64,000 nucleotides of DNA from assembly GCF_024437735.1 (NCBI RefSeq), contig NZ_JANFQO010000014.1, positions 1-64,000 on the forward strand, written 5' to 3'. Positions 1 through 64,000 of the stretch are shown one piece after another (positions within the stretch are counted from its first letter, which is position 1; each line of letters starts with the position of its first letter). The notes beneath the pieces were generated by a model that did not search any database, had not been told where the DNA came from, and worked only from the letters and a program-made list of their open reading frames with translations. The translations under genes were made by a program, and so were the position numbers. Source of the stretch: Tahibacter harae. Its GTDB lineage: Bacteria; Pseudomonadota; Gammaproteobacteria; Xanthomonadales; Rhodanobacteraceae.

Positions 1-191
1 GACGGATGCGTCGTCGTCCAGCCCGGCACCAGCGCCTCGGATACCTGGAAATAGCAGTTCGACGGCGCCGCACTCGGCAGCTCGAAGCCCAGGTTGACGA
101 AGGTGCGTTGCACCTGGGCCAGCACCGGCACGGCGGCCAGCACGCCCAACACGCCGGCGAGCAGACGCCGGGACACAGTACCACCACGCAT
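1..191 (-). CDS. N-terminal ~63 aa of a secreted protein; the gene continues past the window start
   Basis: Minus-strand ATG at 189-191 preceded by a GGGGGTAAG RBS-like motif. Translation MRGGTVSRRLLAGVLGVLAAVPVLAQVQRTFVNLGFELP... has a typical signal peptide. Absent from the ORF track because there is no in-window stop. Confidence 0.4.
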   Translation of the reverse strand, partial: MRGGTVSRRLLAGVLGVLAAVPVLAQVQRTFVNLGFELPSAAPSNCYFQVSEALVPGWTTTHP

Positions 192-1195
192 GGCTTACCC
201 CCTGAAAAATCGGCCACGCACATCCAGTGCGTGGTCCGCATCCACTGCGATGACAGAAGCAAACCTCTCAGCCTGCTCTGTCTCCGGCGGCATCGGCACC
301 AGTCCACGGACCGGCGCCCATGACGCCATCTCTGCCTTGCAGCCACCAACTCGGCCCGCCGGGCGGCCGGCACTTTGTTTTCCTTACGACGGACCAGACA
401 TGCTTTCCCCCCGAAAGAGATCGGTGGACCGAACCGTTCCACGACGCCTGGCCACGACACAATCCCGAACCGGATCGACGAAAGCGGAAAATCGGAGCCG
501 AACCAGACCGACCGGAACCAGTGAAGGAAGCGGGGCTGGAAAAGCAATTAAGGAACCACCGCCAACACCGCACACGTTTGATGCGGCGATCGCAACGACC
601 GGTGTATTGCAACGCATCGCTGTCTCGCCGATGGCGACAGCGGTCTGGTTGAAGTGAGCATTCGGCGCCCGGGCGGGAGCGGTGCCGTAGGTACGGCAGG
701 CGCCGACAAACCATTGCCGGCGTCGGGCCGGCGCTGCGACAAACTACGATCCTTGCGGGATCGCCCGATGTCCTGGGTGAGGTTACATCCTGAGACGGAC
801 AAGCGTAAAGCGAAGTTCACGCCTGACCGAAAAATTCCCTGCCTCACAAAAACTCACACCCGCTGCGTATGCCAGGGCGTGCAAGCAGTCGGCGCGATAA
901 AGGCGCGCACACAACACTGAAGAGAAACTCGGCAGACACACCCGAATTGCGCAAAACTCCGATACTCGCGCTCAAACGACAACGGTGTCTTTCGGGTGCA
1001 GCGCTGTCGAAAAAAAAAAAGACCCCCTTCAACAAGACACCCGCTGTCGCCCTCAGACCGCCGGACAGATCAAAGACCACGGCCGGCGCCGGCGATCGTA
1101 TCGGCAGCCCGACGCCAAGCAAGCGGCGATGCGGCATAAGCCATCCGAACCGACAGCAATCGATGCTTCCGCCGGCACAGGGCGCTGCCGGCAGT

Positions 1196-4100
1196 TCAAC
1201 TCTTGCCCAGGCGCTTGACCAACATATCCAGACTGGTCCGCACCGTACGCACCTGTTCCCACATGTCATGGTCCAGCGTCATCTTGTGATGCAGTGCGGA
1301 GACCAGGGGCAACAGGGTTTCCTCGTAGGCCTTGGCCATGCGCGCCAGCGTCTCGTTCAGTGCCGGCGGCATTTCCAGGCGCGGCTCGCGCTGCAGGCTG
1401 GTCTGGATATCGGCCAGGCTGCGCAGGGCCTCCAGCGCGCCCAGCGCGTCGCCCAGGCCCTGGCTGTGGGCGCCCTGTTTTTCCAGCTGCACGGCGATCT
1501 CGGCCAGGGTCTGCGCCATGCGCGTGGCGCCGTCGGCGTCCTTGCCCCCCTGCTTGGCAAGGCGGCGGAAGTTTTCCACTAGTTCGTTCCACCGCGCCTG
1601 CTCGGCAGCATCCGGCGCGCCGATCAGCTGCGACAGCTTGAGCAGGTTTTCTTCGGCGCGGGCGCCCAGGGTCTGGGCTTCGCCGCGGTAATGGTCGCGG
1701 ATCAGCGAATCGAGTTCCGCGGGCGTCAGCAGTGGGCTGAGCTGGGCGGCAAGCTTGACCATGTTGCGATAGCTGCCCTGCAGCTTGAACGGCGGTTCGC
1801 TGCGGTAGGCGTCGTCCTGGGCGGCACTGGCGACATAGGCGGCGTTGACGCGCATCAGCACGTCGCGCACGCCGACCATGCGGCGCACCAGCTCCAGCAT
1901 TTCCAGGCCGCCGGGCAGTTCGGCCGGGATTTCTTCCTCGCCGCCACGCGCGGCACGCAGCACGGCCTGAATTTCCGTGCGCGGCCGCTCGGCCAGCGGC
2001 GCGCTGAGCGGGTTGGCGGTCAGCGCGTTCTCGATGTAACTGTCGGCGAACAGCGCCTCGCGCCCGCTCAGCACATCGCCGAGGTTGTAGACATCGGCAC
2101 GGTTGGCCAGCATGTCGGGAATGCGGAACACCTCGCCGGATTCGGTATACGGATTGCCCGCCATCACCAGGGCGAAGCGCTTGCCGCGCAGATCCAGCGT
2201 GCGCGCCTCGCCGTCGATCACGGCATCGATGCGCCGGGTACCGTCGGCCAGGCTGATGAACTTCTGCAGGAACTCGGCCGAGAGGTGCTGGATGTCGTCC
2301 AGGTACAGCATCACGTTCACGCCCATGGCGAGACCGAGGTTGAGCTTGACCAGTTCCTCCGCCGCGCCGCGCTGGCTCACGCTGGCCGGATCCAGCGAAT
2401 TGACCTCGTGGCCCAGGGTCGGCCCGTTCACGCGCACGAAGATCATGCCGAGGCGGTCGGCGATGTATTCCATCAGCGTGGTCTTGCCGTAGCCCGGCGG
2501 CGAGATCAGCAGCAGCAGGCCGGAACGGTCGCTGCGCGCGTCGCCGACGCTGCCGATCTGCTTGGCCAGGTTGTTGCCGATCAGCGGCAGGTAGACCTCG
2601 TCGATCAGGCGGTTGCGCACGAAGCCGGCCATGGGCTTGGCCAGGAAGCGGTCCAGGCCCAGGCGGCGGCGTTCGTCCTCGACCAGGCCGTGGCGCAGGC
2701 GGGCAAAATCGTGCCAGGCGCGCTCGCCGTTTTCCGCGTGCGCGGCGAGGCGGGAGAGGAACTCGGGCAGGTCCAGCCGCAGCACGCCATCGCGCAGGCG
2801 CGCATGGGCGCCGCGCAGGCCGCTCACGTCCACCGCCAGTTCGGCATTGATGCGTTCGCGCGGCAGATCGGCGAAAGCGAGGATGGCGCCGGCTTCCAGC
2901 GCCACGTCGGGCTGCTCCGGCGCCAGGCGCGCGCACCACTGGCGTGCCAGGTCCAGGCGCTCGGCGGCGGAGAGTTCGGACTGCAATGCGGCCAGCGCGC
3001 TGCGCGGCAGTTCGCTGCCCGCACGCGCCGCCAGATCCAGCGCAGCGGAATGCGCGGCGAACTGGGCGCGCTCGCCGCCGAGGCTGGCAACCAGGTGCCG
3101 CGCCGCCGTCTGCGCCTGCGCTTCGCTGGCGGCGAAGCCCAGTTGCTGCGCGCAGCTCTGCAGGCCGCTCAGCCAGCTCGCCGGCAGCGGTACGGCTTCC
3201 TCGCGCTGCAGGAACCAGTGCAAGCCGGCGGCGTGCGCGCGCAGCGCGGCCTGGGCCTGTTCGCGCTGCGCCGCGTACCAGGCCTGGGCCAGCACGCGCG
3301 CCGCAGCGGGCTGGCGCAGTTCGCCCGCAGCCACGGACAGGCGCGCGAGTTCGCGCAGGATGGCGGCGGCGTCCACATCGTGCACGCCGCGCTGGTAATC
3401 CTCGCTGGGACGGCGCTGGGCTTCGGCCGCGACAGCATCGATGAGCACCTGCGCATCGGCGGCGCGCAGCGCGTCACGCAGGGCTGCATCGCCGGCTTCG
3501 ATGCGGCGCCACAGTAGCGCGGCAAGGAATTCGGCGCGGTAGATCTGCGCGGTTTCGTTGGGCAGCGGCTGGCCCCAGACGCTGCGGTAATTTTCGGCGC
3601 GCGCGTCCTGCACGCGGCGGCGGTAGTCGGTACCGGTGAGCTGCAGCGCAAGGCCGTCGCTGTCGTGCAGCAGGGCCAGATCCAGCGTGCCGCGTTCGAT
3701 GCTGAAGCGATGCCGCCCCAGCGCCAGCGCGGCGCCGCTGGTGCCCAGCTCGTTGCGGTCGCGCAGATCGCGCAGGCCGGCTTCCTTCAGCGCGCGCAGG
3801 CGGCCGGCCAGTTCGTCGGCGGCCACGGCCTGGCCTATGCCGCGCAATTCCTCCAGCTGGCGCTGGGCGCGTTCGATCAGGGTGTCGCCGGCGAAGAAGG
3901 CGTGCAGCTCCTCGGCCACGCCGATCTTGGCCACGCGCCGCGGCACGCCGTCGAGCACGCGGCCTATGGCTTCCTTCAGCGCCTGGGCGCGCTTGTCGCG
4001 CTGGCCGGCGATCTGCTCGCGCCGCGCGGCAAAGGCTTCCAGCGCGCTTTCCCGGCGCGAGGTGAGTTCGACCAGGAAATCCGGCTGCTCGCCGAAGCGC

Positions 4101-6274
4101 GCTTCCAGCTGTTCGATCTGGCTCAGCACCTGGGCCAGGCCGGCATCGGCGCTTTCCGGCGTGTCGCAGCGGCCGAGCAGGTTGAGCACGGACTGCTCCA
4201 GCACCGTGAGCTGGGCGCCGAACTCCAGGCCCTGTTCCTGCACCAGCAAGGTTTCGCGGCGCGCGCGCAAGGCGGCGCGGATGCGGTTGACCTCGGCGTA
4301 GAGCTGCGAGGTTTCGCCGAGCAGCGCGGCGCGCTGCTGCGCGTCGCTCTGCTCGAAACCGGCGATCAGTTCGGACAGGCCATCCAGCGATTCGGCCAGC
4401 GCATCGAGCTTCTCCGCCACCGGCGCCAGCGCCGCGGTGGTGCGCGCATCGTTGACCGCCGCGGCACTGTCGGCCAGACCCTGGCGCAGCGTGGCGAAGG
4501 CGGCCGGGTCGGCGAAGAATTTCAGCGCACGCGCGCCGATGCGCTCCAGTTCCTCGCGCAGGCGCGCATCCAGCGCGGCGATGGCGGCGCCGTCCACATG
4601 CGGCTGTTCGCCCATCACGGTGAGTTCGCCGCGCTTGCGCTTGAGTTGGCGGATGGCGTCGGTGAAATCGTCGGGCTTCTGCCACAGCAGGCTGGCCACG
4701 CGCGAGAGCAGCTCGGCCACGGTCTTGCCGGCGGCGGCGACCAGCTGGGCCGCTTCGTTCTGCGCGCGCTCCAGTTTCTCGTAGGCGTTCAGCGCCTCGC
4801 GGCCGCTGCGCGCCAGCGTCGCGACTTCGCTGCCGATATCGCCGACTTCGGCCTCGCCCAGCCAGGGATAGGCGTCGCTGCAGCGCGCCGCCACGCGCAG
4901 CAGGCGCTCGTAGGCGCCGCGGCTGCCGGTGTCCTCGGCCAGGCGGCGCAGTTCGCGCAGTTCGGCCAGGGCGCGCACCACGGTCGCATTGCCCAGGCGG
5001 CCGAGCAGGCCGGCCACGCGCGGCTGTGCGCTGGCGTATTCCTCGAACGCGAACGGCGTGCGCCACAGCTGCATGGTGTGCAGGCGCGAGGCCTGGTCCG
5101 GCGCTTCAGGCGTAATCAGCAGCACGCGGCCGTCGGCAAAGCGCGCGTAGCCGTTGCCCAATAGCGGCTGGCTCATGCTGCGTTCGATCAGGTTGTAGGA
5201 CAGCAGCGCATAGCTGCCGCCGACCGGCTCGTAGAACACGTACAGCATGTCCTCGCCGCTGGGCGCGCGCAGATGGCGCTTGATGCGGTAGCCGGAGAAA
5301 TCATGGCCCAGTTCGGCGAAGCGCTTGAAGTCGCCGGATTCCAGGTAGTAGCCGCCCGGGAAAACCAGGCCATGGTCTTCCGGCAGCTGCAGGCAGGAGG
5401 CGCCGATCTCGTCGATGCGCACCACCGACTTGAGCCGCTTGTTGAACACCAGGTAGCGCGTGGTGTCCTCGCGGTACGGCTTCACGCGCAGCAGGATCAG
5501 GCTGCGCAGGTCGGCGTAGGCGACTTCCGCGTCAGCCAGCGACTGGTTCCTGTCCTCGACCGGCTCGCTGTAGATGCCCAGCCCGGTCTCGGTATTGTTT
5601 TCCACCTTTATCGTCAAATCGCCGGCGACGGTCTCGACGAAGACGCTGTCCAGCACGTTGATGTGCGGATGCCGTCCCAGCACATACTGCTCGCGCGTTA
5701 CCGGCGTCCATTCGAAATCGTGGCTGGGCGGCAGCACGTGCTCGCGGTCGCCGCGGTTGTCGATGTAGCTGACCTTGCCGTCGCGCTCGATGGCGAAGCG
5801 GAACACGCGCTTGTCGCCGGCCTGGGAGCCGGTGCGGAACACCAGCAGCAGGCGCTCGTCCAGCACGCGCAGCTGGTCCAGCGTGGTGGCGCGGTAATAG
5901 GTGAACAGTTCGCGGAAATCCGCCGCGAAGCGCGCATCGGCAAGGAAGGAGCCTTCCAGCGGCAGCGGCACCAGTTCCTGCCCTTCCGCGCCCTCGTCCA
6001 GGCGGTAAAGGCAGAACACGTCGCCGACCGCAGTTTCCTTCTTCAGTCCGATGAACACGTTGTAGCCGAACAGCAGCACCTCGCCGACGCGCACGATATC
6101 GCGCGCGACGCAGTTGTTTTCGGTGCGTGCGGCCAGGCGCGCTGCCAGGCGCGATTCGACCCGGCCGAAGGCCTCCACGCGCCGGGCGTTGAGCGCCTCG
6201 GCCTTGCCGTGCAGGGTCTCGGCCGCGGCGACCAGGCGCTTGCGCAGCAGTTCAAAGGTGGCGGAATCGGACAT
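1196..6274 (-). CDS. Giant (~1692 aa) protein with a MoxR/McrB-type AAA+ ATPase core; last gene of the flotillin operon; function unknown
   Basis: Long ORF 1196..6376, start trimmed to the ATG at 6272-6274 (MSDSATFELLRK...) with an AAGGGA RBS. Walker A LLLISPPGYGKTTLMEY, Walker B MLYLDDIQH and a sensor-1-like VMAGNPYTE are in the C-proximal third. A long A/L/R/E-rich helical region precedes them. The N-terminal ~450 aa has ordinary composition and no recognised domain. Confidence 0.8.
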   Translation of the reverse strand: MSDSATFELLRKRLVAAAETLHGKAEALNARRVEAFGRVESRLAARLAARTENNCVARDIVRVGEVLLFGYNVFIGLKKETAVGDVFCLYRLDEGAEGQELVPLPLEGSFLADARFAADFRELFTYYRATTLDQLRVLDERLLLVFRTGSQAGDKRVFRFAIERDGKVSYIDNRGDREHVLPPSHDFEWTPVTREQYVLGRHPHINVLDSVFVETVAGDLTIKVENNTETGLGIYSEPVEDRNQSLADAEVAYADLRSLILLRVKPYREDTTRYLVFNKRLKSVVRIDEIGASCLQLPEDHGLVFPGGYYLESGDFKRFAELGHDFSGYRIKRHLRAPSGEDMLYVFYEPVGGSYALLSYNLIERSMSQPLLGNGYARFADGRVLLITPEAPDQASRLHTMQLWRTPFAFEEYASAQPRVAGLLGRLGNATVVRALAELRELRRLAEDTGSRGAYERLLRVAARCSDAYPWLGEAEVGDIGSEVATLARSGREALNAYEKLERAQNEAAQLVAAAGKTVAELLSRVASLLWQKPDDFTDAIRQLKRKRGELTVMGEQPHVDGAAIAALDARLREELERIGARALKFFADPAAFATLRQGLADSAAAVNDARTTAALAPVAEKLDALAESLDGLSELIAGFEQSDAQQRAALLGETSQLYAEVNRIRAALRARRETLLVQEQGLEFGAQLTVLEQSVLNLLGRCDTPESADAGLAQVLSQIEQLEARFGEQPDFLVELTSRRESALEAFAARREQIAGQRDKRAQALKEAIGRVLDGVPRRVAKIGVAEELHAFFAGDTLIERAQRQLEELRGIGQAVAADELAGRLRALKEAGLRDLRDRNELGTSGAALALGRHRFSIERGTLDLALLHDSDGLALQLTGTDYRRRVQDARAENYRSVWGQPLPNETAQIYRAEFLAALLWRRIEAGDAALRDALRAADAQVLIDAVAAEAQRRPSEDYQRGVHDVDAAAILRELARLSVAAGELRQPAAARVLAQAWYAAQREQAQAALRAHAAGLHWFLQREEAVPLPASWLSGLQSCAQQLGFAASEAQAQTAARHLVASLGGERAQFAAHSAALDLAARAGSELPRSALAALQSELSAAERLDLARQWCARLAPEQPDVALEAGAILAFADLPRERINAELAVDVSGLRGAHARLRDGVLRLDLPEFLSRLAAHAENGERAWHDFARLRHGLVEDERRRLGLDRFLAKPMAGFVRNRLIDEVYLPLIGNNLAKQIGSVGDARSDRSGLLLLISPPGYGKTTLMEYIADRLGMIFVRVNGPTLGHEVNSLDPASVSQRGAAEELVKLNLGLAMGVNVMLYLDDIQHLSAEFLQKFISLADGTRRIDAVIDGEARTLDLRGKRFALVMAGNPYTESGEVFRIPDMLANRADVYNLGDVLSGREALFADSYIENALTANPLSAPLAERPRTEIQAVLRAARGGEEEIPAELPGGLEMLELVRRMVGVRDVLMRVNAAYVASAAQDDAYRSEPPFKLQGSYRNMVKLAAQLSPLLTPAELDSLIRDHYRGEAQTLGARAEENLLKLSQLIGAPDAAEQARWNELVENFRRLAKQGGKDADGATRMAQTLAEIAVQLEKQGAHSQGLGDALGALEALRSLADIQTSLQREPRLEMPPALNETLARMAKAYEETLLPLVSALHHKMTLDHDMWEQVRTVRTSLDMLVKRLGKS

Positions 6275-6463
6275 GGCTATCCCTTGCTGGGCTGCGGCTT
6301 TCGCGGCGGTGGTTGCGCGGCGAAGGCCGGCGGGAAACAGCATCTGGCCGGAACCGCGCCGCCCGGGCGCCGGCACCTGCGGCGCGCGGCCGCGGGGCTT
6401 CCGGCATTCCCGTCACGGCCGCGCGCCGGCGCAGACCTCAGCGTTGCGCGGCAGCGGCGCCGT

Positions 6464-8518
6464 TCACGCGCCGTCGCCGCTCAGGCGCTTGAGCGTCTCC
6501 ACGTCGCCGTGGCGTCCGGAGGCGGTGAGCTTCTGCATCAGCCCGGCGATGGAAAGATCGCGCACCGCATCGGCGCCGCCCAGCGCGGCGATCAGCTCAC
6601 GCGCATCGGCGATCAGGTCGCGCTTGCCGGCCTTGTGCTCGGCCAGGGCGGTGCTGAGCAGGTCGCTCTTGTCGACGGTGCCGTCGATGGCCTTGCCCAG
6701 GCTCAGGCTGCGCATGAAGCGCTCGAAGTATTCGCCGTCGCCGCCGACAATCTCGATCTTGGCCGCACCCAGCGCCTTGGACAGCACTTCGGCCTGCTCG
6801 CGCGCGATGGCCTGGTTGGCCTCGATGCTCTTGAGGCGCTGCGCGTGCGCGTAGTCCAGCTGCATGCGCTGTTCCTCGTGGGCGCGCGTGTCGGCGCTCA
6901 TCGCCTGCATGGCTTCAAACTTGTCCTTGAGGCCGCCGGCTTCGGCCGCGAAGCGCGCGGCGATCGCCGCGGCTTCGGCTTCGCCGTACTTGAGCTTGCC
7001 GCTGGCTTCGGCTTCCAGCTTCAGGCGCAGCGCCTCGGCCGTGGCCGCGCCCTGCTTGGAGATGGCGTCGGCCTCGGCGATCTGCACCTTGGCCGAGACC
7101 ATGCCGGCCTTCTCGTCCGCATCGGCCTTGGCCAGGGCGACCTTGGCGGCGGCCAGTCCGCTCGCGGCGGCCAGCGCCTCCACGCCTTCGGCTTCGCGCT
7201 TCTTGCCTTCGGCGGTCTTGCTGGCGATGGCCAGGCGCGCCTCGGCCATGGTGAGTTCCTCGGACGCCTTGTGCTTGGCGCGCTGCTCGTCGGCCAGCGC
7301 GGTCTTCACTTCGGTGATGAACTTTTCTTCCGCCTGGCCTTCGGCCAGCACGATGGTGCTCTTCTTGGTGCGCTCGGCCTCGGACAGGGTGCGCAGGTTC
7401 TTGATCTCTTCTTCCTGCTCGGCCACGGTGCGCTCGACCACGATGCGCTCGCGGATCACGTCGGCGATGGCCTTCTTCTGCACTTCGACGGCTTTTTCCT
7501 TTTCTATGCGCTGCAGCGTGACTTCGCGCTCGCGGTCGACCACTTCCAGCTCGCGCGCGCGGGTGACTTTCTCTTCCTCGATGGCGACGGCGCGCTGGCG
7601 GTTCTTCTCCGCCACCTCGGCCTCGCGCTTCATGTTCTCGGTCTGCACCGCGATCTGCTGTTCGGCCAGCAGGCGCGCCGCCTCGGCCTTGGCGCGCTCT
7701 TCGGAGGCGACCTTGGCCGCCTCGGCTTCCTCACGCGCGCGGGTGATGGCGATTTCGCGCTGCTGGTTGGCTTCGGCATGGGCCTTCTGCCGTTCCAGCT
7801 CCAGCACGGCCTCGGCCGTCTCCACGTCCTTCTTCTTGATGCGCATTTCCTCGTTGCGGCGCAGCTCGTTGGTGAACACGTTCTGCTCGGCGGTGAGCTC
7901 GGTGATCTTCTTGATGCCCTGGGCGTCGAGGATGTTGTGCGGATCGAGCTTTTCCAGCGGAGTCTGCTCAAGGTAGTCGATGGCGGCATCCTCCAGCACA
8001 TAGCCCGAGAGTTCATCGCCGATCTGGCGCACGATCTGGTCGCGGAAGCGGTCGCGCGCCTCGTACAGGTCGACGAAGTCCATGGCCTTGCCCACGGTCT
8101 TGAGCGCTTCGGAGAACTTGGCGCTGAACAGGTCTTCCAGCGTGGCCTGGTTGCTGGCGCGCTCGCAGCCTATGCCCTGGGCCACGCGCAGCACGTCCTC
8201 GCGGGTCTTGTTGACGCGCACGAAGAATTTCACCTTGATGTCGGCGCGCATGTTGTCCTTGCAGATCAGGCCTTCCTTGCCCATGCGCTCGATCTCGATG
8301 GTCTTGAGCGAAATATCCATCACCTCGCGCCGGTGCAGCACCGGAATGACCAGGCGGCCGGTGAAGGTCACTTCCGGCTCGGCGCGCATGGTGTTGACGA
8401 TCATGGCGCGGCCCTGGTCGACCTTTTGATAGAACTTGGCCACGACGGCCATCAGGGCGAGCACGGCGAGGGCGACGAGCACGACGACGACGATCAGCGT
8501 GGTGACTGTGATATCCAT
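6464..8518 (-). CDS. Flotillin / SPFH (band 7) domain protein, YqiK-like
   Basis: ATG at 8516-8518. N-terminal TM helix (TLIVVVVLVALAVLALMAVV), an SPFH domain, then a very long E/A/K/R-rich coiled coil and a flotillin-type C-terminus. Sits directly downstream of an NfeD-like gene, as yqiJ-yqiK does in E. coli. Confidence 0.9.
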   Translation of the reverse strand: MDITVTTLIVVVVLVALAVLALMAVVAKFYQKVDQGRAMIVNTMRAEPEVTFTGRLVIPVLHRREVMDISLKTIEIERMGKEGLICKDNMRADIKVKFFVRVNKTREDVLRVAQGIGCERASNQATLEDLFSAKFSEALKTVGKAMDFVDLYEARDRFRDQIVRQIGDELSGYVLEDAAIDYLEQTPLEKLDPHNILDAQGIKKITELTAEQNVFTNELRRNEEMRIKKKDVETAEAVLELERQKAHAEANQQREIAITRAREEAEAAKVASEERAKAEAARLLAEQQIAVQTENMKREAEVAEKNRQRAVAIEEEKVTRARELEVVDREREVTLQRIEKEKAVEVQKKAIADVIRERIVVERTVAEQEEEIKNLRTLSEAERTKKSTIVLAEGQAEEKFITEVKTALADEQRAKHKASEELTMAEARLAIASKTAEGKKREAEGVEALAAASGLAAAKVALAKADADEKAGMVSAKVQIAEADAISKQGAATAEALRLKLEAEASGKLKYGEAEAAAIAARFAAEAGGLKDKFEAMQAMSADTRAHEEQRMQLDYAHAQRLKSIEANQAIAREQAEVLSKALGAAKIEIVGGDGEYFERFMRSLSLGKAIDGTVDKSDLLSTALAEHKAGKRDLIADARELIAALGGADAVRDLSIAGLMQKLTASGRHGDVETLKRLSGDGA

Positions 8519-8656
8519 GGCGCTGGCTCCGGCAACAAGTGGTATGCGTTTACGTCAGGTTTTTTCTGCGCGCCGTGCAGGGCGTGCAAGGGATGAGGCG
8601 GCACCGCGGCCCGCCGGCGTTCCTGCATGAACGCCGCAGCGGGTGGTTTGCGAACG

Positions 8657-9280
8657 TCAGGGCGGATCGAATTCGGCCACCAGGTAACGCTTGCGTCCGG
8701 CATCGAAGTCGATGATCAGTGCCTGCGCATCGCGCGCCAATCGGTTGGGGACGCTGGCGTAGACCTGCAGGGTCAGGCGGGTGCCGTCGCCCATGTCCAC
8801 CTCGGCCTGGCCGAAATTCTCCTCCACGCTCAGGGTCAGGATGCGGCAGCGCTTGCCCAGGGCCGATTCCCGCGTCGCCGGAGCATTCACGGCAAACAGC
8901 GGCTTGAGGGGCCGCAGCGAGAACGCGGCGAGGAATACCGCGGCGACCAGCGCCGCCGCCAGCAGCACGGTGCCGCCCAGCCATACCGGCAGCGGCACCA
9001 GCGGCAGCAGCAGGTTCGCCGCGAGCATGGTCAGCAGCCACCAGTACAGGCCGATGGCACTGATCACGATGGAGAACGGCAGGCGGTCGAAACCCAGGGC
9101 GAGCACGGTCTCGGGCAGGCCGTCGACATCGCCGGCGTCATGGCCGCCTATCCAGTCCGGGCCCACGCTGTCGAAATCCAGCAGGCCGACGATGGCGGCC
9201 AGCCAGAACACCAGCAGCACGCCGATCAGGATGCTGGGCACGAAGGCCGGATACTGGGTCAGCAATTGGATAAAGCTCAT
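8657..9280 (-). CDS. NfeD/YqiJ-like membrane protein (TM helices plus a C-terminal OB-fold-like beta domain)
   Basis: ATG at 9278-9280. About three N-terminal TM segments and a C-terminal beta-rich segment (GKRCRILTLSVEENFGQAEVDMGDGTRLTLQVY...). Placement immediately upstream of the flotillin gene matches the NfeD-flotillin pairing. Confidence 0.7.
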   Translation of the reverse strand: MSFIQLLTQYPAFVPSILIGVLLVFWLAAIVGLLDFDSVGPDWIGGHDAGDVDGLPETVLALGFDRLPFSIVISAIGLYWWLLTMLAANLLLPLVPLPVWLGGTVLLAAALVAAVFLAAFSLRPLKPLFAVNAPATRESALGKRCRILTLSVEENFGQAEVDMGDGTRLTLQVYASVPNRLARDAQALIIDFDAGRKRYLVAEFDPP

Positions 9281-9633
9281 GACTTCACGGTCCTCTTGCC
9301 GGAACGGGTCTTGCGGTGTTTTTCTGCGAACGCGACCAGCGCGGCGCCGACGCGCTCCTTGATGGCCAGGTGATCCCCCGGGTCCAGACCATAGCGCGCG
9401 GCGAGCAGTTTGTAGTCATCCTCGCTCAGGCTCACGGTCAGGCGCGGCCGCTTGGCCTGGCGCAGCAGCGGCAGGCCAAGCACCACGCGCACCTGGTCGG
9501 AATTGGACAGGTTGGCCTCGTAGGCGGCCGCGCGCACCGCCTGCAGCACGGCCTCGGTCACGTCGAAGGCCACCTGGACGGCGCGCAAGGCGGGCTGCGA
9601 GGAACGCCAGCGGCTGGGCAGCTCAGTCTTCAT
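9277..9633 (-). CDS. Hypothetical 118-aa protein (possible RHH-like DNA-binding or adaptor protein)
   Basis: Internal ATG at 9631-9633 (MKTELPSRWRSS...). The upstream part of ORF 9277..9867 is Pro/Arg-rich junk. Overlaps the upstream gene by 11 nt and the NfeD gene by 4 nt, implying translational coupling. Protein composition looks globular. Confidence 0.5.
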   Translation of the reverse strand: MKTELPSRWRSSQPALRAVQVAFDVTEAVLQAVRAAAYEANLSNSDQVRVVLGLPLLRQAKRPRLTVSLSEDDYKLLAARYGLDPGDHLAIKERVGAALVAFAEKHRKTRSGKRTVKS

Positions 9634-10282
9634 CGCGCCTGCCTGGCCGCCGCGGCGGCAGTTTTTCCAGCGCGGCCAGTACGCGGCTGGTGCGGGCGCG
9701 GCGGAAGCCCTTGGGGGCGGGATTCGGGATTGGGGATTCGGGATCGGAAGGCGATGGCTCCGGCCTGGCCTTCTTCTTCGTGCTGACGGAGCCGGGCTTG
9801 GCGGCGGCCGGCCGGGTGGACGCGGGCCTGGCAACCGCGCGTGTGGCGCGGCGGCGCGCGACGGCATCGGTGGCCTGGCCCAGGGTGCTGGCGGCGCGGG
9901 CCATGTCCAGGTCGTGGTCCAGTTCGCGCAACTGGCGGCTGACTTCGTCGTGCAGCAGGTCGAGCTGGGCCAGGTGGGCCTGGAAGCCGCCGGCCAGGCC
10001 GCTGTCGCGGGCGATGGCGCGGGACAGGTCGAGCAGGCGGGCGTGGTAGCGCGGATGCGGCTGCGGCGCGCGGGTCAGCGCCTCCAGCTGGGCCTGGGCA
10101 CGGGCCAGGCGGCGCGCGACGGTCTCGGCGCGGCCGCGGGCCTGGGCCAGTTCGCGCGCGGTGCGGCTGAGCAGCTGGCGGGCCTGGCGCAGCGGTGCCG
10201 GCGCCGCCTCCGGCGCGGACCGGGCCGGGGTTGCGCCCAGGTCCTGGCGCAGCATGTCGCGGATGTCGTCCCACCAGGCCAT
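9623..10282 (-). CDS. Coiled-coil protein, tentatively PspA/IM30 (ESCRT-III-like) family, with a low-complexity heptamer-encoded C-terminal tail
   Basis: ATG at 10280-10282. Residues ~30-140 are heptad-rich and predicted helical (ARGRAETVARRLARAQAQLEALTR...). The E. coli yjfI-yjfJ (pspA-like) pair has the same arrangement with the upstream gene. The C-terminus (SDPESPIPNPAPKG) is encoded by the GGGATTC-type repeat at 9716-9747. The family call is weak. Confidence 0.5.
   Translation of the reverse strand: MAWWDDIRDMLRQDLGATPARSAPEAAPAPLRQARQLLSRTARELAQARGRAETVARRLARAQAQLEALTRAPQPHPRYHARLLDLSRAIARDSGLAGGFQAHLAQLDLLHDEVSRQLRELDHDLDMARAASTLGQATDAVARRRATRAVARPASTRPAAAKPGSVSTKKKARPEPSPSDPESPIPNPAPKGFRRARTSRVLAALEKLPPRRPGRRDED
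9716..9747. repeat. Imperfect GGGATTC heptamer repeat inside a coding region
   Basis: gggattcgggattggggattcgggatcgg. Same unit as the intergenic arrays at 34794-34868 and 34988-35013. Confidence 0.6.
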
Positions 10283-10291
10283 GGCAGTTCC

Positions 10292-10717
10292 TCAGACCAG
10301 GAATTCGGCCAGCGTGGTCAGCGCGTCGCGGCCGTTGTCGCCGAGGGTGGCCAGTTCCAGGGCCATGTCAGCGGGCGAAGCGGCGGGACTCAGCGCGCCG
10401 ACCAGGACGAAATGCGCGCCTATGCGCCCGAACGAGGACAGCGGCACGGCGGGATTCAGGTCGAGCAGGGTTTCCATCAGCTTTGCGCGCAGGCGCGGCT
10501 TCACTTCGTCGTCGCGCCAGAGATAGCTGATGCACAGCAGCTGGCTGCCGGTATCGGTGACGTAGATGGGCAGGCGGTCGCTGCCCGGGAAGCTGATCTC
10601 GATGACCGGCACTTCGCCGGCGATGGGGATGGCGTCGACAGCGTCCACCAGGATCTGCCGCTTGAGCAGCGGCACGGCGGACTTGATCAGCGTGGCCAGA
10701 CGGCGCGGGCTAGGCAT
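10292..10717 (-). CDS. Hypothetical 141-aa protein, possibly YjfI/YbjN-like; first gene of the operon
   Basis: ATG at 10715-10717 (MPSPRRLATLIKSAV...) preceded by a GGAGGGGGAG RBS. The longer ORF-track start has no RBS. Globular composition. Sits 10 nt upstream of the PspA-like gene. Confidence 0.5.
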   Translation of the reverse strand: MPSPRRLATLIKSAVPLLKRQILVDAVDAIPIAGEVPVIEISFPGSDRLPIYVTDTGSQLLCISYLWRDDEVKPRLRAKLMETLLDLNPAVPLSSFGRIGAHFVLVGALSPAASPADMALELATLGDNGRDALTTLAEFLV

Positions 10718-10774
10718 GCTCCCCCTCCCGGGATGCGATGCAGCGGTTGCGGCATGCGGCGACGCTATGCCGGC

Positions 10775-10804
10775 GGACATAACATGTCAAGACATATTAT
10801 GTCC
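10775..10804. promoter_or_regulatory. AT-rich near-perfect inverted repeat (candidate operator) in the promoter region of the flotillin operon
   Basis: GGACATAACATGTC aa GACATATTATGTCC: 14-bp arms with one mismatch, 58-87 bp upstream of the ATG at 10717. Unusually AT-rich for a ~70% GC genome. Confidence 0.4.
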
Positions 10805-11336
10805 GCGGATGGGATCCGCGGTGCGGTTGTGGAAACGCCCTCGCTCCCGGTGCGTGCCGCGCCGGGAAAAACCCGCGGCAGGAAAGCGGTGCCCGGCGCC
10901 AGGCGTCGTCGGGGCGGCGCGCGCCGCGCCGGGCGGGCCGGATGCGCGGCGGCCGCACGGCTGCGAAAGCGGAACGGACTGCATCCACCCCATCGGAAAA
11001 CGGTGCCGCGGCGGGCCGTAGCGGCCGCCCGGAATACGCAGTGAAGAAGATCCCGCGCGCGGCTGCCCGAGTGCAGCCGCGCGGCGGGAGGCGCCTGGGC
11101 CGTTGCAGCCCGTCGCCCTGACCCCGGAGGAAGCCGCCGCAGCGGCCCGGCGGCGCTCCGCCGTCAGCCTGCCGCGCGGTGCCGGCGGCGACGCCGGCCG
11201 CAGCTCCCCGTGTCGTTATTTCTTGCCATTGCGCAAACGCGCAATTTTCCCCAACCCCATTTCATCGAGAGGCAAGGAGCGCGCGGCGGCGGTGGCCAAA
11301 ACACCGCCGCCGCGCACCCCTCACATCATCCGGCAA

Positions 11337-11594
11337 TCAGTTGTGCAGACGGGCCGCGTCCACGTCGGCGCGAATCCAGGCGTTGGCCGCCGTGATCGCG
11401 GCTTCGCGCGAGGCGACGATGCCCGAGGCGGAAACCGTACGCAGCCACGGGCGGAACACCTTCCAGCGCAGCGGGGTCGTCGGCGTCCCTTCGACGATGA
11501 CGCGGTAGCCCAGACGCCGGTAGGCGGCGACGCGCTGCAGGCGCGGGCGGCGTCCGGCGTTCATGACAGTGTGCATATCGGGAATGCGGTACAT
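11337..11594 (-). CDS. Small hypothetical protein (85 aa)
   Basis: Isolated ORF in an otherwise gene-poor ~1.1-kb stretch. Protein-like composition (MYRIPDMHTVMNAGRRPRLQRVAAYRRLGYRVIVEGTP...). No recognisable family. Confidence 0.3.
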   Translation of the reverse strand: MYRIPDMHTVMNAGRRPRLQRVAAYRRLGYRVIVEGTPTTPLRWKVFRPWLRTVSASGIVASREAAITAANAWIRADVDAARLHN

Positions 11595-11809
11595 GGCGCT
11601 ACTTCCTTAGCTAGAACCGACCTGGGTCGGCATGTACAACCAGCAAAAAACCCCGCTCGCATCAAAATCCAGGCAACAGGCGTCCCTCGTGGCGCGCACG
11701 AAACCATTCCCAGGAGGGAGAGCGGGGAAGCGCCGCCCCTGCGGCGCTCTAGTTGCCTGGCACCGCGCCTGCTTCCGCCGTTTCGGCGGCCGCGGGCGCG
11801 GGGGTCAGG

Positions 11810-13360
11810 TCATTTGCAGGAAAGCGTGTTGCGTCGGCAGTCCTGGCTGCGGCGTTGCGGATTGGCCATGCTGTAGTTCGCCATCACGCCAGGGTTGGCA
11901 TTGTTGTTGACATAGTTGACGGCCGCGAAACCGATCACCGGCAGGCCCAGCATCACGGTGCCGTCTTCGGCCGGGCGGAAATCGCGCGTATAGACAGCGC
12001 CGCTCGTGTCGCGATAGCGCACCAGGTCCAGGCCTATCCAGCCGCCGTCGCGGCGGCTGCCGCTGAGCACCGACTGCAGATACACGTCCAGCTCCGAGCC
12101 CAGCGGGCGGCCGTGGATGTCGTTGGCGACCTGGCCCGGCGCAAGCGCGATGATCTGGGTGGAGAAGCGCAGATCGACGCTGGCCACGTTGGGCGCGTTG
12201 GCGATGTTGCCGCCGCCGCGGTCGTACAGGCCGTAGGGCACGCGCATGATCGCGCTGGTCTCGCTGCCGCTGGTCGGGTACAGGCCGGTGAAGGGCTTGA
12301 CCGGTTCGGTGCCGACGCGGGCCTGGTCGGTGTAGAAGGAACGGGTCGGGAAATTGATCACCCAGTCGGTGGTCGCGCCGACCGTGTGGTCGCTGAAATA
12401 GCTCACGTTGACCGCATCGGCCGACAGCACCGCACTGACCGCGTCCACCGCGCGCTCAGCGGCGTATTGCAGGTTGAGGCGGCGGTTGGGCAGGTCGACT
12501 ACGGCTTCGGCCATCTGCGTGGCCGGATCGTTCAGCGCCTTGTCGAAATCCACGCGCTCTTCCGCCGTGCGGTGCAGCACCACGCTGGAGCGGCTGCCGG
12601 CGGGCACGTCGGCCGGATCGGTGCGGAAATCCGCCAGCGCCGTGGCCTGGTAGGACATCACCGTGCCGGCGCCCACATTCAGCACATAGGCTTCGCCGCT
12701 GAGGCCACCGGTGGGATTGGTCATGTGCGCGGAGGGATTGCTGCGCCAGTAGGTGCTCCAGCCATTGCCCAGTTCACCGCAATTGGCCGGCACGCCGCTG
12801 GCCGCGGGCGTGATCGCCAGCGCCGGCGGGGTGTTCGGCACCAGGGTGCCCATCTCGAACACCTTGATGAAGCCTTCGCGCAGGCGGTCCTTGACGCTGG
12901 GACCGGCGTCCTCGCGCGAACCGACGAAATCGTTCATGCGCAGATCCTGGTACGGACGGCCGCCGACCAGTACGCCGGCAAAGCGCTCCGCGCCCGGGAA
13001 GGTGCAGGAATCATCGCCCGTGGCCAGTGCGGCCGGGGTCGAATCGTTGAGGTAGAACACGGTCGAGGACCAGCTATCGCGCGGCGCGAGATAGACATTC
13101 AGCTCCAGCGCCGTGCGGCCGTTGCGCGCCTCGGCGAGGATCACGCGCAGCGCCTTGTGCCGGTCGGAATGGTTGGTGATGGAGAAAACCGTCTGGTTGC
13201 CGCCGCGCGTGGTGTAGTACGGATAGATCAGCACCTGGCCGGTGCCGTCCGGATCCAGCCGTACCGCGCTGGCACTGCTTGCGCACACGCCCAGGGCCAG
13301 CGCCGCGAGCAGGCGGCCGGTCAGGCCCGATGTACGCAAAGTGGTGTTTTTCATCGTCAT
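11810..13360 (-). CDS. Secreted protein of unknown function (~516 aa), divergent from the TonB/ECF cluster
   Basis: ATGACGATG start at 13358-13360 with a GAAGG RBS. Signal peptide MTMKNTTLRTSGLTGRLLAALALGVCASSASA. Long, Gly/Thr/Ser/Asn-rich beta-type composition. No motif recognised. Confidence 0.7.
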   Translation of the reverse strand: MTMKNTTLRTSGLTGRLLAALALGVCASSASAVRLDPDGTGQVLIYPYYTTRGGNQTVFSITNHSDRHKALRVILAEARNGRTALELNVYLAPRDSWSSTVFYLNDSTPAALATGDDSCTFPGAERFAGVLVGGRPYQDLRMNDFVGSREDAGPSVKDRLREGFIKVFEMGTLVPNTPPALAITPAASGVPANCGELGNGWSTYWRSNPSAHMTNPTGGLSGEAYVLNVGAGTVMSYQATALADFRTDPADVPAGSRSSVVLHRTAEERVDFDKALNDPATQMAEAVVDLPNRRLNLQYAAERAVDAVSAVLSADAVNVSYFSDHTVGATTDWVINFPTRSFYTDQARVGTEPVKPFTGLYPTSGSETSAIMRVPYGLYDRGGGNIANAPNVASVDLRFSTQIIALAPGQVANDIHGRPLGSELDVYLQSVLSGSRRDGGWIGLDLVRYRDTSGAVYTRDFRPAEDGTVMLGLPVIGFAAVNYVNNNANPGVMANYSMANPQRRSQDCRRNTLSCK

Positions 13361-13538
13361 ACCTTCGTTGTTCCCGCTACAGCGCCCCGGACCGGCGGGC
13401 CGTGCTCCTGCAATCAACCACACAAGACGCACGGCGCGGCCAATCCCCCCAACACGTTACTTTCCCGCAAAACCACATGCATTTTTAGCGGCACTATGGC
13501 TAATATCCGCCGCCAGTTCCGTAGCAGTCACGCCAGCG

Positions 13539-14354
13539 ATGCCGAGTTCGTCATCCAACGCCGCGCATTTCTTCCTGCTCGCAACGCCCGAGACTCCGCT
13601 TGCCGACGCCGCCGTTCCCGCGTGCGCGGGCGCGCGTGATGCCGTCTTCGCGGTGACTGCGGCGGTCGAACCGCGTCGTCCGGTGGCCGCCGCCCTGCTG
13701 ATTTCCGTACTGCTGCACGCTGCCGCCGGCCTGCTGCTGTGGCAGTGGATCGCCGACTTCCAGCCCGATCCCGAAAAGCCCGCCCTGCAGGTGCGCCTGC
13801 GCGCCGGCGGCGCTCCCGTTCCGCCGCCGCTGGCGCAGACCGCGCCGCAGGCCCTGCCGGCGCCGCCGCCGCCCAGGCCGGTGGCCGCCTCCCGTCCCCA
13901 GCCCGCCCCGCGCCAGCTGGCGGAGACTGCCACAACCCCGCCGCCGTTGCCTGCGGCCGCGTCACAGGAACCGGCCCCGGTGGAAGCCCTGCCGCAGCCG
14001 GCGCCGGCACTCAGCGCAACGCCGCTGCCCGGCACCGCCGTGGCCGACACCGGCGAGGCCGCGGTCAACAACGCCACCCTGCGCGTACTGGAATGGCTGG
14101 CCCAGCACCGGCGCTATCCGGCCTCGGCCCGGCGCGCACGCATGCAGGGCACGGTGGAAATCCTGGTCGTGCTGATGCCCGACGGCCGCCTGGTCAACCA
14201 GCGCATCGCCCAGAGTTCGGGCCACGAGGTGCTGGACCGGGCCGCGATGGACCTGCTGCGCCGCGCCTCGCCGGTTCCCAGCGCGGCCTTCTTCACCGGC
14301 GAGGCGCGCCAGCTCGAACTGCGCCTGCCCGTGGTCTACCAGCTCAGCATCTGA
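13539..14354 (+). CDS. TonB family energy-transducer paralog
   Basis: ATG at 13539-13541. N-terminal TM anchor (AAALLISVLLHAAAGLLLW), a Pro-rich spacer (PAPPPPRPVAASRPQPAP...) and a C-terminal TonB domain (NATLRVLEWLAQHRRYPASARRARMQGTVEILVVLMPDGRL...). Confidence 0.8.
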   Translation: MPSSSSNAAHFFLLATPETPLADAAVPACAGARDAVFAVTAAVEPRRPVAAALLISVLLHAAAGLLLWQWIADFQPDPEKPALQVRLRAGGAPVPPPLAQTAPQALPAPPPPRPVAASRPQPAPRQLAETATTPPPLPAAASQEPAPVEALPQPAPALSATPLPGTAVADTGEAAVNNATLRVLEWLAQHRRYPASARRARMQGTVEILVVLMPDGRLVNQRIAQSSGHEVLDRAAMDLLRRASPVPSAAFFTGEARQLELRLPVVYQLSI

Positions 14355-14430
14355 TGCTCCGCGCCGCCGCCACTCCGACCGGCTCGCCGCGCCGGCCCGG
14401 CCCCGCCGCCTGCGGTTGCGGCCGCCCGGC

Positions 14431-14970
14431 ATGAGCGCGACCCCGGACCGGAGCACGCCCGATGCCGCCGCCGACTCCATCGCCGACCTGTATGCGAGCT
14501 GCTACAGCGAGCTGGTGGCCTATCTGCGCCGCCTCTGCGGCGACGCCGGCCTGGCCGAGGACCTGGCGCAGGAGGCCGGCATGCGCCTGATCTCGCAATC
14601 GCGCCGCGAGGCCATCGCCAAGCCCCGCGCCTTCCTGTTCCACGTCGCGACCAATCTGGCACGCGACCAGCTGCGCCGGCGCATGGTCAGCGACTCCTAC
14701 GCCATCGACAGCGACTACGACGACGCCGGCGGCCACGCCCCGGGCGCCGACCACATCGCCAGCGTGCAGGAGGATGTGGCCCGGGTCAGCGCCGCGCTGA
14801 ACACGCTGACGCCGCGGGCGCGCGACGTGCTGGTCCTGGCGCGCATCCACGGCCACACCCAGAAAGAAATCGCCGACCAGCTGAAGCTGCAGCCCAAGAC
14901 GGTCGAGAACCACCTGACCCGCGCCCTGGCCCAGCTGGGCGCGGCCCTGACCGGCAGGCGCCGGCAATGA
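14431..14970 (+). CDS. ECF (sigma-70 family, FecI-like) RNA polymerase sigma factor
   Basis: ATG at 14431; the ORF-track start at 14416 is a TTG. Region 2 (LYASCYSELVAYLRRLCGDAGLAEDLAQEAGMRL) and a region 4 HTH (HGHTQKEIADQLKLQPKTVENHLTRAL). Confidence 0.85.
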   Translation: MSATPDRSTPDAAADSIADLYASCYSELVAYLRRLCGDAGLAEDLAQEAGMRLISQSRREAIAKPRAFLFHVATNLARDQLRRRMVSDSYAIDSDYDDAGGHAPGADHIASVQEDVARVSAALNTLTPRARDVLVLARIHGHTQKEIADQLKLQPKTVENHLTRALAQLGAALTGRRRQ

Positions 14971-15049
14971 CCACGGCCAGGGCAGGCCGCCAGCACCGTT
15001 TTTTGCCCGTTGGGGGCAAAGCGGCACTCGCGCGTCTAAGCGGGAGACC

Positions 15050-16000
15050 ATGTCCATGAACCCGACCGAATCGCTGCTGCAACAAGCCGCCCGCTGGCAC
15101 GCCATCGCCAGCGGCCGCAACCTGTCGGTCGACGAGTCCGCTTCGCTGGACCATTGGCTGGCGCAGAACCCGCGCCACCGCCTGGCCTATGCCGACATCT
15201 GCGCCGCGGCCTTCGCGCTGGAGCAAAGCCCCGCCGCCGCCGCGCAGCCAGTTGCCCGTCCGGCCGCCCGCAGCGCCGCGCGCACGTTCCTGCGCTGGAG
15301 CCTGGCCGCCGCGCCGCTGCTGGTGCTGGCCCTGGTCGTGGCCGGCCCGCGCGTGGTGCCGACCTGGCAGAACCTCAACAGCGATCTCTACACCGAGATC
15401 GGCAAGCCGCAGCAGCGCACCCTGTCCGACGGCTCGGTGCTGCAGCTGGACACCGACAGCGCCGTGCGCGTGAGCATGCGCGATGACCGGCGCGACATCG
15501 AACTGGTGCGCGGCCGCCTCTCCATCGCCGTGGCCAAGGATCCGGCGCGGCCGCTGCACGTGACCAGCGGCGGCGTGGATGCCATGGCCGTGGGCACGCG
15601 CTTCGTGGTCGACCGCAGCGACAGCGGCACCGGCGTGGGCGTACACGAAGGCATCGTGCGCGTGGCCGCCGGAAAAGGCGAACCGGTCGAGCTTTCCGCC
15701 GGCCAGCACGCCTTCGTCGCCAGCGGCGCCGACCAGGCCAGCCTGGGCCGCCGCGCCAATCTGGAAGAAGGCTGGACCGGCGGCGTGCTCAGCGTGGAGC
15801 AGGTCCCCCTGGCCGAGGTACTGGCCGAGCTGGACCGCTACCTGCCCGAGCGCATCATCCTGAGCAACGACGCCGAGGCCGCCCGGCCGATCACCGCCAG
15901 CCTGCCGCTGGACGATCCGGCCGCCGCGCTGCACGTGCTGGCGCAGACCGCCCAGCTCAAGCTGCGCCACATACCGCGCGTCGCCTACATCATGCGATGA
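15050..16000 (+). CDS. FecR-family anti-sigma factor / transmembrane signal transducer
   Basis: GGGAGA RBS then ATG at 15050. N-terminal FecR-type sigma-binding segment (AARWHAIASGRNLSVDESASLDHWLAQNPRHRLAY), a TM segment and a periplasmic FecR domain. The stop overlaps the receptor start (ATGA). Confidence 0.85.
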   Translation: MSMNPTESLLQQAARWHAIASGRNLSVDESASLDHWLAQNPRHRLAYADICAAAFALEQSPAAAAQPVARPAARSAARTFLRWSLAAAPLLVLALVVAGPRVVPTWQNLNSDLYTEIGKPQQRTLSDGSVLQLDTDSAVRVSMRDDRRDIELVRGRLSIAVAKDPARPLHVTSGGVDAMAVGTRFVVDRSDSGTGVGVHEGIVRVAAGKGEPVELSAGQHAFVASGADQASLGRRANLEEGWTGGVLSVEQVPLAEVLAELDRYLPERIILSNDAEAARPITASLPLDDPAAALHVLAQTAQLKLRHIPRVAYIMR

Positions 16001-18330
16001 GGCGACAGCACCGGCGCCGGCTCGCCTGTCTCATTGCCCTGGCCCTGCCGCTGCCGCTGCTGGCCGCCGACGCGCCGCCCGAATACGACATCGCCCTGGA
16101 AGCCGGCCCGTTGCTGGGCTGCCTGGAACGCCTGTCCGCCGTGGCCAATGTCGCCATCGTCGACCGTTCCGGCCGGGTCGCCAGCGCCGAATGCGCCGCC
16201 TCCAGCCGCCGCACCACCCTGGCCGAGGCGCTGGATGCACTGCTGACTCCGCTGGGCCTGGCCTGGCGCCGGCGTGAGGACGCGGCCATCGAGATCCTCG
16301 CCGCCGCGCCCAGCGAGCGGGTCAACCTGTCCGCCCTGACCATCGAGGACACCCCGCTGCCGTCGCTGGCGCCGGTGACTGCGGCCGCACCGCCGGTGAC
16401 CGAAATGGTGCACGAGGCCATGAGCGTGACCCGGGTCGAACAGGACCGCCTGGCCACCGCGCCCTTCCTCAGCCTGAGCCAGATCGGCCGCTATGCGCCC
16501 AATGTCTATGCCAGCGGCGCCAGCCTCGCCATCCGCGGCCAGGAACGCGACCTGGACACCTTCAGCGGCCTCAGCGTGCGCCTGGACGGCATCGACCTGG
16601 GCACCAGCCTGATCGAGGGCGACATGGTGCCGGTGGAAGGCGTGGCCAGCATCCAGATCCAGCGCGGCCCGCGCAGCTTCGAGCGCGGCGGCAGTGCCAC
16701 CGCCGGCGCGCTGGATCTCTACACCGCCGCGCCGGCGCCCACGCCCACCCTGCGCGCCACCGCTGGCATCGGCAACGACGGCCAGCTGCGCGGCTCGACT
16801 TCGTACTCGGACACCTTCGGCGAAGGCGAAAGCGGCATGCGCGTCGCGCTGGAGCGGCGCGTGCTGGCCAATTACGTGCACGAGGTCAACGTGCCCGAGG
16901 CCAACAGCAGCCACCGTACCGTCGACAACGCCTACGCCAAGTTCAACCTGGTGCCGGAATCGCTGCCGGGCGCGAGCATGGAGCTGTCCCTGCTCGGCGT
17001 GAGCGGCGACGATCCGGCCCTCTACACCGCCGCGGGCGAATTCCCGTTCCCGCTTTCGCGCGACCGCAACAGCTACGCCCGCGACACCGCGCGCACGCGC
17101 ACCCGCGCGGCCGGCTCGGCCCTGGGTCTGCAATACGGCCGCGACGACTGGAACGTGCGCCTCAACGCCAACAGCACCGTGGCGCAGCAGAAAGGCCTGT
17201 GGATGGGCTCGGGCTTCGGCCCCACCGGCGACCTGAATTCCGAGCGCCGCCGCGCCGTCAGCCTGAGCGGCCGCTACATGCTGGACAACTGGGAAATGGC
17301 CGCCGGCGCGGAAGTCAGCGCGGTTTCCTTCGCCGACCGCGATGCCACCTGGGTGGCCGGTTTCCGCCGCCTGGGCGACAACCGCCAGGACATGGATTTC
17401 CGCACCCGCAGCGCCTGGCTGTGGCTGGGCCGGCACTGGGACGACGGGCGCTTCAGCGCCGGCGTCGGCCTGCGCCAGGTCAAGGAACGCGCCCAGCAGC
17501 GCTACGTCAGCATCGCCTGCGACGTGCCCGAGACCGATTTCGTGCCCCGACCCGGCCTCTGCGCCCAGCGCGATTCCACCCTGCTGTTCCAGCAGTTCGG
17601 CCGCATCGACACCAGCACGCCGGTGCCCATGCTGGTGGGCAACTGGCAGATCAGCGACCGGCAGCGCCTGAGCCTGAGTCACGGCCGCGGCATACGCAGC
17701 AGCGCCGGCGTGCGCCCGGAATGGATACAGCCGGCCGAGCGCGACGATTCCACCCAGCTCAGCTGGCAGGCCAGCTGGTTCGAGGAACACCTCAAGCTGC
17801 GCACCGCCGTGTTCCACACCCTGGTGCGCGAACGCTTCCATTACGTCACCAACCACGTCGGCGCGCGCGGCCGCATCTACGGCGCCGAACTGGAGCTGGA
17901 AGGCCGCCTGGGCCTGTGGCAGGCCACCCTGGGCCTGGGCCACCTCAGCGCGCGCTACGACTACTACCGCTACTACAACCAGGATCCGACGCCGCGCCTG
18001 CCTGGCGCGCCGAAACATACGGCCCTGTTCGGCCTGCGCTACGGCGCCGAGACCGGCTGGTACGGCTCGCTCGACGCCTATCACACGGCCGAGGCCGAGA
18101 CCACGCTGGACATCAACCCGGGCAACCGCCGCCCGGCGTACAGCCTGGCCGATCTGCGCCTCGGCTACCGCCTGGCCGAGGCCGATTTCTCCCTGTCGGT
18201 GACCAATGCCGCCGATGCGCTTTACCTGGACCGGGTGGATTTCCGCTACAACGACCGCCGCCAGGAAACCCGCTACCGCCTGGGCGATCCGCGCCGGGTC
18301 GAGCTGCGCTGGCAGTACGAGTGGCAGTGA
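15997..18330 (+). CDS. TonB-dependent transducer receptor (FecA-like, with N-terminal STN signalling domain)
   Basis: Signal peptide, STN-like N-terminal extension, plug domain and a beta-barrel whose terminal strand ends ...RVELRWQYEWQ. Forms a classic sigma/anti-sigma/receptor triad with the two upstream genes. Confidence 0.9.
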   Translation: MRRQHRRRLACLIALALPLPLLAADAPPEYDIALEAGPLLGCLERLSAVANVAIVDRSGRVASAECAASSRRTTLAEALDALLTPLGLAWRRREDAAIEILAAAPSERVNLSALTIEDTPLPSLAPVTAAAPPVTEMVHEAMSVTRVEQDRLATAPFLSLSQIGRYAPNVYASGASLAIRGQERDLDTFSGLSVRLDGIDLGTSLIEGDMVPVEGVASIQIQRGPRSFERGGSATAGALDLYTAAPAPTPTLRATAGIGNDGQLRGSTSYSDTFGEGESGMRVALERRVLANYVHEVNVPEANSSHRTVDNAYAKFNLVPESLPGASMELSLLGVSGDDPALYTAAGEFPFPLSRDRNSYARDTARTRTRAAGSALGLQYGRDDWNVRLNANSTVAQQKGLWMGSGFGPTGDLNSERRRAVSLSGRYMLDNWEMAAGAEVSAVSFADRDATWVAGFRRLGDNRQDMDFRTRSAWLWLGRHWDDGRFSAGVGLRQVKERAQQRYVSIACDVPETDFVPRPGLCAQRDSTLLFQQFGRIDTSTPVPMLVGNWQISDRQRLSLSHGRGIRSSAGVRPEWIQPAERDDSTQLSWQASWFEEHLKLRTAVFHTLVRERFHYVTNHVGARGRIYGAELELEGRLGLWQATLGLGHLSARYDYYRYYNQDPTPRLPGAPKHTALFGLRYGAETGWYGSLDAYHTAEAETTLDINPGNRRPAYSLADLRLGYRLAEADFSLSVTNAADALYLDRVDFRYNDRRQETRYRLGDPRRVELRWQYEWQ

Positions 18331-18560
18331 GGCAGCGCACCGGCGGCAATCGCACAACTTCGGCCACGCCGCGACACAGCCGCGACCACAGGCACCGCTA
18401 GAATCGGCGTATCGACCGGCTTGCGCAGACCCGCCCCGATGCACCTCAGCCCCGCGCCCGCACGCATTCATCGCGTCAACGCCGCCGCTGGGGCATCCCC
18501 GGGCCGGCAGCACAGCCCACGGCCGGTCCCGGCTTCAAACGCAATCTCCAGGGAAGAATC

Positions 18561-20765
18561 ATGAATTTCATGCAGACGGTGGTGGCCGGCCTTGCGCTCG
18601 CGCTGCTGCCCGCCGCCGGCCAGGCCAAGACCTGCCTGGTGCTGGGCGGCGGCGGCGCCCGCGGCGCAGCGCATATCGGCGTGCTCAAGGTGCTGGAGCG
18701 CGAGCGCATTCCGGTCGACTGCATCACCGGCACGTCCATGGGCGCCATCGCCGGCGGCCTGTATTCGGCCGGCTACGATGCGGACGCGGTCGAGGCCGTG
18801 CTCAAGGGCATAGACTGGAAGGACATGTTCCGCGACGACCCATCGCGCGAGGAACTGCCCATGCGGCGCAAGGAAGACGAACTGCGCTTCCTCGGCGGCA
18901 TAGAACTGGGCCTGAAGAACGGCAGCATCGCCCTGCCCCGCGGCATGATCCAGGGCCAGAAACTGCAGCTGCTGCTGCGCCGCCTGCTGCTGTCCACCCT
19001 GGAGCTGGACAATTTCGACCAGCTGCCGATTCCGTTCCGCCCGGTCGCCACGGATATTTCCAACGGCGAGAAAGTGGTGTTCAACGACGGCGACCTGGCC
19101 ATGGCCATACGCGCCTCCATGTCCGTGCCCGGCGCGTTCGCGCCGATCCGCTACCGCGGCCGGCTCATGGTGGACGGCGGCATTGTGGACAATGTTCCCA
19201 TCGACATCGCGCGCGAACTCGGCGGCACGCGCCTGATCGTGGTCAGCGTGGGCGAGCCGTTGCTGCCCGAGGAAAAGCTCAATTCGCCCTTCAGCATCGC
19301 CAACCAGATGCTGGGCACGCTGATGAAGCGCGAGACCGACCTGCAGATCGCGAGCCTGGACAAGTCCAGCGACGTGCTGCTGATACCGGAGATGGGCGAT
19401 ATCGGCAGCGCCGACTTCCACCGCTCCGCCGAAGCCGTCGCCGCCGGCCAGGCCGCCGCCGAGGCCGCGCTGCCGGCGCTGCGCCGCTACGCGGTCAGCG
19501 AGGCCGAGTACGCCGCCTTCCAGCAGCGCCATCACCGGCCCGAATTCGATCCGCCGCTGATCGCCTTCCTCGACGTGCTGCGCGGGCGCAGCCGCACCGC
19601 GGCCTACGTGGAGCAGCGCCTGTCCGGCAACGTAGGCAAGCCGCTGGACATAGACCAGCTGGAAAAGGACATAGGCCTGGCCTACGGCGACGGCAGCTAC
19701 GAACGCATCACCTACAACGTGGAGCAGCGCGACGGCCAGACCGGCCTCAGCGTGAACCCGGTGGACAAGGGCTGGGGCCCCAACTTCCTGCGCTTCGGCC
19801 TGCGCCTGTCCGACGACTTCGCCGGGCGCAACAGCTACCAGCTCATCGGCGAGGTCAACTTCACCGGCCTCAACGAGCGCGGCGGCGAATCGCGCAATCG
19901 CATCGAACTGGGCCGCATCACCGGCTTGCACAGCGAGTACTACCAGCCCTTCGGCGCGGCCGGCCAGTTCTATGTCGCACCGTACCTGGAATACCGCGCC
20001 TACAACTTCCCGCTCAGCACCGACGCCACCGCCAACAACGCCCTGGCCGAATTCCGCCGCAGCCGCGGCACCAGCGCGGTGGAGCTGGGCTATACGCCGA
20101 ATTCCGGCTGGCGCCTGTCCACCACGCTGGAGACCGGCTATGACGAGGTGCGCCGCCGCGTAGGCCCGCCCGAGCTGGGCCGCGGCGTCAGCCAGACCTA
20201 CGCCGGCCTGACCTTCCGTGCCACCCGCGACAGCCTCGACGATTCGGGTTTCCCCAGCCGCGGCACGCGCCTGGACCTGTCGCAGCAACTCCTGCTCAAC
20301 GGCGACGATTCCAGCCTTTCCGACGTGACCCGGCTGAGCTGGGACACGGCGTTCTCGCACGGCCCCAACCGCTGGCTGCTCGGCGCCCGCCTGCATTCGG
20401 CCGGCGGCAGCGACAACCTGCTGTCCACCTTCGGCAGCATAGGCGGACTGGCCAACCTGTCGGGCTTCACCGAGAACCAGATCCTGGCCAACCAGATCGC
20501 CCTGGGCCGGCTGGTCTACTACCGCCGCCTCACCGATGCGGAGAAGCTGGTGTCGGTGCCGGTCTACCTGGGCGCCAGCCTCGAAGCCGGCGGTGTCTGG
20601 GATTCGCGCGAAGCGATCAACCGCGAGGACCTGATCGGCGCCGGCAGCGTATTCCTCGGTATCGATACCTTCCTCGGCCCCATGTTCCTGGGCTTCGGCC
20701 ATGCGGAAGGCGGCAACAACTCGTTCTACCTGAGCTTCGGGCCGCTGCTGCGTTCCGATCCCTGA
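18561..20765 (+). CDS. Patatin-like phospholipase with C-terminal POTRA/Omp85-type beta-barrel (PlpD-like, type Vd autotransporter)
   Basis: GGGAAG RBS then ATG at 18561. Signal peptide. Oxyanion-hole motif GGGGARG, nucleophile GTSMG and catalytic Asp in DGG. At 734 aa it is the size of P. aeruginosa PlpD. The C-terminal half is beta-rich (Bac_surface_Ag-like). Confidence 0.85.
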
Positions 20766-21112
20766 AGCCGCGCGCCGCCGCGGCATTGTTCCCGCGGCGG
20801 CGGCTGCGCCCGCACCAGCCCGCCAGGCGCAGGCGCTGTCCGCGGGCTGCGCGCGGCGGCGGCAAAGCGCAGGTTCCGTCCGCGCCGCCATGCGCTGCCG
20901 CGCGGAAGAGGGCGCCGCAACATGACGCCGCGTGCCAGCGCGCAACCAGGCCGCGCCGGGAGCTGTCGCGCCGCAGCAATTTCCCGTTCGTACGATTGAA
21001 TCGGCCGGCGCGGCCGTACTACCCTCCCGCCGATGACTGCGCCGCACCGCCCGCCCGGCGAGGCGGCCGCCGCGCGGTCCGCCCTCGCCGTTCCGCTCGA
21101 AAAGGACGCACC

Positions 21113-22471
21113 GTGAAAAAGGTATACGAATCGGCTTCGGCCGCGCTGGAAGGCCTGCTCTTCGACGACATGACCCTGGCCGCCGGCGGCTTCGGTCTCT
21201 GCGGCATCCCGGAGAACCTGATCCAGGCGCTCAAGGATGCCGGCACCAAGGGCCTGACCATCGTCGGCAACAACGCCGGCGTGGACGATTTCGGCATGGG
21301 CCCGCTGCTCAAGACGCGCCAGGTCAAGAAAGTGATCGCGTCCTACGTCGGCGAGAACAAGGAATTCGAGCGCCAGGTGCTGGCCGGCGAGCTGGAACTG
21401 GAACTCACCCCGCAGGGCACGCTCGCCGAGCGCCTGCGCGCCGGCGGCGCCGGCATCCCCGGCTTCTATACCCGCACCGCCTTCGGCACCAAGCTGGCCG
21501 AGAAGCGCGAGACCAAGGAATTCGACGGCAAGGAATACGTGCTGGAACCTGCCATCACCGCCGATGTCGCCATCGTCAAGGCGTGGAAGGGCGACAAGTT
21601 CGGCAACCTGGTCTATCGCAAGACCGCGCGCAACTTCAATCCGATGATCGCCACCTGCGGCAAGATCACCGTGGCCGAGGTGGAGGAACTGGTCGAAACC
21701 GGCGAGCTGGATCCGGACCAGATCCACACGCCCGGCATCTACATCGACCGCATCGTTCAGGGCAAAAACTACGAGAAGCGCATCGAGTTCCGCACCGTCA
21801 CCGGCGGCGCACCCTCGGGCAAGGAGAACCCGGTGCGCGACATGATGGCGCGCCGTGCCGCCAAGGAACTGCGCGACGGCTATTGCGTCAACCTCGGCAT
21901 AGGCATCCCCACCCTGGTCGCTAATCACATTCCGGCCGGCGTCAATGTGACGCTGCAGTCGGAGAACGGCCTGCTCGGCATAGGCCCGTTCCCGACCGAG
22001 GACCAGGTCGACGCGGATCTCATCAACGCCGGCAAGCAGACCATCACCGCGATCCCGGGTTCGAGCTTCTTCTCCAGCGCCGATTCGTTCGCCATGATCC
22101 GCGGCGGCCATATCGATCTCTCCATCCTCGGCGGCCTGGAAGTGTCGGAGAACGGCGATCTCGCCAACTGGATGGTGCCCGGCAAGATGGTCAAGGGCCC
22201 GGGCGGCGCGATGGACCTGGTCTCCGGCGTCAAGCGCGTCGTGGTACTGATGGAACACACGGCCAAGGACGGATCGCCCAAGATCCTGCCCGAATGCGCC
22301 CTGCCGCTGACCGGCAAGAACGTGGTCGATCTCATCATCACCGAGCTGTGCGTGTTCGAGGTCAAGGACGGCGGCGGCCTGCGCCTGATCGAGCTGCATG
22401 AAGGCGTGAGCCTGGAAGACGTGAAAGCGAAGACGGGCTGCACGTTCGAGATTGCGGAAGGTCTGGGCTGA
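21113..22471 (+). CDS. Succinyl-CoA:3-ketoacid CoA transferase, fused A+B subunits (SCOT/AtoDA-like)
   Basis: GTG start at 21113 after an AAAGGA RBS. N-terminal ScoA motifs ([36 protein letters not shown]). The C-terminal half is ScoB-like and carries the catalytic-Glu region (...[10 protein letters not shown]...). A single 452-aa polypeptide. Confidence 0.85.
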
Positions 22472-22476
22472 ATACC

Positions 22477-22510
22477 GCGGCGGCGCGTGCAAGGCGCGCC
22501 GCCGTTTCTC
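22477..22510 (+). terminator. Rho-independent terminator after the CoA-transferase gene
   Basis: CGCGGCGGCGCG tgcaag GCGCGCCGCCG followed by TTTCTC. Confidence 0.5.
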
Positions 22511-22756
22511 GCATACACGCAGGACACGCGCCGGCTTTCGCCGCCGGGCGGGCAGGTTTTGCCTGAATTCACGCTGCGCACAGGTTGCCGCCGCTGCGCT
22601 GCACCCGCGCAGCAGCGCACACGTCCCCGGCCATACCGCATTGCGCAAGCACGGAAGCCGCTGCGGCCGTTGCCGCCGTAATCGAACTCCACGCCGCCGT
22701 TCGCGCGCAGCGCGGCATCGTGCCGCCTGCCTGATCCACCGCAGCTGGAGTCAGCC

Positions 22757-23248
22757 ATGCCCCATGACCAGATAGCAAAACCGGCCGCGGGCCGGTACTT
22801 CCCGTTCAGCGCCGGCGAACTCGCCCGCCAAGCGGCCGGTTTTTCCACGCATGCCTACAGCCCGGCGCCGCCGCGCATCGACCTGCAGCTCAAGAACTGC
22901 ACCGTCGAATGCCGCCACGGCCATCAGCTCTGCACCTTCCTGCGCCGCAGCTATCTCGCGGCATTTTCGCTGCCGGAAACCGTGCCGGCCGGCCTCGCAC
23001 GCCAGGCCGTGGAAGCCGCGCTGCAGCACTTCGCGACCATCGACAGCGGCCCGTATCCCGCGCTGCGGCAGCAGCAGCGCGTGGCCTATCGCGCCTTCCT
23101 CGGCCCGGTGGGAAAACTCTGCGTGACGGAACACCGCTTCAATGCGCAGGACATCCCCTGGCTCAGCACCGACCGCGTGGTGATGCTCTCGGCACGCCAG
23201 CGCGAATGCAGGGACCAGCGCGTGCTGTTGCAGCTCCAGCTCTGCTGA
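22757..23248 (+). CDS. Hypothetical 163-aa protein immediately upstream of the STM4015-4011-like cluster
   Basis: ATG at 22757 with a GGAG 8 nt upstream. Several Cys and His residues (CTVECRHGHQLC). Same strand as the cluster, 92 bp upstream of it. No family recognised. Confidence 0.4.
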   Translation: MPHDQIAKPAAGRYFPFSAGELARQAAGFSTHAYSPAPPRIDLQLKNCTVECRHGHQLCTFLRRSYLAAFSLPETVPAGLARQAVEAALQHFATIDSGPYPALRQQQRVAYRAFLGPVGKLCVTEHRFNAQDIPWLSTDRVVMLSARQRECRDQRVLLQLQLC

Positions 23249-23339
23249 ACCCGCTGAACGGACCGGCGGGCGCGGCGCTGACTGCGCCCGCCCGCCACCC
23301 GCTACACTCGCCCAACGCCTCTACAGGACCGGAGCCCCA

Positions 23340-24251
23340 ATGACCGTCGGCAGTTACCTGGATACCTTCTTCGGCAAGCCCGTGCACAACTACAGCTACG
23401 GCGACCGCGTCAGCCGGCACGACGTGGTCTACCGTCTGTGCCAGGAATACGAGGCCGAGGAGACCCAGGTACAGTTGCTGGACGAGTTCCTGGGCCAGGT
23501 GACGCCGGCGACCTTGCAGGCGCTGGTGGTGGGCTCCTGGTCCGAGGCCTACGAAACCGGCCCGCAGAAACTGCTCGACCGCCTGGTCGAACGCCATCAG
23601 GAACTGCCCGAATTCAAGGCGCTGTTCGTCGGCGACATGACTTCCGAGGACTGCGAGATTTCCTGGATCCACCAGGGCGACTACGAAGACCTGCTGCAGA
23701 AATTCCGCACCCTGGAAGTGCTGCGCCTGCGCGGCAGCGAAAACCTGGAACTGCCGGCCTTCGAGCACCACGGCCTGCGCGAACTGGCGATCGAGTGCGG
23801 CGGACTGCCCACGGCCCTGGTGCGCAATCTGCAGCGTTCGATACTGCCGGCGCTGCGTCATCTGGAGCTGTGGCTGGGCGACGACAACTACGGCTTCGAC
23901 GGCAAGCTGGACGACTACGCCCAGCTGCTGGAGAAGATACGCCCCGAGCGCCTGCGCTACCTGGGCCTGCGCAACGCGCAGATCAGCGACGAGCTGGCCA
24001 TCCACATCGCGCGCCAGCCCTGGCTGAGCAGCCTGCATACGCTGGACCTGTCCATGGGCACGATAGGCGACAAGGGCGCACGGGCGCTGATCGACAGCCC
24101 CTATATCGCCGGCCTCAAGGTGCTGGACCTGCAGCACCACTACATCTCCGACGAACTCGTGGCCGCGCTGCGCAAGCTGCCGCTGCAGCTGCGCATCGAC
24201 AAGGCGCAGGAAGAAGATGACGGCGACCGCTACGTCGAAGTCGCCGAGTGA
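23340..24251 (+). CDS. Leucine-rich-repeat (RNI-like) protein; recalled as STM4015 family
   Basis: GGAG then ATG at 23340. The C-terminal half has ribonuclease-inhibitor-type LRRs (LRYLGLRNAQISDELAIHIARQPWLSSLHTLDLSMGTIGDKGARALIDSPYIAGLKVLDLQHHYISDELVAAL). Confidence 0.7.
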   Translation: MTVGSYLDTFFGKPVHNYSYGDRVSRHDVVYRLCQEYEAEETQVQLLDEFLGQVTPATLQALVVGSWSEAYETGPQKLLDRLVERHQELPEFKALFVGDMTSEDCEISWIHQGDYEDLLQKFRTLEVLRLRGSENLELPAFEHHGLRELAIECGGLPTALVRNLQRSILPALRHLELWLGDDNYGFDGKLDDYAQLLEKIRPERLRYLGLRNAQISDELAIHIARQPWLSSLHTLDLSMGTIGDKGARALIDSPYIAGLKVLDLQHHYISDELVAALRKLPLQLRIDKAQEEDDGDRYVEVAE

Positions 24252-25350
24252 GATCCTGCTGCTGGGCCATGCCGCGTCGCGGCGGACCCGGCTGCTGCAG
24301 CAGGCCTGCGCAAGGCGCGGACTGGGCGTGGACGTACTGGGCTGGAACGCATTCATTGCCGCGCCGCAACGGCTGGCGCAACAGCTGCACGAGCGGCGGT
24401 ACCGCTGGCTCAAGATCGACTCGCCGGGCGAGGACGCCGATTGCGCCCTCGCCCTGCGCCGCCTCGGCTGGCGGTTGGACGGCGCGGCCGGTGCGCCGCC
24501 GCTGCCGCTGCTGCACGGCGAACAGGCCGCGCAGCCGCAGTGGTACGCCGGCCTGAATGCCCTGCTGGACGAAGTCGACGCCGCGCTGCGCGCCGTCGCG
24601 GCGCCGCCGCGGCTGCTCAACGGCACGGCCGGGATACGCCGCATGGTGGATAAATTTTACTGTCAACAAATCCTATCAGCCCACGCGACCGTGCCGCGGC
24701 AACTCGGCCTGGTGCAGTCGCTGCAGCAGTTCGAGGCGGACTGGCCCGCGCGCGACTGCCCGCGCGTGTTCATCAAGCCGCGATACGGCTCTTCCGCCGC
24801 CGGCGTGATCGCGCTGCAGCGCCATACGGACGGCCGCCTCAGCGCCATCAGCCCGGCCCGCCTCGATGCCCGCGGCCGCCTGTTCAACCATCTGCGCCTG
24901 CGGCGCTATACGGCACGCGCGGAAGTCGGCGCACTGGTCGATGCCGTCGCCGGCCAGGGTGCGTATGCGGAGTGCTGGGTGCACAAGCCGCGGGCACCGG
25001 CGCCGCATCAAGGTCACTACGACCTGCGCGTGGTCGCCCATGCCGGCCGGGCGCGGCAGCGCGTCGCGCGCCTGGCGAGCGGTCCTCTGACCAATCTGCA
25101 CCTGGGCAATGCGCGTGCCCTGCCCGACTGGCTGGACAGCGCAACGACGGCTGCGCTGGAGCAGCAGGTCGCCGCCGCGGCCGCGGCATTCGCCGACTGC
25201 CACAGCATAGGCTTCGACCTGATCGCCGGCCGCCGCGGCATCCACGTGCTCGAAGCCAACTGCTTCGGCGACCTGCTGCCCGGATTGAGCCACGCCGGAC
25301 AGGAAACCTATGACGACCAGGCCGAACTGATGCGCCGCGATGTCCACTGA
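24217..25350 (+). CDS. ATP-grasp family protein; recalled as STM4014 family
   Basis: AGGAAGAAG RBS then ATG at 24217, overlapping the upstream gene by 35 nt. ATP-grasp hallmarks (VFIKPRYGSSAAGVIAL, HVLEANCFGDLLPG). Confidence 0.7.
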   Translation: MTATATSKSPSEILLLGHAASRRTRLLQQACARRGLGVDVLGWNAFIAAPQRLAQQLHERRYRWLKIDSPGEDADCALALRRLGWRLDGAAGAPPLPLLHGEQAAQPQWYAGLNALLDEVDAALRAVAAPPRLLNGTAGIRRMVDKFYCQQILSAHATVPRQLGLVQSLQQFEADWPARDCPRVFIKPRYGSSAAGVIALQRHTDGRLSAISPARLDARGRLFNHLRLRRYTARAEVGALVDAVAGQGAYAECWVHKPRAPAPHQGHYDLRVVAHAGRARQRVARLASGPLTNLHLGNARALPDWLDSATTAALEQQVAAAAAAFADCHSIGFDLIAGRRGIHVLEANCFGDLLPGLSHAGQETYDDQAELMRRDVH

Positions 25351-26164
25351 AATTCCCGACATGAACACCTTCGCCGGCAGCCACGACCTGGTGCTGGTCA
25401 CCCTGGACACCTTGCGCTACGACGTGGCCCAGGCGCAGTGGCGCGCCGGCGCGCTGCCGCATCTGGCGCAGTACATGGGTGAAGACGGCTGGGAGCTGCG
25501 CCACACGCCGGCCAGCTTCACCTATGCCGCGCATTGCGCCTTCTTCGCCGGCTTCCTGCCCACGCCGGCGACGCCCGGCCCGCATCCGCGCCTGTTCTGC
25601 CTGCGCTTTCCCGGCAGCGAGACCACGCACGCGCACAGTCTCGTCTTCGACGCAGCGGACAACATCGTGCAGGGCTTGGCCCAGCGCGGCTATCACACGC
25701 TGTGCCTGGGCGGCGTCGGCTTCTTCAATCCGCACACGCCGCTGGGCCGGCAACTGCCCGGCCTGTTCGCCGAAAGCCACTGGCGGCCGGAGTTCGGCGT
25801 CACCGCGCCCGACTGCACCGAGCACCAGGTCGCCCTGGCCTGCGCGCGCCTGGCTGCGCCGGAGCTGAGCCAGCGCCGGGTGTTTCTTTTCATCAACGTG
25901 GCGGCGCTGCACCAGCCCAACCGGCATTACCTCGACGGCGCGAGCGAGGACAGTCTGGACAGCCACGCCGCGGCGCTGCGCCATGTCGATGCCGCGTTGG
26001 CGCCGTTGTGGAAAATGCTGGAACAGCGCGGCCCGGCCTTCGTCATCGTCTGCTCCGACCACGGCACGGCCTACGGCGAGGACGGCTGGCACGGCCACCG
26101 CCACGCCCATCCCAGCGTGATGCAGGTGCCCTATACCCAGTTCCGGATCGGCGCACATGACTGA
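25340..26164 (+). CDS. Alkaline-phosphatase-superfamily (sulfatase/phosphoesterase-like) hydrolase; recalled as STM4013/SEN3800 family
   Basis: ATG at 25340 overlapping the upstream stop by 11 nt. N-terminal metal-binding motif LVLVTLDTLRYD. A later VIVCSDHGTAYGEDGWHGHRH motif is typical of AP-superfamily metal ligands. Confidence 0.7.
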   Translation: MSTEIPDMNTFAGSHDLVLVTLDTLRYDVAQAQWRAGALPHLAQYMGEDGWELRHTPASFTYAAHCAFFAGFLPTPATPGPHPRLFCLRFPGSETTHAHSLVFDAADNIVQGLAQRGYHTLCLGGVGFFNPHTPLGRQLPGLFAESHWRPEFGVTAPDCTEHQVALACARLAAPELSQRRVFLFINVAALHQPNRHYLDGASEDSLDSHAAALRHVDAALAPLWKMLEQRGPAFVIVCSDHGTAYGEDGWHGHRHAHPSVMQVPYTQFRIGAHD

Positions 26165-27488
26165 CCTGCCCGCCCGCCTGCGCGCCGCGCCCTACCAGGC
26201 CTACAGCTACTCCTATCCGCACAAGTCGGCCTATCGCGAGCTGGCCCAGCCGGTGGATCTCGCCCGACTATGGCAGCAGGAAGACCGCAGCGCGTTGTTC
26301 GGCTACATCCACATTCCCTTCTGCACCTACCGCTGCGGCTTCTGCAATCTGTTCGCGCTGGGGCAGCCGGGTGCCGGCCTCGTCAACGGCTACCTCAACC
26401 AGTTGCTGCGCCAGCTGCGCGTGGTCGGCGCACTGCTGGGCGAGCGCCGCTTCGCGCGCTTCGCCATCGGCGGCGGCACGCCCACCTATCTGGACGCGGA
26501 TCAGCTGGCCCGCCTGTTCGAGGCCGTGCAGACCCATCTGGTGCCCGAGCTGGTGCAGATTCCCAGCGGCATCGAGGTCAGCCCCGAAACCGCCACGCGC
26601 GAGCGCCTGCAGCACTGCCGCGCCGCCGGCGTGGATCGCGTGAGCATGGGCGTGCAGAGCTTCGTCGATGCGGAACTCGGCGCCCTGGTGCGGCCGGCGC
26701 AGACAACTGCCGTACTGCAAGCCGTCGATACCGTGCGCACCCTGGATTTCCCTACGCTGAACCTGGATCTGATCTACGGCATACCCGGCCAGACCCCGGG
26801 CAGCTTCGCCGCCTCGCTGCAAACCCTGCTCGCACTGCAGCCGGAAGAAATCTACCTGTACCCGCTGTACGTGCGCGAACGCACCGGCCTCGGGCGCATG
26901 CAGCGCAAACTGTCCGCAAACGCGGACGATCCGCGCCGCGCCCTGTACGAACTCGGCCGCGACACCCTGTGCGCCGCGGGCTATGTCCAGGTCTCCATGC
27001 GCCTGTTCCGCGCCGCGCATGCGCCGGAAAGCGGCGGCCCGGCGTATTGCTGCCAGGACGACGGCATGATCGGCCTGGGCTGCGGCGCACGCTCGTATAC
27101 GCGCGGCCTGCACTACTCGGATCACTACGCGGTCGAGCGCGCCGGCGTCAGCGCCATCCTGCGCGACTACATCGCCCAGCCGGAAGAAGCCTTCGCCAGC
27201 GCGCGCTACGGCTTCGTACTGGATGCGCAAGAACAGCGCCGGCGCTATCTGATCCAATCCCTGCTGACCTGGCCCGGCCTGGATACCGCGGCTTTCGCCG
27301 CGCGTTTCGGCTGCGCCGCGCGCGACTGCTTCGGCGAACTCGACGAACTGCTGCAGGCCGGCCTGGCCGAAACCCGCGGCGAATTGATCGCGTTGACCGC
27401 ACTGGGCATGGCCCATGCCGACGCCATAGGCCCCTGGCTCAATTCCAGCGCCGTACGGGCGCGCCTGGACGGCCATGCGGCGGCTTGA
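26157..27488 (+). CDS. Radical SAM protein, HemN/HemW-like (coproporphyrinogen-oxidase / class C methyltransferase fold); recalled as STM4012 family
   Basis: ATG at 26157 with an 8-nt overlap. CxxxCxxC cluster motif CTYRCGFC preceded by YIHIPF, a GGGTP SAM-binding motif and a HemN_C-like C-terminal domain. Confidence 0.85.
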   Translation: MTDLPARLRAAPYQAYSYSYPHKSAYRELAQPVDLARLWQQEDRSALFGYIHIPFCTYRCGFCNLFALGQPGAGLVNGYLNQLLRQLRVVGALLGERRFARFAIGGGTPTYLDADQLARLFEAVQTHLVPELVQIPSGIEVSPETATRERLQHCRAAGVDRVSMGVQSFVDAELGALVRPAQTTAVLQAVDTVRTLDFPTLNLDLIYGIPGQTPGSFAASLQTLLALQPEEIYLYPLYVRERTGLGRMQRKLSANADDPRRALYELGRDTLCAAGYVQVSMRLFRAAHAPESGGPAYCCQDDGMIGLGCGARSYTRGLHYSDHYAVERAGVSAILRDYIAQPEEAFASARYGFVLDAQEQRRRYLIQSLLTWPGLDTAAFAARFGCAARDCFGELDELLQAGLAETRGELIALTALGMAHADAIGPWLNSSAVRARLDGHAAA

Positions 27489-28365
27489 GTCCGATACGCT
27501 GCGCCTGCTCTACCGCGGCCGCCTGGCCAGCTGCAACTACGACTGCGGCTATTGCCCCTTCGCCAAGCGCCGCGACAGCCGCGCGCACTTGCAGCAGGAT
27601 GCGGCGGAACTGCAGCGCTTCGTGGACTGGTGCCTGCAGGCGCCGGAAACCCTCGCCCTGCTGTTCACGCCCTGGGGCGAGGCGCTGGTGCGGCGCCACT
27701 ACATGCAGGCGCTGGTCACGCTCAGCCATGCGCGCAACGTGCGCCGCGTCGCGATCCAGACCAATCTCAGCGGCAACCTGCATTGGCTGGAAAGGGCGAA
27801 TCCCGCGACGCTGGCGCTGTGGTGCACCTTCCATCCCTCGCAGACGACGCAGGCCGCCTTCCTGCAGCGGCTGCGGCGCCTGCGCGGCTACGGCATACGC
27901 CACAGCGTGGGCACGGTGGGCCGGCGCGAAGACATCGCCGCCATCGCCGCGCTGCGCCGCGCCCTGCCCGACGGTGTATACCTGTGGATCAATGCCTTCG
28001 ATCCGCGCCCCGACGATTACTACAGCGCCGCGCAGGTCCGCGAACTCAGCGCCATAGACCCGCATTTCGCCTACAGCCTGCAACCCCGCCCCAGCCTGGG
28101 CGCCGACTGCCGCGCCGGCGACAGCGCATTGTCGGTGGACGGCTACGGCGACGTACGCCCCTGCCATTTCATCGCCGCGCCGCTGGGCAATCTCTACGAC
28201 GGCAGTTTCCGCGCCCGCCGCGCCGCGCGGCCCTGCCCCAATCCACGCTGCGACTGCTATATCGGCTACATGCATCGGCGCGACATAGGCCACGAGCGCC
28301 AGTTCGACCAGGGCGTACTGGAACGGGTGATGGACGGCTGGCCGGCGCCGCACGACGCCGGCTAG
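27475..28365 (+). CDS. Radical SAM protein (second, small); recalled as STM4011 family
   Basis: ATG at 27475 with a 14-nt overlap. N-terminal CNYDCGYC (CxxxCxxC). Extra C-terminal Cys cluster CPNPRCDCYIGY, possibly an auxiliary cluster. Confidence 0.8.
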   Translation: MRRLESDTLRLLYRGRLASCNYDCGYCPFAKRRDSRAHLQQDAAELQRFVDWCLQAPETLALLFTPWGEALVRRHYMQALVTLSHARNVRRVAIQTNLSGNLHWLERANPATLALWCTFHPSQTTQAAFLQRLRRLRGYGIRHSVGTVGRREDIAAIAALRRALPDGVYLWINAFDPRPDDYYSAAQVRELSAIDPHFAYSLQPRPSLGADCRAGDSALSVDGYGDVRPCHFIAAPLGNLYDGSFRARRAARPCPNPRCDCYIGYMHRRDIGHERQFDQGVLERVMDGWPAPHDAG

Positions 28366-28522
28366 GTCGCGCGGACGGCATTCCGGCATCCGTCGCCGCT
28401 GCGCGCCGTTCGCGCCCGCCGATCCGCGGCCGGTCGCAGCACCGGCGGCGGCGGCACCGGCGCGTTCTACACTGCGCCGGACGCGGCCTCGCACCGCACC
28501 GGATCGCTGCTATCGTCGCCGC

Positions 28523-29611
28523 ATGCGCACACCTGCACCACCGCCCCCGGCCCAACCCCGCGGCCTCGCCCTTCTGCCGGGCTGGCGCCGCGTGCTGACC
28601 GTGGCGGTCGCGGCGACGCTGTGGGGGCTGCTGGTCAGCCTCGGATTCACGATTCCAAGCTATGTCGTGGTCGGCCGCACGCTGTTCATCGCCTTCGTGC
28701 TGCTGCTGGTATTCAGCCTGCTGGAACAGTGGCCGCGCCAGCTGCCGGGCTGGTTTGCGCGCTGGGTATTGCAGGTGCTGGGCGTCGCGGTCGCCGTGCC
28801 GCCGACCGTGCTCCTGCTGTACCTCTATTGCACCGGCCCGGCGGAAGTGCCGCTATGGCAGGACAAGCAGCGCCTCAGCGGCCTGGCGACGCTCAGCGTC
28901 AGCGGACTGCTGTTCGCGCCCTGGTTCGCCGCGGCGGCGCTGCTGCGCCAGCGCGACAGCACGGTGCGCAACCAGGCGCTCAGCTTCCAGCTGGAGCGCG
29001 AGCGGCTGGAGCGGCGCGCGCTGGACGCGCGCCTGCGCCTGCTGCAGGCGCAGGTGCAGCCGCATTTCCTGTTCAACACCCTGGCCAATGTGCGCGAGCT
29101 GGTCGATTCGGGCTCGCCGCAGGCGTCCGCCGTACTGGGCAGCCTGATCGCCTACCTGCGCGCCGCGGTGCCGCGTCTCAACGATCCCGACAGTACGGTC
29201 GCGCAGGAACTGGAACTGCTGCGCGCCTACCTCGCCATCATGCACCTGCGCATGCCCGACCGGCTGCAGTATTCGCTGCACGCGGACGAAGCCGCGCTGG
29301 CCCTGCGCTGTCCGCCGACCTGCCTGCTCACGCTGGTGGAGAACGCGGTGCGCCACGGCATAGACCCCAGCGAGGAAGGCGGCCGCATCGATGTGCGCGT
29401 ACAGGTCCGCAACGGCCGCTGCCTGGCTCAGGTCAGCGACACCGGCGTGGGCCTGCACGCGGGCAGCGCCGGACTGGGCACGGGCCTGGCCACGCTGCGC
29501 GAACGCCTGCAGCTCAGCTTCGGCCCGACGGCCACGCTCAGCCTGACGCCACAGCAGCCGCACGGCGTCTGCGCCGAACTGGATTTCCCCGCCCAACGAG
29601 GCCAGGCATGA
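28523..29611 (+). CDS. LytS/AlgZ-type sensor histidine kinase
   Basis: About five N-terminal TM helices, then the His_kinase (LytS-type) signature LQAQVQPHFLFNTLANV and an HATPase_c domain. The stop overlaps the regulator start (ATGA). Confidence 0.8.
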   Translation: MRTPAPPPPAQPRGLALLPGWRRVLTVAVAATLWGLLVSLGFTIPSYVVVGRTLFIAFVLLLVFSLLEQWPRQLPGWFARWVLQVLGVAVAVPPTVLLLYLYCTGPAEVPLWQDKQRLSGLATLSVSGLLFAPWFAAAALLRQRDSTVRNQALSFQLERERLERRALDARLRLLQAQVQPHFLFNTLANVRELVDSGSPQASAVLGSLIAYLRAAVPRLNDPDSTVAQELELLRAYLAIMHLRMPDRLQYSLHADEAALALRCPPTCLLTLVENAVRHGIDPSEEGGRIDVRVQVRNGRCLAQVSDTGVGLHAGSAGLGTGLATLRERLQLSFGPTATLSLTPQQPHGVCAELDFPAQRGQA

Positions 29612-30399
29612 ATCCCCGCCGCCCCACCGCGCTGATCGCCGACGACGAACCGCTGCTGCGCAAGGCGCTCGGCCGCCTGCTCGCCGCGGCCTGGCCGGAG
29701 CTGGAAATCGTCGCCCAGGCACGCAACGGCCGCGAGGCGGTGGAACAGTTTGAACGCCTGCGCCCGGACATCTGCTTCCTCGACGTGCACATGCCCGGGC
29801 TCTCCGGCGTGGAAGCCGCGCAGCACATCGGCCGCCGCGCCCACCTGGTCTTCGTCACCGCCTACGACCAGTACGCGCTGCAGGCCTTCGAGCACGGCGC
29901 GCTGGACTATCTGATGAAGCCGGTGGAGACCGCGCGTCTGGCCGATACCGTCGCGCGCCTGCAGGAACGCCTGCGCGCCGTCGCGCCGCCGCTGGCCGAT
30001 ACCGAGGCCCTGCTCGAAGCCCTGGCCGCTCAGCTGCAGAAGAAGGCCGCGGCGCCGGCGCCGCTGCGCTGGATCCGCGCCTCGGTAGGCCAGTCGCTGC
30101 GCCTGATCGCGGTGGAGGACATCGCCTTCCTGCGCTCGGACGAGAAATACACCCTGATCGCCTGGCAGGGCGAAGGTGGCAAGCCCGGCGAGGCGCTGAT
30201 ACGCACGCCGCTGAAGGAACTGCTCACCCAGCTGGACCCGGCCCAGTTCGCCCAGGTGCACCGCTCGGTGGTGGTCAACCTGCGCGCGATCAGCCATGTC
30301 GTGCGCGGCGACAACGAGACCGCCGACATCCACCTGCGCGGCCGCGGCGAAGTGCTGCCGGTGAGCCGCAGCTATCTGCATCTGTTCCGCCAGATGTAG
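29608..30399 (+). CDS. LytTR-family response regulator
   Basis: Receiver domain (ALIADDEPLLRKAL...DICFLDVHMPGLSG...) plus a C-terminal LytTR DNA-binding domain (...QVHRSVVVNLRAISHVVRGDNETADIHLRG...). Confidence 0.85.
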   Translation: MNPRRPTALIADDEPLLRKALGRLLAAAWPELEIVAQARNGREAVEQFERLRPDICFLDVHMPGLSGVEAAQHIGRRAHLVFVTAYDQYALQAFEHGALDYLMKPVETARLADTVARLQERLRAVAPPLADTEALLEALAAQLQKKAAAPAPLRWIRASVGQSLRLIAVEDIAFLRSDEKYTLIAWQGEGGKPGEALIRTPLKELLTQLDPAQFAQVHRSVVVNLRAISHVVRGDNETADIHLRGRGEVLPVSRSYLHLFRQM

Positions 30400-30975
30400 C
30401 CGCCGCGCGGGATCCGGGATCTGCGGATCCGCCGTGCGGCGGCCGGCGGCGTTCCGCCCGGGCGCCATCGCCCGTCGCTTGTCATATAAATACCGGATCG
30501 ACGATCCCGCCGCCCCGTGAGCTGGCTCACGCAATGTTGCACTGGCGGCGAAAAACGACGGCGCACTGCAACATCAGCGGAAAAGAAAGATGACGTGCCG
30601 CAGAAGCGGCACGCCGTTCAGCCATCCATACGTCTTCAGGCCTATCTGCACGGCGCGTCGATCGAATCCCGATCCCGCGTCCTGCGCTTATGACGCTTGC
30701 GTGTTTTTTGCGCAATTGGACGGCACGCAACGTTTTCGCAGCGGAATCTGTCGCGACGCCGCCGCGCCGCGCGTGCGAAGGTGTGTCCGCGCCGATGCGG
30801 ATGTACCGCCGGTTTCGTACGAATGCCTACGGGGGCATTCGCCATTCCCGGTCCGTAGCCCAGGCACTGCGCCGGGAGACGGAGTCTGCGCGCAATCTCC
30901 GGACCGATCTGCCCGGCCGAAGAGCCAGGCAGACATAGAACTACTGCCCAAGCCAAAAGCCAATCAGGGGGAATC

Positions 30976-33726
30976 ATGCGTCGTTCGCGTTTGTATCTGG
31001 CCACAACATTGTTCTGCTGTGGAGCATTTCCCGCTGTTCACGCGCAGCAATCCGACAATTCCGCCGCCACGGACGAGAATGCCCTGGAGGAAATCGTCGT
31101 CACCGGCTCGCGCATCCCGCGCGCGACCATCGAAGGCCCGTCGCCGGTCACGGTGATTACGGCCGACGACATCCGCGCCAAGGGCCTGGGCTCGGTCTAT
31201 GACGTGGTGCGTTCGCTGACCCAGTCCACCGGCTCGGTGCAGACCCAGCAGTTCCAGGGCTTCACCCCGGGCGCGGCCCAGGTCGACCTGCGCGGCCTCG
31301 GCCCCAGCTACACCCTGGTGCTGCTCAACGGCCGGCGCATGGCGGATTTCCCGCTCGCCTACAACGCCCAGAGCAACTTCACCGACATCGCCAACATCCC
31401 CACGTCGATGATCGAGCGCATCGAAGTGCTGACCGGCAGCGCCTCGGCGATCTACGGCTCCGACGCGGTCTCGGGCGTGATCAACTTCATTCTCAAGAAG
31501 AAGGCCGACGGCACCTCGCTCAACTACCGCATGGGCGACACCGACGAAGGCGGCGGCTTCTCCCAGCGCCTGCAGGTCAGCACCGGCGGCAGCATCGGCG
31601 AGCTGGACACCCTGTTCGGCCTGGAGGTCTACAAGCAGGACCCCATCTTCCAGTACCAGCGCAGCTTCCAGGATTCGCTCAACGACAATCCCGCGCTCAA
31701 CGGCGGCCGCGCCATCGCCTCGCGCACGTTCCTGCGCTGGAACCCGGCCACGCTGCAGTACATCGACCCGGGCCAGGAGACCTGCAGCACGCTGTCGCAC
31801 CTGAACCGCGGCACGGTGGATTACTCCTTCCGTCCCGGCCGCGGCTGGTACTGCGGCAGTACCGAGGCGCTCTACGGCACGGTGCAGAACGAGCGCGAGA
31901 ACGCGGTCGGCTATGCCACCCTGACTTATCATATCAATGACGACATGCGCGCCTACCTGGACTTCCAGGCCGCGCACACCCGCACCAAGTTCGGCGGCGG
32001 CCCCAACTTCTGGGGTTATACCGGCTCCAGCGACAACGCCTACATCAACGCCGACACCGGCGAGTTCGAGGCACTGCAGCGCATCTTCACGCCGGAGGAA
32101 GTCGGCGGGCTCAACGCCATCCTCGACTACAACCGCGACAACACGCGCTCGCTCAACACCGGCATCGAAGGCAACATCGGCAACTGGCACTACGACGCCG
32201 GCTACTCGCATTCCAGCTTCCAGATGGTGCAGGCGCACCGCGCCATCGTGTCCGAGGCGGCCGACAAGTTCTTCCTCGGCGAAAGCCTGGGCGTGGACGA
32301 GGAAACCGGCTACGACCTGTTCTCGCCGGATATCAGCCGCCTGTACAAGCCGCTGACCCGGGCCGAGTACGAGTCGATCTCGCGCTTCACCCCGATCAAC
32401 GCCAAGACGCGCTCGGAGTCGTTCAATTTCAGCATCGACAATGGCGAGCTGTTCTCGCTGCCGGCCGGCGACGTGGGCATGGCGGCGGTGGCCGAATACG
32501 GCAGCCAGTCGTATGCCATGGACATCGATCCGGACGTGATCGCCGGCCGCTACTTCGGCTGGACCGGCACCGGCGGCAGCGGCTCGCGCAGCCACTACGC
32601 CGTGGGCACCGAGTTCCGCGTGCCGCTGCTGTCCAACCTCAACCTGACGCCGGCGGTCCGCTACGACAGCTATTCCTTCGCCGGCAACTCCACCGGCAAG
32701 CCCACCTATGCGCTGGGCCTGGAATGGCGTCCGCTGGAATCGCTGCTGGTGCGCGGCAGCGCAGCCACCAGCTTCCGCGCGCCGGACCTGCACTACGTCT
32801 TCGCCGGCCCCAGCGGCGCGTACTACAGCCTGACCGACTACTACCTCTGCCGCACGCGCCAGCCGGACCGCCCATACTCCGCCTGCGACTACGACGGCAT
32901 CTCGGTCAAGGGCACGCGCGCCGGCAACCGCAGCCTCGACGACGAGACCGGCAAGTCCTTCACCTACGGCTTCGTCTGGTCGCCGGTGCCGGAATTCGAC
33001 ATCAGCGTGGACTACTACGACATCCGCCTGGATGACGCGATCACTGACCGCGACCTCGACGAAATCCTGCGCACCGAAGCCGACTGCCGCATCGGCCGCA
33101 CCGAAGGCGGCGCGGCCATCGACATCAATTCGCCGACCTGCCAGCAGGCGCTGGCGCTGATCCAGCGCATTTCGGATACCGCACCGGTCAACCCGGGCCA
33201 GATCGGCGGCGCCAATACCTACCCGATCAACGCCGCGGCGCTGCGCAACTCGGGTATCGACGCCAGCCTCAATTACCGGCTGGAAACGGCGAATTCCGGC
33301 GACTTCCGCTTCCGCCTCAACTACACCGGCGTGCTCAAGTACACCTACCGCCAGTTCCCGGGCGAAGCCGACCGCAACATCCGCGACGACCTGGGCTACG
33401 ACAACCTGCGCAGCCGCGTCAGCGGCAGCGTGAGCTGGAACTACGGCGCGCTGACCACGACGCTGTTCGGCCAGCGCTACGGCTCGCTGCCCAAGAGCGA
33501 CCAGAGCGGCCGCTACGGCCCGAGCATGACGTACAACCTCTCGGCCGAGTACCGCGTCACCGAGAACGCCCGCATCAGTGCCGCGATCAACAACATCCGC
33601 AACACGCCGCCGCACCGCGACAGCACCAACAGCGTCTATCCGTACTACGACCAGTTCCAGTTCGATCCCATCGGCCGTCAGTACTACCTGGAATTCGCCT
33701 ACCGCTTCGGCGGTTCGGCACGCTGA
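30976..33726 (+). CDS. TonB-dependent outer-membrane receptor
   Basis: AGGGGGAA RBS then ATG at 30976. Signal peptide. Plug domain (IVVTGSRIPRATIEGPSPVTVITADDIRAKG...IERIEVLTGSASAIYGSDAVSGVINFILKK). Long beta-barrel ending ...YYLEFAYRF. Confidence 0.9.
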   Translation: MRRSRLYLATTLFCCGAFPAVHAQQSDNSAATDENALEEIVVTGSRIPRATIEGPSPVTVITADDIRAKGLGSVYDVVRSLTQSTGSVQTQQFQGFTPGAAQVDLRGLGPSYTLVLLNGRRMADFPLAYNAQSNFTDIANIPTSMIERIEVLTGSASAIYGSDAVSGVINFILKKKADGTSLNYRMGDTDEGGGFSQRLQVSTGGSIGELDTLFGLEVYKQDPIFQYQRSFQDSLNDNPALNGGRAIASRTFLRWNPATLQYIDPGQETCSTLSHLNRGTVDYSFRPGRGWYCGSTEALYGTVQNERENAVGYATLTYHINDDMRAYLDFQAAHTRTKFGGGPNFWGYTGSSDNAYINADTGEFEALQRIFTPEEVGGLNAILDYNRDNTRSLNTGIEGNIGNWHYDAGYSHSSFQMVQAHRAIVSEAADKFFLGESLGVDEETGYDLFSPDISRLYKPLTRAEYESISRFTPINAKTRSESFNFSIDNGELFSLPAGDVGMAAVAEYGSQSYAMDIDPDVIAGRYFGWTGTGGSGSRSHYAVGTEFRVPLLSNLNLTPAVRYDSYSFAGNSTGKPTYALGLEWRPLESLLVRGSAATSFRAPDLHYVFAGPSGAYYSLTDYYLCRTRQPDRPYSACDYDGISVKGTRAGNRSLDDETGKSFTYGFVWSPVPEFDISVDYYDIRLDDAITDRDLDEILRTEADCRIGRTEGGAAIDINSPTCQQALALIQRISDTAPVNPGQIGGANTYPINAAALRNSGIDASLNYRLETANSGDFRFRLNYTGVLKYTYRQFPGEADRNIRDDLGYDNLRSRVSGSVSWNYGALTTTLFGQRYGSLPKSDQSGRYGPSMTYNLSAEYRVTENARISAAINNIRNTPPHRDSTNSVYPYYDQFQFDPIGRQYYLEFAYRFGGSAR

Positions 33727-33919
33727 GCAAGGGGTGGAACGGACGTAGACCTTCTCCAGCCGCGCCGGTGCAGGCAGACCCTCCCCAGGCCGCTTGACTT
33801 GCACCGGCCGCCGATCAAAACGTAGCGCCTCCCCGGTTCCGCTACGCGCCCTCGGCCTTCGCTGCCCCCCACGGAGAATGTCCGCGCACCGTCCCACCCG
33901 CAGTTGCGCAGCACCCGGT

Positions 33920-34612
33920 CTAACCGCCGGGTGCTGCGCCCTGCAAATCCGCGGTTTTCGCTTGCGCCGGCACACGAACCGGCAGCGGCCGCCGGCGCCG
34001 CAGCCGCAGCAGCCAGCAGAGCGTCAGCAGCGCCGCCGCGAATACCGGCAGCGACAGCAGTCCGGAGCTGCGCAATGCCGGCGGAAACAGCCTGGCCTGG
34101 CCGAGAAAGAACGACGCGCTGGCGACGAACAGCGCGAAGCCCAGCCGCCACAGATGCCGCGCCAATCGCGGCGCGCCTTCGATCGCGCCCCGGCGCAGCA
34201 GCCGCCAGTCCGCCATGGCGCACAGCAAGGCGACGCCGCCGAAGATGAAGCAACCCAGGCCCATGCCGCGATTCCGGCCGCCGATCAGCGCCGCACCGGC
34301 GGTCCACGCCAGCACACCGGTCAGCAGCGCAAGGCACATCAGCGCCTGCAGCAACCTGCGCGACTGCGCCACCGGCCGCAGCACAGCCAGCCAGCCCGTC
34401 GCCACCAGATAGAACGTCAGCAGGCCGGCGCTGAGCGATAGCCATTCCGGCTTCAGCAGCGCGAGCACCGCGCCGCTGGCGCTCATGCCCAGCATGGCGG
34501 CAACGAACACCAGCCCCGCGCGCCGGTGCAGCCCGCCGCCCTTGCGCGCGAGCATGGCCAGCGCGCCGGCGATCAGGGCCAGCAGTCCGGCGGCGATATG
34601 GATGGGCAGCAT
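33920..34612 (-). CDS. Integral membrane protein, DUF2306-like (HRRxG motifs)
   Basis: Internal ATG at 34610-34612 (MLPIHIAAGLLALIAGALAMLARKGGGLHRRAGLVFV...). About six TM helices. The upstream part of the ORF-track frame runs across the heptamer repeats and is rejected. Confidence 0.55.
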   Translation of the reverse strand: MLPIHIAAGLLALIAGALAMLARKGGGLHRRAGLVFVAAMLGMSASGAVLALLKPEWLSLSAGLLTFYLVATGWLAVLRPVAQSRRLLQALMCLALLTGVLAWTAGAALIGGRNRGMGLGCFIFGGVALLCAMADWRLLRRGAIEGAPRLARHLWRLGFALFVASASFFLGQARLFPPALRSSGLLSLPVFAAALLTLCWLLRLRRRRPLPVRVPAQAKTADLQGAAPGG

Positions 34613-34793
34613 GGCGCGTCTCCTGGGTGGGTGCAGCCGCCGCGGCGGCCTGGCGAAGCCGCGCGGAACGCCGGCGATCGTGGCCCCGCGCAGCACCTGC
34701 CGGCGAAAGCGCACCGGCTGCGCCACCTTGAAGCCGCCGCCGGCCGCAGCAAAACGCATTGCGACGGAAGACCGTGACTGAGGGCCGAGCTGC

Positions 34794-34868
34794 GGGATTC
34801 GGGATTCGGGATTCGGGATTCGGGATTCGGGATTCGAGATTCGGATTCGGATTCGGATTCGGATTGGG
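34794..34868. repeat. Heptamer microsatellite array (GGGATTC)5 continuing as degenerate GAGATTC/GGATTC units
   Basis: Five perfect GGGATTC copies at 34794-34828, followed by about six degenerate 6-7-nt units. Intergenic, between the divergent DUF2306-like genes. Confidence 0.8.
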
Positions 34869-34987
34869 ATTCGGGACCGGACCAGATCCGCAAACGGCAG
34901 CCTATCCGCGCGCCGAAAGAAACCCCACGCCAGGACAGAGCCCAGCCGGAGCAGGAAGCGACGCATCGCCGGATCCCGCCTCTCCAC

Positions 34988-35013
34988 TGCCGAAACCCAA
35001 ATCCCAAATCCCG
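34988..35013. repeat. Inverted copy of the heptamer array (AAATCCC/GAATCCC units, i.e. GGGATTT/GGGATTC on the other strand)
   Basis: aaacccaaatcccaaatcccgaatcccg, about 120 bp from the forward array. The two arrays form a large imperfect inverted repeat. Confidence 0.7.
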
Positions 35014-35190
35014 AATCCCGTTCCTCCACTCCCAAAAAACCGTCATCCGTCGCATCGCGCTCCAGGCGCCTGCCGCTCCTGGCCACACTGCGCCTGCCGC
35101 TGCCCGTATGACGACAGGCGCGCCGTCCAAATCCGGCGCGCCTCATCCGTCCGCCGCAGCGGCCCGTTTTCCACACCAGGCAGGCATTCC

Positions 35191-36078
35191 ATGAGCGCAA
35201 GTCCCGCAACTGCGACCCCGCTGGCCGAACGCGCGCAGCCGCGCGCGGGCAATGGCGTCATTCCGGCCGGCTACGGCGAAGGTCGGCTGGCGCGCGCAGG
35301 CGCACCGGCGCTGAAGGCCGCCGCGGCGTTCTGCTACGGCGTGATGGCGCTGGGGCAACTCATCTTCGCCATCTACGTTGCCGGCTTCTACGGCGGCGCG
35401 CTGGCGCAGGGAAACCTGTATACGTGGAATAAAGTACTTCCGCACGGCTATGTCGCGGGCGATGCGCTGGGCAACCTGATCCTTGCCGTACATCTGGCCT
35501 TTGCCGTGGTCATCACCCTGGGCGGCAGCCTGCAACTGCTGCCGGCGCTGCGCCGGCGCGCGCCGCGGCTGCATCGCTGGAACGGCCGGCTGTATCTGTT
35601 CGCCGCCCTGCTGCTCAGCCTGGGCGGACTGGTGCTGCTGTGGACGCGCGACCGGGTGGGCGACCTGCCGCAGCATCTGGCGATCAGCCTCAATGCGCTG
35701 TTGATCCTGTTGTTCGGCCTGGCCACGCTGCGCAGCGCCGTCGCGCGCCGTTTCGAGGCGCACCGGCGCTGGGCGCTGCGCCTGTTCCTGGCGGTCAGCG
35801 GTGTATGGTTCTTCCGCGTGGGGCTGATGTTCTGGCTTATCGCCAACCGCGGCCCGGCCGGTTTCGATCCGCAGACCTTCAGCGGTCCGTTTCTGACTTT
35901 CCTTGCCTTTGCCCAGTACCTGCTGCCGCTGGCGCTGCTGGAACTGTACCTGCGCGCGCAGCAGAACCGCCGCGGCCTGACCAAGCTGGCGACAGCGGCG
36001 CTGCTCGCGCTGGCCACGCTGGCGATGGCCGCGGGCATAGCCGGGGCGGCACTCGTGATGTGGTTGCCGCGGCTGTAG
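35191..36078 (+). CDS. Integral membrane protein, DUF2306-like paralog
   Basis: ATG at 35191 (MSASPATATPLAER...). Multiple TM helices with APRLHRWNGRLYLF and AHRRWALRLFLAV motifs resembling the divergent neighbour. Confidence 0.6.
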   Translation: MSASPATATPLAERAQPRAGNGVIPAGYGEGRLARAGAPALKAAAAFCYGVMALGQLIFAIYVAGFYGGALAQGNLYTWNKVLPHGYVAGDALGNLILAVHLAFAVVITLGGSLQLLPALRRRAPRLHRWNGRLYLFAALLLSLGGLVLLWTRDRVGDLPQHLAISLNALLILLFGLATLRSAVARRFEAHRRWALRLFLAVSGVWFFRVGLMFWLIANRGPAGFDPQTFSGPFLTFLAFAQYLLPLALLELYLRAQQNRRGLTKLATAALLALATLAMAAGIAGAALVMWLPRL

Positions 36079-36208
36079 GCAGCCGCGCGCCGGCCATCGC
36101 CGCCGGCCCTGCAGGGCCATGGCACGTCCGTTGCTTGCTGCAGCGTCGACTGCGCCGCGCGTACGCAAGACGCGGCGCGTCGCCTGTATTTCTGCAACGG
36201 ACTTCCGC

Positions 36209-36670
36209 ATGGCTCATTTTGTCACCGGTCTGATCGCCCGCCGCGCCGCGCTGCAGGCGTTTGCCGCCGAGCAGGGATTGCCTGCGCCGGTGGCGCTGAC
36301 CGATGTGCTGGCCCTGCTGCCGCTGAGCCAGGACGCCCTGGATCAGTTGCTGCCGCAGACCGCGCACGAGTTCTATCCCGGCTTCAACGCCCTCTCGCTG
36401 GACCTGGCCCGGCTGCTCGCCGCCGGCTCGCGCCGCGCCACGCTGCTGTATTTCGAGACCGAGTATTTCGGCGGCGAAGGCACCCAGGGCGCGGCCGTGT
36501 TCCGCGACGGCGAGCTGGTGTTCGGGCCGCAGTCGGCCGAACTGGGACCGATCAACAACGCCCTGGCCCTGCTCGGCGTGAAGACCGTGCCGCCGGCACT
36601 GGACGAATTCGAGACCGTGGGCCTGCAGCGGCACCGCGACAACGACGCCTGGCTGGCGAGCGGTAACTGA
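36209..36670 (+). CDS. Hypothetical cytoplasmic protein (153 aa)
   Basis: ATG at 36209 (MAHFVTGLIARRAALQAF...). Ordinary globular composition. No family recognised. Confidence 0.45.
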   Translation: MAHFVTGLIARRAALQAFAAEQGLPAPVALTDVLALLPLSQDALDQLLPQTAHEFYPGFNALSLDLARLLAAGSRRATLLYFETEYFGGEGTQGAAVFRDGELVFGPQSAELGPINNALALLGVKTVPPALDEFETVGLQRHRDNDAWLASGN

Positions 36671-36869
36671 ACCCGCTGGCACGCACAGCCGTCCGGCAAT
36701 GCCAGAGCGAACGCCGCGGCGGCACAGCCGCGACGGCACCCGCGCCAGACACCGCCACGGCGGCATCCGGCGCGAATCGGCGCTGCGCCAGGCCCTTGGC
36801 TACTGCGGTTGCATTCCGGCCGCCGCCACGGCGAAATGCCGGACTGTCTCACGCACCGTGGAGCGCGCG

Positions 36870-37253
36870 ATGCCACACCGGGGTTCCTGTCTTTGCGGCG
36901 CGGTGCGCCTGGAGATCGACGGCGAGCTGCACGCGCCGGATGCCTGCCATTGCAGCCAGTGCCGCAGGATGACGGGGCATTACTGGGCCTCCACCGACGT
37001 GCCGGACGCGCAGCTGCGCATCAGCGGCGCCGAGCATGTGCGCTGGTATCAGTCCTCGGCCAAGGTGAAGCGCGGCTTCTGCGCCAACTGCGGCAGCGTG
37101 CTGTTCTGGAAGCCGCTGCAGCGCGACACCACGGCCGTGTCCATGGGTGCGCTGGAAACGCCTACCGACACGCAGCTGGCGCGGCACATCTTCGTCGCCG
37201 ACAAGGGCGACTACTACCGCATCGACGACGGGCTGCCGCAGAACCCGCAGTGA
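36870..37253 (+). CDS. GFA (glutathione-dependent formaldehyde-activating / CENP-V-like) zinc-binding family protein
   Basis: GGAG then ATG at 36870. Cys pattern CLCGAV...CHCSQCRR...CANCGSVLF is typical of the GFA fold. Confidence 0.75.
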   Translation: MPHRGSCLCGAVRLEIDGELHAPDACHCSQCRRMTGHYWASTDVPDAQLRISGAEHVRWYQSSAKVKRGFCANCGSVLFWKPLQRDTTAVSMGALETPTDTQLARHIFVADKGDYYRIDDGLPQNPQ

Positions 37254-37278
37254 CCAGACGCCGCGCGGCAGCGCCGGC

Positions 37279-37971
37279 TCAGCAGCCGGTCACTTCCTGC
37301 TGCGCCACCTGGCGCACCAGCTCGCCCTTGCCGGCCGCGCCGGACAGGAACAGGGTGGGCCGGCTCAGGTTGTAGTGGTCGGTGGTATCCAGCAGCAGAT
37401 CGACGCGGCCGTCGCGGTCCAGGTCGCCGGCAAACAGCAGCCGCGGCACGCCTTCGCCGAAGCCCGGCCGGCCGTCCTCGCCGGCCAGCGCCTCGCGTTC
37501 CAGCAGCACCTGGCGCTGCCCGCCCTCGGCCAGGCTGAGGCGGCAGCGGCCGTCGGCCGTGGTGCATTCGGCAACCAGGCGGAAAGGCTTGCCGGCCAGC
37601 GTGGACTCGAACGGCCGGGCCGTGGAGAAGTCCACCTCCGCCGGCGCGGCAACGGGCACATCGCCGGGCGCCAGCGCCGCGATGCCGCGCAGGAACACCA
37701 GCGCCTCGATGCCGGGCGCGGCGACGCTGCGGCCGGTCTTCTCGTCATCGGCGTCCAGCACCGGATCGTTGACGGCTTCGACCTTGAGCCGCGTGCTCTG
37801 CAGCCGCGCCTTGCCGTCAGCGACGACCAGGGCCAGCCAGGTCTCGCCGTCGCGGGCGCTCACTTCGTCGCCGTGGAAATTCTCGCCGGGCAGGTTGAGC
37901 GCGGGCTTGGGTGCGGCGGCACCGGCGATGCCGGCCAGCAGCAACAGGGACAGGACAGCGTATCGGTTCAT
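37279..37971 (-). CDS. Secreted hypothetical protein
   Basis: ATG at 37969-37971 (MNRYAVLSLLLLAGIAGAAAP...); an alternative ATG lies 12 nt upstream. Signal peptide present. No family recognised. Confidence 0.55.
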   Translation of the reverse strand: MNRYAVLSLLLLAGIAGAAAPKPALNLPGENFHGDEVSARDGETWLALVVADGKARLQSTRLKVEAVNDPVLDADDEKTGRSVAAPGIEALVFLRGIAALAPGDVPVAAPAEVDFSTARPFESTLAGKPFRLVAECTTADGRCRLSLAEGGQRQVLLEREALAGEDGRPGFGEGVPRLLFAGDLDRDGRVDLLLDTTDHYNLSRPTLFLSGAAGKGELVRQVAQQEVTGC

Positions 37972-38140
37972 GCGTGGAATCATGGACAGGAGAATGCGGC
38001 GGAATCGGGCCGGCCCGCGGGCAAAAGCCGGGCCGCGGCACCCGTACGGCATTCCCTTGCAGTGCCGCGGCTGCGCGGACCAGACCTTGGGCACCGCTCC
38101 GGCCATAGCAGGAAACGTCGCGGCGGGAGGAAGCGAACAA

Positions 38141-38157
38141 CCGGGATTCGGGATTGG
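38141..38157. repeat. Short GGGATTC-type heptamer remnant
   Basis: cgggattcgggattgg in the 475-bp intergenic region upstream of the duplicated secreted-protein genes. Confidence 0.5.
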
Positions 38158-38447
38158 AGGCGCGGACTTGGCGCGATCCGGCAGCGGTGCGCTTGCGTCA
38201 GGCAACCGGGCAGAAGCCGGGGATTGCAGTCATCCATTGCCGGTACTTGTCCGCACCGCCTCCGGCCGCCCTTTCCGGCGTGACTGTGCGGGACGGGTCG
38301 CGGCTCTTTGGAGTCGAAACAACAAGCTGCGCCCGCCTACCGCCGCAGCCCGCCGGGCGCTTGCGCAGCAAACGCCCGGCGGATCATCGATGCAGCTGGA
38401 ATTGCCGTATCGGAACGGATTCCACCGCAAAAAACGCCGTTCCGGCA

Positions 38448-39200
38448 TCAGAATCGCAGCCGCGTGAGTTCCTTGGTCACGGTCTGTCCGTCGATGGAAT
38501 AGGTCAGCCTGGCGATGTCTTCCTGGCCGGGGATCATGCCGAAATCCAGGCGCACATTGCCCACGGCGCGGTACTGGGTGCCGTCGGCGGGATACGTCGC
38601 CGCCATCCACGGCGGACCGTCGCTGCGGATGACCTGGCCGTCCCACTGGCTGGTCGAGGTCCAGCCGCCCGACTGCAGCGAATACCACTGCGGTTCACGC
38701 TGGGCGTCGTAGATGAACAGCGCGCCGAACAGCGCGCCCAGCGTGCCCTGGTGCACCGACAGGCCCCAGCCGGGCTCGTCGGCGACGCCCCACAGGCCGC
38801 TGTAATCGGCGATGGGAAGAATGGTGCCCTGCACCATGGTGACCGACGCGACGGAATTCACCACGAACTTGACCCGGGCGGCGGCTTCGCGCGAATCGCC
38901 GTCGAAAAACAGCGCCTCGTAGCTGCCGGCGGGGAAGGCGCCGAGCTGGATGTCGACCACCTTGGGGAAGCCCGGCACCAGGCACTGGCGCGGACGGTGG
39001 CGGACGATCAGGGTCTTCTCGGCGTTCATTTCCACCGAGACGGTGTCCTCGGCGAACTGGCAGCTGTCGGCGGTCAGGCGCAGGTGCACGCGCTCGAACT
39101 GCATCGGATATTTCGGCACCACGCCCGCCTGGGCGAAGGCCGCCATGGGCAGGAAGGCCGTTGCGGCGGCCAGCAGGCAGGTCAATCGGTTCATGCTCAT
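38448..39200 (-). CDS. Secreted protein of unknown function, tandem paralog A (250 aa)
   Basis: AGGAG then ATGAGCATG at 39200. Signal peptide MSMNRLTCLLAAATAFLPMAAFAQA. Roughly 75-80% identical over the full length to paralog B. Confidence 0.7.
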   Translation of the reverse strand: MSMNRLTCLLAAATAFLPMAAFAQAGVVPKYPMQFERVHLRLTADSCQFAEDTVSVEMNAEKTLIVRHRPRQCLVPGFPKVVDIQLGAFPAGSYEALFFDGDSREAAARVKFVVNSVASVTMVQGTILPIADYSGLWGVADEPGWGLSVHQGTLGALFGALFIYDAQREPQWYSLQSGGWTSTSQWDGQVIRSDGPPWMAATYPADGTQYRAVGNVRLDFGMIPGQEDIARLTYSIDGQTVTKELTRLRF

Positions 39201-39460
39201 AGGAAAACTCCTGGCTGTGCGTCCTCCGGAAGCCGGATCAGCCTACGGCGCGCGGCGTTGCCGTCCTGTGTACAAAGCCGCGTTTTCCGGGATATCGGAC
39301 TTAACGAACCCCCATACTTCACTGCCCGGGCCGCCCGGCGGAGCCGATCGCCCCGCCGGGCGGCCCGGACCCGACAACCGCGGTGTCTGCGCGAGTGCCG
39401 GCCGGAAAGCCGCCGGCACCGCAGATCACACGACGGATGTGCCTGGTCCTGACGGCGGCT

Positions 39461-40213
39461 TCAGAACCGCAGACGCGCGATTTCCTTGGTCGCCGTCTGT
39501 CCGTCGATCGTATAGCTCAGCCTGGCGAGGTCTTCGCGGCCGGGCACCATGCTGAAATCCATGCTCACCTGGCCTACGGCGTGGTGGGCGGCTCCGGTGA
39601 GCGGGTAGATCGCCGCCGTCCACGGCGGGCCGTCGCTGCGGATGACCTGGCCTTCCCAGCGGGTCGGCGACGCCCAGCCGCCCGACTGCAGCGAATACCA
39701 CTGCGGCTGGCGCTGCGCATCGTAGACAAACAGGGCGCCGAACAACGAACCAACCACGCCCTGGTGCAAGGACAGGCCCCAGCCCGGTTCGCTGGCGACG
39801 CCCCACAGGCCGCTGTAGTCCGCGATGGGCAGTTGCACGCCGGGCACCATCGCGACCGAGGCGATGGAATCCACGGTGAACCTCACCCGTTCGGCGGCCT
39901 GGTAGGTGTCGCCGTCGACGAATACGGCCTCGTAGTTGCCGGCGGGAAAGGCGCCGAGCTGGATATCGACCACTTTGGGAAAACCCGGCACCAGACACTG
40001 GCGCGGCAGGTGCCGCACGATCACGGCCTTGTCTGCCGCCATCTCCACCGCCACCGTATCCTCGGCGAAGCGGCAGCTGTCGGTAGTCAGGCGCAGGTGC
40101 ACGCGCTCGAACTGCACCGGGTGCGCGGGCACCACCTCCATCTGGGCAGTGGCGGCCAGCGGCAGGAAAGCCGCCGCGGCGGCCAGACGGAAAAACAATC
40201 GATCCACGTTCAT
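39461..40213 (-). CDS. Secreted protein of unknown function, tandem paralog B (250 aa)
   Basis: AGGAG then ATG at 40211-40213 ([24 protein letters not shown]...). The longer ORF-track start is rejected by analogy with paralog A and by RBS position. Confidence 0.7.
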
Positions 40214-40513
40214 GTTGTGAAGCTCCTGGTTGTGCATCGTCCCCAAGGCCTGGGACGCATCCGCAGCGCGCAGCGTCGCAGTCCTGCGCCAGGGCTTTCC
40301 CCGTACCGTCGCTCCGCCGGCTGCCCCGGCATCACGGCCGGGCCCGCCAGCCCGACATATCGCTCCATCCGGAATCAGCGATATAATCCGCGCCCTCCTC
40401 GCCGCCGAGGGGCGCTGCAAGTCCGGTCGCGGGTCCACGCGAACACGGAATCAGGCTCGGCGGAATCGGGTTCCATTCCGACACCGCGCCCGCCCAAAGC
40501 ACTGGAGTTCACC

Positions 40514-41941
<1,428 letters not shown>

Positions 41942-41990
41942 TGTACCGACGTTGACGCTGCGGCATCTGCCGCAGCGGATGCGGACCAGG

Positions 41991-42019
41991 GCCGGCGAGC
42001 GATCGCCGGCCTTTTTCAT
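41991..42019 (+). terminator. Rho-independent terminator after ahcY
   Basis: GCCGGCGA gcga TCGCCGGC followed by CTTTTTCATTT. Confidence 0.6.
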
Positions 42020-42128
42020 TTCCGCCGCAGCCGGCCCGGAAAGCCGGCGCGTGCGTAACGCCGCGCGTGCTGCGGGAGTCCGCGGCGGCGCAGTGCGGCC
42101 GGCAGCTCCGCCGCAGCGGCGACGCGCC

Positions 42129-43259
42129 TCAGCGCGCGATACGGCACACCCGGTTGCGCCCTTCTTCCTTGGCACGGTAGAGCGAGCGGTCCACATCGGC
42201 GATGAAGTCGTCGGGACGCCGGTGGCGCTGCGGACGCAGCTGGCCCACGCCGATGCTGACGGTGACCGCGCCCCGCGGCGAGCCGGGTTCCAGCGGCGCG
42301 CGCGCCAGACGCTGGCACAGGGCGATGGCGCTGGCTTCGGCGGCGTCTTCGCCGACGCCGAGCAGCACGCCGAATTCCTCGCCGCCAAGACGGGCCAGGC
42401 GCGCGCCGGGCTGGCTGAAATGGCCGCGCAGCAGGTCGGCGAAGGCGATCAGCACGGCGTCGCCGGCGGCGTGGCCGTGGCGGTCGTTGATGCGCTTGAA
42501 GTGGTCTATGTCGATCATCAGCAGGCACACCGGCTGGCCGGCGCCGAAGGCGCGTTCCAGGTTGAAGGCGAATTCGCGCCGGTTGTCCAGGCCGGTCAGC
42601 GCATCGGTGCGGCTTTGCTGTTCGTACAGGTCGCGCTGGCGCAGCAGCGCGGCTTCCAGCGCGAGCTGGCGTTCGTACTGGTCGCGGCTCAGGCGCAGCG
42701 CGGACAGCAGATAGATCAGGAACACGCTCAGCGCGATGGCCACCCCGCGCAGGTCTTCCGACCACCAGGCCAGCAGCATGCCGGGCAGGTAGAGCAAGGC
42801 GATACCGAGCAGGGCGGCCTGCCAGCGCATGGGGAAGTTGTGCGCATAGGCCGTGGCATAGGCCACCGAGCAGATCAGCACCACCAGGCGCGCATTGCCC
42901 AGCTGCGCATCGCCGAGCACCCAGACGGTGACCCCGCCCCACAGCAGTGCGGTGAGCAGGAACAGACTCCACCAGGTCGCCAGCAGCGCCTCGCCCAGCC
43001 GCGCCGCCAGCGCCGGCCGTGCCAGCAGCACGCGCGCAGCGGCGAGCAGGCCGAAGGCCAGCAGCAGCGCGACCGAGAGCAGCGGCCGGCGCGCGAATTC
43101 GCCGCCGACACCGCCGGCCAGGGCCCAGCCCAGCATGTAGAAAACACCGCCCAGCACGCCGCGCGCGGCGGTTTCGCCCAGCTCGCGCGAACGGCGGAAG
43201 CCGGCCGCCACGGGGGCGGCCAGTACCGGCTCCGGCGCGGGAATGCGGGCGCGCGTCAT
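42129..43259 (-). CDS. Membrane-anchored GGDEF-domain diguanylate cyclase
   Basis: Internal ATG at 43257-43259 (MTRARIPAPEP...). About 6-7 TM helices. GGDEF domain with an RxxD I-site-like motif, the GGEEF active site (LGGEEFGVLL) and DRSLYRAKEEGRNRV. Confidence 0.85.
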   Translation of the reverse strand: MTRARIPAPEPVLAAPVAAGFRRSRELGETAARGVLGGVFYMLGWALAGGVGGEFARRPLLSVALLLAFGLLAAARVLLARPALAARLGEALLATWWSLFLLTALLWGGVTVWVLGDAQLGNARLVVLICSVAYATAYAHNFPMRWQAALLGIALLYLPGMLLAWWSEDLRGVAIALSVFLIYLLSALRLSRDQYERQLALEAALLRQRDLYEQQSRTDALTGLDNRREFAFNLERAFGAGQPVCLLMIDIDHFKRINDRHGHAAGDAVLIAFADLLRGHFSQPGARLARLGGEEFGVLLGVGEDAAEASAIALCQRLARAPLEPGSPRGAVTVSIGVGQLRPQRHRRPDDFIADVDRSLYRAKEEGRNRVCRIAR

Positions 43260-43331
43260 GCGCAGGCGTGTGGGCCTGGCGACGGTTCCGCGGCTTGCTT
43301 TTCCCGCGTCCGGCCGTGGACAGTGCGCTGC

Positions 43332-43991
43332 ATGAACTCCCTCCCCCGCATCAAGATCTGCTGCATCCGCGACCCGGCCGAGGCCAGACTCGCCATCCAG
43401 TGCGGCGCCGCCGCCCTGGGCCTGGTCTCGGCCATGCCCAGCGGCCCGGGGCCGATAGGCGAAGACGAGATCGCCGCCATCGCCGCGCAGGTGCCGCCGC
43501 CGGTCGCGAGTTTCCTGCTTACCTCGCTGACCGACGCTGGGGCCATCATCGCGCAGCAGCGCCGCTGCCGTTGCAACACCTTGCAACTGGTCGACGCCGT
43601 GCCCGCCGGCATCCATGCGCAGCTGCGCGCAGCCTTGCCCGGCATCGCCCTGGTGCAGGTCATACACGTTCTGGACCAAGGCTCGGTGGACGAGGCGGAA
43701 GCGCTGGCGCCGCACGTCGATGCGCTGCTGCTGGACTCGGGCAATCCGCGCCTGGCGGTCAAGCAGCTGGGCGGCACCGGCCGGGTGCACGACTGGCGCC
43801 TGAGCCGGCAGATCGTCGAACGCTGCAGCCGCCCGGTGTTCCTGGCCGGCGGCCTGCGCCCGGACAACGTGGCCGAGGCGATACGCCAGGTGCGCCCCTT
43901 CGGCCTGGACCTGTGCACCGGCGTGCGCACCGACGGCCGCCTGGATGCCGCCAAGCTGGCGGCTTTCCAGCGCGCGGTTGCGGCGGCCTGA
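43332..43991 (+). CDS. trpF: Phosphoribosylanthranilate isomerase
   Basis: ATG at 43332 (MNSLPRIKICCIRDPAEARLAIQCGAAALGLV...). TIM-barrel PRAI motifs (IKICGI-like, LDSG, FLAGGL) over 219 aa. Confidence 0.85.
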   Translation: MNSLPRIKICCIRDPAEARLAIQCGAAALGLVSAMPSGPGPIGEDEIAAIAAQVPPPVASFLLTSLTDAGAIIAQQRRCRCNTLQLVDAVPAGIHAQLRAALPGIALVQVIHVLDQGSVDEAEALAPHVDALLLDSGNPRLAVKQLGGTGRVHDWRLSRQIVERCSRPVFLAGGLRPDNVAEAIRQVRPFGLDLCTGVRTDGRLDAAKLAAFQRAVAAA

Positions 43992-44101
43992 GCGGCGCGG
44001 CAAATCATCTATCTCTGTATCCGGAAATAGAGATATATTGCGCATCCGCGCGCCCCGGCAGAGCCGGCCGCGTCATGCCGCAACCGCCAGGAATGCCCGC
44101 A

Positions 44102-44956
44102 ATGTCCGCGAACACCCCGCCCCGCCTGTCCGTGCCCGTCTCGCTGGAATTCTTTCCGCCCAAGACCGACGAGCAGCGCGACACGCTGGAAAAGGCCCTG
44201 CCCACGCTCAAGGCGCTGCAGCCGGATTATGTCTCCGTGACCTTCGGCGCCGGCGGCTCCACCCTGAGCTATACGCCGGACACGGTCTGCCACCTGCGCG
44301 AGCAGCACGGCCTGGACGCCGCGCCGCACCTGTCCTGCATGGGCGGCACGCGGGCGGAAATCCGCAGCCTGCTGCAGCTCTACCGCGACAAGGGCTGCCG
44401 CCGCATCGTCGCGCTGCGCGGCGACCTGCCCTCGGGCATGGCCAGCTATGGCGACTTCCGCTACGCCAGCGACCTGGTCGGCTTCATCCGCGCCGAGACC
44501 GGCGATTACTTCCACGTCGAAGTGGCCGGCTATCCGGAAATCCATCCGCAGTCCGACGACGCCCAGGCCGACCTGGCCAATTTCAAGCGCAAGGTCGATG
44601 CCGGCGCAGACGGCGTGATCACCCAGTATTTCTACAATCCGGATGCGTATTTCCGCTTCGTCGACGACGCCCGCCGCCTCGGCGTGCAGGTGCCTATCGT
44701 GCCGGGCATCATGCCGATCACGAACTACTCGCAGCTGCGCCGCTTCTCCGAACTGTGCGGCGCGGAAATTCCGCGCTGGGTCGCGCGCCGGCTGCAGTCC
44801 TTCGGCGACGACGCCGAGGCGATCCGCGAGTTCGGCATCGACGTGGTCAGCGGCCTCTGCCGTCGCCTGATCGAAGGCGGCGCGCCGGCGCTGCATTTCT
44901 ATACCCTCAACCGCGCCCGCGCCACGGTCGCCATCGTGGAGCGCCTGCGCGGGTGA
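44102..44956 (+). CDS. metF: 5,10-methylenetetrahydrofolate reductase
   Basis: AGGAA then ATG at 44102; an in-frame ATG 9 nt upstream has no RBS. Matches E. coli MetF along its length (SLEFFPPKT, VTFGAGGST, HLSCMGGT, VALRGDLP, AGYPEIHPQ, LHFYTLNRA). Confidence 0.9.
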   Translation: MSANTPPRLSVPVSLEFFPPKTDEQRDTLEKALPTLKALQPDYVSVTFGAGGSTLSYTPDTVCHLREQHGLDAAPHLSCMGGTRAEIRSLLQLYRDKGCRRIVALRGDLPSGMASYGDFRYASDLVGFIRAETGDYFHVEVAGYPEIHPQSDDAQADLANFKRKVDAGADGVITQYFYNPDAYFRFVDDARRLGVQVPIVPGIMPITNYSQLRRFSELCGAEIPRWVARRLQSFGDDAEAIREFGIDVVSGLCRRLIEGGAPALHFYTLNRARATVAIVERLRG

Positions 44957-45009
44957 GCCGCGGCGCACTGCTTTTACGAGTTGAGTGACGACACCCGCAG
45001 GACTGCTTC

Positions 45010-45039
45010 GCCTCGCGCCACCCACGCGAGGCTTTTTTA
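45010..45039 (+). terminator. Rho-independent terminator after metF
   Basis: GCCTCGCG ccaccca CGCGAGGC followed by TTTTTTAT. Confidence 0.7.
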
Positions 45040-45324
45040 TGCCCGCGGAAATCCCGTGTGCGGCAATCCCGCACAATGGCGCGATGCAGCAAAGTGGCCA
45101 TTTGCCAAAGCGCATCCGACGCAAGTCACAGAATGCGCCGCGCCTGGGTGTATTCCCGCTTGACCTGAAGACGCAGCCTGTACAGAGTCGATCTCCGGCG
45201 CGGGCGGTAGATTCGGTCCCCGCGCCCCAGTCACATCTCTGGCAGGTTCGCCGCCGCGATCCGGCAGCGACCAGGGCCCTGCCGCTGCCGAATCTGCATT
45301 TCCATGCACTAGCGGAGAATCCCG

Positions 45325-46572
45325 ATGAAACTGCATCTGCTTTCGCGTGCCTGCCTGGTTGCCGCCGCCGGCTTCGCCGCGCCGGCCTTCGCCGCCGAAC
45401 CCGTCCTGTTCAGCGCCGCGCCGCTGACCCCGCTCGTCAGCGACGCCGCCTTCGCCGCGCTGGCCGCTGAGCCGACCACGCGCAGCGCCGACATCGTCCT
45501 GGCCGATGCGGCCGCGATCGATCTCAAGACCACGCGCTTCAAGCTCGACCTCGACATCGGCGGCCCGGTGCGGCTGACCGCCGATGCGCTCAAGGTGCAC
45601 CAGACCGAAGACGGCCTCATCGTCTGGCAGGGCACGCTGATGGAGACGCGCAGCACCCAGGCCAAGATCGAGAGCGATATCGCCGACGATCCCATGAATT
45701 CCGTGGTGCTGGTGCGCAACGGCGACAAGCTCACCGGCAATGTGCGCGTGTTCGGCCAGCTCTACGCCATACGCCCGCTGTTCGACGGCCGCCACGCCGT
45801 AGTCGAAGTGGACGAATCGCGCATGCCGCCCGACCACGACGAAGTCGCCTACCGGCAGATGTTCGCGGAAATGGCCCGCAGCCGCACGCAGACCAGGCCA
45901 GTCACCAGCGAAGCCAAGGCACAGACCACGATCCGCGCACTGGTCAACTACACCACCGCCGCGCGCAACGCCAGCGCCGATATCGTCGGCCTGATCAACC
46001 TCGCGGTCAGCGAATCCAATATCGGCTATGCCAACAGCGGCGTGGAAATCACGCTGCAGTTGGCCGGCACCGGCCTGGTCAGCTACACCGAGAGCAGCAA
46101 CTTCAGCACCAACCTGTCGCGCTACCGCAGCACCAACGACGGCTATATGGATGCCATCCATACCCAGCGCAACAACGTCAGCGCCGACGTGGCCGTGCTC
46201 ATCACCAACGGCACCGCGGCCTGCGGCATCGGCTACATGAACTCCAACGCCGCCTCGGCTTTCACCGTGGTCGCGCGCAGCTGCGCGACGGGCTATTACT
46301 CCTTCGCCCACGAGATAGGCCACAACCTCGGCGCCAACCACGATCCGGCCAATGCCAGCGGCTCGCCCTATGCCTACGGCCACGGCTACCAGCGTCCGCA
46401 GAACGGCTGGCGCACCATCATGGCCTATGACTGCACCAACGGCTGCACGCGCCTGAACTACTGGTCGAATCCGAACAAGACCTATAACGGCGTGGCCATG
46501 GGCACGGCGGCACAAAGCAACAATGCGCGCGTGCTGAACGAGCGCAAGGCGACGGTCGCGGCGTTCCGCTGA
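45325..46572 (+). CDS. Secreted zinc metalloprotease (metzincin; reprolysin/M72 peptidyl-Asp metalloendopeptidase-like)
   Basis: GGAG then ATG at 45325. Signal peptide MKLHLLSRACLVAAAGFAAPAFA. Extended zinc motif HEIGHNLGANHD (HExxHxxGxxH). Multiple Cys residues in the catalytic domain. Confidence 0.8.
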   Translation: MKLHLLSRACLVAAAGFAAPAFAAEPVLFSAAPLTPLVSDAAFAALAAEPTTRSADIVLADAAAIDLKTTRFKLDLDIGGPVRLTADALKVHQTEDGLIVWQGTLMETRSTQAKIESDIADDPMNSVVLVRNGDKLTGNVRVFGQLYAIRPLFDGRHAVVEVDESRMPPDHDEVAYRQMFAEMARSRTQTRPVTSEAKAQTTIRALVNYTTAARNASADIVGLINLAVSESNIGYANSGVEITLQLAGTGLVSYTESSNFSTNLSRYRSTNDGYMDAIHTQRNNVSADVAVLITNGTAACGIGYMNSNAASAFTVVARSCATGYYSFAHEIGHNLGANHDPANASGSPYAYGHGYQRPQNGWRTIMAYDCTNGCTRLNYWSNPNKTYNGVAMGTAAQSNNARVLNERKATVAAFR

Positions 46573-46676
46573 TCCGTCTCGCGGTCCGGCGGCGCAATGC
46601 CGCCGGACCGCGTGTGCTTGCCCGCCCTTGGCGCCAGCCGCTACCCTGCGCCACCGCCATACGGGGAGACGGGGAT

Positions 46677-46970
46677 ATGCTGGATCAGCTCAAGCTTGAG
46701 GATTTCCAACCGCTGGTCGGCCATAGCCTGAACCTGGGCGACGGCACCAGCGCCGTCGCGCTGGAGCTGACCGAAGCGCGCGCATTGAAAAGCCCCAGTC
46801 CGCGCAGCGCGCCCTCGTTCGCGCTGATCCTGCGCCAGAACGGCGCGCAGCAGTCCTTCGGTCAGGGCCTGTACCGGCTGGAGCACCCCAGCCTGGGCCC
46901 TCTGGATCTGTTCGTGGTGCCGATAGGCCCGGACGGCGCCGGCATGTGCTACGAGATCACGTTCAACTGA
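46677..46970 (+). CDS. Small hypothetical protein (97 aa)
   Basis: GGGGAGA RBS then ATG at 46677 (MLDQLKLEDFQPLVGHSLNLGDGTSAVALELTEA...). Vaguely resembles a small DUF family but is not placed with confidence. Confidence 0.4.
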   Translation: MLDQLKLEDFQPLVGHSLNLGDGTSAVALELTEARALKSPSPRSAPSFALILRQNGAQQSFGQGLYRLEHPSLGPLDLFVVPIGPDGAGMCYEITFN

Positions 46971-47013
46971 AGGCCGGTGCCGGCCTGGACCGGCGCCCGG
47001 CCGAAGCCGCCGT

Positions 47014-47526
47014 TCAGGCCGGCGGCGTCCAGCCCAGGAACAGGTAGACGCCGCGCTCCTCGATCAGGCGGAAACCCAGGCGGTCGTACAGGCGCAGCGC
47101 CGGGTTGTTGGTTTCCACATGCAGGGTGATCTCGCGCCCGTCCTCGCGCGCAATCTGCATCAGGCCCTGCACCAGCGCCGCGCCCAGGCCCTGGCCGCGG
47201 CGCGCATCGACCAGCGCAATATCCATCAGGCGGATTTCGCGCTCGCTCGGGTACAGGTAGATGCGGCCTATGCGCTCGCCATCCGCCTCGACCACGAGGA
47301 ATTCCGCACCCTGGTAGTTTTTGCGGTAGTGATCGCGCTGCAGCTGGAACTGCTCGGCGAGAAAGGCCAGCTTGGCCTCGTCCGGCCAGGGCACGTGGGC
47401 CAGTTCCTCGCGCCGCGTGGCGGCGTAGAGCGCGCACAGGAAGGCCGTATCGGCGTCGGCCTCCCCGCGCAGCCCGAACTGCGGACACTGTTGCAGCAGG
47501 CGCTGCGCAAGGCTGGCGCCGCTCAA
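47014..47526 (-). CDS. GNAT family N-acetyltransferase
   Basis: Acetyl-CoA-binding motif RRGQGLGAALV and YDRLGF. Probable TTG start at 47524-47526 overlapping the upstream stop (TTGA). Confidence 0.75.
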   Translation of the reverse strand: MSGASLAQRLLQQCPQFGLRGEADADTAFLCALYAATRREELAHVPWPDEAKLAFLAEQFQLQRDHYRKNYQGAEFLVVEADGERIGRIYLYPSEREIRLMDIALVDARRGQGLGAALVQGLMQIAREDGREITLHVETNNPALRLYDRLGFRLIEERGVYLFLGWTPPA

Positions 47527-48161
47527 GCGGGATCCACGGCGAAGACGATGTAATCGGCCGTCACGGGCTTGCGGTCGCGCCGCGCCAGCGGCTTGAGCCA
47601 GCTGCCGGAGAAGCGGTACTCGGCCAGGTTGAAGCGGCCCATGCTCAGCGGCCGGTGCAGCAGGATGTAGTGGCCCGGCACCAGGCGGCCGTCACGCGCG
47701 TCGCCGATCAGGTTGACGCTGGGCGCGGTCTTGCTGCGCAGCTTGCCGCCCTGCGGCGAAACCACGAAGCCGGCGAACGAGGATGCCTGGGCAAGGAAGG
47801 AAATCGGCCGGCTGCCGCTGTCGCGGCCGGCGGCGGCGGCGCTGTAGACCAGGGCCAGGTTCACCTCGCGCCCTTCGCCGAAAAAGGCCGATTCGATGTC
47901 GATGGCGCCCAGGGTGTTGCCGGTCGAGCGCACTACGCCAAGCAGGTTGATGCGGGCTTCGCCCAGGCTGGCTTCGAGCTGGGGCCAGGCCTGCTGCAGG
48001 TCGCCGGTAAGATCGGTTTCCCCGCCGCTGCCGGCCACGCGCAGCAGGATGAAGCTGGCAGCGGCGGCATCGGTGGCCGCTGCGGCAAGCGGGCTGTAGC
48101 CCGCGGCCAGCCCAAGACCCAGCAGCGCCACCGGCGCGCCGAGAAATTCACGACGTTTCAT
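47523..48161 (-). CDS. Tat-secreted hypothetical protein
   Basis: N-terminal twin-arginine signal MKRREFLGAPVALLGLGLAAG. Coordinates taken from the ORF track. My reading of the printed sequence near 48160-48171 is off by one nucleotide in a C-run, so ±1 nt uncertainty applies locally. Confidence 0.6.
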   Translation of the reverse strand: MKRREFLGAPVALLGLGLAAGYSPLAAAATDAAAASFILLRVAGSGGETDLTGDLQQAWPQLEASLGEARINLLGVVRSTGNTLGAIDIESAFFGEGREVNLALVYSAAAAGRDSGSRPISFLAQASSFAGFVVSPQGGKLRSKTAPSVNLIGDARDGRLVPGHYILLHRPLSMGRFNLAEYRFSGSWLKPLARRDRKPVTADYIVFAVDPA

Positions 48162-48384
48162 GCGTATCCCCTGTAACGGCCGTCACCCCGGCCGTGTGAC
48201 GGACTGTAACGCCGCCCGCGCCCAGACCCGCAGCGGAAGCTCAGCCCCGCCGACGATTTTACGTGGTTTTACAAATGCGACGGCCCGCGATCTGTGCGGG
48301 CCGTCGGAAAAGTGCTACCGCTGCTCACTGTCCGGGCGGAAATCGGCCAGGAGCCGGTTCCGCCCGGGTATCAGCACCCGGGCA

Positions 48385-48909
48385 TCAAGGCCGCGCCGGG
48401 AACACGCCCTGCAGGGCGATGCAGAACATCAAGGTGAGGTACGGCTGCAGGTTGTTGTGCGGCTGGCTGCCGCCGTAGGGCGCCAGCGACTGGAACGCCA
48501 TGTTCGACGGTGCCGAGCTGTCCGGCGCGTAGATCGGACCGTTGTTCGACGTGGTGAGCGAACGCGTGTTCAGCGGCGCGTTCTGATCGCCGATGTCGGC
48601 GGCCACCTGCAGCAGATGGGTGTGCGACGGGATCTCGCTCTCAAGCAAGGTCACGTACGCCGAACCGCCGACCTGGCCGAGATCGTAGATCGTGCCGGTG
48701 GTCGACTGGCCCCAATGCATCGGCGTGTTGCCGGCCATGTTGGGCAGCGCGAAGTTGCTCTTGCCGTTGCCGCCGTAGGTGGTGCCGAGCAGCGAGAACA
48801 GCGCAGTGTTCTGCGACAGCGGCAACAGCTGCCCGTCGCACGTCGCCCAGCCGCGCGGCGCGAAGTTGAACCCGAAGATGCGAATTTCCGCAACGAATGG
48901 ATCTGCCAT
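48385..48909 (-). CDS. Phage-tail-collar domain protein (Mdp/microcystin-dependent-protein-like), paralog 3
   Basis: GAGGGGGG RBS then ATG at 48907-48909. Motifs FxxxFAPxGWxxCDGQLLPxxQNxALFSLLGTTYGG, NFALPNM and IPSHTH. Confidence 0.85.
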   Translation of the reverse strand: MADPFVAEIRIFGFNFAPRGWATCDGQLLPLSQNTALFSLLGTTYGGNGKSNFALPNMAGNTPMHWGQSTTGTIYDLGQVGGSAYVTLLESEIPSHTHLLQVAADIGDQNAPLNTRSLTTSNNGPIYAPDSSAPSNMAFQSLAPYGGSQPHNNLQPYLTLMFCIALQGVFPARP

Positions 48910-48921
48910 GACTCGCCCCCC

Positions 48922-49425
48922 TCAGGTCGGACTCGGAAAAATGCCAAACAGCGAAATGATGAAGCTCACGCACAGGTACGGCTGCATGTTCTCGTGCGGC
49001 TGGCTGCCGCCGACAGGTTGGATCGACTTGGACGAGATCGGGCCGGCCGGCGCTTCGGTCAGATAGGGCTGTACGGTCGGCGCCTGGGCCAGCAGGCCAT
49101 CCTTACCCTGCGGATTCTGCGCCTGCACCGTGGAGCAGACGACAGCGTGGTTGTGGACCGGTATCTGCTGCGTCGTCAGCGTGACGCTCTCGACGCCGCC
49201 GGACTCGGCGAGGATGAAGCTGTTGCCCTGGTGCAAGGGCACGCGACCTTGCAGGTTGGGCAGGGCGAAGGTCGATTCGCCGTCGCCGCCGTAGGTTGTT
49301 CCGATCAGCTGGAACAGGGTTTCGTTCTCGGAAATGGGCAGGATCTGGCCGTTGCAGAACATCCAGCCCGCGGGCGGGAAATTGCCGCCGAACATGCGGA
49401 TCTCGCCGACATAGGGTTGTGCCAT
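48922..49425 (-). CDS. Phage-tail-collar domain protein (Mdp-like), paralog 2
   Basis: GGAG then ATG at 49423-49425. MAQPYVGEIRMFGGNFPPAGWMFCNGQILPISENETLFQLIGTTYGGDGESTFALPNLQGRVP...IPVHNH. Confidence 0.85.
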   Translation of the reverse strand: MAQPYVGEIRMFGGNFPPAGWMFCNGQILPISENETLFQLIGTTYGGDGESTFALPNLQGRVPLHQGNSFILAESGGVESVTLTTQQIPVHNHAVVCSTVQAQNPQGKDGLLAQAPTVQPYLTEAPAGPISSKSIQPVGGSQPHENMQPYLCVSFIISLFGIFPSPT

Positions 49426-49435
49426 GGTCGTCTCC

Positions 49436-49948
49436 TCAGGTCTGGCTCGGGAAGATGCCCTGCAGGGCGATGCAGAAACTCAGTGTCAGGAACGGCATCA
49501 TGTTCAGATGTGCCTGACTTCCGCCGATGTTGGTGACCGACTGGGGGTGCAGCGTCGTCAGTGCTCCGCCCGGCGCGTTGTAGAGGCTGGACGATACGGT
49601 GGCGAGGATGGTCGAACCCGTCGGCACATTCGTCGTCGCACCAACCGATGTGGACACCATGACATGCGTGTGCTGCGGGGTTTCCGACGCGGTGAGCGTA
49701 TGCGCCTGCTCGCCGCCGCGCTCGCCGAGCGTGAAACCCGTGCCGCCGCCCACGTAGACCGGCACCCGGCCGCGCAGATCGGGTAGCGCGAAATTCACGC
49801 GGCCGTCGCCGCCGTAGGTTGTCCCGAGCAGCGAGAACAGAGCCTGGTTCTGGTTGATGGGCAGCAGTTGCCCGTTGCACAGCGCCCAACCCTTGGGCGC
49901 GAAAACAAAACTGAAAATACGGACTTCGGCTAAGAATGGCTCTGCCAT
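49436..49948 (-). CDS. Phage-tail-collar domain protein (Mdp-like), paralog 1
   Basis: GGGGAGG then ATG at 49946-49948. MAEPFLAEVRIFSFVFAPKGWALCNGQLLPINQNQALFSLLGTTYGGDGRVNFALPDLRGRVP...TPQHTH. Confidence 0.85.
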   Translation of the reverse strand: MAEPFLAEVRIFSFVFAPKGWALCNGQLLPINQNQALFSLLGTTYGGDGRVNFALPDLRGRVPVYVGGGTGFTLGERGGEQAHTLTASETPQHTHVMVSTSVGATTNVPTGSTILATVSSSLYNAPGGALTTLHPQSVTNIGGSQAHLNMMPFLTLSFCIALQGIFPSQT

Positions 49949-50089
49949 GACGCCTCCCCTGGTGATGCGTTGCGTGGTCGGATTGGAACGACTGCGTACA
50001 GGCTGCGCGCCGCGTCCCTGCGGCGCGTTACGTCGGCGCCGGCCTCGCGCGTGCGGAGCCGGCGCCAGATTCTCATTGCGCGCGCTGTA

Positions 50090-53000
50090 TCAGAAGCAAG
50101 GCGCGGTACCGGTGGTATACGAGGTAAACGAGTTCGTCGTCGCCGTCGGCTGGGCGTTGGTGTTCGCACCGTTGAGGTAGTTCACTACGTCCGTGATGGT
50201 GCCCGTGCCGCCAAGATTGCGCAGGCGGAAGTTGGCGAGCGGCGCCGTGCCCGTCTCGGCCGGGTTGATGCGCATGCGCATGTTGCCGGCCGCGACACTG
50301 CCGTCCCAGGTGCCGGCGATGTTGTTGCCCTGGATATCGGCGCACAACTGGCTGGAATCGCCGTCGTCGTTGCCCGACTGCACGAACACGGCGTGGCCGA
50401 CGCGCGTGCCGGCCGGAACCGGCGGATCGGGCGAAAGGAACTGGTTGTTCGTGATCACGACCCCGATGGTGTCGTTCAGCTGGCTGATCACCTCCACGGC
50501 GCGCTGGCGGATGTGCTGGACCGTGTTGTTGGAGATGGTCATGCGCATGTCGCCGCCGGTACCTTCGTTGGTGACCGAGACGCCGTTGCAGCCTGCGCAG
50601 TTGTTGCCGCTGTCGACGGCGGCTCCGCCGATCGTGTTGTTGCTGAACGTGCCCACGAACAGCCCCGTCGCGCCCGTGCCCTTGCGGAAGGTCACCGGTG
50701 TATTGCCCGAGGTTACCGTGCCGCTCACCGTGATGGTGTTGTTCTGCGCGGTGGCGTTCATCGTTGCCGCGTTGTCAGTCAGGAACTGGAGGGCCAGCGA
50801 GTTATCGGTGAACGTGTTCGCCACCGTCGTACCGACGTTGAACGTCATGTTCGCATTGCCGATGCCCTGGGCCGTCAGCGCCGTACCGAAGTTGCGGCGG
50901 AAGGTCGAACCGTTGATCGCGGTCGTCATCTGCGAAGTGCCATGGCCGGCGATCAGCACGCCCTGTGCCGCCGTGGAAGTGTAGATGCCGCGGTCGAAGG
51001 TGGAGTTGGTGATCGCCATGGTCAGCGCGCTGGTCGCATTCGGGTTCTGCACCTCGAACTGGCGGTGGTAGTTGCCCGTGAACGACGAGTTGCTGATGTT
51101 GACCGTGCCGCGCAGGTTGACGAACTGCACGCCATCTTCGAGGTTTTCGTCGCCGACATTCGCCACCGTCACGTCGTCCATGGTCAGGCCGTTGACGTCG
51201 TTGCCGTTGATGCCCATCTGCGTGCCGCCGGAGACATCGACGTTGCTCAGGGCGACGGCGCTGGTGGCCACCATGTGGATGGCGGCGCCGCAATTGGTGT
51301 TGGTGCCGCCGAATGCGTTGCCGCAGGTCGCCGCGCCGTCCTGGTTGGTGCCGTTGCCGGTGAAGCCCATGTTCGACAGGGTCAGGCTCTTCAGGCCGTT
51401 GGTCGACACACCGCGCGCAGTCTTGTTGTTGATCGTGCCGCCGGAGTTGGTGGTCGTGCCCACGCCGGTGATGGTCAGGCCGCCGTTGCCCGCGCCGGTG
51501 CCGGTATTGACCAGCGAAATGCCGTTCGCACCGGTGCCGTTGTTGGTGATGCTGCGGAAGGTCAGGCCGCCGGAACCGATCTGCGTGGTGTTGACGTTGA
51601 GCGAGGTGCCGGTACCGGTGGTGCTGATGGTGTTGACGATCGCGCCCCCCGCCGTGACGGTCAGGGTGCCGCCGCCGGTCGCGTCGATGCCATCGCCGCT
51701 GGCCGAGGTGATGGTCAGGCCGCCGGAGAAGTTCACCGTGCCGCTGGTCTGGTGGCGCACGCCGTCGCCAAGCGTGGTGGTGAGGCCGACGGCACCGCTG
51801 AAGTTCATCGTGCTCGCGCCGTTCGTGCTGAGATCGATCGCGTTGGCCGCGGCCGAACTCAGCGTGATCGCACCCGTGTAGCTCTGCGTGCCGCCGGTGT
51901 TGTTGCTCAGGCGGATGCCGGTGCCGGTGTTGTTCTTGCTGATGGTGCCGGCGTAGGTGAAGGTCGGCGAGGACGAGTCGATGCGGATGGCTTCGTTGGT
52001 CGGGTTGGTGATGGCCGAGCCGGTATTGGAGAAGTTGATCGTGCCGGCCGAATTGGTGGTGATGTCGATGCCGGCGTCGCCGCCGTTCAGGGTCACCACG
52101 CCGCTCGCCGTGAAGTTGCTGTCCACGTTGCTGAGGTTGATGCCGGTGCCGTTGGTGGCGCTCAGCGCTCCGCTCAGCGTGATGTTGCCGCTGGCCTTGT
52201 TCTGCACGTCGATCAGCAGGCCCGCGCTGGTCTTGCTCATGCTGCCGGCATAGGTGACCGCAACCGTGCCGCCGCTGACGTTGAAGCTGGTGCCGGTGGC
52301 GCCGGACAGCGCGCCCGTGCCCAGGTCGACCGTGCCGTTGACCGTGGTCAGCGAGACATTGTTGGCGCCGCCGCTTGAACTCAGCGCAGCCACGATGGAA
52401 CCGGCGGCGAAGGTGCCGTTGGTGAGGTTCAGCGCCTGGCCGTTGGTGTTGATGCGCACGTCGTCGTACACGGTCAGCGTGCCGAAGCCGGTGCCGGCGA
52501 TGGCTCCGCCGGTGACGTTGCCGATCTGCACGCCGCGCACCGTGTTGTTGCTGCCCAGGGTGATGCCGTTGCCGGCGGCATTGGTAATGACGGGCGGCGT
52601 CTGGTCGACCAGCGGACGCGCAATCGAATAGCTCGGCGGCGTGATGCCCAGTTCGGCGTCGAAGTCGTTCACCGTGGCCGCATCCAGGCCGTGGCCGGCC
52701 AGCTCCACGCCGTTGGCCAGCGTGATGCCGGTGGTGTAGTTGCCCGAGAACACGAAGATCTTGTCGCCGCTGCTGGTCGCCACGGTCGCCGCCGCGCTCA
52801 GCGTCTGCAGCGGCTGCAGCAGCGTGCCGTCGCGCGTGCCGATCACGACCGCATCGTCATCGACGAAGAAGATGCGCGGGCCGCTCACGGTCAGGCTGAC
52901 GGTGATGTTCGCGCTGCAGGCCACCGGCGAGCCGTCGTCGCAGATGGTGTACTGGAAGGTGTCGGTGCCGGTGAAGCCGGACGGCGGGTTGTAGGTGTAC

Positions 53001-56000
53001 GCGCCGTTGGCGCTGATCGCCACGTCGCCGCCGTTGACCGACACCGTCGGCGAGGTGCCGATGGTGAAGTTGCTGCTGTCCGGATCGGTGATGTTGGCCA
53101 GTACCAGCAGATCGCCGGCGGCGCCGTCGTTGATGCCGACGGCGATGTTGGTGTGCACCGGCAGCGCGGCCGGAGCGACCACGACCGGCGGATCGTTGAC
53201 GCAGGTAACCGTCACCGACACGGTTGCCGTCGGCGTCGCGCCTGCCGGGTTCAGCGTGTAGGTGAACGTGTCCGGCGTGCCGCCGATCTGCGTGTTGCAG
53301 TAGTTCGGATTGGGCTGGTAGGTCAGGCCCGTGCCGCCGCCGGTGATGACGACGGTGCCGTTCGCCGGCTGCGTGACCGAGGCAACCGCCTTCGGTCCGC
53401 CGTCGACGTCGGTGTCGTTCGCCAGCACGGGAATGGCCGTCGCCGCCGCGTCTTCGAGCATCGTCGCCGTGTCATTCACCGCGACCGGCGCATCGTCGAC
53501 GCAGGTCACCGACACGGTGACCGTCGCGGTCGGCGTGGGGCCGGCCGGGTTCAAGGTGTAGGTGAACGTGTCCAGCGTCGTGCCCGGCGGCGTGTTGCAG
53601 TAGTTCGGGTTGGGCTGGTAGCTCAGGCCCGTGCCGCCGCCGGTGATGACGACAGTGCCGTTGGCCGGCTGGGTCACGGACGCGACCGCGAGCGGCGAGC
53701 CGTCCGGGTTGGAGTCGTTGGCCAGCACGTCGATCGGCGTCGCGGCGGCATCTTCGGCAACTGTCGCGGCATCGGCCACCGCGACCGGCGGATCGACGAC
53801 GCAGGTGACCGCGACGGACACCGTTGCGCTGCTGCCGCCCGGCGTCAGCGTATAGGTGAACGTGTCGGGCGTGCCCGGTGTCGGCGCGTTGCAATAGTTC
53901 GCGTTCGGCTGATAGGTCAGGCCGCTGCCGCCGCCGGTGATGGCGACGACACCGTTGGCCGGCTGGGTGATGGCCGTGATGGTGATGGGACCGCCATCCG
54001 GATCGGTGTCGTTGACCAGCACCGGGATCGCCGTGGCCGGATCGTCCTCGGTGATGGTCGCCGAATCGTTGACCGCGGTCGGCGCGTCGTCCACGCAGGT
54101 CACGGTCATGAGCACCGTCGCGGTCGAGCCGCCCGGGGCCAGGGTGTAGGTGAACGTGTCCGGCGTCGTGCCCGGAGGCGCGTTGCAGTAGTTCGGGTTG
54201 GGCTGGTAGGTCAGGCCCGTGCCGCCGCCGGTGATGACGACGCTGCCGTTGAGCGGCTGGGTGACCGAGGCGACCGAGATCGGGCCGGCATCGATATCGG
54301 TGTCGTTGGCCAGCACGTTGACCGCGGTCGCGGCCGCGTCTTCGGTCACGGTGGCGGCGTCGTTGACGGCGGCCGGCGGATCGTCGTCCGCGTTGATGGT
54401 GATGGTCAGGGTGGCCGGCGCGCTGGTGTCGGCGCCGCTGTTGGCGGTGCCGCCGTTGTCCTGCAGCGTGACCGTGAAGACCGCGGTACCGCTCGCGTTC
54501 GCGGCCGGAGTGAAATTCAGCTGGCCCGCGACCGAGACCGTCGGCAGCGACGAGAACAGCGGGCCGCCGCTCACGACGGCGACGTTGAAGCCGAAGGACT
54601 GGCCGGATTCATCGGCCGGGCCGGAGGAAATCGCCGTGGCCCAGGCGATGCTGGCCGGGCCGGAGTCTTCGTTGACCACCGGGTCGGCGCCCGCGGTGAA
54701 GCTGGGCGCGTCATTGACCGCAGTGACGTTGATGGTGAAGTTCTGCGGCGCCGAGGTGTCGTTGCCGCCGCTGCCCGTGCCGCCATTGTCCTGCGCGATC
54801 ACGGTGATCGTGGCCGAGCCGTTGGCGTTGGCCGCCGGCGTATAGGTCAGCGTGCCGTCGCCGGCAATGGCCGGGCCGGCGCTGAACAGGGCGGGATTGC
54901 TGTTGCCGGTAACGGTGAAGCTGACCGTCTGGCTGCCGTCGTCGCCGTCGGCGATGCCAGTGACGAAGCCGGCCGCGGTCTGCGCGCCGGCGTCTTCCAG
55001 CACGGTCTGCGCGCCGCCGACGGTGAACACCGGCGGATCGTTGACGTTGTTGACGGTGATGGTGAAGGTCTGCGCCGCGGAGGTGTCCTGGCCGCTGTTG
55101 GCGGTGCCGCCGTTGTCCTGCAGGGTGGAGCTGACCGTGGCCGTGCCGAAGGTGCCGTTCTGCGCGGTGAAGGTCAGCGTGCCGTTCGGCGCCACGGCCG
55201 GGGCCGCGCTGAAGGCCAGGCTGCCGGTGGTCGCGGTCACCGCGGTGGTGAAGCTCAGGGTCTGGCCGGCTTCGTCGGCCGGACCGGCCGAGATCGCCGT
55301 GTGGAAATTGGCAAAGGTCTGCGGGCCGGCGCTTTCCAGCGCACTGGCGGCAGTGCCGCCGGTGAAGCTGGGCGCATCGTTGACCGCAGTGACATTGATG
55401 GTGAAGTTCTGCGGCGCCGAGGTGTCGTTGCCGCCGTTGCCGGTGCCGCCGTTGTCCTGCGCGATCACGGTGATCGTGGCCGAGCCGTTGGCGTTGGCCG
55501 CCGGCGTATAGGTCAGCGTGCCGTCGCCGGCGATGGCCGGGCCGGCGCTGAACAGGGCGGGATTGCTGTTGCCGGTAACGGTGAAGCTAACCGTCTGGCT
55601 GCCGTCGTCGCCGTCGGCGATGCCGGTGACGAAGCCGGCCGCGGTCTGCGCGCCGGCGTCTTCCAGCACGGTCTGCGCGCCGCCGACGGTGAACACCGGC
55701 GGATCGTTGACGTTGTTGACGGTGATGGTGAAGGTCTGCGCCGCGGAGGTGTCCTGGCCGCTGTTGGCGGTGCCGCCGTTGTCCTGCAGGGTGGAGCTGA
55801 CCGTGGCCGTGCCGAAGGTGCCGTTCTGCGCGGTGAAGGTCAGCGTGCCGTTCGGCGCCACGGCCGGGGCCGCGCTGAAGGCCAGGCTGCCGGTGGTCGC
55901 GGTCACCGTGGTGGTGAAGCTCAGGGTCTGGCCGGCTTCGTCGGCCGGACCGGCCGAGATCGCCGTGTGGAAATTGGCAAAGGTCTGCGGGCCGGCGCTT

Positions 56001-58432
56001 TCCAGCACCGAGGCCGAGGTGCCGCCGCTGAAGCTCGGCGCATCGTTGACCGCGGTGACGGTGATGGTGAAGGTCTGCGTGGCCGAGGCGTCGATGCCGC
56101 CGTTGCCGGTGCCGCCGTTGTCATGCAGCAGCAGCGTGATGGTCGCCGTGCCGTTGGCGTTGGGCGCCGCGGTATAGCTCAGCGCGCCGGTCGGCGAGAC
56201 CGCGGGTGCGGTGGCGAACAGGGCCGGGTTGCTGTTGGCGGTGACCTGGAAATCCAGGGCCTGGGTGTTGCCGTCGCCGTCGCTGATCGCGGTGGCCCAG
56301 GGATTGACCGTCTGCGGGCCGGCATCTTCGAGCGAGGTCTGGTTGGGACCGACGGTGAAGCTGGGCGCGTGATTGATGCCCTGCACCGTGATGGTGAAGG
56401 TCTGCGTGGCCGAGGTGTCGGCGCCGCCGTTGGCGACACCGCCGTTGTCGGCCAGCTGCAAGGTGATCGTGGCCGTGCCGCTGACGCCGGCGGCCGGGGT
56501 ATAGGTCAGTGCACCAGTCGGCGAGATCGCCGGCGCGGCGCTGAACAGCGCGGGATTGGTGTTATTGGTGACGGCGAAGGCGAGCGTCTGCGCGGCTTCG
56601 TCGGCCGGGCCGGGCGAGATCGCCGTGGCCCAGGGGTTCACGCTCTGCGCGCTGGCATTCTCGAACACGGTCTGGTTGGGACCGACGGTGAAGGACGGCG
56701 CATCGTTGACCGCCGTCACCGTGATGGTGAAGGTCTGCGGCGCCGAGGTATCGGAGCCGCCGAAGGCGGTGCCGCCGTTGTCGTGCAGCACTACGCTGAT
56801 GCTGGCCGTGCCGTTGGCGTTCGGCGCAGCGGTATAGGTCAGCACGCCGGTGGGCGAGACTGCCGGCGCGGTCGCGAACAGGGCCGGGTTGGTGTTGCCG
56901 GTGATCTGGAAATCGACGACCTGGGTGTTGCCGTCGCCGTCGCTGATCGCGCTGGCCCAGGCGTTGACCGTCTGCGCGCCGGCGTCCTCGAGCGAGGTCT
57001 GGTTCGCGCCGGCGGTGAAGCTGGGCGCGTGGTTGATCGCGTTGACGTTGATGACGAAGGTCTGCGCGGCCGAAGTGTCGATGCCGCCATTGGCGGTGCC
57101 GCCGTTGTCCTGGGCGACCACGCTGACGGTGGCGATGCCCGAGGTGCCGTTGGTCGCGGTGAAGGTCAGCGTGCCGTTGGCGGCGACCGCGGGCGCGGCG
57201 GCGAAGGTCAGGTTGCCGGTGGTGCTGACGACGCTGGCGGTGAAGGCCACGGTCTGCGCGGCCTCGTCGGCCGGACCGGCGCTGATCGCGGTGGCCCAGG
57301 CGTTGACGGTCTGCGCGCCGGCGTTCTCCGGCACGGCCTGGTCGGCGCCGGCGGTGAAAGACGGCGGATCGTTGACCGGCGTGACCGTGATCGCGGCGGT
57401 GGCCGGCGCCGAGGCGCCCTGGCCGTCGCTGCCGGTGAAGGTGAAGGAATCCGCACCGTTGAGGTTGGCGGTCGGCGTATAGACCACGGTCGCCGTGGTC
57501 GCATTGACCGGCGTGATCGCGCCCAGGGTGCCGCGGGCCGGCGGAGTGGCGATGGCGAAGGTGATCGGATCGCCTTCGACGTCGGTGCCGGTGAGGGTCA
57601 GGGTAACCGGGGTTTCTTCCAGCGTGGTCACCGCCGGCGTGCTCACGACGGGCGGGTTGTTCTGCAGGTCGCGCACGTCGATGCGCAGGAAGACGCGGCC
57701 GTTCTCGATCGCGCCGAACAGGTTGACCATGTCGATCGCGCTTTCGCCGCTGGTGGCGTCGCCGGCCGGGTCGCCGGCCAGCGGCGGCGTGCCGCTCCAG
57801 TCGCCGACCTGGCCGTCGGCGGCGAAATTCGCCGCGATGGCGATGCCGCAGGCAACGAAGAACAGCGACAGCGCGCGCCAGGCCGCGGTGCGGCGGGCGC
57901 GCCGCGCGCCGTAGAAGGCGATCAGCCCCAGCAGCACGAACAGCAGCGGCCAGGACAGGAAAGGCACCGGCATGGCCGGCAGGCCGAGGATGATCGGGCC
58001 GCCGCCGGCGGCGGCGTTGAGTTCGTCGGTGCCGCTGGCGCTCTGGGCGACCACCGCCAGGCGCAGACCGCGGCTGTTGCCCAGCTGCAGCGAGGCCATG
58101 GCGTCGGCCAGTTCGACCACGTCCGCGCCGCTGGTGCCGTTGTTCAGGCCTACCGGATAGCCGCCGCCGACGGCGGTGCCCGGACCGAACGTGCTGCCGG
58201 ACTGGCAGGGCGCCCGGCGCACCGCGACCACCTGGGGAGCGGTGCCGCCGGTGACATCGACTTCCAGGCGGGAATCCGCACCGGCGATGGCCGGCACGGT
58301 GCAGCCGGTGCCCGGGTTGAGATCCCCGTCTACATAGATGTGGTAGGAGTAGGTCTGTGCGCTGGCCGCGTTTACCGCGCACAACGCCAGAAGGAATACG
58401 ACGACCGCCCAGGCCGCTTTCCGGATACGCAT
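50090..58432 (-). CDS. Giant secreted repeat-rich adhesin-like protein (~2780 aa): N-terminal region, >10 tandem ~105-aa Ig/cadherin-like (VCBS-type) domains, ~5 Ig-like group domains, C-terminal right-handed parallel beta-helix
   Basis: ATG at 58430-58432 (MRIRKAAWAVVVFLLALCAVNAASAQ signal peptide); the 43-aa upstream extension in the ORF track is rejected. Repeats of the form VNDAPSFT...TFTITV and VNDSATITEDDPATAIPVLVNDTDPDGGP. Pectate-lyase-like beta-helix repeats (ISNNTVQHIRQRAVEV..., GNVTGGAIAGTG...). Ends ...GTAPCF. Confidence 0.9.
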   Translation of the reverse strand: MRIRKAAWAVVVFLLALCAVNAASAQTYSYHIYVDGDLNPGTGCTVPAIAGADSRLEVDVTGGTAPQVVAVRRAPCQSGSTFGPGTAVGGGYPVGLNNGTSGADVVELADAMASLQLGNSRGLRLAVVAQSASGTDELNAAAGGGPIILGLPAMPVPFLSWPLLFVLLGLIAFYGARRARRTAAWRALSLFFVACGIAIAANFAADGQVGDWSGTPPLAGDPAGDATSGESAIDMVNLFGAIENGRVFLRIDVRDLQNNPPVVSTPAVTTLEETPVTLTLTGTDVEGDPITFAIATPPARGTLGAITPVNATTATVVYTPTANLNGADSFTFTGSDGQGASAPATAAITVTPVNDPPSFTAGADQAVPENAGAQTVNAWATAISAGPADEAAQTVAFTASVVSTTGNLTFAAAPAVAANGTLTFTATNGTSGIATVSVVAQDNGGTANGGIDTSAAQTFVINVNAINHAPSFTAGANQTSLEDAGAQTVNAWASAISDGDGNTQVVDFQITGNTNPALFATAPAVSPTGVLTYTAAPNANGTASISVVLHDNGGTAFGGSDTSAPQTFTITVTAVNDAPSFTVGPNQTVFENASAQSVNPWATAISPGPADEAAQTLAFAVTNNTNPALFSAAPAISPTGALTYTPAAGVSGTATITLQLADNGGVANGGADTSATQTFTITVQGINHAPSFTVGPNQTSLEDAGPQTVNPWATAISDGDGNTQALDFQVTANSNPALFATAPAVSPTGALSYTAAPNANGTATITLLLHDNGGTGNGGIDASATQTFTITVTAVNDAPSFSGGTSASVLESAGPQTFANFHTAISAGPADEAGQTLSFTTTVTATTGSLAFSAAPAVAPNGTLTFTAQNGTFGTATVSSTLQDNGGTANSGQDTSAAQTFTITVNNVNDPPVFTVGGAQTVLEDAGAQTAAGFVTGIADGDDGSQTVSFTVTGNSNPALFSAGPAIAGDGTLTYTPAANANGSATITVIAQDNGGTGNGGNDTSAPQNFTINVTAVNDAPSFTGGTAASALESAGPQTFANFHTAISAGPADEAGQTLSFTTAVTATTGSLAFSAAPAVAPNGTLTFTAQNGTFGTATVSSTLQDNGGTANSGQDTSAAQTFTITVNNVNDPPVFTVGGAQTVLEDAGAQTAAGFVTGIADGDDGSQTVSFTVTGNSNPALFSAGPAIAGDGTLTYTPAANANGSATITVIAQDNGGTGSGGNDTSAPQNFTINVTAVNDAPSFTAGADPVVNEDSGPASIAWATAISSGPADESGQSFGFNVAVVSGGPLFSSLPTVSVAGQLNFTPAANASGTAVFTVTLQDNGGTANSGADTSAPATLTITINADDDPPAAVNDAATVTEDAAATAVNVLANDTDIDAGPISVASVTQPLNGSVVITGGGTGLTYQPNPNYCNAPPGTTPDTFTYTLAPGGSTATVLMTVTCVDDAPTAVNDSATITEDDPATAIPVLVNDTDPDGGPITITAITQPANGVVAITGGGSGLTYQPNANYCNAPTPGTPDTFTYTLTPGGSSATVSVAVTCVVDPPVAVADAATVAEDAAATPIDVLANDSNPDGSPLAVASVTQPANGTVVITGGGTGLSYQPNPNYCNTPPGTTLDTFTYTLNPAGPTPTATVTVSVTCVDDAPVAVNDTATMLEDAAATAIPVLANDTDVDGGPKAVASVTQPANGTVVITGGGTGLTYQPNPNYCNTQIGGTPDTFTYTLNPAGATPTATVSVTVTCVNDPPVVVAPAALPVHTNIAVGINDGAAGDLLVLANITDPDSSNFTIGTSPTVSVNGGDVAISANGAYTYNPPSGFTGTDTFQYTICDDGSPVACSANITVSLTVSGPRIFFVDDDAVVIGTRDGTLLQPLQTLSAAATVATSSGDKIFVFSGNYTTGITLANGVELAGHGLDAATVNDFDAELGITPPSYSIARPLVDQTPPVITNAAGNGITLGSNNTVRGVQIGNVTGGAIAGTGFGTLTVYDDVRINTNGQALNLTNGTFAAGSIVAALSSSGGANNVSLTTVNGTVDLGTGALSGATGTSFNVSGGTVAVTYAGSMSKTSAGLLIDVQNKASGNITLSGALSATNGTGINLSNVDSNFTASGVVTLNGGDAGIDITTNSAGTINFSNTGSAITNPTNEAIRIDSSSPTFTYAGTISKNNTGTGIRLSNNTGGTQSYTGAITLSSAAANAIDLSTNGASTMNFSGAVGLTTTLGDGVRHQTSGTVNFSGGLTITSASGDGIDATGGGTLTVTAGGAIVNTISTTGTGTSLNVNTTQIGSGGLTFRSITNNGTGANGISLVNTGTGAGNGGLTITGVGTTTNSGGTINNKTARGVSTNGLKSLTLSNMGFTGNGTNQDGAATCGNAFGGTNTNCGAAIHMVATSAVALSNVDVSGGTQMGINGNDVNGLTMDDVTVANVGDENLEDGVQFVNLRGTVNISNSSFTGNYHRQFEVQNPNATSALTMAITNSTFDRGIYTSTAAQGVLIAGHGTSQMTTAINGSTFRRNFGTALTAQGIGNANMTFNVGTTVANTFTDNSLALQFLTDNAATMNATAQNNTITVSGTVTSGNTPVTFRKGTGATGLFVGTFSNNTIGGAAVDSGNNCAGCNGVSVTNEGTGGDMRMTISNNTVQHIRQRAVEVISQLNDTIGVVITNNQFLSPDPPVPAGTRVGHAVFVQSGNDDGDSSQLCADIQGNNIAGTWDGSVAAGNMRMRINPAETGTAPLANFRLRNLGGTGTITDVVNYLNGANTNAQPTATTNSFTSYTTGTAPCF
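54690..56030. repeat. Two near-identical 666-bp tandem direct repeats inside the adhesin gene (each encoding two ~111-aa domains)
   Basis: Plus-strand frame ORFs 54852..55511 and 55518..56177 translate identically for ~165 of 219 residues, offset by exactly 666 bp. The 54219..54845 ORF shares the same tail. The repeat boundaries given are approximate. Confidence 0.8.
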
Positions 58433-58739
58433 AAACCCATCCCCTTGCAAACTGATTGCGGGCGGCCGTTGCACGCCCGACTTCCCTTGCCGACCAACGG
58501 GTTGCTGCTTGCCGGCGGCGCACTCCCCACGCCTGCCGGATTCCCCCTCATTGGCCCGCAAATCACTGTGTTGCGCTCTATGCTAAACCAAGGACGTGAA
58601 CATTTGTCTCGTTTGTGAGAAGTTTCTCCAAACGCCACGGCCGTTTAGCTTCGTGAAACCGCTCCATCCGGCTATGCGCTAGGCAAAGCCGGCCCTCGCC
58701 GCTAGGCTCTCGGGATTTCGCCCGCCCGGAATCCTCGCC

Positions 58740-59663
58740 ATGGCCATGCAATACCCCGAATTCATCTGGCAGAACGGTCGTATCAAGCCCTGGGCCGAAG
58801 CGACCACCCACGTCATGTCGCACGCCCTGCACTACGGCTCGTCGGTGTTTGAAGGCATACGCTGCTACGACACGCCTTCCGGGCCGCAGATCTTCCGCCT
58901 CACCGACCACAACAGGCGCCTGTTCCAGTCGGCCAAGATCTACGACATGGCCATGCCGTACACCCTGGCCGAGATCAACGCCGCCTGCCGCGAAGTGATC
59001 AGGGCCAACAAACTGCGCAAAGCGTACTTGCGCCCCCTCGCCTATCGCGGCCTGGGCGGATTCGGCCTTTCGGCGGAAACCCCGACCGACGTGACCGTGG
59101 CGAGCTGGGAAATGGGCCCTTACCTGGGACCGGATGTGCTGGAACGCGGCATCGACGCCTGCGTATCGAGCTGGCAGCGCTTCGCACCCAACACCATCCC
59201 GGCCGGCGCCAAGGCCGGCGGCAACTATCTGTCGGGCCAGCTGATCGCGCGCGAGGCGCGCCGCCTGGGCTTCGGCGAAGGCATTGCGCTGGCGTCCACG
59301 GGACTGCTCAGCGAAGGCGCCGGCGAGAACCTGTTCCTGGTGTTCGACGGCGCGCTGCATACCACGCCGGTGGCCAGCGCCATCCTCAATGGCATCACCC
59401 GCCATTCGGTGATTACGCTGGCGCGCGACAACGGCATCGCCGTGGTCGAGCGCGACCTGCCGCGCGAATACCTGTACCTGTGCGACGAGCTGTTTATGGT
59501 CGGCACGGCGGCGGAAATCACGCCGATCCGCTCGGTCGACGGCAAGCCGGTGGGCGACGGCAAGCCCGGCGCCCTGACCGGCCGCATCCAGGAACTGTTC
59601 TTCGGCCTGTTCCAGGGCAAGACGCCCGACAAGTACGGCTGGCTGGAGCCGCTGGACGCCTGA
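58740..59663 (+). CDS. ilvE: Branched-chain amino acid aminotransferase
   Basis: Collinear with E. coli IlvE (YIWFNG-like FIWQNG, HVMSHALHYGSSVFEGIRCY, GAKAGGNYLSS, EGAGENLF, VDGKPVGDGKPG, WGWL-like YGWLEPL). Start at 58740, or 58746. Confidence 0.9.
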   Translation: MAMQYPEFIWQNGRIKPWAEATTHVMSHALHYGSSVFEGIRCYDTPSGPQIFRLTDHNRRLFQSAKIYDMAMPYTLAEINAACREVIRANKLRKAYLRPLAYRGLGGFGLSAETPTDVTVASWEMGPYLGPDVLERGIDACVSSWQRFAPNTIPAGAKAGGNYLSGQLIAREARRLGFGEGIALASTGLLSEGAGENLFLVFDGALHTTPVASAILNGITRHSVITLARDNGIAVVERDLPREYLYLCDELFMVGTAAEITPIRSVDGKPVGDGKPGALTGRIQELFFGLFQGKTPDKYGWLEPLDA

Positions 59664-59895
59664 AAAACGCCGCCGGCGGCACGCTGCAAGGTACGCCGCC
59701 GGCGCGGAAACGAGGAGGCTGTGCGCTGCCGCACCAGGGACGCCGCATCTGTCTGCCGGCGCGGCCTGCGCAAGTGAGGCAGGCACGGCCCGGCGCGGTT
59801 GACGAGGCGCGTGCCGGACCCGGCGCAGCGCGCAAGCGCGAAGCGATGTGAGCGGGACAGCGCCGCCGCAGCGCGGGAAGATCGTTTGCCCCGCC

Positions 59896-61191
59896 TCAGC
59901 GGCGCAGACGGAAATCCAGCGTCGCCGCCGCCCCGCCCTGGGGACGCGGGCGCAGCGACACTTTCCAGTCATACAGTTCGCACAGGCGCCGCACGATGGC
60001 CAGACCCAGGCCGGCGCCTTTGCCGGAGGCACCTTCGCCGCGGTAGCCGCGCTGGAACAGGCGCTCGGCATCTTCCAGCTTGATGCCGGGACCGGAATCC
60101 TCGACCACGACTTTTCCGTCGCCGATGCGCACGCGCACCTCGCCGGCAGGCGTGTACTTGAACGCATTGCCGACCAGGTTGGTCAGCGCCACGGCGACGA
60201 CCGAGGACGGCGCGACCACTTCCAGCGGCTCTTCCACGTCCAGCACCACCTCGACCGGCTTGTTCGCCAGGTGGGTGCGGTTGACCTCGATCACCTGCTC
60301 GGCCACGCGCGCCACGTCGGTGGTCTCGCCATCGCTGGGCGCCTCGCGCTGGCGCCGCGACAGCAGCAGCAGGGCTTCGGTGAGTTCGGTGGACTGGCGC
60401 GAGGCGCGCTCGATGCGCTTGAGCCGGTCGCGCACCTTGTCGGTGAGATTGGGCGCGGCCGAGAGCAGCTCGACCGTAGTGGAGATCACCGCCAGCGGCG
60501 TGCGCAGTTCGTGGCTGACGTCGGCGTTGAATTCGCGGTCGCGCTCGACCATTTCGGTCAGGCGGCGGCGGTAGTCGTCCAATGCCGCGGCCAGTTCGCC
60601 GACTTCGTCGTTGGCATAGTGCGAGGCCAGGTCTTCCGCCGGCGCGCCGTTCTTGAACGCGCGCAGGCGTCCGGCCAGGTCGGCCACCGGCCGCATCACT
60701 CGCCGCGCCGACCAGAAGCCGAGCACGAAGGCCAGCAGCGAGAACACGATGACCGCACCGAGCAGGGCGGCGATGAGCTGGCGCTCGCCCAGTTCCTCCT
60801 TGGCCACGTCATAGCGGTAGAAGGCCCACAGATCGGATTCCTTGCGCACGGCCAGCTTGTACGGCCGCTCGCGGCCGTGCTCGTCGGGCTCGCGTATGTC
60901 GTAGACGCCGGTGCCGTATTTCTGCCAGGCAAAGGGCACGTTGGCGAACTTGCGTTCGCTGACGATCAGCGCAGTCACCGGCGAGAACGGGAACTGGGCG
61001 CCCTCCTCCGGGTGCTGGCGCTTGAAGTCGAGGAACTTGTTCACGCCATCCTGCAGCGATGCGTTGATCAGCTGGTCTTCCAGCTTGCCGCGCAGGCCGA
61101 TCACGGCCAGGGCGAACAGCGCGGTCAACGCCATGCCGAACAGGCCGAAGGAAATGACGATGCGACTGCGTAACCGGCGCCGATAGCGCAT
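59896..61191 (-). CDS. Sensor histidine kinase (OmpR-partner type, two TM helices, HAMP, HisKA, HATPase)
   Basis: ATG at 61189-61191 (MRYRRRLRSRIVISFGLFGMALTALFAL...); the ORF-track start is a TTG. H-box SHELRTPLAVI. N/G-box region DSGPGIKLEDAERLFQRGYRGE...GAGLGLAIV. Confidence 0.85.
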   Translation of the reverse strand: MRYRRRLRSRIVISFGLFGMALTALFALAVIGLRGKLEDQLINASLQDGVNKFLDFKRQHPEEGAQFPFSPVTALIVSERKFANVPFAWQKYGTGVYDIREPDEHGRERPYKLAVRKESDLWAFYRYDVAKEELGERQLIAALLGAVIVFSLLAFVLGFWSARRVMRPVADLAGRLRAFKNGAPAEDLASHYANDEVGELAAALDDYRRRLTEMVERDREFNADVSHELRTPLAVISTTVELLSAAPNLTDKVRDRLKRIERASRQSTELTEALLLLSRRQREAPSDGETTDVARVAEQVIEVNRTHLANKPVEVVLDVEEPLEVVAPSSVVAVALTNLVGNAFKYTPAGEVRVRIGDGKVVVEDSGPGIKLEDAERLFQRGYRGEGASGKGAGLGLAIVRRLCELYDWKVSLRPRPQGGAAATLDFRLRR

Positions 61192-61215
61192 GCCCTGACG
61201 GACCACCAAGCCGGA

Positions 61216-61902
<687 letters not shown>

Positions 61903-61992
61903 AGGCCTAGCTTAACGAACTCCGTTTCCGAAAGGGATGCGCCGGGAGGGGCAGGCAGGAGAGGTCGGGGGCCGGAGAGGGCGAGGGAAGGC

Positions 61993-62048
61993 CATAAAAG
62001 ATTGGCCCAAGGAGGTGTCATTGGGGGAACACACCTCACTTGGGCCAA
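61993..62048 (-). terminator. Long nested hairpin followed by a U-run on the minus strand; probable terminator downstream of the M56 protease gene
   Basis: TTGGCCCAAG GAGGTGT cattgggggaac ACACCTC a CTTGGGCCAA, a 17-bp interrupted stem; on the minus strand it is followed by AATCTTTTATGG. Lies within a ~300-bp stretch of lower GC. Confidence 0.5.
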
Positions 62049-62205
62049 ATAGCTACTGCCCCGATTACCGTAGTCTGCTAGTCACGACCTGACCAGGAGT
62101 GTTCGCAGGATTACAGTGGCAGTGATGGTAGGAAGGTCAGGCTTAAATCGCTGTTAAGTGGCCTTGAGGCTGATGTTAAATGGCGAAGACAGCGGCGTAT
62201 CCGGT

Positions 62206-63963
62206 TCAGTCCAGCGCCGCGGCTTCCAGCTCGACCTGGGCGACATCGCCCGGGCGGCGGCAGATACGGGTGCCAGTGACCATGCGGCATTCGTTCGGAT
62301 CCACCCCGTCCTCGGCGAAGCCAGCCTTGCTGCCGGCGCCCTGCAGGGCGAACACGAACAGGCGCGAATAGCGGCGCGAGCCGGCCTCGAAGCTGCCCGG
62401 CACGAAGCGCCACTTCTTCAGCGCGGTGACGGCGGCGGTGTCGAACAGGGATTCCGGCGCGTGCTGCTCGACGCGCACGTCGGTCACGCGGCCGTCCTCA
62501 TCCAGGCTGTAGGACAGGCGCACCGTACCCTCGACGCCGCGCAGCAGGGCGCGCTCGGGATAGGCCGGCTGCACGGCGTGGGCGGCGATGGGATCGCGCA
62601 GGGTGATCTTCTCGGCGACCGGCGCGGTTGCGGCCGGCGCAGGCTCGGCCGCGGCGGTTTCGGCGGCGGCCGGCGCGGGTGCTGCGACGGCGGCCTCGAC
62701 CGGGACCGGCGCGGCGGCTTCCGGCGCCAGCTTCAGCGCCGGCACCTGCGGTGCGGCGGCACTGGCCAGCGGCACGGCTTCGACCGGCGCAGCTGCGACA
62801 GGCGCCGGCGCCGGTTCGGCCAGCTGCGGCAGCCGCGGCAGGCGCAGGGTGCGGCCGGCGGTCATGTCGTTCACCGCCAGCGGGCTGACCTGGACCGGCG
62901 CGGCTTCGCGCAGCAGCAGTTCACGCAGGGGCTGCGGCGCCAGCAGGGCCAGCATGGTGGAATTTTCCCAGGCCGCGCGCTGGGCGTAGCCGAGCACGAT
63001 CACGGCCAGGCTCACCGCCAGCAGCGGCAGCAGGCGCAGCGGGGCGCGCAGGTCCAGCCGGGTCGGCGGCACCTTGGCGATGTGCTGCACACGCTCCAGC
63101 AGCACGCCGCCGGTGGCCGACAGGGCCAGCGCGCCGGGGCCGTCCAGGCGCAGTTGCTCCAGGTCGGCCAGGGTGGCGACGTAGTCGCGCGGATTGGCCT
63201 TGCTCATGCGCAGGACCAGTTCGTCGCAGCAGATCTCGCGCTGGTCGCGCAGATCGCGCGAAATCCAGTGCACCACCGGGTGATAGAACAGCACCGTCTC
63301 GGCCACGACCTGGACCAGGTTGACGATATGGTCCCAGCGCCGCAGATGGCCCAGCTCATGCGCCAGGATCAGCTCGATCTGCGCGGCCGGGAAGCCCAGC
63401 GCCACGGCGGCGGGCAGCAGGATGACGGGACGGATCCAGCCGACCAGGGTCGGCGTCTCCACCTTGGCCGAATACAGCAGGCCGACCCGGCCCAGGCCGA
63501 ACTGGGCGCAGAGCGCACGCAGGCGCTGATCCCATTCCGGCAGCGGCGTGCCGCGGCGGATCAGGCGGCTCAGGCCGTGCCAGTGCAGCAGGGCGCGCAG
63601 GCTGAGTACCGCGACGCCGGCGCCCCAGCAGGCGACCAGCCAGGGCAGGTAATCCATCCACGGCTGCAGCACGCCCTGCTGCAGCGCGTACACCGGCGCC
63701 GCGGAACCCTGCGCCGCCACGGCCAGGCCGGCAGCGGCCGGCGCGGCCGTATCGGCCAGCAGCAGCCAGGCGGTAATCAGCGGTGCGGCGATCAGCGCCG
63801 CGAAACAGGTCAGGCCCAGCACATAGCGCGGCTGGCCGCCGGCAAGCACCCGCCGCAGCAGGCCGAACACCGCGCCGACCAGGGCGCCCTGCCAGAGAAA
63901 ATGCAGCAATACCAGGCCGATAAGCTGCAGCACGGACGCCATTCCCCCGAAGGCGGCGTCCAT
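62206..63963 (-). CDS. BlaR1/MecR1-type M56 peptidase fused to a C-terminal TonB-like domain
   Basis: ATG at 63961-63963. Four N-terminal TM helices. Zinc motif HELGHLRRWDH. An Ala/Pro-rich linker. C-terminal TonB_C-like domain (AYPERALLRGVEGTVRLSYSLDEDGRVTDVRVEQ). Confidence 0.85.
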   Translation of the reverse strand: MDAAFGGMASVLQLIGLVLLHFLWQGALVGAVFGLLRRVLAGGQPRYVLGLTCFAALIAAPLITAWLLLADTAAPAAAGLAVAAQGSAAPVYALQQGVLQPWMDYLPWLVACWGAGVAVLSLRALLHWHGLSRLIRRGTPLPEWDQRLRALCAQFGLGRVGLLYSAKVETPTLVGWIRPVILLPAAVALGFPAAQIELILAHELGHLRRWDHIVNLVQVVAETVLFYHPVVHWISRDLRDQREICCDELVLRMSKANPRDYVATLADLEQLRLDGPGALALSATGGVLLERVQHIAKVPPTRLDLRAPLRLLPLLAVSLAVIVLGYAQRAAWENSTMLALLAPQPLRELLLREAAPVQVSPLAVNDMTAGRTLRLPRLPQLAEPAPAPVAAAPVEAVPLASAAAPQVPALKLAPEAAAPVPVEAAVAAPAPAAAETAAAEPAPAATAPVAEKITLRDPIAAHAVQPAYPERALLRGVEGTVRLSYSLDEDGRVTDVRVEQHAPESLFDTAAVTALKKWRFVPGSFEAGSRRYSRLFVFALQGAGSKAGFAEDGVDPNECRMVTGTRICRRPGDVAQVELEAAALD

Positions 63964-64000
63964 TACTTCGACTCCCGATCCAGCCGGTTCAGCAGCTGGC
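63963..64000 (-). CDS. 3' end (C-terminus) of a probable BlaI/MecI/CopY-family repressor; the gene starts beyond the window end
   Basis: Minus-strand frame ending ...QLLNRLDRESK with a TAA that overlaps the protease ATG (TAATG). This is the canonical blaI-blaR1 arrangement. Only 12 codons are visible. Confidence 0.4.
   Translation of the reverse strand, partial: QLLNRLDRESK

Follow-up and report, generated by a model that had tools for sequence, protein, structure and literature searches.

The 64,000-nt stretch of Tahibacter harae DNA analysed here (the window) contains six co-directional genes, g1–g6, all of which ORF reading places on the minus strand. Together with the features discussed below, they are located as follows.

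10762..10803, minus strand: promoter and putative operator region, by sequence reading
10292-10780, minus strand: g1, longest ORF; the likelier start is ATG 10717
9623-10282, minus strand: g2, 219 aa
9277-9633, minus strand: g3, 118 aa
8657-9280, minus strand: g4, 207 aa
6464-8518, minus strand: g5, 684 aa
1196-6274, minus strand: g6, 1692 aa from ATG, 1726 aa from an upstream GTG
4715..6274, minus strand: N-terminal region of g6, residues 1-520
4253..4501, minus strand: DUF7902 segment of g6, within a helical middle region of ~650 aa
2144..2515, minus strand: AAA+ core of g6, from Pfam matches, motifs, Foldseek and hhalign
2480-2494, minus strand: Walker A motif GYGKT of g6
2294-2299, minus strand: the two Asp of the Walker B motif LDD of g6
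2153-2155, minus strand: sensor-1 Asn of g6, in AGNP
1010..1020, minus strand: run of 11 T, ~175 nt beyond the stop codon of g6

A 9-nt gap lies between g1 and g2, g2/g3 and g3/g4 overlap by 11 and 4 nt, and gaps of 138 and 189 nt are found at g4/g5 and g5/g6. A preliminary description of this DNA had given six co-directional genes with 4–11-nt overlaps or gaps below 200 nt, and the ORF coordinates bear this out. The arrangement is far beyond chance; the identical gene order recurs in dozens of genomes. A terminator scan revealed no minus-strand terminator-like sites within the six-gene cluster; further downstream of g6, such sites are found at 732-716 and 234-214. The run of 11 T is the best candidate for a putative transcript end and, tentatively, the most likely one; no convincing stem was found before it, and the folding of 1040-1200 was no better than that of shuffled sequences (z -0.6). 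Other loci have PLD-like, rhomboid or TelA genes after the ATPase; downstream of g6 none of these has a homologue, and the ORFs found there have no Pfam match and no relatives in related loci. A PLD gene is absent from the whole window.

Identity of the conserved proteins

The product of g1 matches Pfam DUF2170 (1.3e-24, above the gathering score) and E. coli YjfI (BLASTP, 6e-7), as expected from the preliminary description, in which the first gene was YjfI-like. It is a DUF2170/YjfI-family protein with a CesT/Tir-like chaperone fold and comprises 141 aa from ATG 10717. This is the most likely start, supported by a Shine-Dalgarno sequence, GGGAGGGGGA, at 10730-10721 and by the homologue in locus L013; the ATG of the longest ORF (10780) falls within the promoter/operator. 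Against the NCBIfam BacA equivalog model NF050185, g1 scores 26.8 bits (cut-off 300) and covers model positions 96-194 only, because the N-terminal extension of the Pseudomonas protein (~60 aa) is missing. We therefore refer to g1 as a DUF2170 protein and not as a BacA equivalog.

The second protein has an N-terminal helical core of ~145 aa followed by a Pro/Ala/Arg-rich tail and a conserved basic C-terminal motif. A Pfam search with g2 gave no match even at E 10, the gathering score of PF04012 (33.9 bits) was not reached, and a PDB profile search did not find PspA or Vipp1 structures. Only 48 homologues were found, none with a precomputed PF04012 match; all those with a named source are from Tahibacter or other Rhodanobacteraceae, and the closest is 83 % identical. 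The same operon position holds PspA_IM30-positive genes in 30 other loci, and profile comparison of g2 with these YjfJ/PspA proteins gives an hhalign match of 93-94 % (E 2-3e-7, columns 1-146) that is collinear from residue 1, with coiled-coil and reversed-sequence controls at E 0.03-0.9. This points to a relationship with PspA at the level of remote homology only, and it is at this level that the earlier assignment of the 219-aa protein as PspA-like stands. The truncated and fast-diverging PspA of Tahibacter is a new observation. As g2 is without the C-terminal part of PspA, it may not polymerise as PspA does.

The product of g4 is a short NfeD-like membrane protein of YqiJ/YuaF type that has a transmembrane segment at its N-terminus and a beta domain at its C-terminus. 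Its N-terminal half reads as hydrophobic, and it was counted as a multi-TM YqiJ/YuaF-type protein. Neither NfeD (PF01957), YqiJ (DUF1449) nor any other Pfam family was found at E 10, which is likewise the case for the Pseudomonas counterpart, and pairwise BLASTP against YqiJ was not significant. A family profile of 70 sequences matches E. coli YqiJ, though (hhalign 92 %, E 5.9e-7; g4 residues 53-192 against YqiJ 52-192), and YqiJ and YuaF are NfeD homologues by NMR (PMC2636767). The NfeD relationship, which the preliminary description had proposed, is based on these two links. Equally, the flotillin it had named is found in g5, a YqiK-type protein with an N-terminal TM helix, an SPFH/Band-7 domain, a long Glu/Ala-rich coiled coil and a C-terminal domain. 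At full length it escapes Pfam and PDB sequence search; it is recognised by BLASTP against E. coli YqiK (9e-37, 27 % identity over 446 aa) and by a Band_7 match (7.6e-11, residues 32-176) seen only when the N-terminus is scanned alone.

The giant protein encoded by g6 is 100 % identical to a Tahibacter harae protein and has >4000 homologues with the same DUF3686 + DUF7902 + AAA+ architecture; its NCBI name is "DNA repair ATPase". The N-terminal region had been described as devoid of recognisable domains, which is incorrect: Pfam identifies DUF3686 (E 6e-176) and DUF7902 (E 3.8e-17). For residues 1-520, a confident structure model predicts a helix (7-36) and a beta-rich, propeller-like domain built from about seven sheets of four strands each (43-404), with helices at 411-519 packing against the first helix. 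The features that define the AAA+ superfamily, Walker A, Walker B, sensor 1 and an alpha/beta core with a helical lid, are all found in g6, and the motifs noted previously, GYGKT, DD and AGNP, are indeed present and invariant in 12 homologues. Pfam AAA-type matches are to AAA, AAA_22, AAA_5 and RuvB_N, the first two above threshold. With an AF2 model of residues 1160-1692, whose pLDDT of 63.7 marks it as low-confidence, Foldseek retrieved FtsH, RuvB, NorQ, CbbQ, spastin and Lon, the best eight matches having probabilities of 0.97-1.0. In hhalign comparisons with E. coli AAA+ proteins, the best were RuvB (E 2e-9, only 70 columns around the P-loop), ClpX (1.6e-7 over 214 columns) and Lon (1.6e-6), which suggests that the closest E. 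coli relatives of this module are protein or DNA remodelling motors.

Of the six gene identities in the preliminary description, five hold, some of them only by sensitive tests. The label "MoxR-type" for the ATPase lacks support: of the seven E. coli AAA+ proteins compared, RavA gives the weakest match (11 %, E 0.0027). At 21.0 bits, AAA_5 falls short of its cut-off of 22, AAA_3 is not matched and no VWA protein is encoded among the cluster genes. NorQ and CbbQ do occur among the mixed Foldseek matches obtained with the low-confidence model. Two details of the AAA+ module may bear on its activity. The Walker B motif has Asp-Asp in place of Asp-Glu, such that ATP turnover may be slow or regulatory, and at the pore-loop position we read a conserved Gly-Pro-x-Leu-Gly-His and no aromatic residue, making classical substrate threading doubtful.

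If the database name were taken at its word, g6 would be a DNA-repair ATPase with incidental membrane-gene neighbours. We give this very little credence. The Pfam text on DUF3686 ("ATPase involved in DNA repair") and the NCBI name speak for it, as do the first rank of RuvB, albeit over the P-loop columns only, and a PLD/NucT-like gene that comes next after the ATPase in 13 related loci. However, domain searches with g6 gave no nuclease, helicase or DNA-binding domain, the PLD partner is for Ravi et al. (PMC11237479) an HKD hydrolase belonging to a membrane system, and the linkage to YqiJ and flotillin genes is invariant (see below). DUF3686 is not mentioned in the literature searched, so we found no experimental basis for the name, and the large ATPase is still mislabelled in public annotation.

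Promoter, palindromes and the orphan protein g3

Upstream of g1 are two 13-bp palindromes on the minus strand, GACATAATATGTC at 10803-10791 and GACATGTTATGTC at 10788-10776, the only GACAT-N3/4-ATGTC sites in the window. The second shares positions with a perfect -35 box, TTGACA (10790-10785), which is followed after a 17-nt spacer by the -10 box TAGCGT (10767-10762). This -10 box is weak, and a consensus promoter scan gave no promoter at the site. No sigma-54-type TGGC-N8-TGC is present on the coding strand of 10700-11200. The remaining gene, g3, encodes a small basic orphan protein whose family (n=550) is without a Pfam domain. Two UniRef entries in the family bear the name "ribbon-helix-helix CopG domain"; profile comparison with Pfam, PHROGs and PDB did not confirm such a fold, and the two halves of g3 have no similarity that would indicate an internal RHH repeat.

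A g3 gene is found in 12 of 80 related loci and, in 11 of these, is flanked by the PspA and yqiJ genes. The GACAT-N3-ATGTC motif precedes the DUF2170 gene in 11 of the 12 related loci with g3 and in none of the 18 without it. This co-occurrence, which is new here, with palindromes over the -35 box makes g3 a likely candidate for a DNA-binding repressor of the operon. As suggested by the sequence correlation, transcription would start from a sigma-70-type promoter, and g3 would bind the two palindromes that cover the -35 box and act as a local repressor. The correlation between operator and regulator offers a simple handle to induce or derepress the operon.

The conserved core and its possible mechanism

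Related loci show the same co-directional gene order. In a survey of 80 such loci, the triad of YqiJ-like, flotillin and ATPase genes was scored in the 69 whose upstream flank measured 3.2 kb or more. The first two genes were directly upstream of the ATPase gene on the same strand in 69/69, always with the YqiJ-like gene immediately upstream of the flotillin gene, and an ATPase without flotillin/YqiJ was never seen in the sampled loci. The triad spans at least five phyla, with representatives in Proteobacteria, Myxococcota, Actinomycetota, Planctomycetota and one Clostridia MAG. The DUF2170-PspA pair is present in 31 of 68 loci, all from Beta- or Gammaproteobacteria, and its two genes always occur together. 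The other 37, including all sampled Actinomycetota and Myxococcota, have ATPase, flotillin and YqiJ without an adjacent PspA. The core is the YqiJ-flotillin-ATPase triad, and the DUF2170-PspA pair is a proteobacterial add-on.

The same distribution bears on the possibility that the ATPase is mainly a Vps4-like disassembly and recycling enzyme for a PspA-like polymer of ESCRT-III fold, with flotillin and YqiJ merely marking the site. The Snf7/Vps4 analogy has been drawn for PspA-associated AAA+ ATPases (Ravi et al., PMC11237479), PspA and ATPase share an operon in the 31 proteobacterial loci, and g2 is PspA-related. We nevertheless find this unlikely: more than half of the loci have the ATPase without adjacent PspA and none without flotillin/YqiJ, the N-terminus is a predicted propeller with no MIT-like domain, and the PspA partner in Tahibacter is truncated and diverging fast next to a well-conserved ATPase.

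This conservation also weighs on a role in defence. The g6 protein is 70-85 % identical across Tahibacter species and ~50 % across Burkholderiales with stable synteny, and thus looks vertical and not island-like. An anti-phage or abortive-infection module at the membrane would be in keeping with the frequency of large P-loop ATPases and PLD-like nucleases in defence systems, and the PLD partner in some loci is weakly similar to DISARM DrmC (38.7 bits, cut-off 133). PspA was first found as a phage-induced protein. Yet PADLOC-DB 2.0 gives only marginal matches to DndD and IetA (E 0.005), confined to the coiled coil and P-loop, the flanks tested contain no recognisable genes for defence or mobile elements, and the window has no PLD gene to contribute. 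We consider a defence module quite improbable, and the "envelope-stress defence module" of the preliminary description is in this respect unsupported.

The reading that we prefer, and hold to be probably correct as a whole, combines the identity of the cluster, the evolution of its core triad, a mechanism at the membrane and regulation by g3 and its operators. Flotillin and its NfeD-like partner would form an SPFH cage or microdomain on the cytoplasmic side of the inner membrane. The giant ATPase would oligomerise through its AAA+ module, bind the flotillin/NfeD assembly or its clients through the propeller and the helical N-terminal two-thirds and, with ATP, remodel, load or dismantle the assembly. 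The PspA-like protein, held or passed on by the CesT-like chaperone, would polymerise on stressed membrane at flotillin sites. The cluster would then be an ATP-dependent system for membrane maintenance or remodelling, in line with the general idea of the preliminary description and with what the literature infers. The putative physical link between ATPase and flotillin is suggested by gene neighbourhood, and a PaFlo3 flotillin mutant of P. aeruginosa showed an effect of ~20 % on biofilm and no other phenotype (PMC13086221).

The 69/69 linkage raises the question whether the ATPase acts on flotillin assemblies; if so, bacterial flotillins would gain a mechanism and the DUF3686 ATPase would be their missing "motor". 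One extended version, which we see as possible rather than probable, is that this ATPase is an obligate flotillin/NfeD motor across phyla, that the PspA pair came later and that two lineage-specific, hitherto unrecognised DNA-binding solutions arose. The motor may load, reshape or dismantle YqiK-type flotillin cages, and control of the operon through related ACAT...ATGT palindromes may lie with the orphan g3 in certain lineages and, in Pseudomonas, with the N-terminal extension of BacA.

Comparison with known systems

The cluster is the Tahibacter harae member of a known proteobacterial operon class and the same system as bacABCDEF. The class was described by Ravi, Anantharaman, Aravind, Gennaro et al. 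(mSystems 2024, PMC11237479; bioRxiv 2020) as an operon of CesT/Tir-PspA, band-7/flotillin, YqiJ/YuaF and a beta-propeller AAA+ protein, and all five defining components are shared with Tahibacter. These authors noted a wider distribution of shorter flotillin-YqiJ(-ATPase) operons than of PspA-containing ones, in agreement with our survey. A small protein of g3 type, the operators and the truncated PspA are not mentioned in the paper. It also describes a PLD gene "in some Proteobacteria", which is not found in the window.

In P. aeruginosa, bacABCDEF corresponds to PA3732-PA3727 (PA14_16140-16200; Mace, 2008, PMC2587700; Wallart, 2024, PMC10948618). The order matches that of Tahibacter, with BacA (DUF2170), BacB (PspA-like), BacC (short NfeD/YqiJ-like), the flotillin BacD, which is PaFlo3, and BacE, the giant "DNA repair"-type ATPase. 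BacE is the counterpart of g6 (PA3728/PA14_16190, the latter annotated as of "DNA repair ATPase" type). The genes are co-directional and tightly spaced in both organisms, and the six bac genes are co-transcribed by RT-PCR (PMC10948618). The Pseudomonas locus L023 in our survey has this order, and its first gene passes the BacA equivalog model (344 bits, cut-off 300). The differences are that Tahibacter lacks the ~60-aa extension of BacA in g1, has the additional small gene g3 inserted after the PspA gene and before yqiJ, encodes in g2 a truncated version of BacB that Pfam does not recognise, and, judged by the genes that follow the ATPase in other loci, has no counterpart of the sixth gene; in related Pseudomonas loci, PLD-like and/or rhomboid genes occupy this place. 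Furthermore, a sigma-54 (-24/-12) promoter has been proposed for bacA (Wallart, 2024, PMC10948618), unlike the sigma-70-like promoter and different operators seen here. Deletion of bacA raises BacB-F 6- to 13-fold (PMC10948618), indicating that the bac operon is under local negative control.

In E. coli, the components are dispersed, as had been stated: yqiJK is at 3.19 Mb and yjfIJ at 4.41 Mb, the latter in a polyamine-related operon (yjfKLMC), and no giant ATPase gene follows yqiK. g5 and YqiK are clear homologues, g4 and g2 resemble YqiJ and the YjfJ-type PspA family, respectively, at the profile level, and g1 is a DUF2170 protein like YjfI. The preliminary description had proposed a fusion of three independent membrane modules into one machine that it did not know to be described. 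Apart from the dispersal in E. coli, next to nothing favours the view that this is a new kind of system: the combined operon is explicit in Ravi et al. (2024, PMC11237479), experimentally defined as bacABCDEF (PMC10948618) and widespread.

Two further comparisons concern the mechanism. Co-encoding of an ESCRT-III-fold protein with an AAA+ ATPase recalls ESCRT-III/Vps4 and PspA/PspF, and negative feedback via a partner protein is likewise plausible. However, g6 has no MIT domain, the classical AAA clade to which Vps4 belongs gives weak matches in the Walker A region only, and PspF-type sigma-54 activation is absent: PspF aligns over 71 columns (E 1e-4), and no -24/-12 site is seen. SPFH cages surround or pair with AAA+ machines, as HflK/C does with FtsH, and with NfeD proteins, as in QmcA-YbbJ, according to work cited in PMC13086221. 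With an SPFH scaffold and NfeD and/or AAA+ partners at the inner membrane, these give the best structural precedent for the way in which the flotillin-NfeD-AAA+ triad might function. Compared to FtsH, which aligns over 40 columns only in the E. coli panel, g6 has no TM segment and no protease domain, is three times larger and carries a propeller.

In conclusion, the window reveals no new system, and the cluster is an ordinary member of a known, mechanistically unsolved one. Its value is in linking a poorly connected literature: the "biofilm-associated cluster" of P. aeruginosa, PaFlo3 and the "CesT-PspA-flotillin-AAA+" operon are one system.

Membership in a described operon class

Six consecutive co-directional open reading frames (ORFs) with short overlaps or gaps below 200 nt had been proposed for this region, and all are present on the minus strand of the window.

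Genes of the T. harae operon
g1: 10292–10780 as ORF, minus strand, DUF2170/YjfI-like; start corrected to ATG 10717
g2: 9623–10282, minus strand, PspA/YjfJ-like ORF
g3: 9277–9633, minus strand, small orphan ORF
g4: 8657–9280, minus strand, YqiJ/NfeD-like ORF
g5: 6464–8518, minus strand, flotillin ORF
g6: 1196–6274, minus strand, ORF of the 1692-aa AAA+ ATPase

From g1 to g6, the first junction is a gap of 9 nt, the next two are overlaps of 11 and 4 nt, and the last two are gaps of 138 and 189 nt; no terminator-like site was found on the coding strand within the cluster. The ATG at 10780 falls within the promoter; the g1 start at ATG 10717 is backed by an upstream GGGAGGGGGA Shine-Dalgarno sequence and agrees with the N-terminus of the closest homologue. 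The G+C content of the region is ~70 %, and an Rfam scan of window 1–12000 matched no family. In the closest related locus, L013 from a Rhodanobacteraceae MAG (L numbers denote loci of the survey described below), the g2 and g3 homologues are in-frame with no intervening stop (5232–6734); they may be fused, or g3 may begin at an internal Met. The two window genes, by contrast, occupy different frames and overlap by 11 nt.

The flanks were assessed by ORFs and Pfam alone. Downstream of the operon, window 1–1195 has a G+C content of 62 % (vs ~70 %), includes 11 consecutive T (1020–1010) and matches no Rfam family; its ORFs gave no Pfam match and no relatives among the related loci. On the other side, Pfam detected a TonB C-terminal domain (4.6e-16) in an ORF on the opposite strand at 13242–14354 (+), ~2.5 kb beyond the operon promoter; ORFs on both strands between 11100 and 13640 had no Pfam match.

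The preliminary description took this gene combination to be undescribed. It has been reported, however, by Ravi, Anantharaman, Aravind, Gennaro et al. (mSystems 2024; bioRxiv 2020; PMC11237479) as an operon with a CesT/Tir-PspA pair and a YqiJ/YuaF-type TM protein, sometimes including a phospholipase-D-family gene; operons abbreviated to flotillin-YqiJ(-ATPase) are the more widespread form (PMC11237479). It equals bacABCDEF of P. aeruginosa, a “biofilm-associated cluster” originally defined as PA3732–PA3729 (Mace 2008, PMC2587700) and enlarged by RT-PCR and proteomics to six co-transcribed genes (Wallart 2024, PMC10948618), in which BacC is a short NfeD and BacD the flotillin PaFlo3 (PMC13086221). 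Both descriptions are tied together directly by locus L023 of Pseudomonas morbosilactucae, where the first gene passes the NCBI equivalog model for BacA (344 bits, cut-off 300) and is followed, in the same gene order, by PspA_IM30, YqiJ-like, flotillin, giant ATPase and PLDc_2 genes. The T. harae cluster is a member of this already described operon, and the preliminary interpretation is borne out in part; what is new is the inference on regulator and operators. The interest of the cluster lies in this inference, in a very widespread flotillin-linked ATPase, and in a misleading public annotation.

The smaller gene products

The g1 product belongs to DUF2170 (Pfam, 1.3e-24), i.e. the YjfI family, which was placed in the CesT/Tir chaperone superfamily by Ravi et al. 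(PMC11237479); the CesT/Tir fold is seen in the BacA crystal structure. The g5 product is classed as a YqiK-type flotillin on its match to E. coli YqiK (BLASTP 9e-37, 446 residues). Although a bona fide flotillin, it gave no match at full length in Pfam or NCBIfam, probably owing to a ~350-residue Glu/Ala/Lys-rich coiled coil; after removal of the Glu/Ala-rich coiled coil, Pfam detected Band_7 at 7.6e-11. Automated annotation should allow for this, since whole-protein scans can miss YqiK-type flotillins. A PDB sequence search with g5 matched nothing, and full-length g2, g3 and g4 had no match in Pfam or NCBIfam.

Pairwise BLASTP was not significant for g4 against YqiJ or for g2 against YjfJ, and family profiles were therefore needed. 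A g4 profile of 70 positional orthologues is collinear with E. coli YqiJ (hhalign 92 %, E 5.9e-7), and YqiJ and YuaF are NfeD homologues by NMR (PMC2636767). For g2, a homology signal appeared only against a family alignment: its family profile did not significantly match the single E. coli sequences of YjfJ and PspA (E 0.26 and 0.13), whereas 2-sequence and 30-sequence profiles matched the proteins at the equivalent operon position (hhalign 93–94 %, E 2–3e-7) from residue 1 to ~146. Such proteins of the three loci scanned (L023, L003, L028) contain PspA_IM30 at 2e-49 to 4e-13, and controls with unrelated coiled coils or a reversed profile gave E 0.03–0.9. The matches and clean controls together argue that g2 is a truncated, fast-diverging PspA/YjfJ derivative. 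The PspA/IM30-like character proposed for it thus stands at the profile-profile level; a Pfam hit and the C-terminal part of PspA are missing. The C-terminal helices are replaced by a Pro/Ala/Arg-rich tail, and a basic C-terminal motif, PGFRRARAxRVIDxLQxLPxRRP, is kept across the g2 family. We found 48 relatives, and every source-named one is from Tahibacter or other Rhodanobacteraceae. Identity to the nearest database relative is 83 % for g2, 97 % for g3 and 85 % for the ATPase, and g2 is judged from sequence to evolve much faster than its neighbours. No full-length identical database entry was found for g2, which may therefore lack annotation in the T. harae record.

The giant AAA+ ATPase and its conserved partners

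The g6 product is 100 % identical to a T. harae protein named “DNA repair ATPase” by NCBI. Its N-terminal region, said to lack any recognisable domain, contains DUF3686 (E 6e-176) and DUF7902 (E 4e-17) according to Pfam, and residues 1–520 gave a confident AlphaFold2 model (pLDDT 83.5, pTM 0.81) of an N-terminal helix, ~seven four-stranded beta sheets and a helical bundle, a predicted propeller-like arrangement. Pfam describes DUF3686 as “ATPase involved in DNA repair”. That g6 is a DNA repair enzyme, as its database name has it, is nevertheless highly improbable: we found no DNA-related domain in it, the DUF3686 family is absent from the papers of the searched library, and its genes are constantly adjacent to those for flotillin and YqiJ. 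The name is therefore without visible support and the public annotation is misleading.

Pfam AAA and AAA_22 are over threshold, and g6 is assigned to the AAA+ proteins accordingly by domain content. The GYGKT, LDD (previously given as DD) and AGNP motifs are present as described and invariant among 12 homologues of 48–75 % identity. The further proposal of a MoxR-type ATPase is unsupported, since Pfam AAA_5 reached 21.0 bits, just under the 22-bit cut-off, and RavA was the weakest of seven E. coli AAA+ proteins compared directly with the g6 AAA+ profile.

Comparison of the g6 AAA+ profile with E. coli AAA+ proteins (hhalign)
RuvB: E 2e-9, 70 columns
ClpX: E 1.6e-7, 214 columns
Lon: E 1.6e-6, 130 columns
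FtsH: E 4e-6, 40 columns
McrB: E 3.7e-5, 22 columns
PspF: E 1e-4, 71 columns
RavA (MoxR representative): E 0.0027, 77 columns

Residues 1160–1692 gave a poor AlphaFold2 model (pLDDT 63.7), with which Foldseek retrieved a mix of FtsH, RuvB, NorQ/CbbQ, spastin and Lon. The model also places a beta hairpin ahead of sensor 1, at low confidence; taken with the ClpX, Lon and RuvB matches, this speaks against membership of the classical clade. In Walker B, Asp-Asp stands in place of Asp-Glu and is invariant (residues 1326–1327; window 2294–2299), and the pore-loop segment (residues 1285–1289; window ~2390–2410) is an invariant Gly-Pro-x-Leu-Gly-His without an aromatic residue. AAA+ unfoldases have an aromatic pore loop at this segment, and the g6 motor may not thread substrates as such unfoldases usually do.

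A one-genome-per-species scan yielded at least 558 loci with a g6 relative, of which the best 80 were kept. Among these, YqiJ-like and flotillin genes lie directly upstream on the same strand in 69/69 loci whose upstream flank spans 3.2 kb or more; three Nonomuraea loci flagged as lacking flotillin genes do have them, the flag being a coordinate artefact. These loci represent Beta-, Gamma- and Zetaproteobacteria, Myxococcota, Actinomycetota, Planctomycetota and a Clostridia MAG. Genes for DUF2170 and PspA were found in 31/68 loci, never separately and only in Beta- and Gammaproteobacteria. Conservation thus centres on the YqiJ-flotillin-ATPase triad, with the PspA pair as an add-on, which favours flotillin/YqiJ over PspA as the ATPase's primary partner. 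A Vps4-like ATPase acting on PspA is unlikely, as the triad occurs without the pair. Three further gene types follow the ATPase gene in some of the best 80 (of at least 558) loci.

Genes following the ATPase gene
PLD-like (PLDc_2 / NucT-like HKD), 13 loci: L008, L009, L020, L023–L025, L027, L033, L035, L037, L039, L043, L062
Rhomboid (intramembrane protease), 9 loci: L021, L025, L027, L035, L038, L039, L043, L049, L057
TelA family, 9 loci, all Stenotrophomonas, Lysobacter and related genera: L028, L037, L045, L051, L052, L054, L061, L071, L072

The window contains none of the three; each would make a plausible membrane or envelope-stress partner.

We are confident of the identity and general membrane role of the cluster. 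Starting from the gene identities, the conserved order, the obligate triad, the AAA+ motifs and the propeller-like N-terminus, we infer the following course. Flotillin and YqiJ would form an SPFH/NfeD assembly at the cytoplasmic membrane face, modelled on the HflK/C-FtsH and QmcA-YbbJ cages; the ATPase would dock by its propeller and helical region and use ATP to remodel, load or dismantle the assembly or its clients; and the CesT-like g1 product would chaperone the PspA-like protein, which would contribute membrane-repair capacity. The specific step of flotillin remodelling is tentative, and the Asp-Asp Walker B and non-aromatic pore loop are caveats to it. PaFlo3 mutants have next to no phenotype (PMC13086221). 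The defence role contained in the earlier suggestion of an envelope-stress defence module was rejected as very unlikely, PADLOC being negative.

Putative operators and candidate repressors

Ahead of g1, the sequence of the coding strand is GGACATAATATGTC-TT-GACATGTTATGTCC.

Features of the promoter region
10762–10803, minus strand, operon promoter and putative operators (palindromes over the -35 box)
10803–10791, minus strand, 13-bp palindrome GACAT-N3-ATGTC, read from the sequence
10788–10776, minus strand, second such palindrome, read from the sequence

The second palindrome overlaps a perfect TTGACA (-35) box, with TAGCGT 17 nt further on. The 64-kb window holds no other such sites. Across the related loci (1.71 Mb) there are 17 copies of the motif, of which 16 fall inside the promoter window of a DUF2170 gene (within L003–L066). 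It is found in 11/12 loci carrying g3 and in 0/18 DUF2170 loci without it. Because the motif tracks g3, the latter is likely an autorepressor of an uncharacterised DNA-binding family and a candidate local repressor in Tahibacter and Burkholderiales. The g3 family comprises 550 orphan proteins, none with a Pfam domain, and a ribbon-helix-helix is hinted at by the names of two UniRef entries. On its fold, Pfam gave nothing usable, a PDB profile search only a designed-repeat artefact, and PHROGs a best E of 0.03; hhalign detected no similarity of the two g3 halves to each other or of g3 to the N-terminal extension of BacA.

This extension, ~60 aa with a conserved SSAHYQRxFRQRLRxQGLVKKEVWILPE, is carried by Pseudomonas-type BacA (L021, L023–L027, L029, L034, L035, L038, L043, L050). 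In Pseudomonas-type promoters, at least two [TC]ACATGT[AG]A (TTACATGT) repeats flank a TTGA box ~100 nt upstream of the bacA-like gene; they occur in 11/13 loci with the extension vs 0/17 others. The correlation suggests that BacA itself binds DNA, and we infer that in Pseudomonas its extension would act as local repressor in place of g3. The crystallised BacA has 139 residues only, and the domain analysis of that paper gives DUF2170 alone. For the window operon, a sigma-54 promoter was rejected, as no sigma-54-type site is present upstream of g1. In a bacA mutant of P. aeruginosa, BacB-F rise 6- to 13-fold (Wallart 2024, PMC10948618). Repression by the BacA extension would account for this rise, and a DNA-binding BacA suggests a simpler explanation of bac derepression than the proposed chaperone or sigma-54 scheme.

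Follow-up and report, generated by a model that had tools for sequence, protein, structure and literature searches.

The window, as we call the whole stretch analysed, comprises 64,000 nt of Tahibacter harae contig NZ_JANFQO010000014.1 (positions 1 to 64,000). Its ORF listing contains five overlapping ORFs on the + strand that together span 23340-28365 (Table 1). An earlier note, made from the sequence alone, had named their products as members of the STM4011-STM4015 families, and an HMM search bears this out, with all five proteins above the curated NCBIfam cut-offs: STM4015 against NF038076 (312.6 bits, cut-off 275), STM4014 against NF038074 (271.8, cut-off 175), STM4013 against NF038075 (381.8, cut-off 250), STM4012 against NF006067 (553.1, cut-off 380) and STM4011 against NF038073 (367.1, cut-off 200). 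Pfam domains are LRR_6 in STM4015, Sulfatase/Phosphodiest in STM4013, Radical_SAM plus HemN_C in STM4012 and Radical_SAM in STM4011. The motifs quoted previously are all present, DTLRYD at residue 23 of STM4013, CTYRCGFC at residue 56 of STM4012, and CNYDCGYC and CPNPRCDCY at residues 20 and 254 of STM4011. Our literature search for the five families returned table entries only and no functional work or assignment, in agreement with the note's statement that no function has been assigned.

Table 1. Features of the STM4011-STM4015 locus in the window.
Feature	Coordinates	Strand	Description
Separate 163-aa ORF	22757-23248		Upstream of the five-gene unit
STM4015-family LRR protein	23340..24251	+	303 aa; N-terminal cap region, ribonuclease-inhibitor-type LRRs, acidic linker, conserved C-terminal tail
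Tail coding sequence of STM4015	24207..24248	+	QEEDDGD-RYVEVAE-COOH, residues 290-303; contains R297, Y298 and terminal E303
STM4014-family ATP-grasp protein	24217..25350	+	377 aa
STM4013/SEN3800-family alkaline-phosphatase-superfamily protein	25340..26164	+	274 aa; Thr61 at the nucleophile position
STM4012-family HemN-like radical SAM protein	26157..27488	+	443 aa; CTYRCGFC cluster motif and HemN_C domain
STM4011-family radical SAM protein	27475..28365	+	296 aa; CNYDCGYC at residues 20-27; C-terminal five-cysteine twitch/SPASM-like domain

Computed from the first start codon after a stop, the overlaps between consecutive genes are 35, 11, 8 and 14 nt in order, which matches the tight coupling on one strand described before (8-35 nt); a gene caller picked identical starts in a ~90%-identical metagenome contig. 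The STM4014 start codon (24217) and a Shine-Dalgarno-like stretch (AGGAAGAAG) lie within the tail coding sequence of STM4015. GC3 is 0.84-0.89 in the five genes and in the 163-aa ORF, supporting all six being coding. The range originally given for the cluster, 22757-28365, is right at its end but not at its start, since 22757 is where the 163-aa ORF begins and the five-gene unit starts at 23340.

This 163-aa ORF is a real gene of a small family, conserved in the ~90%-identical relative, and had been put forward as a sixth component or a substrate. We rule this out: a counterpart is absent from all 80 related loci, and in relatives without the cluster the gene still follows the same upstream CoA-transferase gene, which it tracks instead. 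The LytS/LytTR pair and the TonB-dependent receptor, also named as neighbours, are not conserved: they accompany the cluster in its closest relatives alone (L001, L083), and the LytS/LytTR-like or receptor-like genes seen in a few other loci resemble them weakly.

All five genes are present in 61 of the 62 related loci flanked on each side by at least 5 kb, with the same order and strand in 48 of them. Their association is not fortuitous, and the linkage far exceeds chance. Members of the five families are found in at least 587 species-level genomes, with Salmonella, Xanthomonas, Stenotrophomonas, Myxococcus, Streptomyces and Nostoc among the carriers, and the loci and plasmid records together span at least ten phyla; PGAP calls the five genes consecutively on Salmonella and Paenibacillus plasmids. 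Across this range STM4013 is 53-79% identical, which implies strong selection on function. Where clusters are split, the break leaves both the 4015-4014 pair and the 4013-4012-4011 trio whole. STM4013 is apparently alone in two loci (L045 and L072), and some STM4015-like genes are distant from the enzyme genes, e.g. in Embleya and Streptomyces cadmiisoli. HAD phosphatase genes are sporadically coupled to the cluster and an APS-kinase-like gene is coupled in one locus, while no conserved peptidase, transporter/exporter or RiPP recognition element was found across the related loci.

Outside the repeat framework, the most distinctive conserved feature of STM4015 is its extreme C-terminus, where an acidic run is followed by R-Y-[VIC]-x-[VLI]-[SGA]-E-COOH. 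The terminal Glu is present in 73 of 74 STM4015 orthologs and in 43 of 46 in-cluster paralogs; among 116 tails, R is found at -6 in 104, Y at -5 in 108 (F in 7) and V/L/I at -2 in 112. A scan of stop-to-stop frames in 80 loci and the window returned 121 frames ending in [RK][YFW]xxxxE; of these, 105 belong to STM4015-family genes and a further 6 are either the gene of the window itself or remnants of genes. STM4015 of the Paenibacillus plasmid also bears the tail (EEDDWRYPSLTE); that of Salmonella is divergent, with a different Tyr spacing, yet acidic and Glu-terminal (DDYDGDIYMNAMYTE). The window's STM4015 has a pI of 4.89 and a net charge of -21, and the median pI over 73 orthologs is 4.4.

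Tail-bearing LRR genes are multiplied within clusters, with 2-7 copies per locus in 20 of 73 loci. These paralogs are STM4015-family by NCBIfam, some with an added N-terminal WGR or TIGR02996 domain, and those with a mutual identity of just 33-52% retain the tail. The earlier statement that there is no small precursor-peptide ORF holds across the 80 loci and the window: no short precursor ORF is conserved, and the small frames carrying the tail motif are LRR gene remnants only. This absence argues only against a classical RiPP and not against protein-directed chemistry.

The LRR protein had been pictured as a scaffold or adaptor that binds, and recruits the enzymes to, an external protein or nucleic acid as their real substrate. 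LRRs are binding modules, and the diversified paralog bodies with their WGR/TIGR02996 domains would suit varied targets; however, the neighbourhood contains no conserved gene for a candidate target, a mere adaptor would have no use for a conserved extreme C-terminus, and both the near-invariance of the tail and the multiplication of its bearers inside clusters are left unexplained. We regard such a role as improbable, although it can be reconciled with modification of the tail if the protein binds a target and works through its modified end. The near-invariant tail and the paralog multiplication fit an LRR protein that is the enzymes' own substrate or carrier.

For the terminal Glu of STM4015 we propose STM4014 as the candidate ligase. 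By sequence profile and predicted fold, its nearest relatives are ArgX/LysX and RimK, which ligate amino acids onto a protein C-terminal glutamate; its score against the RimK family TIGR00768 is 15.4 (cut-off 143.4). A conserved C-terminal Glu, a flexible acidic tail and an adjoining carboxylate-amine ligase would also suit protein tagging as in Pup/PafA, pupylation using exactly a terminal Glu. The ATP-grasp enzyme would then join the LRR terminal Glu to lysines elsewhere, with the other enzymes preparing or removing the tag. We consider this very unlikely, given the ATP-grasp fold of STM4014 as opposed to the glutamine-synthetase-like fold of PafA, the oddity of a 300-aa LRR protein as a tag, two radical SAM enzymes left without an obvious role, and no linked depupylase-like or proteasome genes.

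All eight cysteines of STM4011 are invariant in 32 sequences. Five lie in the C-terminal part (C212, C230, C254, C259 and C261), where C212-x12-G225-x4-C230 conforms to the CX9-15GX4C signature. The sole PDB profile match is the twitch domain of SkfB, with the five C-terminal cysteines aligned and a marginal full-sequence E-value of 0.096; the Pfam SPASM score is sub-threshold (18.2 vs 21.5), and weak matches include the maturases HxsB and tungsten-enzyme maturase. By its sequence, STM4011 carries an SkfB-like twitch domain, typical of peptide maturases. SkfB, PqqE, MftC and the anaerobic sulfatase maturase likewise combine CX3CX2C with a C-terminal Cys-rich CX9-15GX4C domain, and MftC and PqqE act on Tyr and Glu close to the C-terminus of a peptide. 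A classical radical SAM-SPASM RiPP cluster was nevertheless rejected: there are five C-terminal cysteines and not the seven, with two auxiliary clusters, of a full SPASM domain, no N-terminal PqqD-like recognition domain before the motif at residue 20, unlike in SPASM/twitch maturases, and no gene for a short precursor peptide.

STM4012 shares the HemN fold, cluster motif and HemN_C domain with HemN, ChuW/HutW and NocN/NosN; its PDB profile matches include HemN (1olt, E 8e-29) and the class C methyltransferase NocN (9p2u, E 4.5e-17). It cannot be assigned to HemW (154.2, cut-off 205.4), ChuW/HutW (142.7, cut-off 400) or HemN proper (140.4, cut-off 324.95), scoring well below these equivalog cut-offs and that of HemZ, and belongs to an equivalog family of its own. 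In contrast to HemN and the class C methyltransferases, it has no tetrapyrrole or thiopeptide genes nearby.

The overall fold of STM4013 is nearest to sulfatases, and its nucleophile region reads T61-Y-A-A-H65; in the alignment with choline sulfatase 7pth, which is weak in this segment, T61 falls opposite Cys54, replaced by Ser in the mutant. Thr thus occupies the nucleophile position of its sulfatase/phosphoethanolamine-transferase-like fold. A type I (formylglycine) sulfatase was discarded because C/S-x-P-x-R is absent at this position; with Thr in place of the Cys/Ser of CxPxR, there is no formylglycine target. The Thr-nucleophile members of the sulfatase-like branch of the alkaline phosphatase superfamily (the phosphoethanolamine transferases EptA/MCR-1, LtaS/LtaP, BcsG) are membrane-anchored, periplasmic or extracellular enzymes with lipid donors. 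The 274 residues of STM4013 instead make up a minimal domain, and its sequence shows neither an apparent signal peptide nor an apparent membrane segment.

We tentatively favour, at somewhat less than an even chance, a reading in which a cytoplasmic system acts on the tail of its own LRR protein; the latter would then serve as substrate or carrier rather than as a scaffold around another target. STM4014 with ATP would activate the terminal Glu carboxylate as an acyl phosphate and couple an amine to it, either an amino acid or a different amino compound; the same ligation is known for LysX/ArgX on LysW and for RimK on ribosomal protein S6. The LRR body would serve for docking and offer each enzyme the flexible tail. 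By analogy with their relatives, STM4011 and STM4012 might perform radical chemistry on the invariant Tyr at -5 and/or the terminal or appended residue, STM4012 by methyl transfer or by oxidative decarboxylation in the manner of HemN, which acts on propionate side chains; the side chain of Glu is a propionate. STM4013 would, again by analogy, transfer or remove a phospho-ester group, and the coupled HAD phosphatases and APS-kinase-like gene suggest a phosphorylated co-substrate or intermediate. As no peptidase or exporter is conserved, an end product that stays on the protein, as a group or cofactor bound to a modified tail, is more probable than a free small molecule; product release may occur via an unlinked protease.

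This substrate or carrier role draws on the conservation and specificity of the tail, its retention by divergent paralogs, the loci with several tail-bearing genes, its presence on the Paenibacillus plasmid, the 4015-4014 pair staying together, the alignment of the STM4011 cysteines with SkfB and the weak maturase matches, the strong acidity of the LRR protein, as in LysW, the accessory HAD and APS-kinase-like genes and the precedent of building a product on a carrier C-terminus with radical SAM tailoring. Counting against it are the missing conserved RiPP recognition element, peptidase and transporter, the Tyr spacing in Salmonella, the distant STM4015-like genes and the lone STM4013 genes; to our knowledge, moreover, a 300-aa LRR protein is unlike all known carriers and precursors.

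The four enzymes could instead make or salvage a metabolite or cofactor, e.g. a modified tetrapyrrole, nucleotide or amino-acid derivative, with the LRR protein as regulator, chaperone or sensor and its tail serving folding or partner binding. We think this unlikely, as it leaves unexplained the invariant terminal Glu with R-Y at -6/-5 in paralogs of such low identity, the multiplication of LRR genes within clusters and the pairing of the ATP-grasp and LRR genes that persists in split ones. The twitch domain of STM4011, moreover, is similar to that of peptide maturases.

Set beside known carrier systems, tail modification has partial parallels. LysW, a ~54-aa zinc-ribbon carrier ending in EDWGE, serves lysine, arginine and secondary-metabolite biosynthesis. 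The candidate carrier here is a 303-aa LRR protein ending in RYVEVAE, next to a candidate ligase whose nearest relatives are ArgX/LysX/RimK but whose RimK-family score is below the cut-off; the LysZ/Y/J/K-type kinase, reductase, aminotransferase and deacylase genes are absent from the cluster and its conserved neighbours, and two radical SAM enzymes and an AP-superfamily protein are found instead. RimK extends ribosomal protein S6 by glutamates at its C-terminal Glu and does so alone, with neither a dedicated substrate gene beside its own nor a radical SAM partner. Pearlins such as 3-thiaglutamate and 3-thiahomoleucine follow a logic similar to the proposed one, in that the carrier C-terminal carboxylate is activated, an amino acid is appended and the product is then tailored, including by a radical SAM enzyme (PMC9303977). 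PEARLs, however, are LanB-like and tRNA-dependent enzymes, not ATP-grasp proteins, and use short-peptide carriers, and their clusters encode a protease and a transporter, neither of which is conserved here.

The five families are already catalogued, but as hypothetical proteins only; the new point is the near-invariant C-terminal tail, which makes the function of the set directly testable. If the tail is the substrate, a folded repeat protein would be a new type of carrier or precursor in peptide and protein tailoring, one HemN-like and one twitch-domain radical SAM enzyme would have new reactions, and the sulfatase/phosphoethanolamine-transferase-like fold would gain a cytoplasmic role. Going further, we see as possible but doubtful a new class of protein-templated chemistry. 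In it, the universal R-Y-x-x-V-x-E tail of a folded LRR protein, often present in several diversified copies, would be turned into a new protein-bound group by the ATP-grasp ligase, the two radical SAM enzymes and the phosphotransferase-like enzyme with its Thr nucleophile. Such a group, perhaps a cofactor, cross-link or reactive handle, would then be used by the LRR proteins on their bound partners.

A patchy, horizontal-looking distribution, with 16 plasmid-collection records matching STM4013, the expanded LRR paralogs and a weak pVip match of STM4011 (E 0.005) would agree with anti-phage or stress defence, in which diversified LRR sensors act with enzymes making a toxic or signalling product. 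We deem this highly improbable. None of the five proteins has a significant match in PADLOC-DB 2.0 (STM4012 gives a partial PDC-M51A match, E 1.4e-8, over 88 residues of the shared radical SAM core), no genuine phage carrier was seen, the 'phage' matches being unannotated records of 2.2 kb and 5.9 kb and a Salmonella genome contig, and the neighbours of the cluster in the window are metabolic and regulatory genes.

Every protein of the five-gene unit scores above the curated cut-off of exactly the NCBIfam family that the earlier note had named for it, namely STM4015 (LRR protein), STM4014 (ATP-grasp), STM4013/SEN3800 (alkaline-phosphatase superfamily), STM4012 (HemN-like radical SAM) and STM4011 (small radical SAM), and the sequence motifs quoted there are found at their places in the window proteins. 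All five families already have NCBIfam entries, and the copy in the window is an ordinary one. Successive genes overlap by 35, 11, 8 and 14 nt, and third-position GC is 0.84-0.89 in all five ORFs, as for real genes (the genome has ~68% GC). Pfam broadly agrees, its matches being LRR_6, Sulfatase/Phosphodiest, Radical_SAM with HemN_C, and Radical_SAM with a sub-threshold SPASM. The cluster had been drawn as 22757-28365; its end stands, its start does not, position 22757 belonging to a separate 163-aa ORF and the five-gene unit beginning at 23340.

Coordinates of the cluster genes, the neighbouring ORF and recurrent accessory genes. L handles are related loci or contigs compared with the window; NCBIfam pairs are protein score/curated family cut-off.
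Feature	Location	Strand	Remark
163-aa Cys/His-containing ORF	22757-23248	+	real, fast-evolving gene; small family without annotation
STM4015-like LRR gene	23340-24251	+	NCBIfam 312.6/275
STM4014 ATP-grasp gene	24217-25350	+	NCBIfam 271.8/175
STM4013/SEN3800 gene	25340-26164	+	NCBIfam 381.8/250
STM4012 gene	26157-27488	+	NCBIfam 553.1/380
STM4011 gene	27475-28365	+	NCBIfam 367.1/200
Tail-bearing paralogs with N-terminal WGR + TIGR02996	L006 8114-9463, L018 14444-17259	-	Myxococcus, Pyxidicoccus
Gene pair with DUF6745	L017, L021, L033, L034, L036-L038, L040, L044, L046, L047, L050, L069, L071, L074-L077, L080		example: L037 5223-6625
Adenylylsulfate (APS) kinase-like gene	L062 70-378		Myxococcaceae contig; gene end overlaps STM4013 start
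APS-kinase-like genes	L043 7400-7915; L068 5508-6053		within about 2 kb of cluster

STM4013 relatives form more than 6,000 clusters at 90% identity in public data, and a scan with a single genome for each GTDB species gave at least 587 confirmed matches, from which 80 loci were kept for comparison. They represent Gamma- and Betaproteobacteria, Myxococcota, Planctomycetota, Chloroflexota, Cyanobacteriota, Actinomycetota, a Clostridia MAG and Fibrobacterota, Tahibacter aquaticus being the closest among the matches listed (79% identity). Among the 62 loci flanked by 5 kb or more at each end, 61 have all five genes, and 48 of these well-flanked loci match the gene order and strand of the window. 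Eight of the 13 non-colinear loci have the unit split between strands, always at one joint, which leaves 4015 with 4014 and keeps 4013, 4012 and 4011 together; the other five, all cyanobacterial, keep a single strand with the LRR gene placed differently. Given this completeness, this colinearity and splits that respect one joint, the adjacency is not fortuitous, and the association proposed from the single sequence is borne out. Two short loci (L045, L072) seemingly carry STM4013 alone. Plasmid records extend the range to Deinococcus, Paenibacillus, Methylobacterium, Bacteroides and Salmonella, and a DNA-level search of 5,426 complete E. coli genomes did not find the cluster. That the cluster is a defence system is barely credible, as PADLOC support is lacking for it and the phage search returned no real phage carriage.

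The LRR proteins have the same kind of C-terminus throughout: an acidic stretch, then R-Y-[VIC]-x-[VLI]-[SGA]-E, then the stop codon (EEDDGD-RYVEVAE in the window). The last residue is Glu in 73 of 74 orthologs, the lone exception being frameshifted with the tail resuming in the next frame, and in 43 of 46 in-cluster paralogs. Of 116 tails, 104 have Arg at -6, 108 have Tyr at -5 (seven have Phe there) and 112 have Val, Leu or Ile at -2; apart from the repeats' leucine framework, R297, Y298 and E303 rank among the protein's best-conserved positions. Cyanobacterial paralogs from the same locus share only 33-52% identity and all keep the tail. The Paenibacillus plasmid version ends in EEDDWRYPSLTE, and the divergent Salmonella protein ends in DDYDGDIYMNAMYTE, which is acidic and Glu-terminal with a different Tyr spacing. 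When stop-to-stop frames were scanned in all six frames over about 1.4 Mb, 105 of the 121 frames ending in [RK][YFW]xxxxE were STM4015-family genes and another six were either remnants of genes or the gene of the window itself. No description of this tail was found in the searchable literature. That the final residue does not vary implies recognition of, or a reaction at, the free C-terminus itself. Pup-like tagging is highly improbable. We tentatively take the LRR protein to be the substrate or carrier of the cluster enzymes, at somewhat less than an even chance, and next to so conserved a tail a small-molecule pathway to which the LRR protein would be merely accessory appears unlikely.

Clustering of the remaining ORFs, both within the 80 clusters and beside them, returned three recurrent accessories. 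Extra LRR genes, recognised by NCBIfam as STM4015-like, lie between the enzyme genes, and 20 loci hold two to seven tail-bearing LRR genes each. Some of these paralogs are extended at the N-terminus by WGR or TIGR02996 domains, so that the LRR-plus-tail unit behaves as a module combinable with other domains. At 19 of the 80 loci, spread over four phyla, a gene pair adjoins the cluster: the first gene encodes a ~98-aa protein without family match (F1; MWRHGDVLI...GH.H...HEEH...QREY.P..R.V.D), the second a protein whose C-terminal part is a DUF6745 domain, whose N-terminal part is often LRR, and which ends in ...Y.P..ET; both proteins have conserved C-termini. The third accessory comprises phosphatase or kinase genes in direct coupling with those of the enzymes. 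A HAD-IA hydrolase gene lies directly upstream of STM4013 in eight loci, and in Salmonella a Cof-type HAD-IIB hydrolase gene overlaps STM4011. Together with the sulfatase-like fold of STM4013 and a tail made of an acidic run plus Tyr, the three APS-kinase-like genes raise the possibility of tyrosine sulfation or phosphorylation. Beyond the LRR paralogs, the F1/DUF6745 pair, the HAD hydrolases and the APS-kinase-like genes, no conserved neighbours were found, and no conserved peptidase, exporter or regulator occurs among the neighbour ORFs of the 80 loci.

Single-sequence PDB searches gave no match for STM4014 or STM4011 and only insignificant ones for STM4013 (E 0.42); the PDB leads for these three came from profile searches only. 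In STM4011, the radical SAM motif (residues 20-27) is joined by five further invariant cysteines, and C212-x12-G225-x4-C230 fits the SPASM/twitch signature; its sole PDB profile match is to the peptide maturase SkfB, whose twitch domain aligns with all five cysteines (E 0.096), and its weak NCBIfam matches are other maturases. STM4012 is HemN-like (1olt, E 8e-29; NocN, E 4.5e-17) and scores under the NCBIfam cut-offs for HemN, HemW and ChuW. The idea that STM4011 matures STM4013 into a formylglycine sulfatase was rejected, because the nucleophile position is a Thr (T-Y-A-A-H).

The anatomy of the cluster, its linkage, the conservation of the tail and the structural neighbours are observed facts; the modification of the tail that we infer from them is conditional in every chemical step. 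The ATP-grasp enzyme STM4014 would activate the terminal Glu and ligate an amine onto it, and both radical SAM enzymes would modify the tail, at the -5 Tyr, the terminal or appended residue, or both. HemN decarboxylates propionate groups, and the Glu side chain is a propionate; a HemN-type decarboxylation of that side chain is thus conceivable, with methyl transfer as the alternative. STM4013 would handle a phospho-ester, possibly helped by the HAD or kinase gene products in some lineages. The LRR body may serve as a docking platform for the enzymes, and in this limited sense the earlier idea of a scaffold survives, the LRR protein itself being the favoured substrate or carrier; a scaffold for another macromolecule is quite unlikely.

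The nearest known systems in their working are the amino-group carrier protein pathways, RimK, pearlin biosynthesis, in which the product is built on a carrier C-terminus (PMC9303977), and the twitch/SPASM peptide maturases. Unlike the amino-group carriers, STM4015 is not a small zinc-ribbon protein, and LysZYJK-type enzymes are missing here; in contrast to the maturase systems, the cluster has neither a short precursor peptide nor a recognition element. It also lacks a protease and a transporter, and its proteins fall below the score cut-offs of the compared families. No published function for the STM4011-4015 genes or DUF6745 was found in the literature, and a categorically new system is a real possibility.

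The 163-aa ORF, put forward earlier as a sixth component or substrate, was rejected as such: none of the 80 related loci has it, T. aquaticus included, and its homologs follow a CoA-transferase gene in contigs free of the cluster. There are 49 representative homologs close to it in length, and Pfam, NCBIfam and PADLOC return no match for it. Its frame is kept in a ~90%-identical metagenome contig under relaxed substitutions (23 synonymous versus 27 non-synonymous codon changes). In two contigs (L086, L087) a 52%-identical homolog stands behind the same CoA-transferase gene with the cluster missing downstream, and in a third (L090) more distant homologs, two of them in tandem, lie among other genes, again without the cluster. 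This absence and the CoA-transferase linkage place the ORF in the upstream neighbourhood. The LytS/LytTR pair and the TonB-dependent receptor, also proposed as partners, were set aside, as they occur near the cluster in its nearest relatives only. Just past the CoA-transferase stop codon, a GC-rich hairpin followed by TTTCT (22476-22505, +) resembles a terminator, in which case transcription of the CoA-transferase gene would be separate from that of the 163-aa ORF and the cluster; a pattern scan reported no + strand terminator around it.

An Rfam search of the window returned no riboswitch or other known RNA upstream of the cluster. Its sole match is an SAH riboswitch (RF01057, 40401-40498, +; 42.2 bits, gathering score 37), 12 kb from the cluster and unrelated to it. 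On the minus strand, a 684-aa ORF without Pfam match (6464-8518), in a stretch with an unusual AT skew of -0.33, precedes the gene for a 1,726-aa protein (1196-6376) with DUF3686 ('ATPase involved in DNA repair'), DUF7902 and AAA domains. At 50-58 kb, the excursion in GC and AT skew is due to the gene for a 2,823-aa protein (50090-58561, -) with Big_9, bacterial cadherin-like and Cadherin_5 repeats, which is likely a giant adhesin.

Follow-up and report, generated by a model that had tools for sequence, protein, structure and literature searches.

One of the questions raised by the window, the whole stretch of 64,000 nucleotides that was analyzed here, is what a pair of inverted heptamer arrays means in the region between two divergently transcribed membrane-protein genes. 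The window has a G+C content of 68.7% and a coding share of 86.5%, and the best named homologs of three of its proteins belong to Tahibacter, Dokdonella, Lysobacter and a 'Rhodanobacteraceae bacterium', which places the DNA in the Lysobacterales (Xanthomonadales). An intergenic region of 578 bp separates the ATG at 34612 of the minus-strand gene from the ATG at 35191 of the plus-strand gene, and the locus is arranged as follows:

33920 to 34612, minus strand: left gene, DUF2306-like membrane protein of 230 amino acids (Pfam DUF2306 at 26.2 bits, below the 31.6-bit cut-off)
34613 to 34793, minus strand: conserved block ahead of the left gene, with 76-78% identity to the relative L001
34794 to 34835, plus strand: core of the left array, six perfect GGGATTC units with six G3 tracts and 4-nt loops, fitting the G3N4 quadruplex pattern
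34836 to 34876, plus strand: degenerate tail of the left array, GAGATTC (34836-34842), three GGATTC hexamers (34843-34860), then GGATT, GGGATTC and GGGA, this remainder ending at 34876
34877 to 34991: spacer between the arrays, 115 bp, unique and not conserved in relatives
34992 to 35019, minus strand: right array, inverted, GGGATTC GGGATTT GGGATTT GGGTTTC with four G3 tracts
35020 to 35190, plus strand: conserved block ahead of the right gene, with 99.4% identity to the relative L002 and 75-77% to L001, L203 and L208
35191 to 36078, plus strand: right gene, DUF2306 membrane protein of 295 amino acids (Pfam DUF2306, E=3.8e-13)

An earlier note on this DNA had described inverted GGGATTC arrays between two divergent DUF2306-family genes, and both the pattern search and Tandem Repeats Finder bear this out; the latter places the left array at 34793-34876 with a period of 7, 12.7 copies and a score of 126. 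Read on the plus strand, the right array is GAAACCC AAATCCC AAATCCC GAATCCC (34992-35019). The sites given in that note were right and its separation of about 120 bp agrees with the measured 115-bp gap, but there are six perfect units rather than five, and its coordinates fell slightly short of 34794-34876 and 34992-35019. A two-unit heptamer pattern with up to two mismatches has 13 matches in the window against a mean of 0.38 in dinucleotide-preserving shuffles, and 0 of 100 such shuffles attained 13. Rfam and tRNA scans gave no match at the array locus. The description of the two genes as divergent DUF2306-like paralogs holds for family membership, as both proteins match Pfam DUF2306, and not for any closer kinship, since the two show only marginal similarity to each other (BLASTP E=0.08).

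The position of the arrays with respect to the two genes is central to the question. An AGGAG Shine-Dalgarno sequence lies ahead of the left gene's ATG at 34612, and the 76-78% identity of the upstream blocks to L001 approaches the 80-90% found in the first 200 nt of the genes. From this conservation, the blocks 34613-34793 and 35020-35190 most likely hold the promoters and 5' UTRs of their genes. The left array lies 181 bp and the right array 171 bp from the respective start codon, and the pair would sit between the two divergent promoter regions and not inside them, so that changes in its length would alter only the distance separating those regions. A scan of 34500-35300 for promoter and terminator consensus sequences gave no match, and no sigma-70-like consensus was found there.

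Five contigs of relatives cover the locus (L002, L001, L203/L204 and L208/L209), with protein identities to the window of 99% for the right-hand protein of L002, 88% for L001, 87% for L203/L204 and 79% for the left-hand protein of L208/L209. A homolog search with the left-hand protein returned no relative closer than 79% identity, and a metagenome scan with the right-hand protein returned only relatives at 65% identity or less. Among 86 loci scanned (80 metagenome relatives, L203-L207 and L001), a single one had an array of at least three GGGRNTN units.

The comparison with L002 is the most direct. In about 510 aligned bases there are exactly three indels, each of one repeat unit and each inside a repeat tract, and no indel beyond these three was seen. 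Relative to the window, L002 lacks one GGATTC of the left tail, one heptamer of the right array and one GAAA at 34915-34922, where the window carries a GAAAGAAA micro-duplication within the 115-bp spacer that is single-copy in L002. The L002 contig begins inside the left array, as is expected for a k=31 assembly, and the left heptamer count is not comparable there. As judged from these alignments, slipped-strand mispairing is shown to lengthen or shorten the arrays in steps of a single unit. The view that these repeats are prone to slippage is thereby upheld, by the three unit-sized indels and by the 1-6 units found in three further lineages, and a comparison of copy number across strains, which the earlier note had called for, does reveal a difference of one hexamer and one right-array heptamer, although this is a difference between samples and concerns one near-identical strain.

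In the more distant relatives (L001, L203/L204 and L208/L209), the left site retains G-type and the right site C-type units, in the form of 1-6 degenerate units, and the right-site units lie directly upstream of a conserved motif, CCGTC.TCC.TCGCATCGC. The unit sequences drift between GGGATTC, GGGAATC, GGGATCG and AGATTCG, and L001 carries GGGAATC at the right-hand site. The inter-array spacers of L001, L203 and L208 are non-homologous and differ in length. No empty site was seen at the array locus in four lineages. When the relatives' arrays are set against the conserved gene-adjacent blocks, the paired arrays are shown to be old at this site, with a proto-array at each site that predates the split of the related lineages. 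It follows directly from the same alignments that units are gained, lost and degraded in place, and that the long perfect run of the left array, six units in the window's lineage, is the outcome of a recent expansion.

The window contains three other arrays of this kind:

9719 to 9746, plus strand: four interrupted units GGGATTC GGGATTG GGGATTC GGGATCG, the G strand antisense to the gene
30409 to 30431, plus strand: variant-unit array GGGATCC GGGATCT GCGGATC, 9 nt past the stop codon of 29608-30399
38143 to 38156, plus strand: two-unit array GGGATTC GGGATTG, intergenic, upstream of the minus-strand gene ending at 37279

The array at 30409-30431 is the fifth in the window and was absent from the earlier note; it lies on the coding strand in a position typical of the repeat family. 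A remnant had been reported at 38141-38157, and it is found here as two units at 38143-38156, the G strand being the non-coding strand of the gene ending at 37279. Four of the five window arrays are therefore intergenic. The one exception, reported as an in-frame coding copy at 9716-9747, is located at 9719-9746 inside the minus-strand ORF 9623-10282 (219 amino acids), where it encodes PESPIPNP (..SDPESPIPNPAPKG..) in frame. The label 'PspA-like' that had been given to this ORF agrees with the source annotation of one homolog (P0153), but the protein has no Pfam match. In this protein the array falls within a linker, variable and of low complexity, between a coiled-coil-like N-terminal region and the C-terminal motif GFRRAR..RV..LE.LP.RRPGRRDED, both of them conserved. 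Relatives of the protein at 83-91% alignment identity retain the repeat peptide (as PESPIPNP, PESSISNP or PESSI--P) and differ there only by 6-nt in-frame indels; more distant relatives are without the repeat-encoded peptide, and a fragment 99% identical to the gene over its matched part has an unchanged number of units. Three heptamer units make 21 nt, or seven codons, and a slip of a single unit would destroy the conserved C-terminus. Among the relatives only frame-preserving changes have survived at this copy, which counts against the proposal that it acts as a switch by shifting the reading frame.

Repeats of this type are already described in the literature. Rehm et al. (2015, PLoS One; PMC4692102) reported G-quadruplex-capable GGGAATC/(GGGANTN)n arrays, 186 in X. 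campestris and 183 in X. citri, of which 89-93% are intergenic and 7-8% lie between divergent ORFs. These arrays have 2-26 units with a mode of four, and the G strand is close to the 5' neighbouring ORF, at a mean distance of 28 nt, regardless of the ORF orientation. In 70-75 cases per Xanthomonas genome two nearby repeat sites lie on opposite strands in what the authors call a 'convergent' orientation. It was shown that (GGGAATC)4 forms a K+-dependent quadruplex in vitro with a melting midpoint near 50 C and that the C strand gives i-motif signatures, and that length and sequence at shared loci vary extensively between X. campestris and X. citri; no IS association and no regulatory role or function was found, and phase variation was judged unlikely (PMC4692102). 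Seven-bp units of a like type serve as polymorphic VNTR markers for Xanthomonas typing (PMC6482255), and a survey of 7,006 prokaryotic genomes ranked heptamers first in abundance among intergenic tandem repeats and gave 'no clear clue' to function (PMC6344855). The definition of Rehm et al., at least two units and at least 14 bp of GGGANTN, takes in both locus arrays, with six perfect units on the left and four units on the right, and further shared traits are the mostly intergenic placement (four of five arrays in the 64 kb of genome covered), the convergent pair and the length variation between relatives. Their operational screen asked for at least one GGGAATC, which neither locus array contains.

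In order to see how far the GGGATTC unit itself extends, an exact scan for (GGGATTC)4 was made with one genome per species and gave at least 120 loci. Among the matches listed, 69 are from named Lysobacterales, 23 from Acidobacteriota (mainly Vicinamibacterales) and 3 from cyanobacteria. The unit occurs in many Xanthomonas species, and the Lysobacterales among the matches listed carry 15 genus- or family-level names, including Xanthomonas, Lysobacter, Stenotrophomonas, Luteimonas, Rhodanobacter, Dokdonella, Aquimonas, Thermomonas and Pseudoxanthomonas. It is rare in viruses (5 matches in 2.9 million viral contigs). For the census we took the 102 loci with at least 60% G+C among the matches listed, with 129 arrays of at least four units; genes were called by a home-made caller based on third-position GC content (GC3), so that start sites are approximate. 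Between aligned genes there are 64 arrays, 20 are convergent and 12 of the 129 (9%) divergent, 15 lie inside genes (the G strand antisense in 12 of them) and 6 overlap a gene end.

The census arrays are strongly oriented. The 5' end of the G strand is a median of 18 nt from the ORF boundary and the 3' end 108 nt, and of 96 arrays, 80 have the 5' end nearer. This orientation also holds for all five arrays of the window, those of the divergent locus at the unusually large distance of 171-181 bp. A partner on the opposite strand is found at 400 bp or less for 56 of the 129 arrays. In every one of the 60 pairings the order is 5'-(GGGATTC)n, spacer, (GAATCCC)m-3', which is the polarity in the window. 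The G-first arrangement is its own reverse complement, and 60 to 0 is therefore a genuine asymmetry; such strict polarity suggests a constraint that pure slippage does not explain. An unrelated MAG (L076) has a divergent gene pair with (GGGATTC)4, 109 bp and (GAATCCC)5, and at another locus (L062) a type II secretion operon contains four cassettes.

The borders of the census arrays show some regularity as well. At the 3' border of the G-arrays the sequence tends to G-N-A-A-R-R-G-C; position 1 is G in 92% of cases, positions 3-6 are A in 41-58%, and G (59%) and C (51%) come next. The 5' border of the C-arrays is T-rich; of 37 spacers, 19 have TTT within their final 12 nt and 1 within its first 12 nt. 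A GC-rich hairpin followed by a T run, resembling an intrinsic terminator, is seen in several spacers, among them those of L091 (6037-6116), L028 (3084-3156) and L003 (4531-4592). Many cassettes have a core like a bidirectional terminator flanked by heptamer arrays, and the divergent locus of the window is without such a core.

A probable explanation that fits these data is that the two arrays are one paired instance of the (GGGANTN)n heptamer simple-sequence repeats that are abundant in the intergenic DNA of Xanthomonas and Lysobacterales, hypermutable and probably near-neutral. Slipped-strand mispairing adds or removes single units at both ancestral array sites, each gain or loss would shift only the spacing between the two divergent promoter regions, and the locus would be near-neutral rather than a phase-variation switch. 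The motif itself and what is published on GGGAATC, its sister unit, suggest that an intramolecular G-quadruplex could form on the G strand and an i-motif on the C strand. The array pair is not a new kind of element but a further case of a class already described, with GGGATTC as its unit and a Lysobacterales host other than Xanthomonas. Several features count against this reading, namely that the arrays are 171-181 bp from the start codons and not near the census median of 18 nt or the mean of 28 nt given by Rehm et al., that the divergent context is under-represented, at 7-8% in Xanthomonas and 9% in the census, that the strict G-first polarity points to a constraint beyond slippage, and that the arrays have no GGGAATC and so fall outside the operational screen of Rehm et al.

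Another option is that gain or loss of a 7-bp unit turns one of the DUF2306 genes, or both, on and off by changing the spacing or the helical phasing between sites for the promoter or a regulator. The unit-length polymorphism between the near-identical window and L002 is real, a 7-bp step would by B-DNA geometry change the helical phase by about 240 degrees, and the six perfect units suggest a recent, active expansion. Yet the switch by promoter spacing in the manner of Neisseria or Haemophilus, as put forward in the earlier note, does not agree with the position of the arrays, which are separated from either start codon by more than 170 bp and fall beyond the conserved blocks next to the genes, and an array of 83 bp cannot be a spacer between -35 and -10 boxes. 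The lack of a sigma-70-like consensus in 34500-35300, by which the promoter might have been located, weakens the idea further. Relatives with 1-6 degenerate units keep both genes, except L203, in which the left gene has decayed, and the repeat family adjoins housekeeping genes and even occurs inside operons, as in the type II secretion operon of L062. Together with the judgement of Rehm et al. on the repeat class (PMC4692102), this leaves a switch very unlikely. Another hypothesis is selected non-B DNA, in which a quadruplex (or an i-motif or a long hairpin) would absorb supercoiling or block stray transcription and in this way insulate or couple the two genes. The twin-domain supercoiling model is established, and negative supercoiling accumulates between divergent promoters, so that a quadruplex driven by supercoiling would be physically plausible on this model. 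Four or more G3 tracts, with loops of 4 nt, are present in either array, a ViennaRNA fold that allows for quadruplexes (run with RNA parameters) predicts one in each of the three arrays folded, the sister sequence (GGGAATC)4 forms one in vitro as described above (PMC4692102), and the G-first polarity of all 60 pairs argues for some constraint. Against this, the predicted quadruplex fold of the left array, at -34.06 kcal/mol, is no more stable than an ordinary hairpin at -33.9 kcal/mol, array length and unit sequence are not conserved among relatives, and no regulatory role was found by Rehm et al. (PMC4692102). With 115 bp between them, the arms could not readily extrude as a cruciform, and the fold of the whole 246-nt region, with the inverted pair taken as single-stranded DNA, is ordinary (z = -1.2), for which reason a cruciform or long hairpin was dropped as the primary explanation. 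We regard a selected structure as unlikely, while giving it some weight.

The fixed polarity of the inverted pairs (60 of 60) and the motifs shared by their inner borders, where G-N-A-A-R-R-G-C follows the G-array and T-rich sequence precedes the C-array, could also be read as signs of a mobile or protein-recognised element of the MITE or REPIN type, of which the arrays would be a remnant or a target, with the heptamers as terminal inverted repeats. Copies of such elements share interior sequence. A BLAST search with the window spacer gave no further copy, either elsewhere in the window or among the loci retrieved, and the spacers of 43 pairs compared all against all are essentially unrelated, with the exception of one 14-nt match within L062 and two other short matches. 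The spacer ends form 4.73 pairs with their own partner and 4.76 with other spacers, which shows no co-variation within a locus. The arrays are ancestral at the site in four lineages, the (GGGATTC)4 motif is rare in viral contigs, and no IS association was seen by Rehm et al. (PMC4692102). The idea that the arrays are the scar of a small mobile element thus finds no footing in a unique spacer, unrelated spacers at other loci and an ancestral pair, and is the least credible of the alternatives, with hardly any weight left. One further possibility, which we think rather unlikely as well, is that the paired arrays form a composite intergenic element whose architecture is conserved across Lysobacterales and also in Acidobacteriota, and whose G-first polarity reflects a function. 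Its order may be an ORF end, (GGGATTC)n, an A-rich border, a variable core (often a GC-rich hairpin), a T-rich border, (GAATCCC)m and the next ORF. If this is true, the candidate functions would be a bidirectional terminator or insulator, a structure at mRNA ends, or recognition by a dedicated protein, and the version at the divergent locus would insulate or couple the two DUF2306 promoters.

On the reading of the pair as hypermutable simple-sequence repeats, the locus arrays are an ordinary example of a catalogued class, though unusually long and perfect, and their best use would be as a strain-typing (VNTR) marker. The residual novelty is in the family-wide architecture and not in the DUF2306 locus. 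To what was known, the census adds that GGGATTC is widespread in named Lysobacterales and in Acidobacteriota, that the G-first pairing is absolute in the sample and that the borders are A-rich and T-rich, and these regularities could guide an experiment on the role of the repeat family.

The comparison with known systems can place the locus more closely. The contingency repeats of Neisseria and Haemophilus have units of 1-5 nt and lie between the -35 and -10 boxes, by regulator sites or in the 5' part of surface-protein genes. The window arrays resemble them in being tandem repeats altered by slippage, one copy being coding so that a change of a single unit shifts the frame; they differ in their position beyond the promoter blocks, in a coding copy that is placed in a C-terminal linker and has varied only in frame, and in having ordinary genes as neighbours. 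REP sequences are unique palindromes of 20-40 nt with a conserved sequence that are spread by RAYT transposases. The REP/BIME and REPIN cassettes of enterobacteria and pseudomonads are, like the paired arrays, short intergenic inverted repeats of fixed polarity, often in operons or by terminators, whereas the window arms are tandem 7-mers of variable number with unrelated interiors.

The 7-bp VNTR/MLVA markers of Xanthomonas (TCGGGAA, TGGGGAA, GAATCGG and ATTCCCC; PMC6482255) are closer, as heptamer number differs between close strains there and likewise between the window and L002; those markers were chosen for typing plant pathogens, while here two strains are compared and the left heptamers are readable in one. 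The closest match is with the Xanthomonas repeats of Rehm et al. The window unit is GGGATTC without GGGAATC, the host is Rhodanobacteraceae-like and not Xanthomonas, and the pair lies between divergent genes, a rare context, about 175 bp from the ORFs rather than less than 50 bp. The density is comparable, with 4-5 arrays per 64 kb in the window and about 2.3 per 64 kb in X. campestris. In both cases, hosts of one bacterial order carry a 7-bp unit with a G3 tract that fits GGGANTN, mostly in intergenic DNA and in G-first pairs; the arrays have four or more G tracts, it is the 5' end of the G strand that points to the nearer ORF, and length and unit sequence vary between relatives.

The block of ~170 bp that lies upstream of the right DUF2306 gene (window 35020-35190) is conserved about as well as coding sequence, at 75-77% in three relatives (L001, L203, and L208). 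In the window and in these relatives it starts, directly after the C-array (the inverted heptamers), with the motif CCGTC.TCC.TCGCATCGCGCTCCAG. Neither a match to Rfam, in this block and its equivalents in the relatives, nor a recognizable sigma-70 promoter, in the block, was found. In L203, whose right-hand protein is 87% identical, the left DUF2306 gene was not called (930-1310) and appears to have decayed or lost its 5' part. What remains of it ends directly at a degenerate G-array, GGGATCG GGGACTG GGGATTC GGGAAG.

Two other features of the window are:

40401-40498, + strand, SAH riboswitch aptamer (42.2 bits, above the Rfam gathering threshold)
53178-57200, large tandem repeats (period 294-339 bp, 4-7.6 copies) inside a 2,786-aa ORF (50090-58450, - strand)

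The riboswitch presumably controls the downstream gene within the ORF that our own gene caller draws as 39833-41941, and the product of the 2,786-aa ORF is probably a giant, repetitive protein of the surface or adhesin-like type.

In the census of arrays in high-GC loci, array ends commonly lie ~20 nt or less from called start codons, the positions of which are approximate as they come from a GC3-based gene caller. In one MAG (L076 6456-6627) the C-array runs exactly up to the GTG start codon of a TatD-like gene, which leaves no Shine-Dalgarno sequence between the two. In a Thermomonas MAG (L033 2235-2540) the GGGATTC arrays are directly abutted by a long (GGGAGAC)n array, and therefore several G3N4 unit types stand side by side in one tract.

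Among the matches listed, the G-array precedes the C-array in all 60 pairings. Across the paired loci (L003-L122) the spacer opens, directly 3' of the G-array, with the A-rich motif G-N-A-A-R-R-G-C and becomes T-rich directly 5' of the C-array, and in several spacers a run of T follows a GC-rich hairpin. Examples of the paired loci are:

L077 2991-3208, paired cassette
L015 7646-7742, paired cassette
L091 6010-6136, paired cassette
L062 879-3571, four paired cassettes that occupy consecutive gaps between the genes of a gspE/F/G-like type II secretion operon, Rhodanobacter MAG

Two of the four L062 spacers have a 14-nt core in common, CAAGGCGCGCAAGC. Because of the A-rich and T-rich spacer borders, together with the hairpin and T run in several spacers, many cassettes look like the core of a bidirectional terminator with heptamer arrays on either side.

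Follow-up and report, generated by a model that had tools for sequence, protein, structure and literature searches.

A widespread cellular gene cassette of a giant Ig-repeat protein, three tail-collar paralogs, a GNAT acetyltransferase and a DUF6916 protein

The block of genes described here lies within a 64-kb stretch of Tahibacter harae DNA (the window, i.e. the whole stretch that was analysed) and represents a cellular gene cassette that is widespread. The cassette consists of a giant Ig-repeat protein, three small tail-collar paralogs (A, B and C), a GNAT acetyltransferase and a DUF6916 protein, and both the cassette and its gene order recur in at least nine phyla. A description of it was not found in the literature searched, and no function has been described for it there.

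Gene order and conservation of the cassette

The features of the cassette in the window are the following.

50090..58432, minus strand: giant secreted Ig-repeat protein, 2780 aa (Pfam and NCBIfam matches, translation)
57824..57976, minus strand: internal IPTL-CTERM-like motif and second signal-like TM segment of the giant (read off the sequence)
50093..52882, minus strand: C-terminal domain of the giant, aa 1851-2780 (phmmer coverage, Cys tail)
49436..49948, minus strand: collar paralog A, 170 aa (Pfam Collar, E 3.4e-28)
48922..49425, minus strand: collar paralog B, 167 aa (Pfam Collar, E 6.8e-29)
48385..48909, minus strand: collar paralog C, 174 aa (Pfam Collar, E 4.3e-26)
48362..48383, minus strand: GC-rich hairpin after the stop of C (read off the sequence)
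47523..48161, minus strand: Tat-signal protein, 212 aa (twin-arginine motif, no family match)
47014..47526, minus strand: GNAT acetyltransferase, 170 aa (Pfam Acetyltransf_1, E 4.7e-15)
46677..46970, plus strand: DUF6916 protein, 97 aa (Pfam PF21880), convergent with the GNAT gene

The giant, the three collar paralogs, the Tat-signal protein and the GNAT are all encoded on the minus strand. The stop of the giant is separated from the start of A by 141 nt, B starts 10 nt past the stop of A and is preceded by GGAG, and C starts 12 nt past the stop of B; the A/B and B/C spacers contain GGAG and GGGGG. Immediately 3' of the stop of C there is a hairpin (GCCCGGG-8 nt-CCCGGGC) without a T-run, which was not called as an intrinsic terminator by the scan, and beyond it ca. 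220 nt of non-coding DNA. The promoter and terminator scan of the region 46.4-50.3 kb gave no signal exceeding chance. The stop of the Tat-signal protein overlaps the start of the GNAT (TTGA).

The initial annotation, made from sequence alone, had described a giant gene of ca. 2780 aa followed by three co-oriented collar paralogs of ca. 170 aa, and this held. Also the two genes with which it continued the block, a Tat-secreted unknown protein and a GNAT, were confirmed, the Tat signal being the RREFL motif. Its RBS-preceded gaps of 10-12 nt held only between the paralogs and failed for the gap between the giant and A. It missed the DUF6916 gene, which lies just outside the block it described, and recognised neither the GNAT as a core, orthologous member of the cassette nor the Tat-signal protein as a lineage-specific insert.

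The loci surveyed were the ca. 80-85 most similar to paralog A of the window, 50 of them with full flanks. Among the full-flank loci, a co-oriented giant Ig-repeat gene adjoined the triplet in 45, a GNAT orthologue was present in 46 and a DUF6916 gene in 44, and all three were found together in 39. In 75 of 85 loci the triplet had an orthologue of the GNAT (E 1e-35 to 1e-48) as a neighbour. Furthermore, four DUF6916 proteins picked regardless of collar genes were all (4/4) inside the same cassette. In locus L016 the triplet is duplicated and a giant gene precedes each copy, and the RefSeq examples of the cassette include Aminobacter and Paenibacillus plasmids. Mesorhizobium and Flavobacterium have the cassette as well. 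Failure of the triplet to be co-conserved with the adhesin, which would have refuted the earlier interpretation, did not occur. It is possible that the association weakens in remote COG4675 members.

Pfam scanning of 25 ORFs across the window detected no capsid, terminase, baseplate or integrase domains, and phage structural or integration genes were not recurrent among the ORFs scanned around the ca. 85 related loci. The collars of cellular genomes are found in chromosomal or plasmid context. The earlier claim that no other phage genes are nearby was thus upheld for the ORFs scanned in the window, and membership in a prophage or tailocin, its other refuting outcome, was met neither in the window nor in the related loci.

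The collar paralogs and their inferred assembly

All three paralogs matched the Pfam Collar domain (PF07484; E 3e-26 to 7e-29, 91-100 bits against a cut-off of 24) and carry the signature GW..C.GQ.LP, LGTTYGG, FALP and P.H.H, as had been claimed for each of them. Matches were also obtained to PHROG tail-protein families (E 1e-23 to 1e-28), while the C-terminal half of C gave a weak Gp10_C match below the cut-off (E 6e-4). At the sequence level, gp12 and a long tail fibre of solved structure (8kec, E 1.4e-3) were matched directly but weakly. The HxH motif (H93/H95; HTH in paralog A, whose N-terminus is MAEPFL) was invariant in 58 A-type sequences and present also in B and C, and a GGSQ.H.N motif was invariant alongside it, as is Cys24 of the collar chain; metal binding by these residues is inferred only. 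The proteins begin directly with the collar domain, with a near-invariant Met-Ala/Ser-x-Pro start and no fibre shaft N-terminal to the collar. Whether they lack signal peptides had been raised as a point to check, and none was present in A, B or C in any phylum, monoderms included. Residues 96-140 were hypervariable, with conservation of 0.35-0.49 compared with 0.8-0.95 elsewhere. Positive selection has been reported among Solibacter tail-collar paralogs (PMC3174227).

A, B and C represent three distinct orthogroups of ancient divergence, found together. In 50 triplets, mean identity across phyla was 63-66% within the orthogroups, compared with 46-51% between them, and paralogs of the same locus were no more similar to each other than paralogs from different loci. 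Paralog A of the window was 100% identical to a Tahibacter harae protein, and had 73-74% identity to A of Blastocatellia and of locus L004, and 44-51% to its own B and C. The order A-B-C was kept in most loci (median spacers 11 and 10.5 nt), and the three co-occurred 1:1:1 in essentially every complete locus.

With a threshold of E <= 1e-30 the full HMMER scan for collar proteins returned 6,670 cluster representatives, and with E <= 1e-3 it returned 58,644; it also revealed single chains with three collar units. The commonest triple pattern among these three-unit fusions was BAC, and the two-unit fusions mostly combined different orthogroups (BC 17, BA 13, AC 12). Mixed fusions with a clear margin were P0250 (clearly B-A-C), P0266 (BA), P0295 (BC) and P0303 (AC), and the same-type classifications (CC 9, BB 4, CCC 3) had low score margins. 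In larger proteins the number of Collar domains was a multiple of three (3 or 6); the family scan of the giants with embedded collars left out P0371 (5991 aa). Fused collar relatives bear Sec signals, Tat signals (P0328, P0337) or PEP-CTERM anchors, and other relatives are embedded in FN3, Ig or lectin-domain giants.

A collar triplet of a virophage has been shown biochemically to co-purify as a 1:1:1 heterotrimer (PMC12724248). The tail proteins of this virophage, DSLV2 (J Virol 2025), resemble the paralogs of the cassette in being ca. 19-kDa products of three consecutive genes and in having a collar domain at the N-terminus and a variable head at the C-terminus, and together they form a short fibre that binds the bacterial surface (LPS). 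They differ in being virus-encoded and modelled as capsid-attached, whereas the cassette of the window is cellular, and in having no giant Ig-repeat partner, GNAT or DUF6916; moreover, the cellular A, B and C form conserved orthogroups of their own. The AF2 monomer of A, predicted from an alignment of 58 sequences, reached a pLDDT of only 47.8, and because of this low confidence both the gp12-like fold and the heterotrimer lack structural demonstration. The earlier suggestion that the three paralogs could form a heterotrimer is hence supported indirectly, by the orthogroups, the 1:1:1 co-occurrence, the mixed fusions and the virophage precedent.

The giant protein and the accessory proteins

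The giant ORF has an ATG start followed by a signal peptide (read off the sequence), its frame being open as far as 58561. The protein comprises a Sec signal peptide, an N-terminal module with an IPTL-like segment, ca. 1600 aa of repeats (Big_9, Cadherin_4/5 and tandem-95) and a C-terminal domain of ca. 930 aa. The Pfam matches included Big_9 nine times (320 bits), Cadherin_4 seven times and Cadherin_5 eight times (E 1e-54 to 1e-97), and the NCBIfam tandem-95 repeat (NF012211) matched in 11 stretches (333 bits). With these repeats and the secretion signal, the giant meets the criteria for a tandem-95/Big_9 Ig-repeat surface protein, and the Ig-repeat part of its first description held. The beta-helix part is unverified: the C-terminal 901 aa gave no Pfam match to E 10 and no PDB sequence match to E 1, which leaves a right-handed beta-helix label for the C-terminal ca. 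930 aa without Pfam or PDB sequence support, and the fold was not predicted.

The C-terminal domain (aa 1851-2780) is rich in Thr, Gly and Asn and ends ...TGTAPCF, with a Cys two residues from the C-terminus. Across the loci the giants are heterogeneous in domain make-up, and their genes may precede or follow the triplet. What they most widely have in common is the C-terminal domain plus the final cadherin-like repeat directly before it: phmmer coverage of the window giant extended over aa ca. 1740-2100 in 43 of 52 loci and over aa 2160-2700 in ca. 30. The C-terminal Cys tail is conserved in giants of the upstream type. At the other end, aa 153-181 form an internal IPTL-CTERM-like motif with a TM segment and an Arg cluster, followed by a second signal-peptide-like TM segment (aa 185-203, ending AIA/ANF), and this N-terminal module recurs in conserved form in 12 giants from Proteobacteria or Thermoanaerobaculia. 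Classification as an IPTL-CTERM sorted protein was rejected, as the look-alike motif is internal rather than C-terminal and the NCBIfam model (TIGR04174) had no match in the window giant. In a broad sense the giant resembles BapA/LapA-type adhesins, which are also multi-kilodalton secreted proteins of Ig-like repeats (Big_9, cadherin-like and tandem-95). It differs from them in having no neighbouring T1SS genes or RTX C-terminus, in its Sec signal peptide and internal IPTL-like segment, in its conserved C-terminal domain with the terminal Cys, and in its obligatory collar-triplet neighbour.

The best NCBIfam match of the GNAT was RimI (TIGR01575; 46.2 bits), and identification as this bS18-alanine N-acetyltransferase was rejected because the score is far below the equivalog cut-off of 86.4. 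Its NCBIfam and PDB matches were generic; the presence of several N-terminal acetyltransferases among them is no more than a hint. That cellular tail-collar proteins are acted on by modifying enzymes encoded beside them has been proposed before (PMC2938197). The operons described by Iyer, Aravind et al. in 2010 (PMC2938197) resemble the cassette in that tail-collar proteins are co-encoded with enzymes including acetyltransferases, the collars being proposed as the enzyme substrates and as surface or matrix proteins. Those operons, however, are centred on 2OG-Fe dioxygenases and sulfotransferases, whereas the cassette of the window has only the GNAT, with DUF6916 and the giant in addition.

The DUF6916 protein matched PF21880 with 91.4 bits (cut-off 27) and is predicted to be a small six-stranded beta-barrel. 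A PilZ/YcgR-N c-di-GMP-binding barrel was considered for it, but the RxxxR and D/NxSxxG motifs were not met. DUF6916 is not mentioned in the literature searched. Neither the GNAT nor the short DUF6916 protein has a signal peptide, and both are well conserved and do not co-diversify with the collar tip. Many loci hold a second DUF6916 copy that bears a Tat signal, and 18 example proteins of this kind from other loci were aligned. In a crude motif scan, 20 of 36 loci had Tat-like ORFs at a distance of up to 3 kb from the triplet, compared with 8 of 36 in a control ring 5-8 kb away. The Tat-signal protein of the window, with its twin-arginine start MKRREFLG..., is a lineage-specific insert between C and the GNAT. 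It had no Pfam, NCBIfam, PHROG or PADLOC match, and its sole homologue by phmmer was a weak one in the Chiayiivirga locus L009. A divergent Tat-DUF6916 protein was also rejected for it, as profile comparison aligned only the 12-residue twin-arginine signal.

Proposed function and alternative explanations

In the mechanism proposed, A, B and C would be made in equal amounts from translationally coupled genes and assemble 1:1:1 into a heterotrimeric knob like the T4 gp12/gp37 tip, with the HxH motifs holding it together. The docking side would be the conserved N-terminal collar face with the Met-Ala/Ser-x-Pro start, and the hypervariable residues ca. 96-140 would be the ligand-binding tip. Outside the cytoplasm, the knob would work with the giant Ig-repeat protein as a device of surface recognition or adhesion, the probable ligand being a polysaccharide or the surface of another cell. 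This reading as a whole, a knob with a hypervariable tip acting with the giant at the cell surface, is favoured by a narrow margin only, and its function, export route and GNAT substrate are inferred. Also the contact between giant and knob is inferred, resting only on the gene neighbourhood and on fusions in distant relatives. The first description had suggested a chromosomal surface or lectin complex or an accessory module of the adhesin; its non-phage context is supported, and the adhesion or lectin function remains an inference.

Three further steps are more speculative. The RimI-like GNAT may modify a protein of the cassette, the most economical guess being N-alpha-acetylation of Ala2/Ser2 of A, B and C; DUF6916 may be a small assembly or export adaptor; and the Tat-signal copy of DUF6916 may let the folded, signal-less knob exit by Tat hitchhiking. 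As A, B and C have no signal peptide and roughly half of the loci lack a Tat-signal partner, it is unresolved how the three proteins would be exported, and a cytoplasmic role for them is possible. The Tat-signal protein in the window itself is unrelated to DUF6916, a point against the hitchhiking reading. A bolder interpretation would see in the cassette an unrecognised surface organelle, in which a domesticated phage tip forms an obligate A-B-C heterotrimer with a giant fibre, a dedicated N-terminal acetyltransferase and DUF6916/Tat export, and the tip sets which polysaccharide or cell surface is recognised; this version is rather unlikely.

A degraded prophage or the remnant of an R- or F-type tailocin, with only the fibre-tip genes recognisable, could also explain the triplet. 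Phage tail proteins are what the Collar domain and the top PHROG matches point to, databases label such genes 'phage tail protein' or 'tail fiber protein', and the triplet of Caulobacter K31 has been listed as a phage region (PMC4221894). This explanation is nevertheless all but excluded: sheath, tube, baseplate, capsid, terminase and integrase were absent from the window ORFs scanned and not recurrent at the related loci, and the recurrent neighbours (GNAT, DUF6916 and Ig-repeat giants) all lack a PHROG match. The identity of the collars to cultured-phage relatives is at best 38%, compared with 60-75% to cellular orthologues in other phyla, and small-collar triplets were found in only a handful of IMG/VR contigs, all divergent. 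The T4 tips gp12, gp37 and gp10 (PF07484; Gp10_C, PF21939) share with the paralogs a collar domain followed by a head with an HxH metal-binding motif, but they are homotrimers on long fibre shafts within phage structural modules, whereas the cassette of the window has neither shaft nor phage context and three distinct chains. That these phage collar proteins are homotrimers speaks for another alternative, in which each of A, B and C trimerises only with itself, giving three knobs of individual specificity that are simply co-expressed with the giant as a panel of lectins or receptor-binding proteins. Each paralog retains a complete HxH motif, and some fusions are of the same type, albeit with the low margins given above. 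The panel is still considered unlikely, as it would be expected to vary in copy number instead of co-occurring 1:1:1, the clear-margin fusions combine different orthogroups with the units in multiples of three per chain, and the virophage triplet is a heterotrimer (PMC12724248).

The triplet, the GNAT and DUF6916 might also constitute an intracellular or separately secreted module without physical connection to the giant, for example one regulated by stress or density like RhiB or MrpB, the adjacency then reflecting co-regulation or co-transfer. The absence of signal peptides from A, B, C, the GNAT and short DUF6916 is consistent with this, as are the variable domain make-up and position of the giants. 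Work on the COG4675 relatives RhiB and MrpB treats them as regulated proteins whose function is unknown (PMC13133039, PMC6969944), and COG4675 proteins are abundant enough to be detected in soil metaproteomes (PMC5579227). Against it stand the adjacency of the giant in ca. 90% of the loci in nine phyla, usually co-oriented, the giant gene before each triplet copy of L016, and the relatives that carry collar triplets covalently within large extracellular Ig/FN3 proteins or on surface-sorting signals, so that also this alternative is unlikely. A further alternative is an inter-bacterial or anti-predator weapon, in which the knob would target another cell, the giant deliver or degrade, and the GNAT or DUF6916 provide self-protection. 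It could draw on the hypervariable tip and the reported positive selection (PMC3174227), on the several copies possible per genome, the tandem duplicates and the plasmid-borne copies, and acetyltransferases are immunity proteins in some toxin systems. However, Pfam and NCBIfam revealed no domain of a toxin, nuclease, peptidase or pore-forming protein among the window proteins, the PADLOC defence models had no match, and the GNAT and DUF6916 are conserved rather than co-diversifying with the tip, which makes a weapon very unlikely.

Collar genes are now labelled 'phage tail protein', 'tail fiber protein' or 'microcystin-dependent protein' and are sometimes counted as prophage regions; since they belong to a cellular cassette with fixed partners, such prophage calls should be corrected. 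The cassette supplies a testable context for DUF6916. It points as well to what may be recognised by many of the giant Ig-repeat proteins found in bacteria of soil and water, and to a route by which a folded, signal-less complex may reach the surface. If the preferred A-B-C heterotrimer is true, a phage receptor-binding module has been recruited by cells and converted from a homotrimer to a heterotrimer.

The COG4675 proteins MdpB, RhiB (Rhizobium rhiABC) and MrpB (Microcystis) are likewise small cellular Collar proteins of unknown function, annotated as 'microcystin-dependent protein'. The rhiABC operon, which is under quorum-sensing control, has only one collar gene, that for RhiB; RhiA and RhiC have no Pfam domain, and as described the operon includes no triplet, giant, GNAT or DUF6916 (PMC13133039). 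A rhiABC/MrpAB-type context (a single collar gene, rhiA, rhiC and luxI/luxR-type regulators) was not met in the window, rhiI/rhiR-like genes were not found beside the cassette, and the neighbours differ. They include, besides the genes listed above, an aminotransferase and a two-component system.

The cassette in the Tahibacter harae window

The collar triplet lies in DNA of about 69% GC from T. harae, a gammaproteobacterium of the Xanthomonadales. All genes of the block are on the minus strand, the DUF6916 gene alone being on the plus strand:

50090..58432 (-): giant, a secreted Ig-repeat protein of 2780 aa, from an ATG at 58432, with a typical signal peptide after the start
49436..49948 (-): collar paralog A, 170 aa, beginning 141 nt past the stop of the giant
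48922..49425 (-): collar paralog B, 167 aa
48385..48909 (-): collar paralog C, 174 aa
47523..48161 (-): Tat-signal protein, 212 aa, carrying the twin-arginine motif RREFL, without a match to any family
47014..47526 (-): GNAT of the Acetyltransf family, its TTG start overlapping the stop of the Tat-signal protein (TTGA, 47523-47526)
46677..46970 (+): DUF6916 protein, 97 aa (Pfam E 3.8e-26), convergent with the GNAT gene and 44 nt from it

The spacers A-B and B-C measured 10 and 12 nt, each with a purine-rich RBS, and the stop of C is followed by a GC hairpin without a T-run and about 220 nt of non-coding sequence. A, B and C are members of Pfam Collar (E 1e-26 to 1e-29 each) and COG4675, and each also matched phage tail-protein PHROGs (E 1e-23 to 1e-28). 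Paralog A matched a T. harae protein at 100% identity.

The initial annotation had described a giant adhesin with a collar triplet, read as non-phage, adhesin-linked and possibly heterotrimeric. The observation was confirmed apart from small corrections, the DUF6916 gene having been missed. The interpretation was supported and now covers a cassette of six genes (giant, A, B, C, GNAT and DUF6916), whose conservation across at least nine phyla we consider very likely.

The Tat-signal protein, a lineage-specific insert, is inferred to be translationally coupled to the conserved GNAT because of the stop/start overlap. It had a single, weak relative, and its candidacy as a DUF6916 relative was rejected, as it is not DUF6916-like. 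Neither this protein nor DUF6916 matched any PHROG, and of six cassette proteins tested none matched the PADLOC defence models.

The giant included nine stretches of Big_9, seven of Cadherin_4 and eight of Cadherin_5 in Pfam, and 11 stretches of the NCBIfam tandem-95 repeat. Residues ~1740-2700, covering the last cadherin-like repeat and the C-terminal domain, are the portion most widely common to other giants. All giants inspected had a signal peptide and Big_9/Cadherin_5 repeats; additional Ig-like repeats were Calx-beta, PKD, Big_5 and DUF11, and a Flavobacterium giant carried a T9SS sorting domain. Giants 5' of the triplet share a conserved tail that places a Cys 2-6 residues before the C-terminus, possibly a disulfide or processing site. 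The tail pattern, ...RLPGYgG...N....G-A-x-C-x-x-P, was found at loci L004, L006, L009, L017, L019, L024, L037, L046, L048, L049, L063, L074, L082 and L084, and the window giant terminates in TGTAPCF (50093-50140).

The N-terminus of the window giant has four parts: a signal peptide, a domain of ~125 aa, an IPTL-CTERM-like motif lying internally with its TM segment and Arg cluster, and then another TM segment, signal-peptide-like, that ends AIA|ANF. The last two parts together cover aa 153-203 (57824-57976, minus strand). This module is kept in 12 proteobacterial or Thermoanaerobaculia giants, and judged from sequence alone it may represent a small IPTL-CTERM protein fused ahead of the giant.

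Conservation of the triplet and its partners across phyla

In a first alignment of the window triplet, a Blastocatellia triplet and the triplet of an unrelated 2.1-Mb contig (L004), the position-1 proteins (A) were 73-74% identical mutually across phyla, whereas they shared 44-51% identity with the position-2 and -3 proteins of the same locus. When one genome was scanned for each species, more than 600 matching stretches came up, which is a lower bound. The loci surveyed were the 80 nearest to A, and the association is possibly weaker in remote family members. They represented seven phyla: Pseudomonadota (alpha, beta and gamma), Acidobacteriota, Chloroflexota, Bacteroidota, Verrucomicrobiota, Actinomycetota and Eremiobacterota. 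Deinococcota and Bacillota were added from plasmid records.

Group-specific HMMs assigned A, B and C unambiguously at almost every locus, and the order A-B-C on one strand was nearly always kept; a few loci showed permutations, and in some the whole triplet was duplicated in tandem. Among 50 complete triplets, mean identity was 63-66% for members of one orthogroup and 46-51% between orthogroups, and the median spacers were 11 and 10.5 nt. Since same-locus paralogs were not more alike than different-locus paralogs, gene conversion is absent. As part of the descriptive core, A, B and C are very likely three ancient orthogroups. Conservation was 0.8-0.95 in residues 1-95 and 141-170, while residues ~96-140, right after the invariant HxH, were hypervariable (0.35-0.49) in all three. 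The N-terminus was almost fixed as Met, Ala/Ser, then E (A), Q (B) or D (C), then Pro; however, the start-finding pattern, which the 50 triplets matched, itself demanded the form Met-Ala/Ser-x-Pro.

Tandem A-B-C duplications were present in L016 (3410-12377), L055, L071, L083, L086 and L088. In L016 each copy is preceded by a giant gene, and both copies score identically.

When the ORFs around the triplets were clustered de novo, three families kept recurring as neighbours: giants, DUF6916 and GNAT. Fifty loci had full flanks (at least 4 kb on either side), and a giant was counted when a co-oriented ORF of at least 800 aa lay within 3 kb of the triplet. Under this definition the giant was present in 45/50, GNAT in 46/50, DUF6916 in 44/50 and all three in 39/50; the remaining loci mostly had an ORF of at least 800 aa on the opposite strand. 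Co-conservation of adhesin and triplet had been set beforehand as a check, and the 45 loci with an adjacent, co-oriented giant satisfy it. Giants were located upstream in 32 and downstream in 26 cases (co-oriented 58/63). The GNAT orthologues directly beside triplets matched the window GNAT with E 1e-35 to 1e-48; the latter is not a generic GNAT. Also the reciprocal test agreed: four of four DUF6916 proteins chosen regardless of collar genes lay in the cassette, all with the arrangement giant, A, B, C, GNAT and convergent DUF6916. Two DUF6916 genes were present in 27 of the 71 loci having a DUF6916 match, and in 18 loci examined one copy had an SRRxFL twin-arginine signal.

In nine loci (L022, L023, L038, L041, L048, L053, L058, L073 and L078), mostly of Chloroflexota with some Bacteroidota and Actinomycetota, the cassette is joined by a periplasmic binding protein of the Peripla_BP_6 type, which has ~400 aa and often bears a Tat-like signal.

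Phage relatives and the prophage reading

A prophage or tailocin origin, named in the initial annotation as refuting, would explain the likeness to phage tail proteins. This reading was rejected: no phage structural or integration genes were present among the ORFs scanned in the 64-kb window, the conserved neighbours are not phage genes, the nearest cultured-phage relatives of A (Microbacterium phage minor tail proteins) were 38% identical, and IMG/VR included small-collar triplets on only a handful of contigs, most matches there being long tail-fibre proteins with weak scores. The other ORFs scanned in the window have ordinary cellular functions (aminotransferase, two-component system, BlaR1/TonB protein, reprolysin, GGDEF protein, AdoHcy hydrolase, TonB-dependent receptors, patatin, radical-SAM enzyme and DUF3686 ATPase). 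Some viral-catalogue contigs carry two or three consecutive triplets.

The DUF3686 protein (1196-9415, minus strand; 1726 aa) also has DUF7902 and AAA domains, DUF3686 being described as 'ATPase involved in DNA repair'. Beside it are two ORFs, one of 697 and one of 253 codons, whose GC3 is coding-like and which Pfam does not match, and the neighbourhood is possibly a defence or repair island.

In their sequence motifs A, B and C are similar to the T4 gp12 and gp37 tips but differ from phage fibres in having neither a shaft nor phage genes around them. The rhiABC system has just one collar gene, controlled by quorum sensing, a context the cassette does not fit. The closest functional analogue is the heterotrimer of the virophage DSLV2, in which three consecutive collar proteins co-purify 1:1:1, migrate on native PAGE at ~55 kDa and assemble into 16-nm fibres, for which an ELISA showed binding to Synechococcus cells, LPS docking best as receptor (PMC12724248); this heterotrimer differs in being viral and in lacking the giant, GNAT and DUF6916 partners. 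Collar triplets have earlier been mentioned only in passing, in Caulobacter K31 as a 'phage region' (PMC4221894) and in Solibacter as positively selected paralogs (PMC3174227). The literature searched included no paper mentioning DUF6916 and none describing the cassette.

A putative heterotrimer at the cell surface

Genomic pattern, natural fusions, domain counts and the DSLV2 precedent are four independent lines from which we infer that A, B and C act as one complex. They could alternatively be a panel of independent lectins; such a panel would not be expected to show the strict 1:1:1 co-occurrence of three distinct orthogroups with coupling-length spacers. When 1.84 billion cluster representatives were scanned in full with HMMER, 58,644 relatives had E ≤ 1e-3, of which 6,670 reached E ≤ 1e-30, and the top-scoring matches were natural fusions. 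Single chains of ~507-560 aa had three complete collar units, most commonly in the pattern BAC (clearly B-A-C in the protein P0250). Two-unit chains of ~340 aa mostly combined different orthogroups (BC 17, BA 13, AC 12, AB 5), and four larger proteins scanned had 3 or 6 Collar copies per chain. The AF2 monomer of A had a pLDDT of 47.8; a low value is expected of an intertwined trimer but proves nothing.

The single-complex reading makes the cassette a cellular derivative of a phage receptor-binding tip with dedicated partners, its heterotrimeric state being inferred without experimental data. As one mechanism, a heterotrimeric A-B-C knob with a variable tip would work with the giant at the cell surface, a proposal that we favour by a narrow margin and that likewise has no experimental support. 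COG4675 proteins are present in soil metaproteomes (PMC5579227), and relatives are therefore expressed.

Export and modification of the knob are less certain than the knob itself. No signal peptide was found in A, B or C in any phylum examined. Fused relatives bear a Sec signal peptide, a PEP-CTERM anchor or a Tat signal (on the three-unit P0328 and the two-unit P0337), while others lie within large FN3, Ig or lectin-domain proteins; from these relatives we infer that their collar assemblies are extracytoplasmic and that Tat export of folded assemblies occurs. In a crude scan, 20/36 loci had a Tat-like ORF no more than 3 kb from the triplet, vs 8/36 for the control ring. The folded, signal-less knob might thus be exported by Tat hitchhiking, which the Tat data fit as a possibility, although the pattern is not universal and export has not been shown. 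The best named matches of the GNAT were RimI and other N-terminal acetyltransferases, all weak. Given these matches and the near-invariant Met-Ala/Ser start, N-alpha-acetylation of A, B and C is the simplest hypothesis for it, tentative as the substrate is only inferred; cellular tail-collar proteins have been proposed as substrates of co-encoded modifying enzymes by Iyer et al. (PMC2938197).

Four short-unit triple-collar proteins (P0263, P0274, P0284 and P0300) start with the usual unit-end motif GGxQxHxNxQPxLxLNYIIAL and combine a signal peptide with a PEP-CTERM anchor; going by sequence alone, they are likely circularly permuted single-chain collar trimers on the cell surface.
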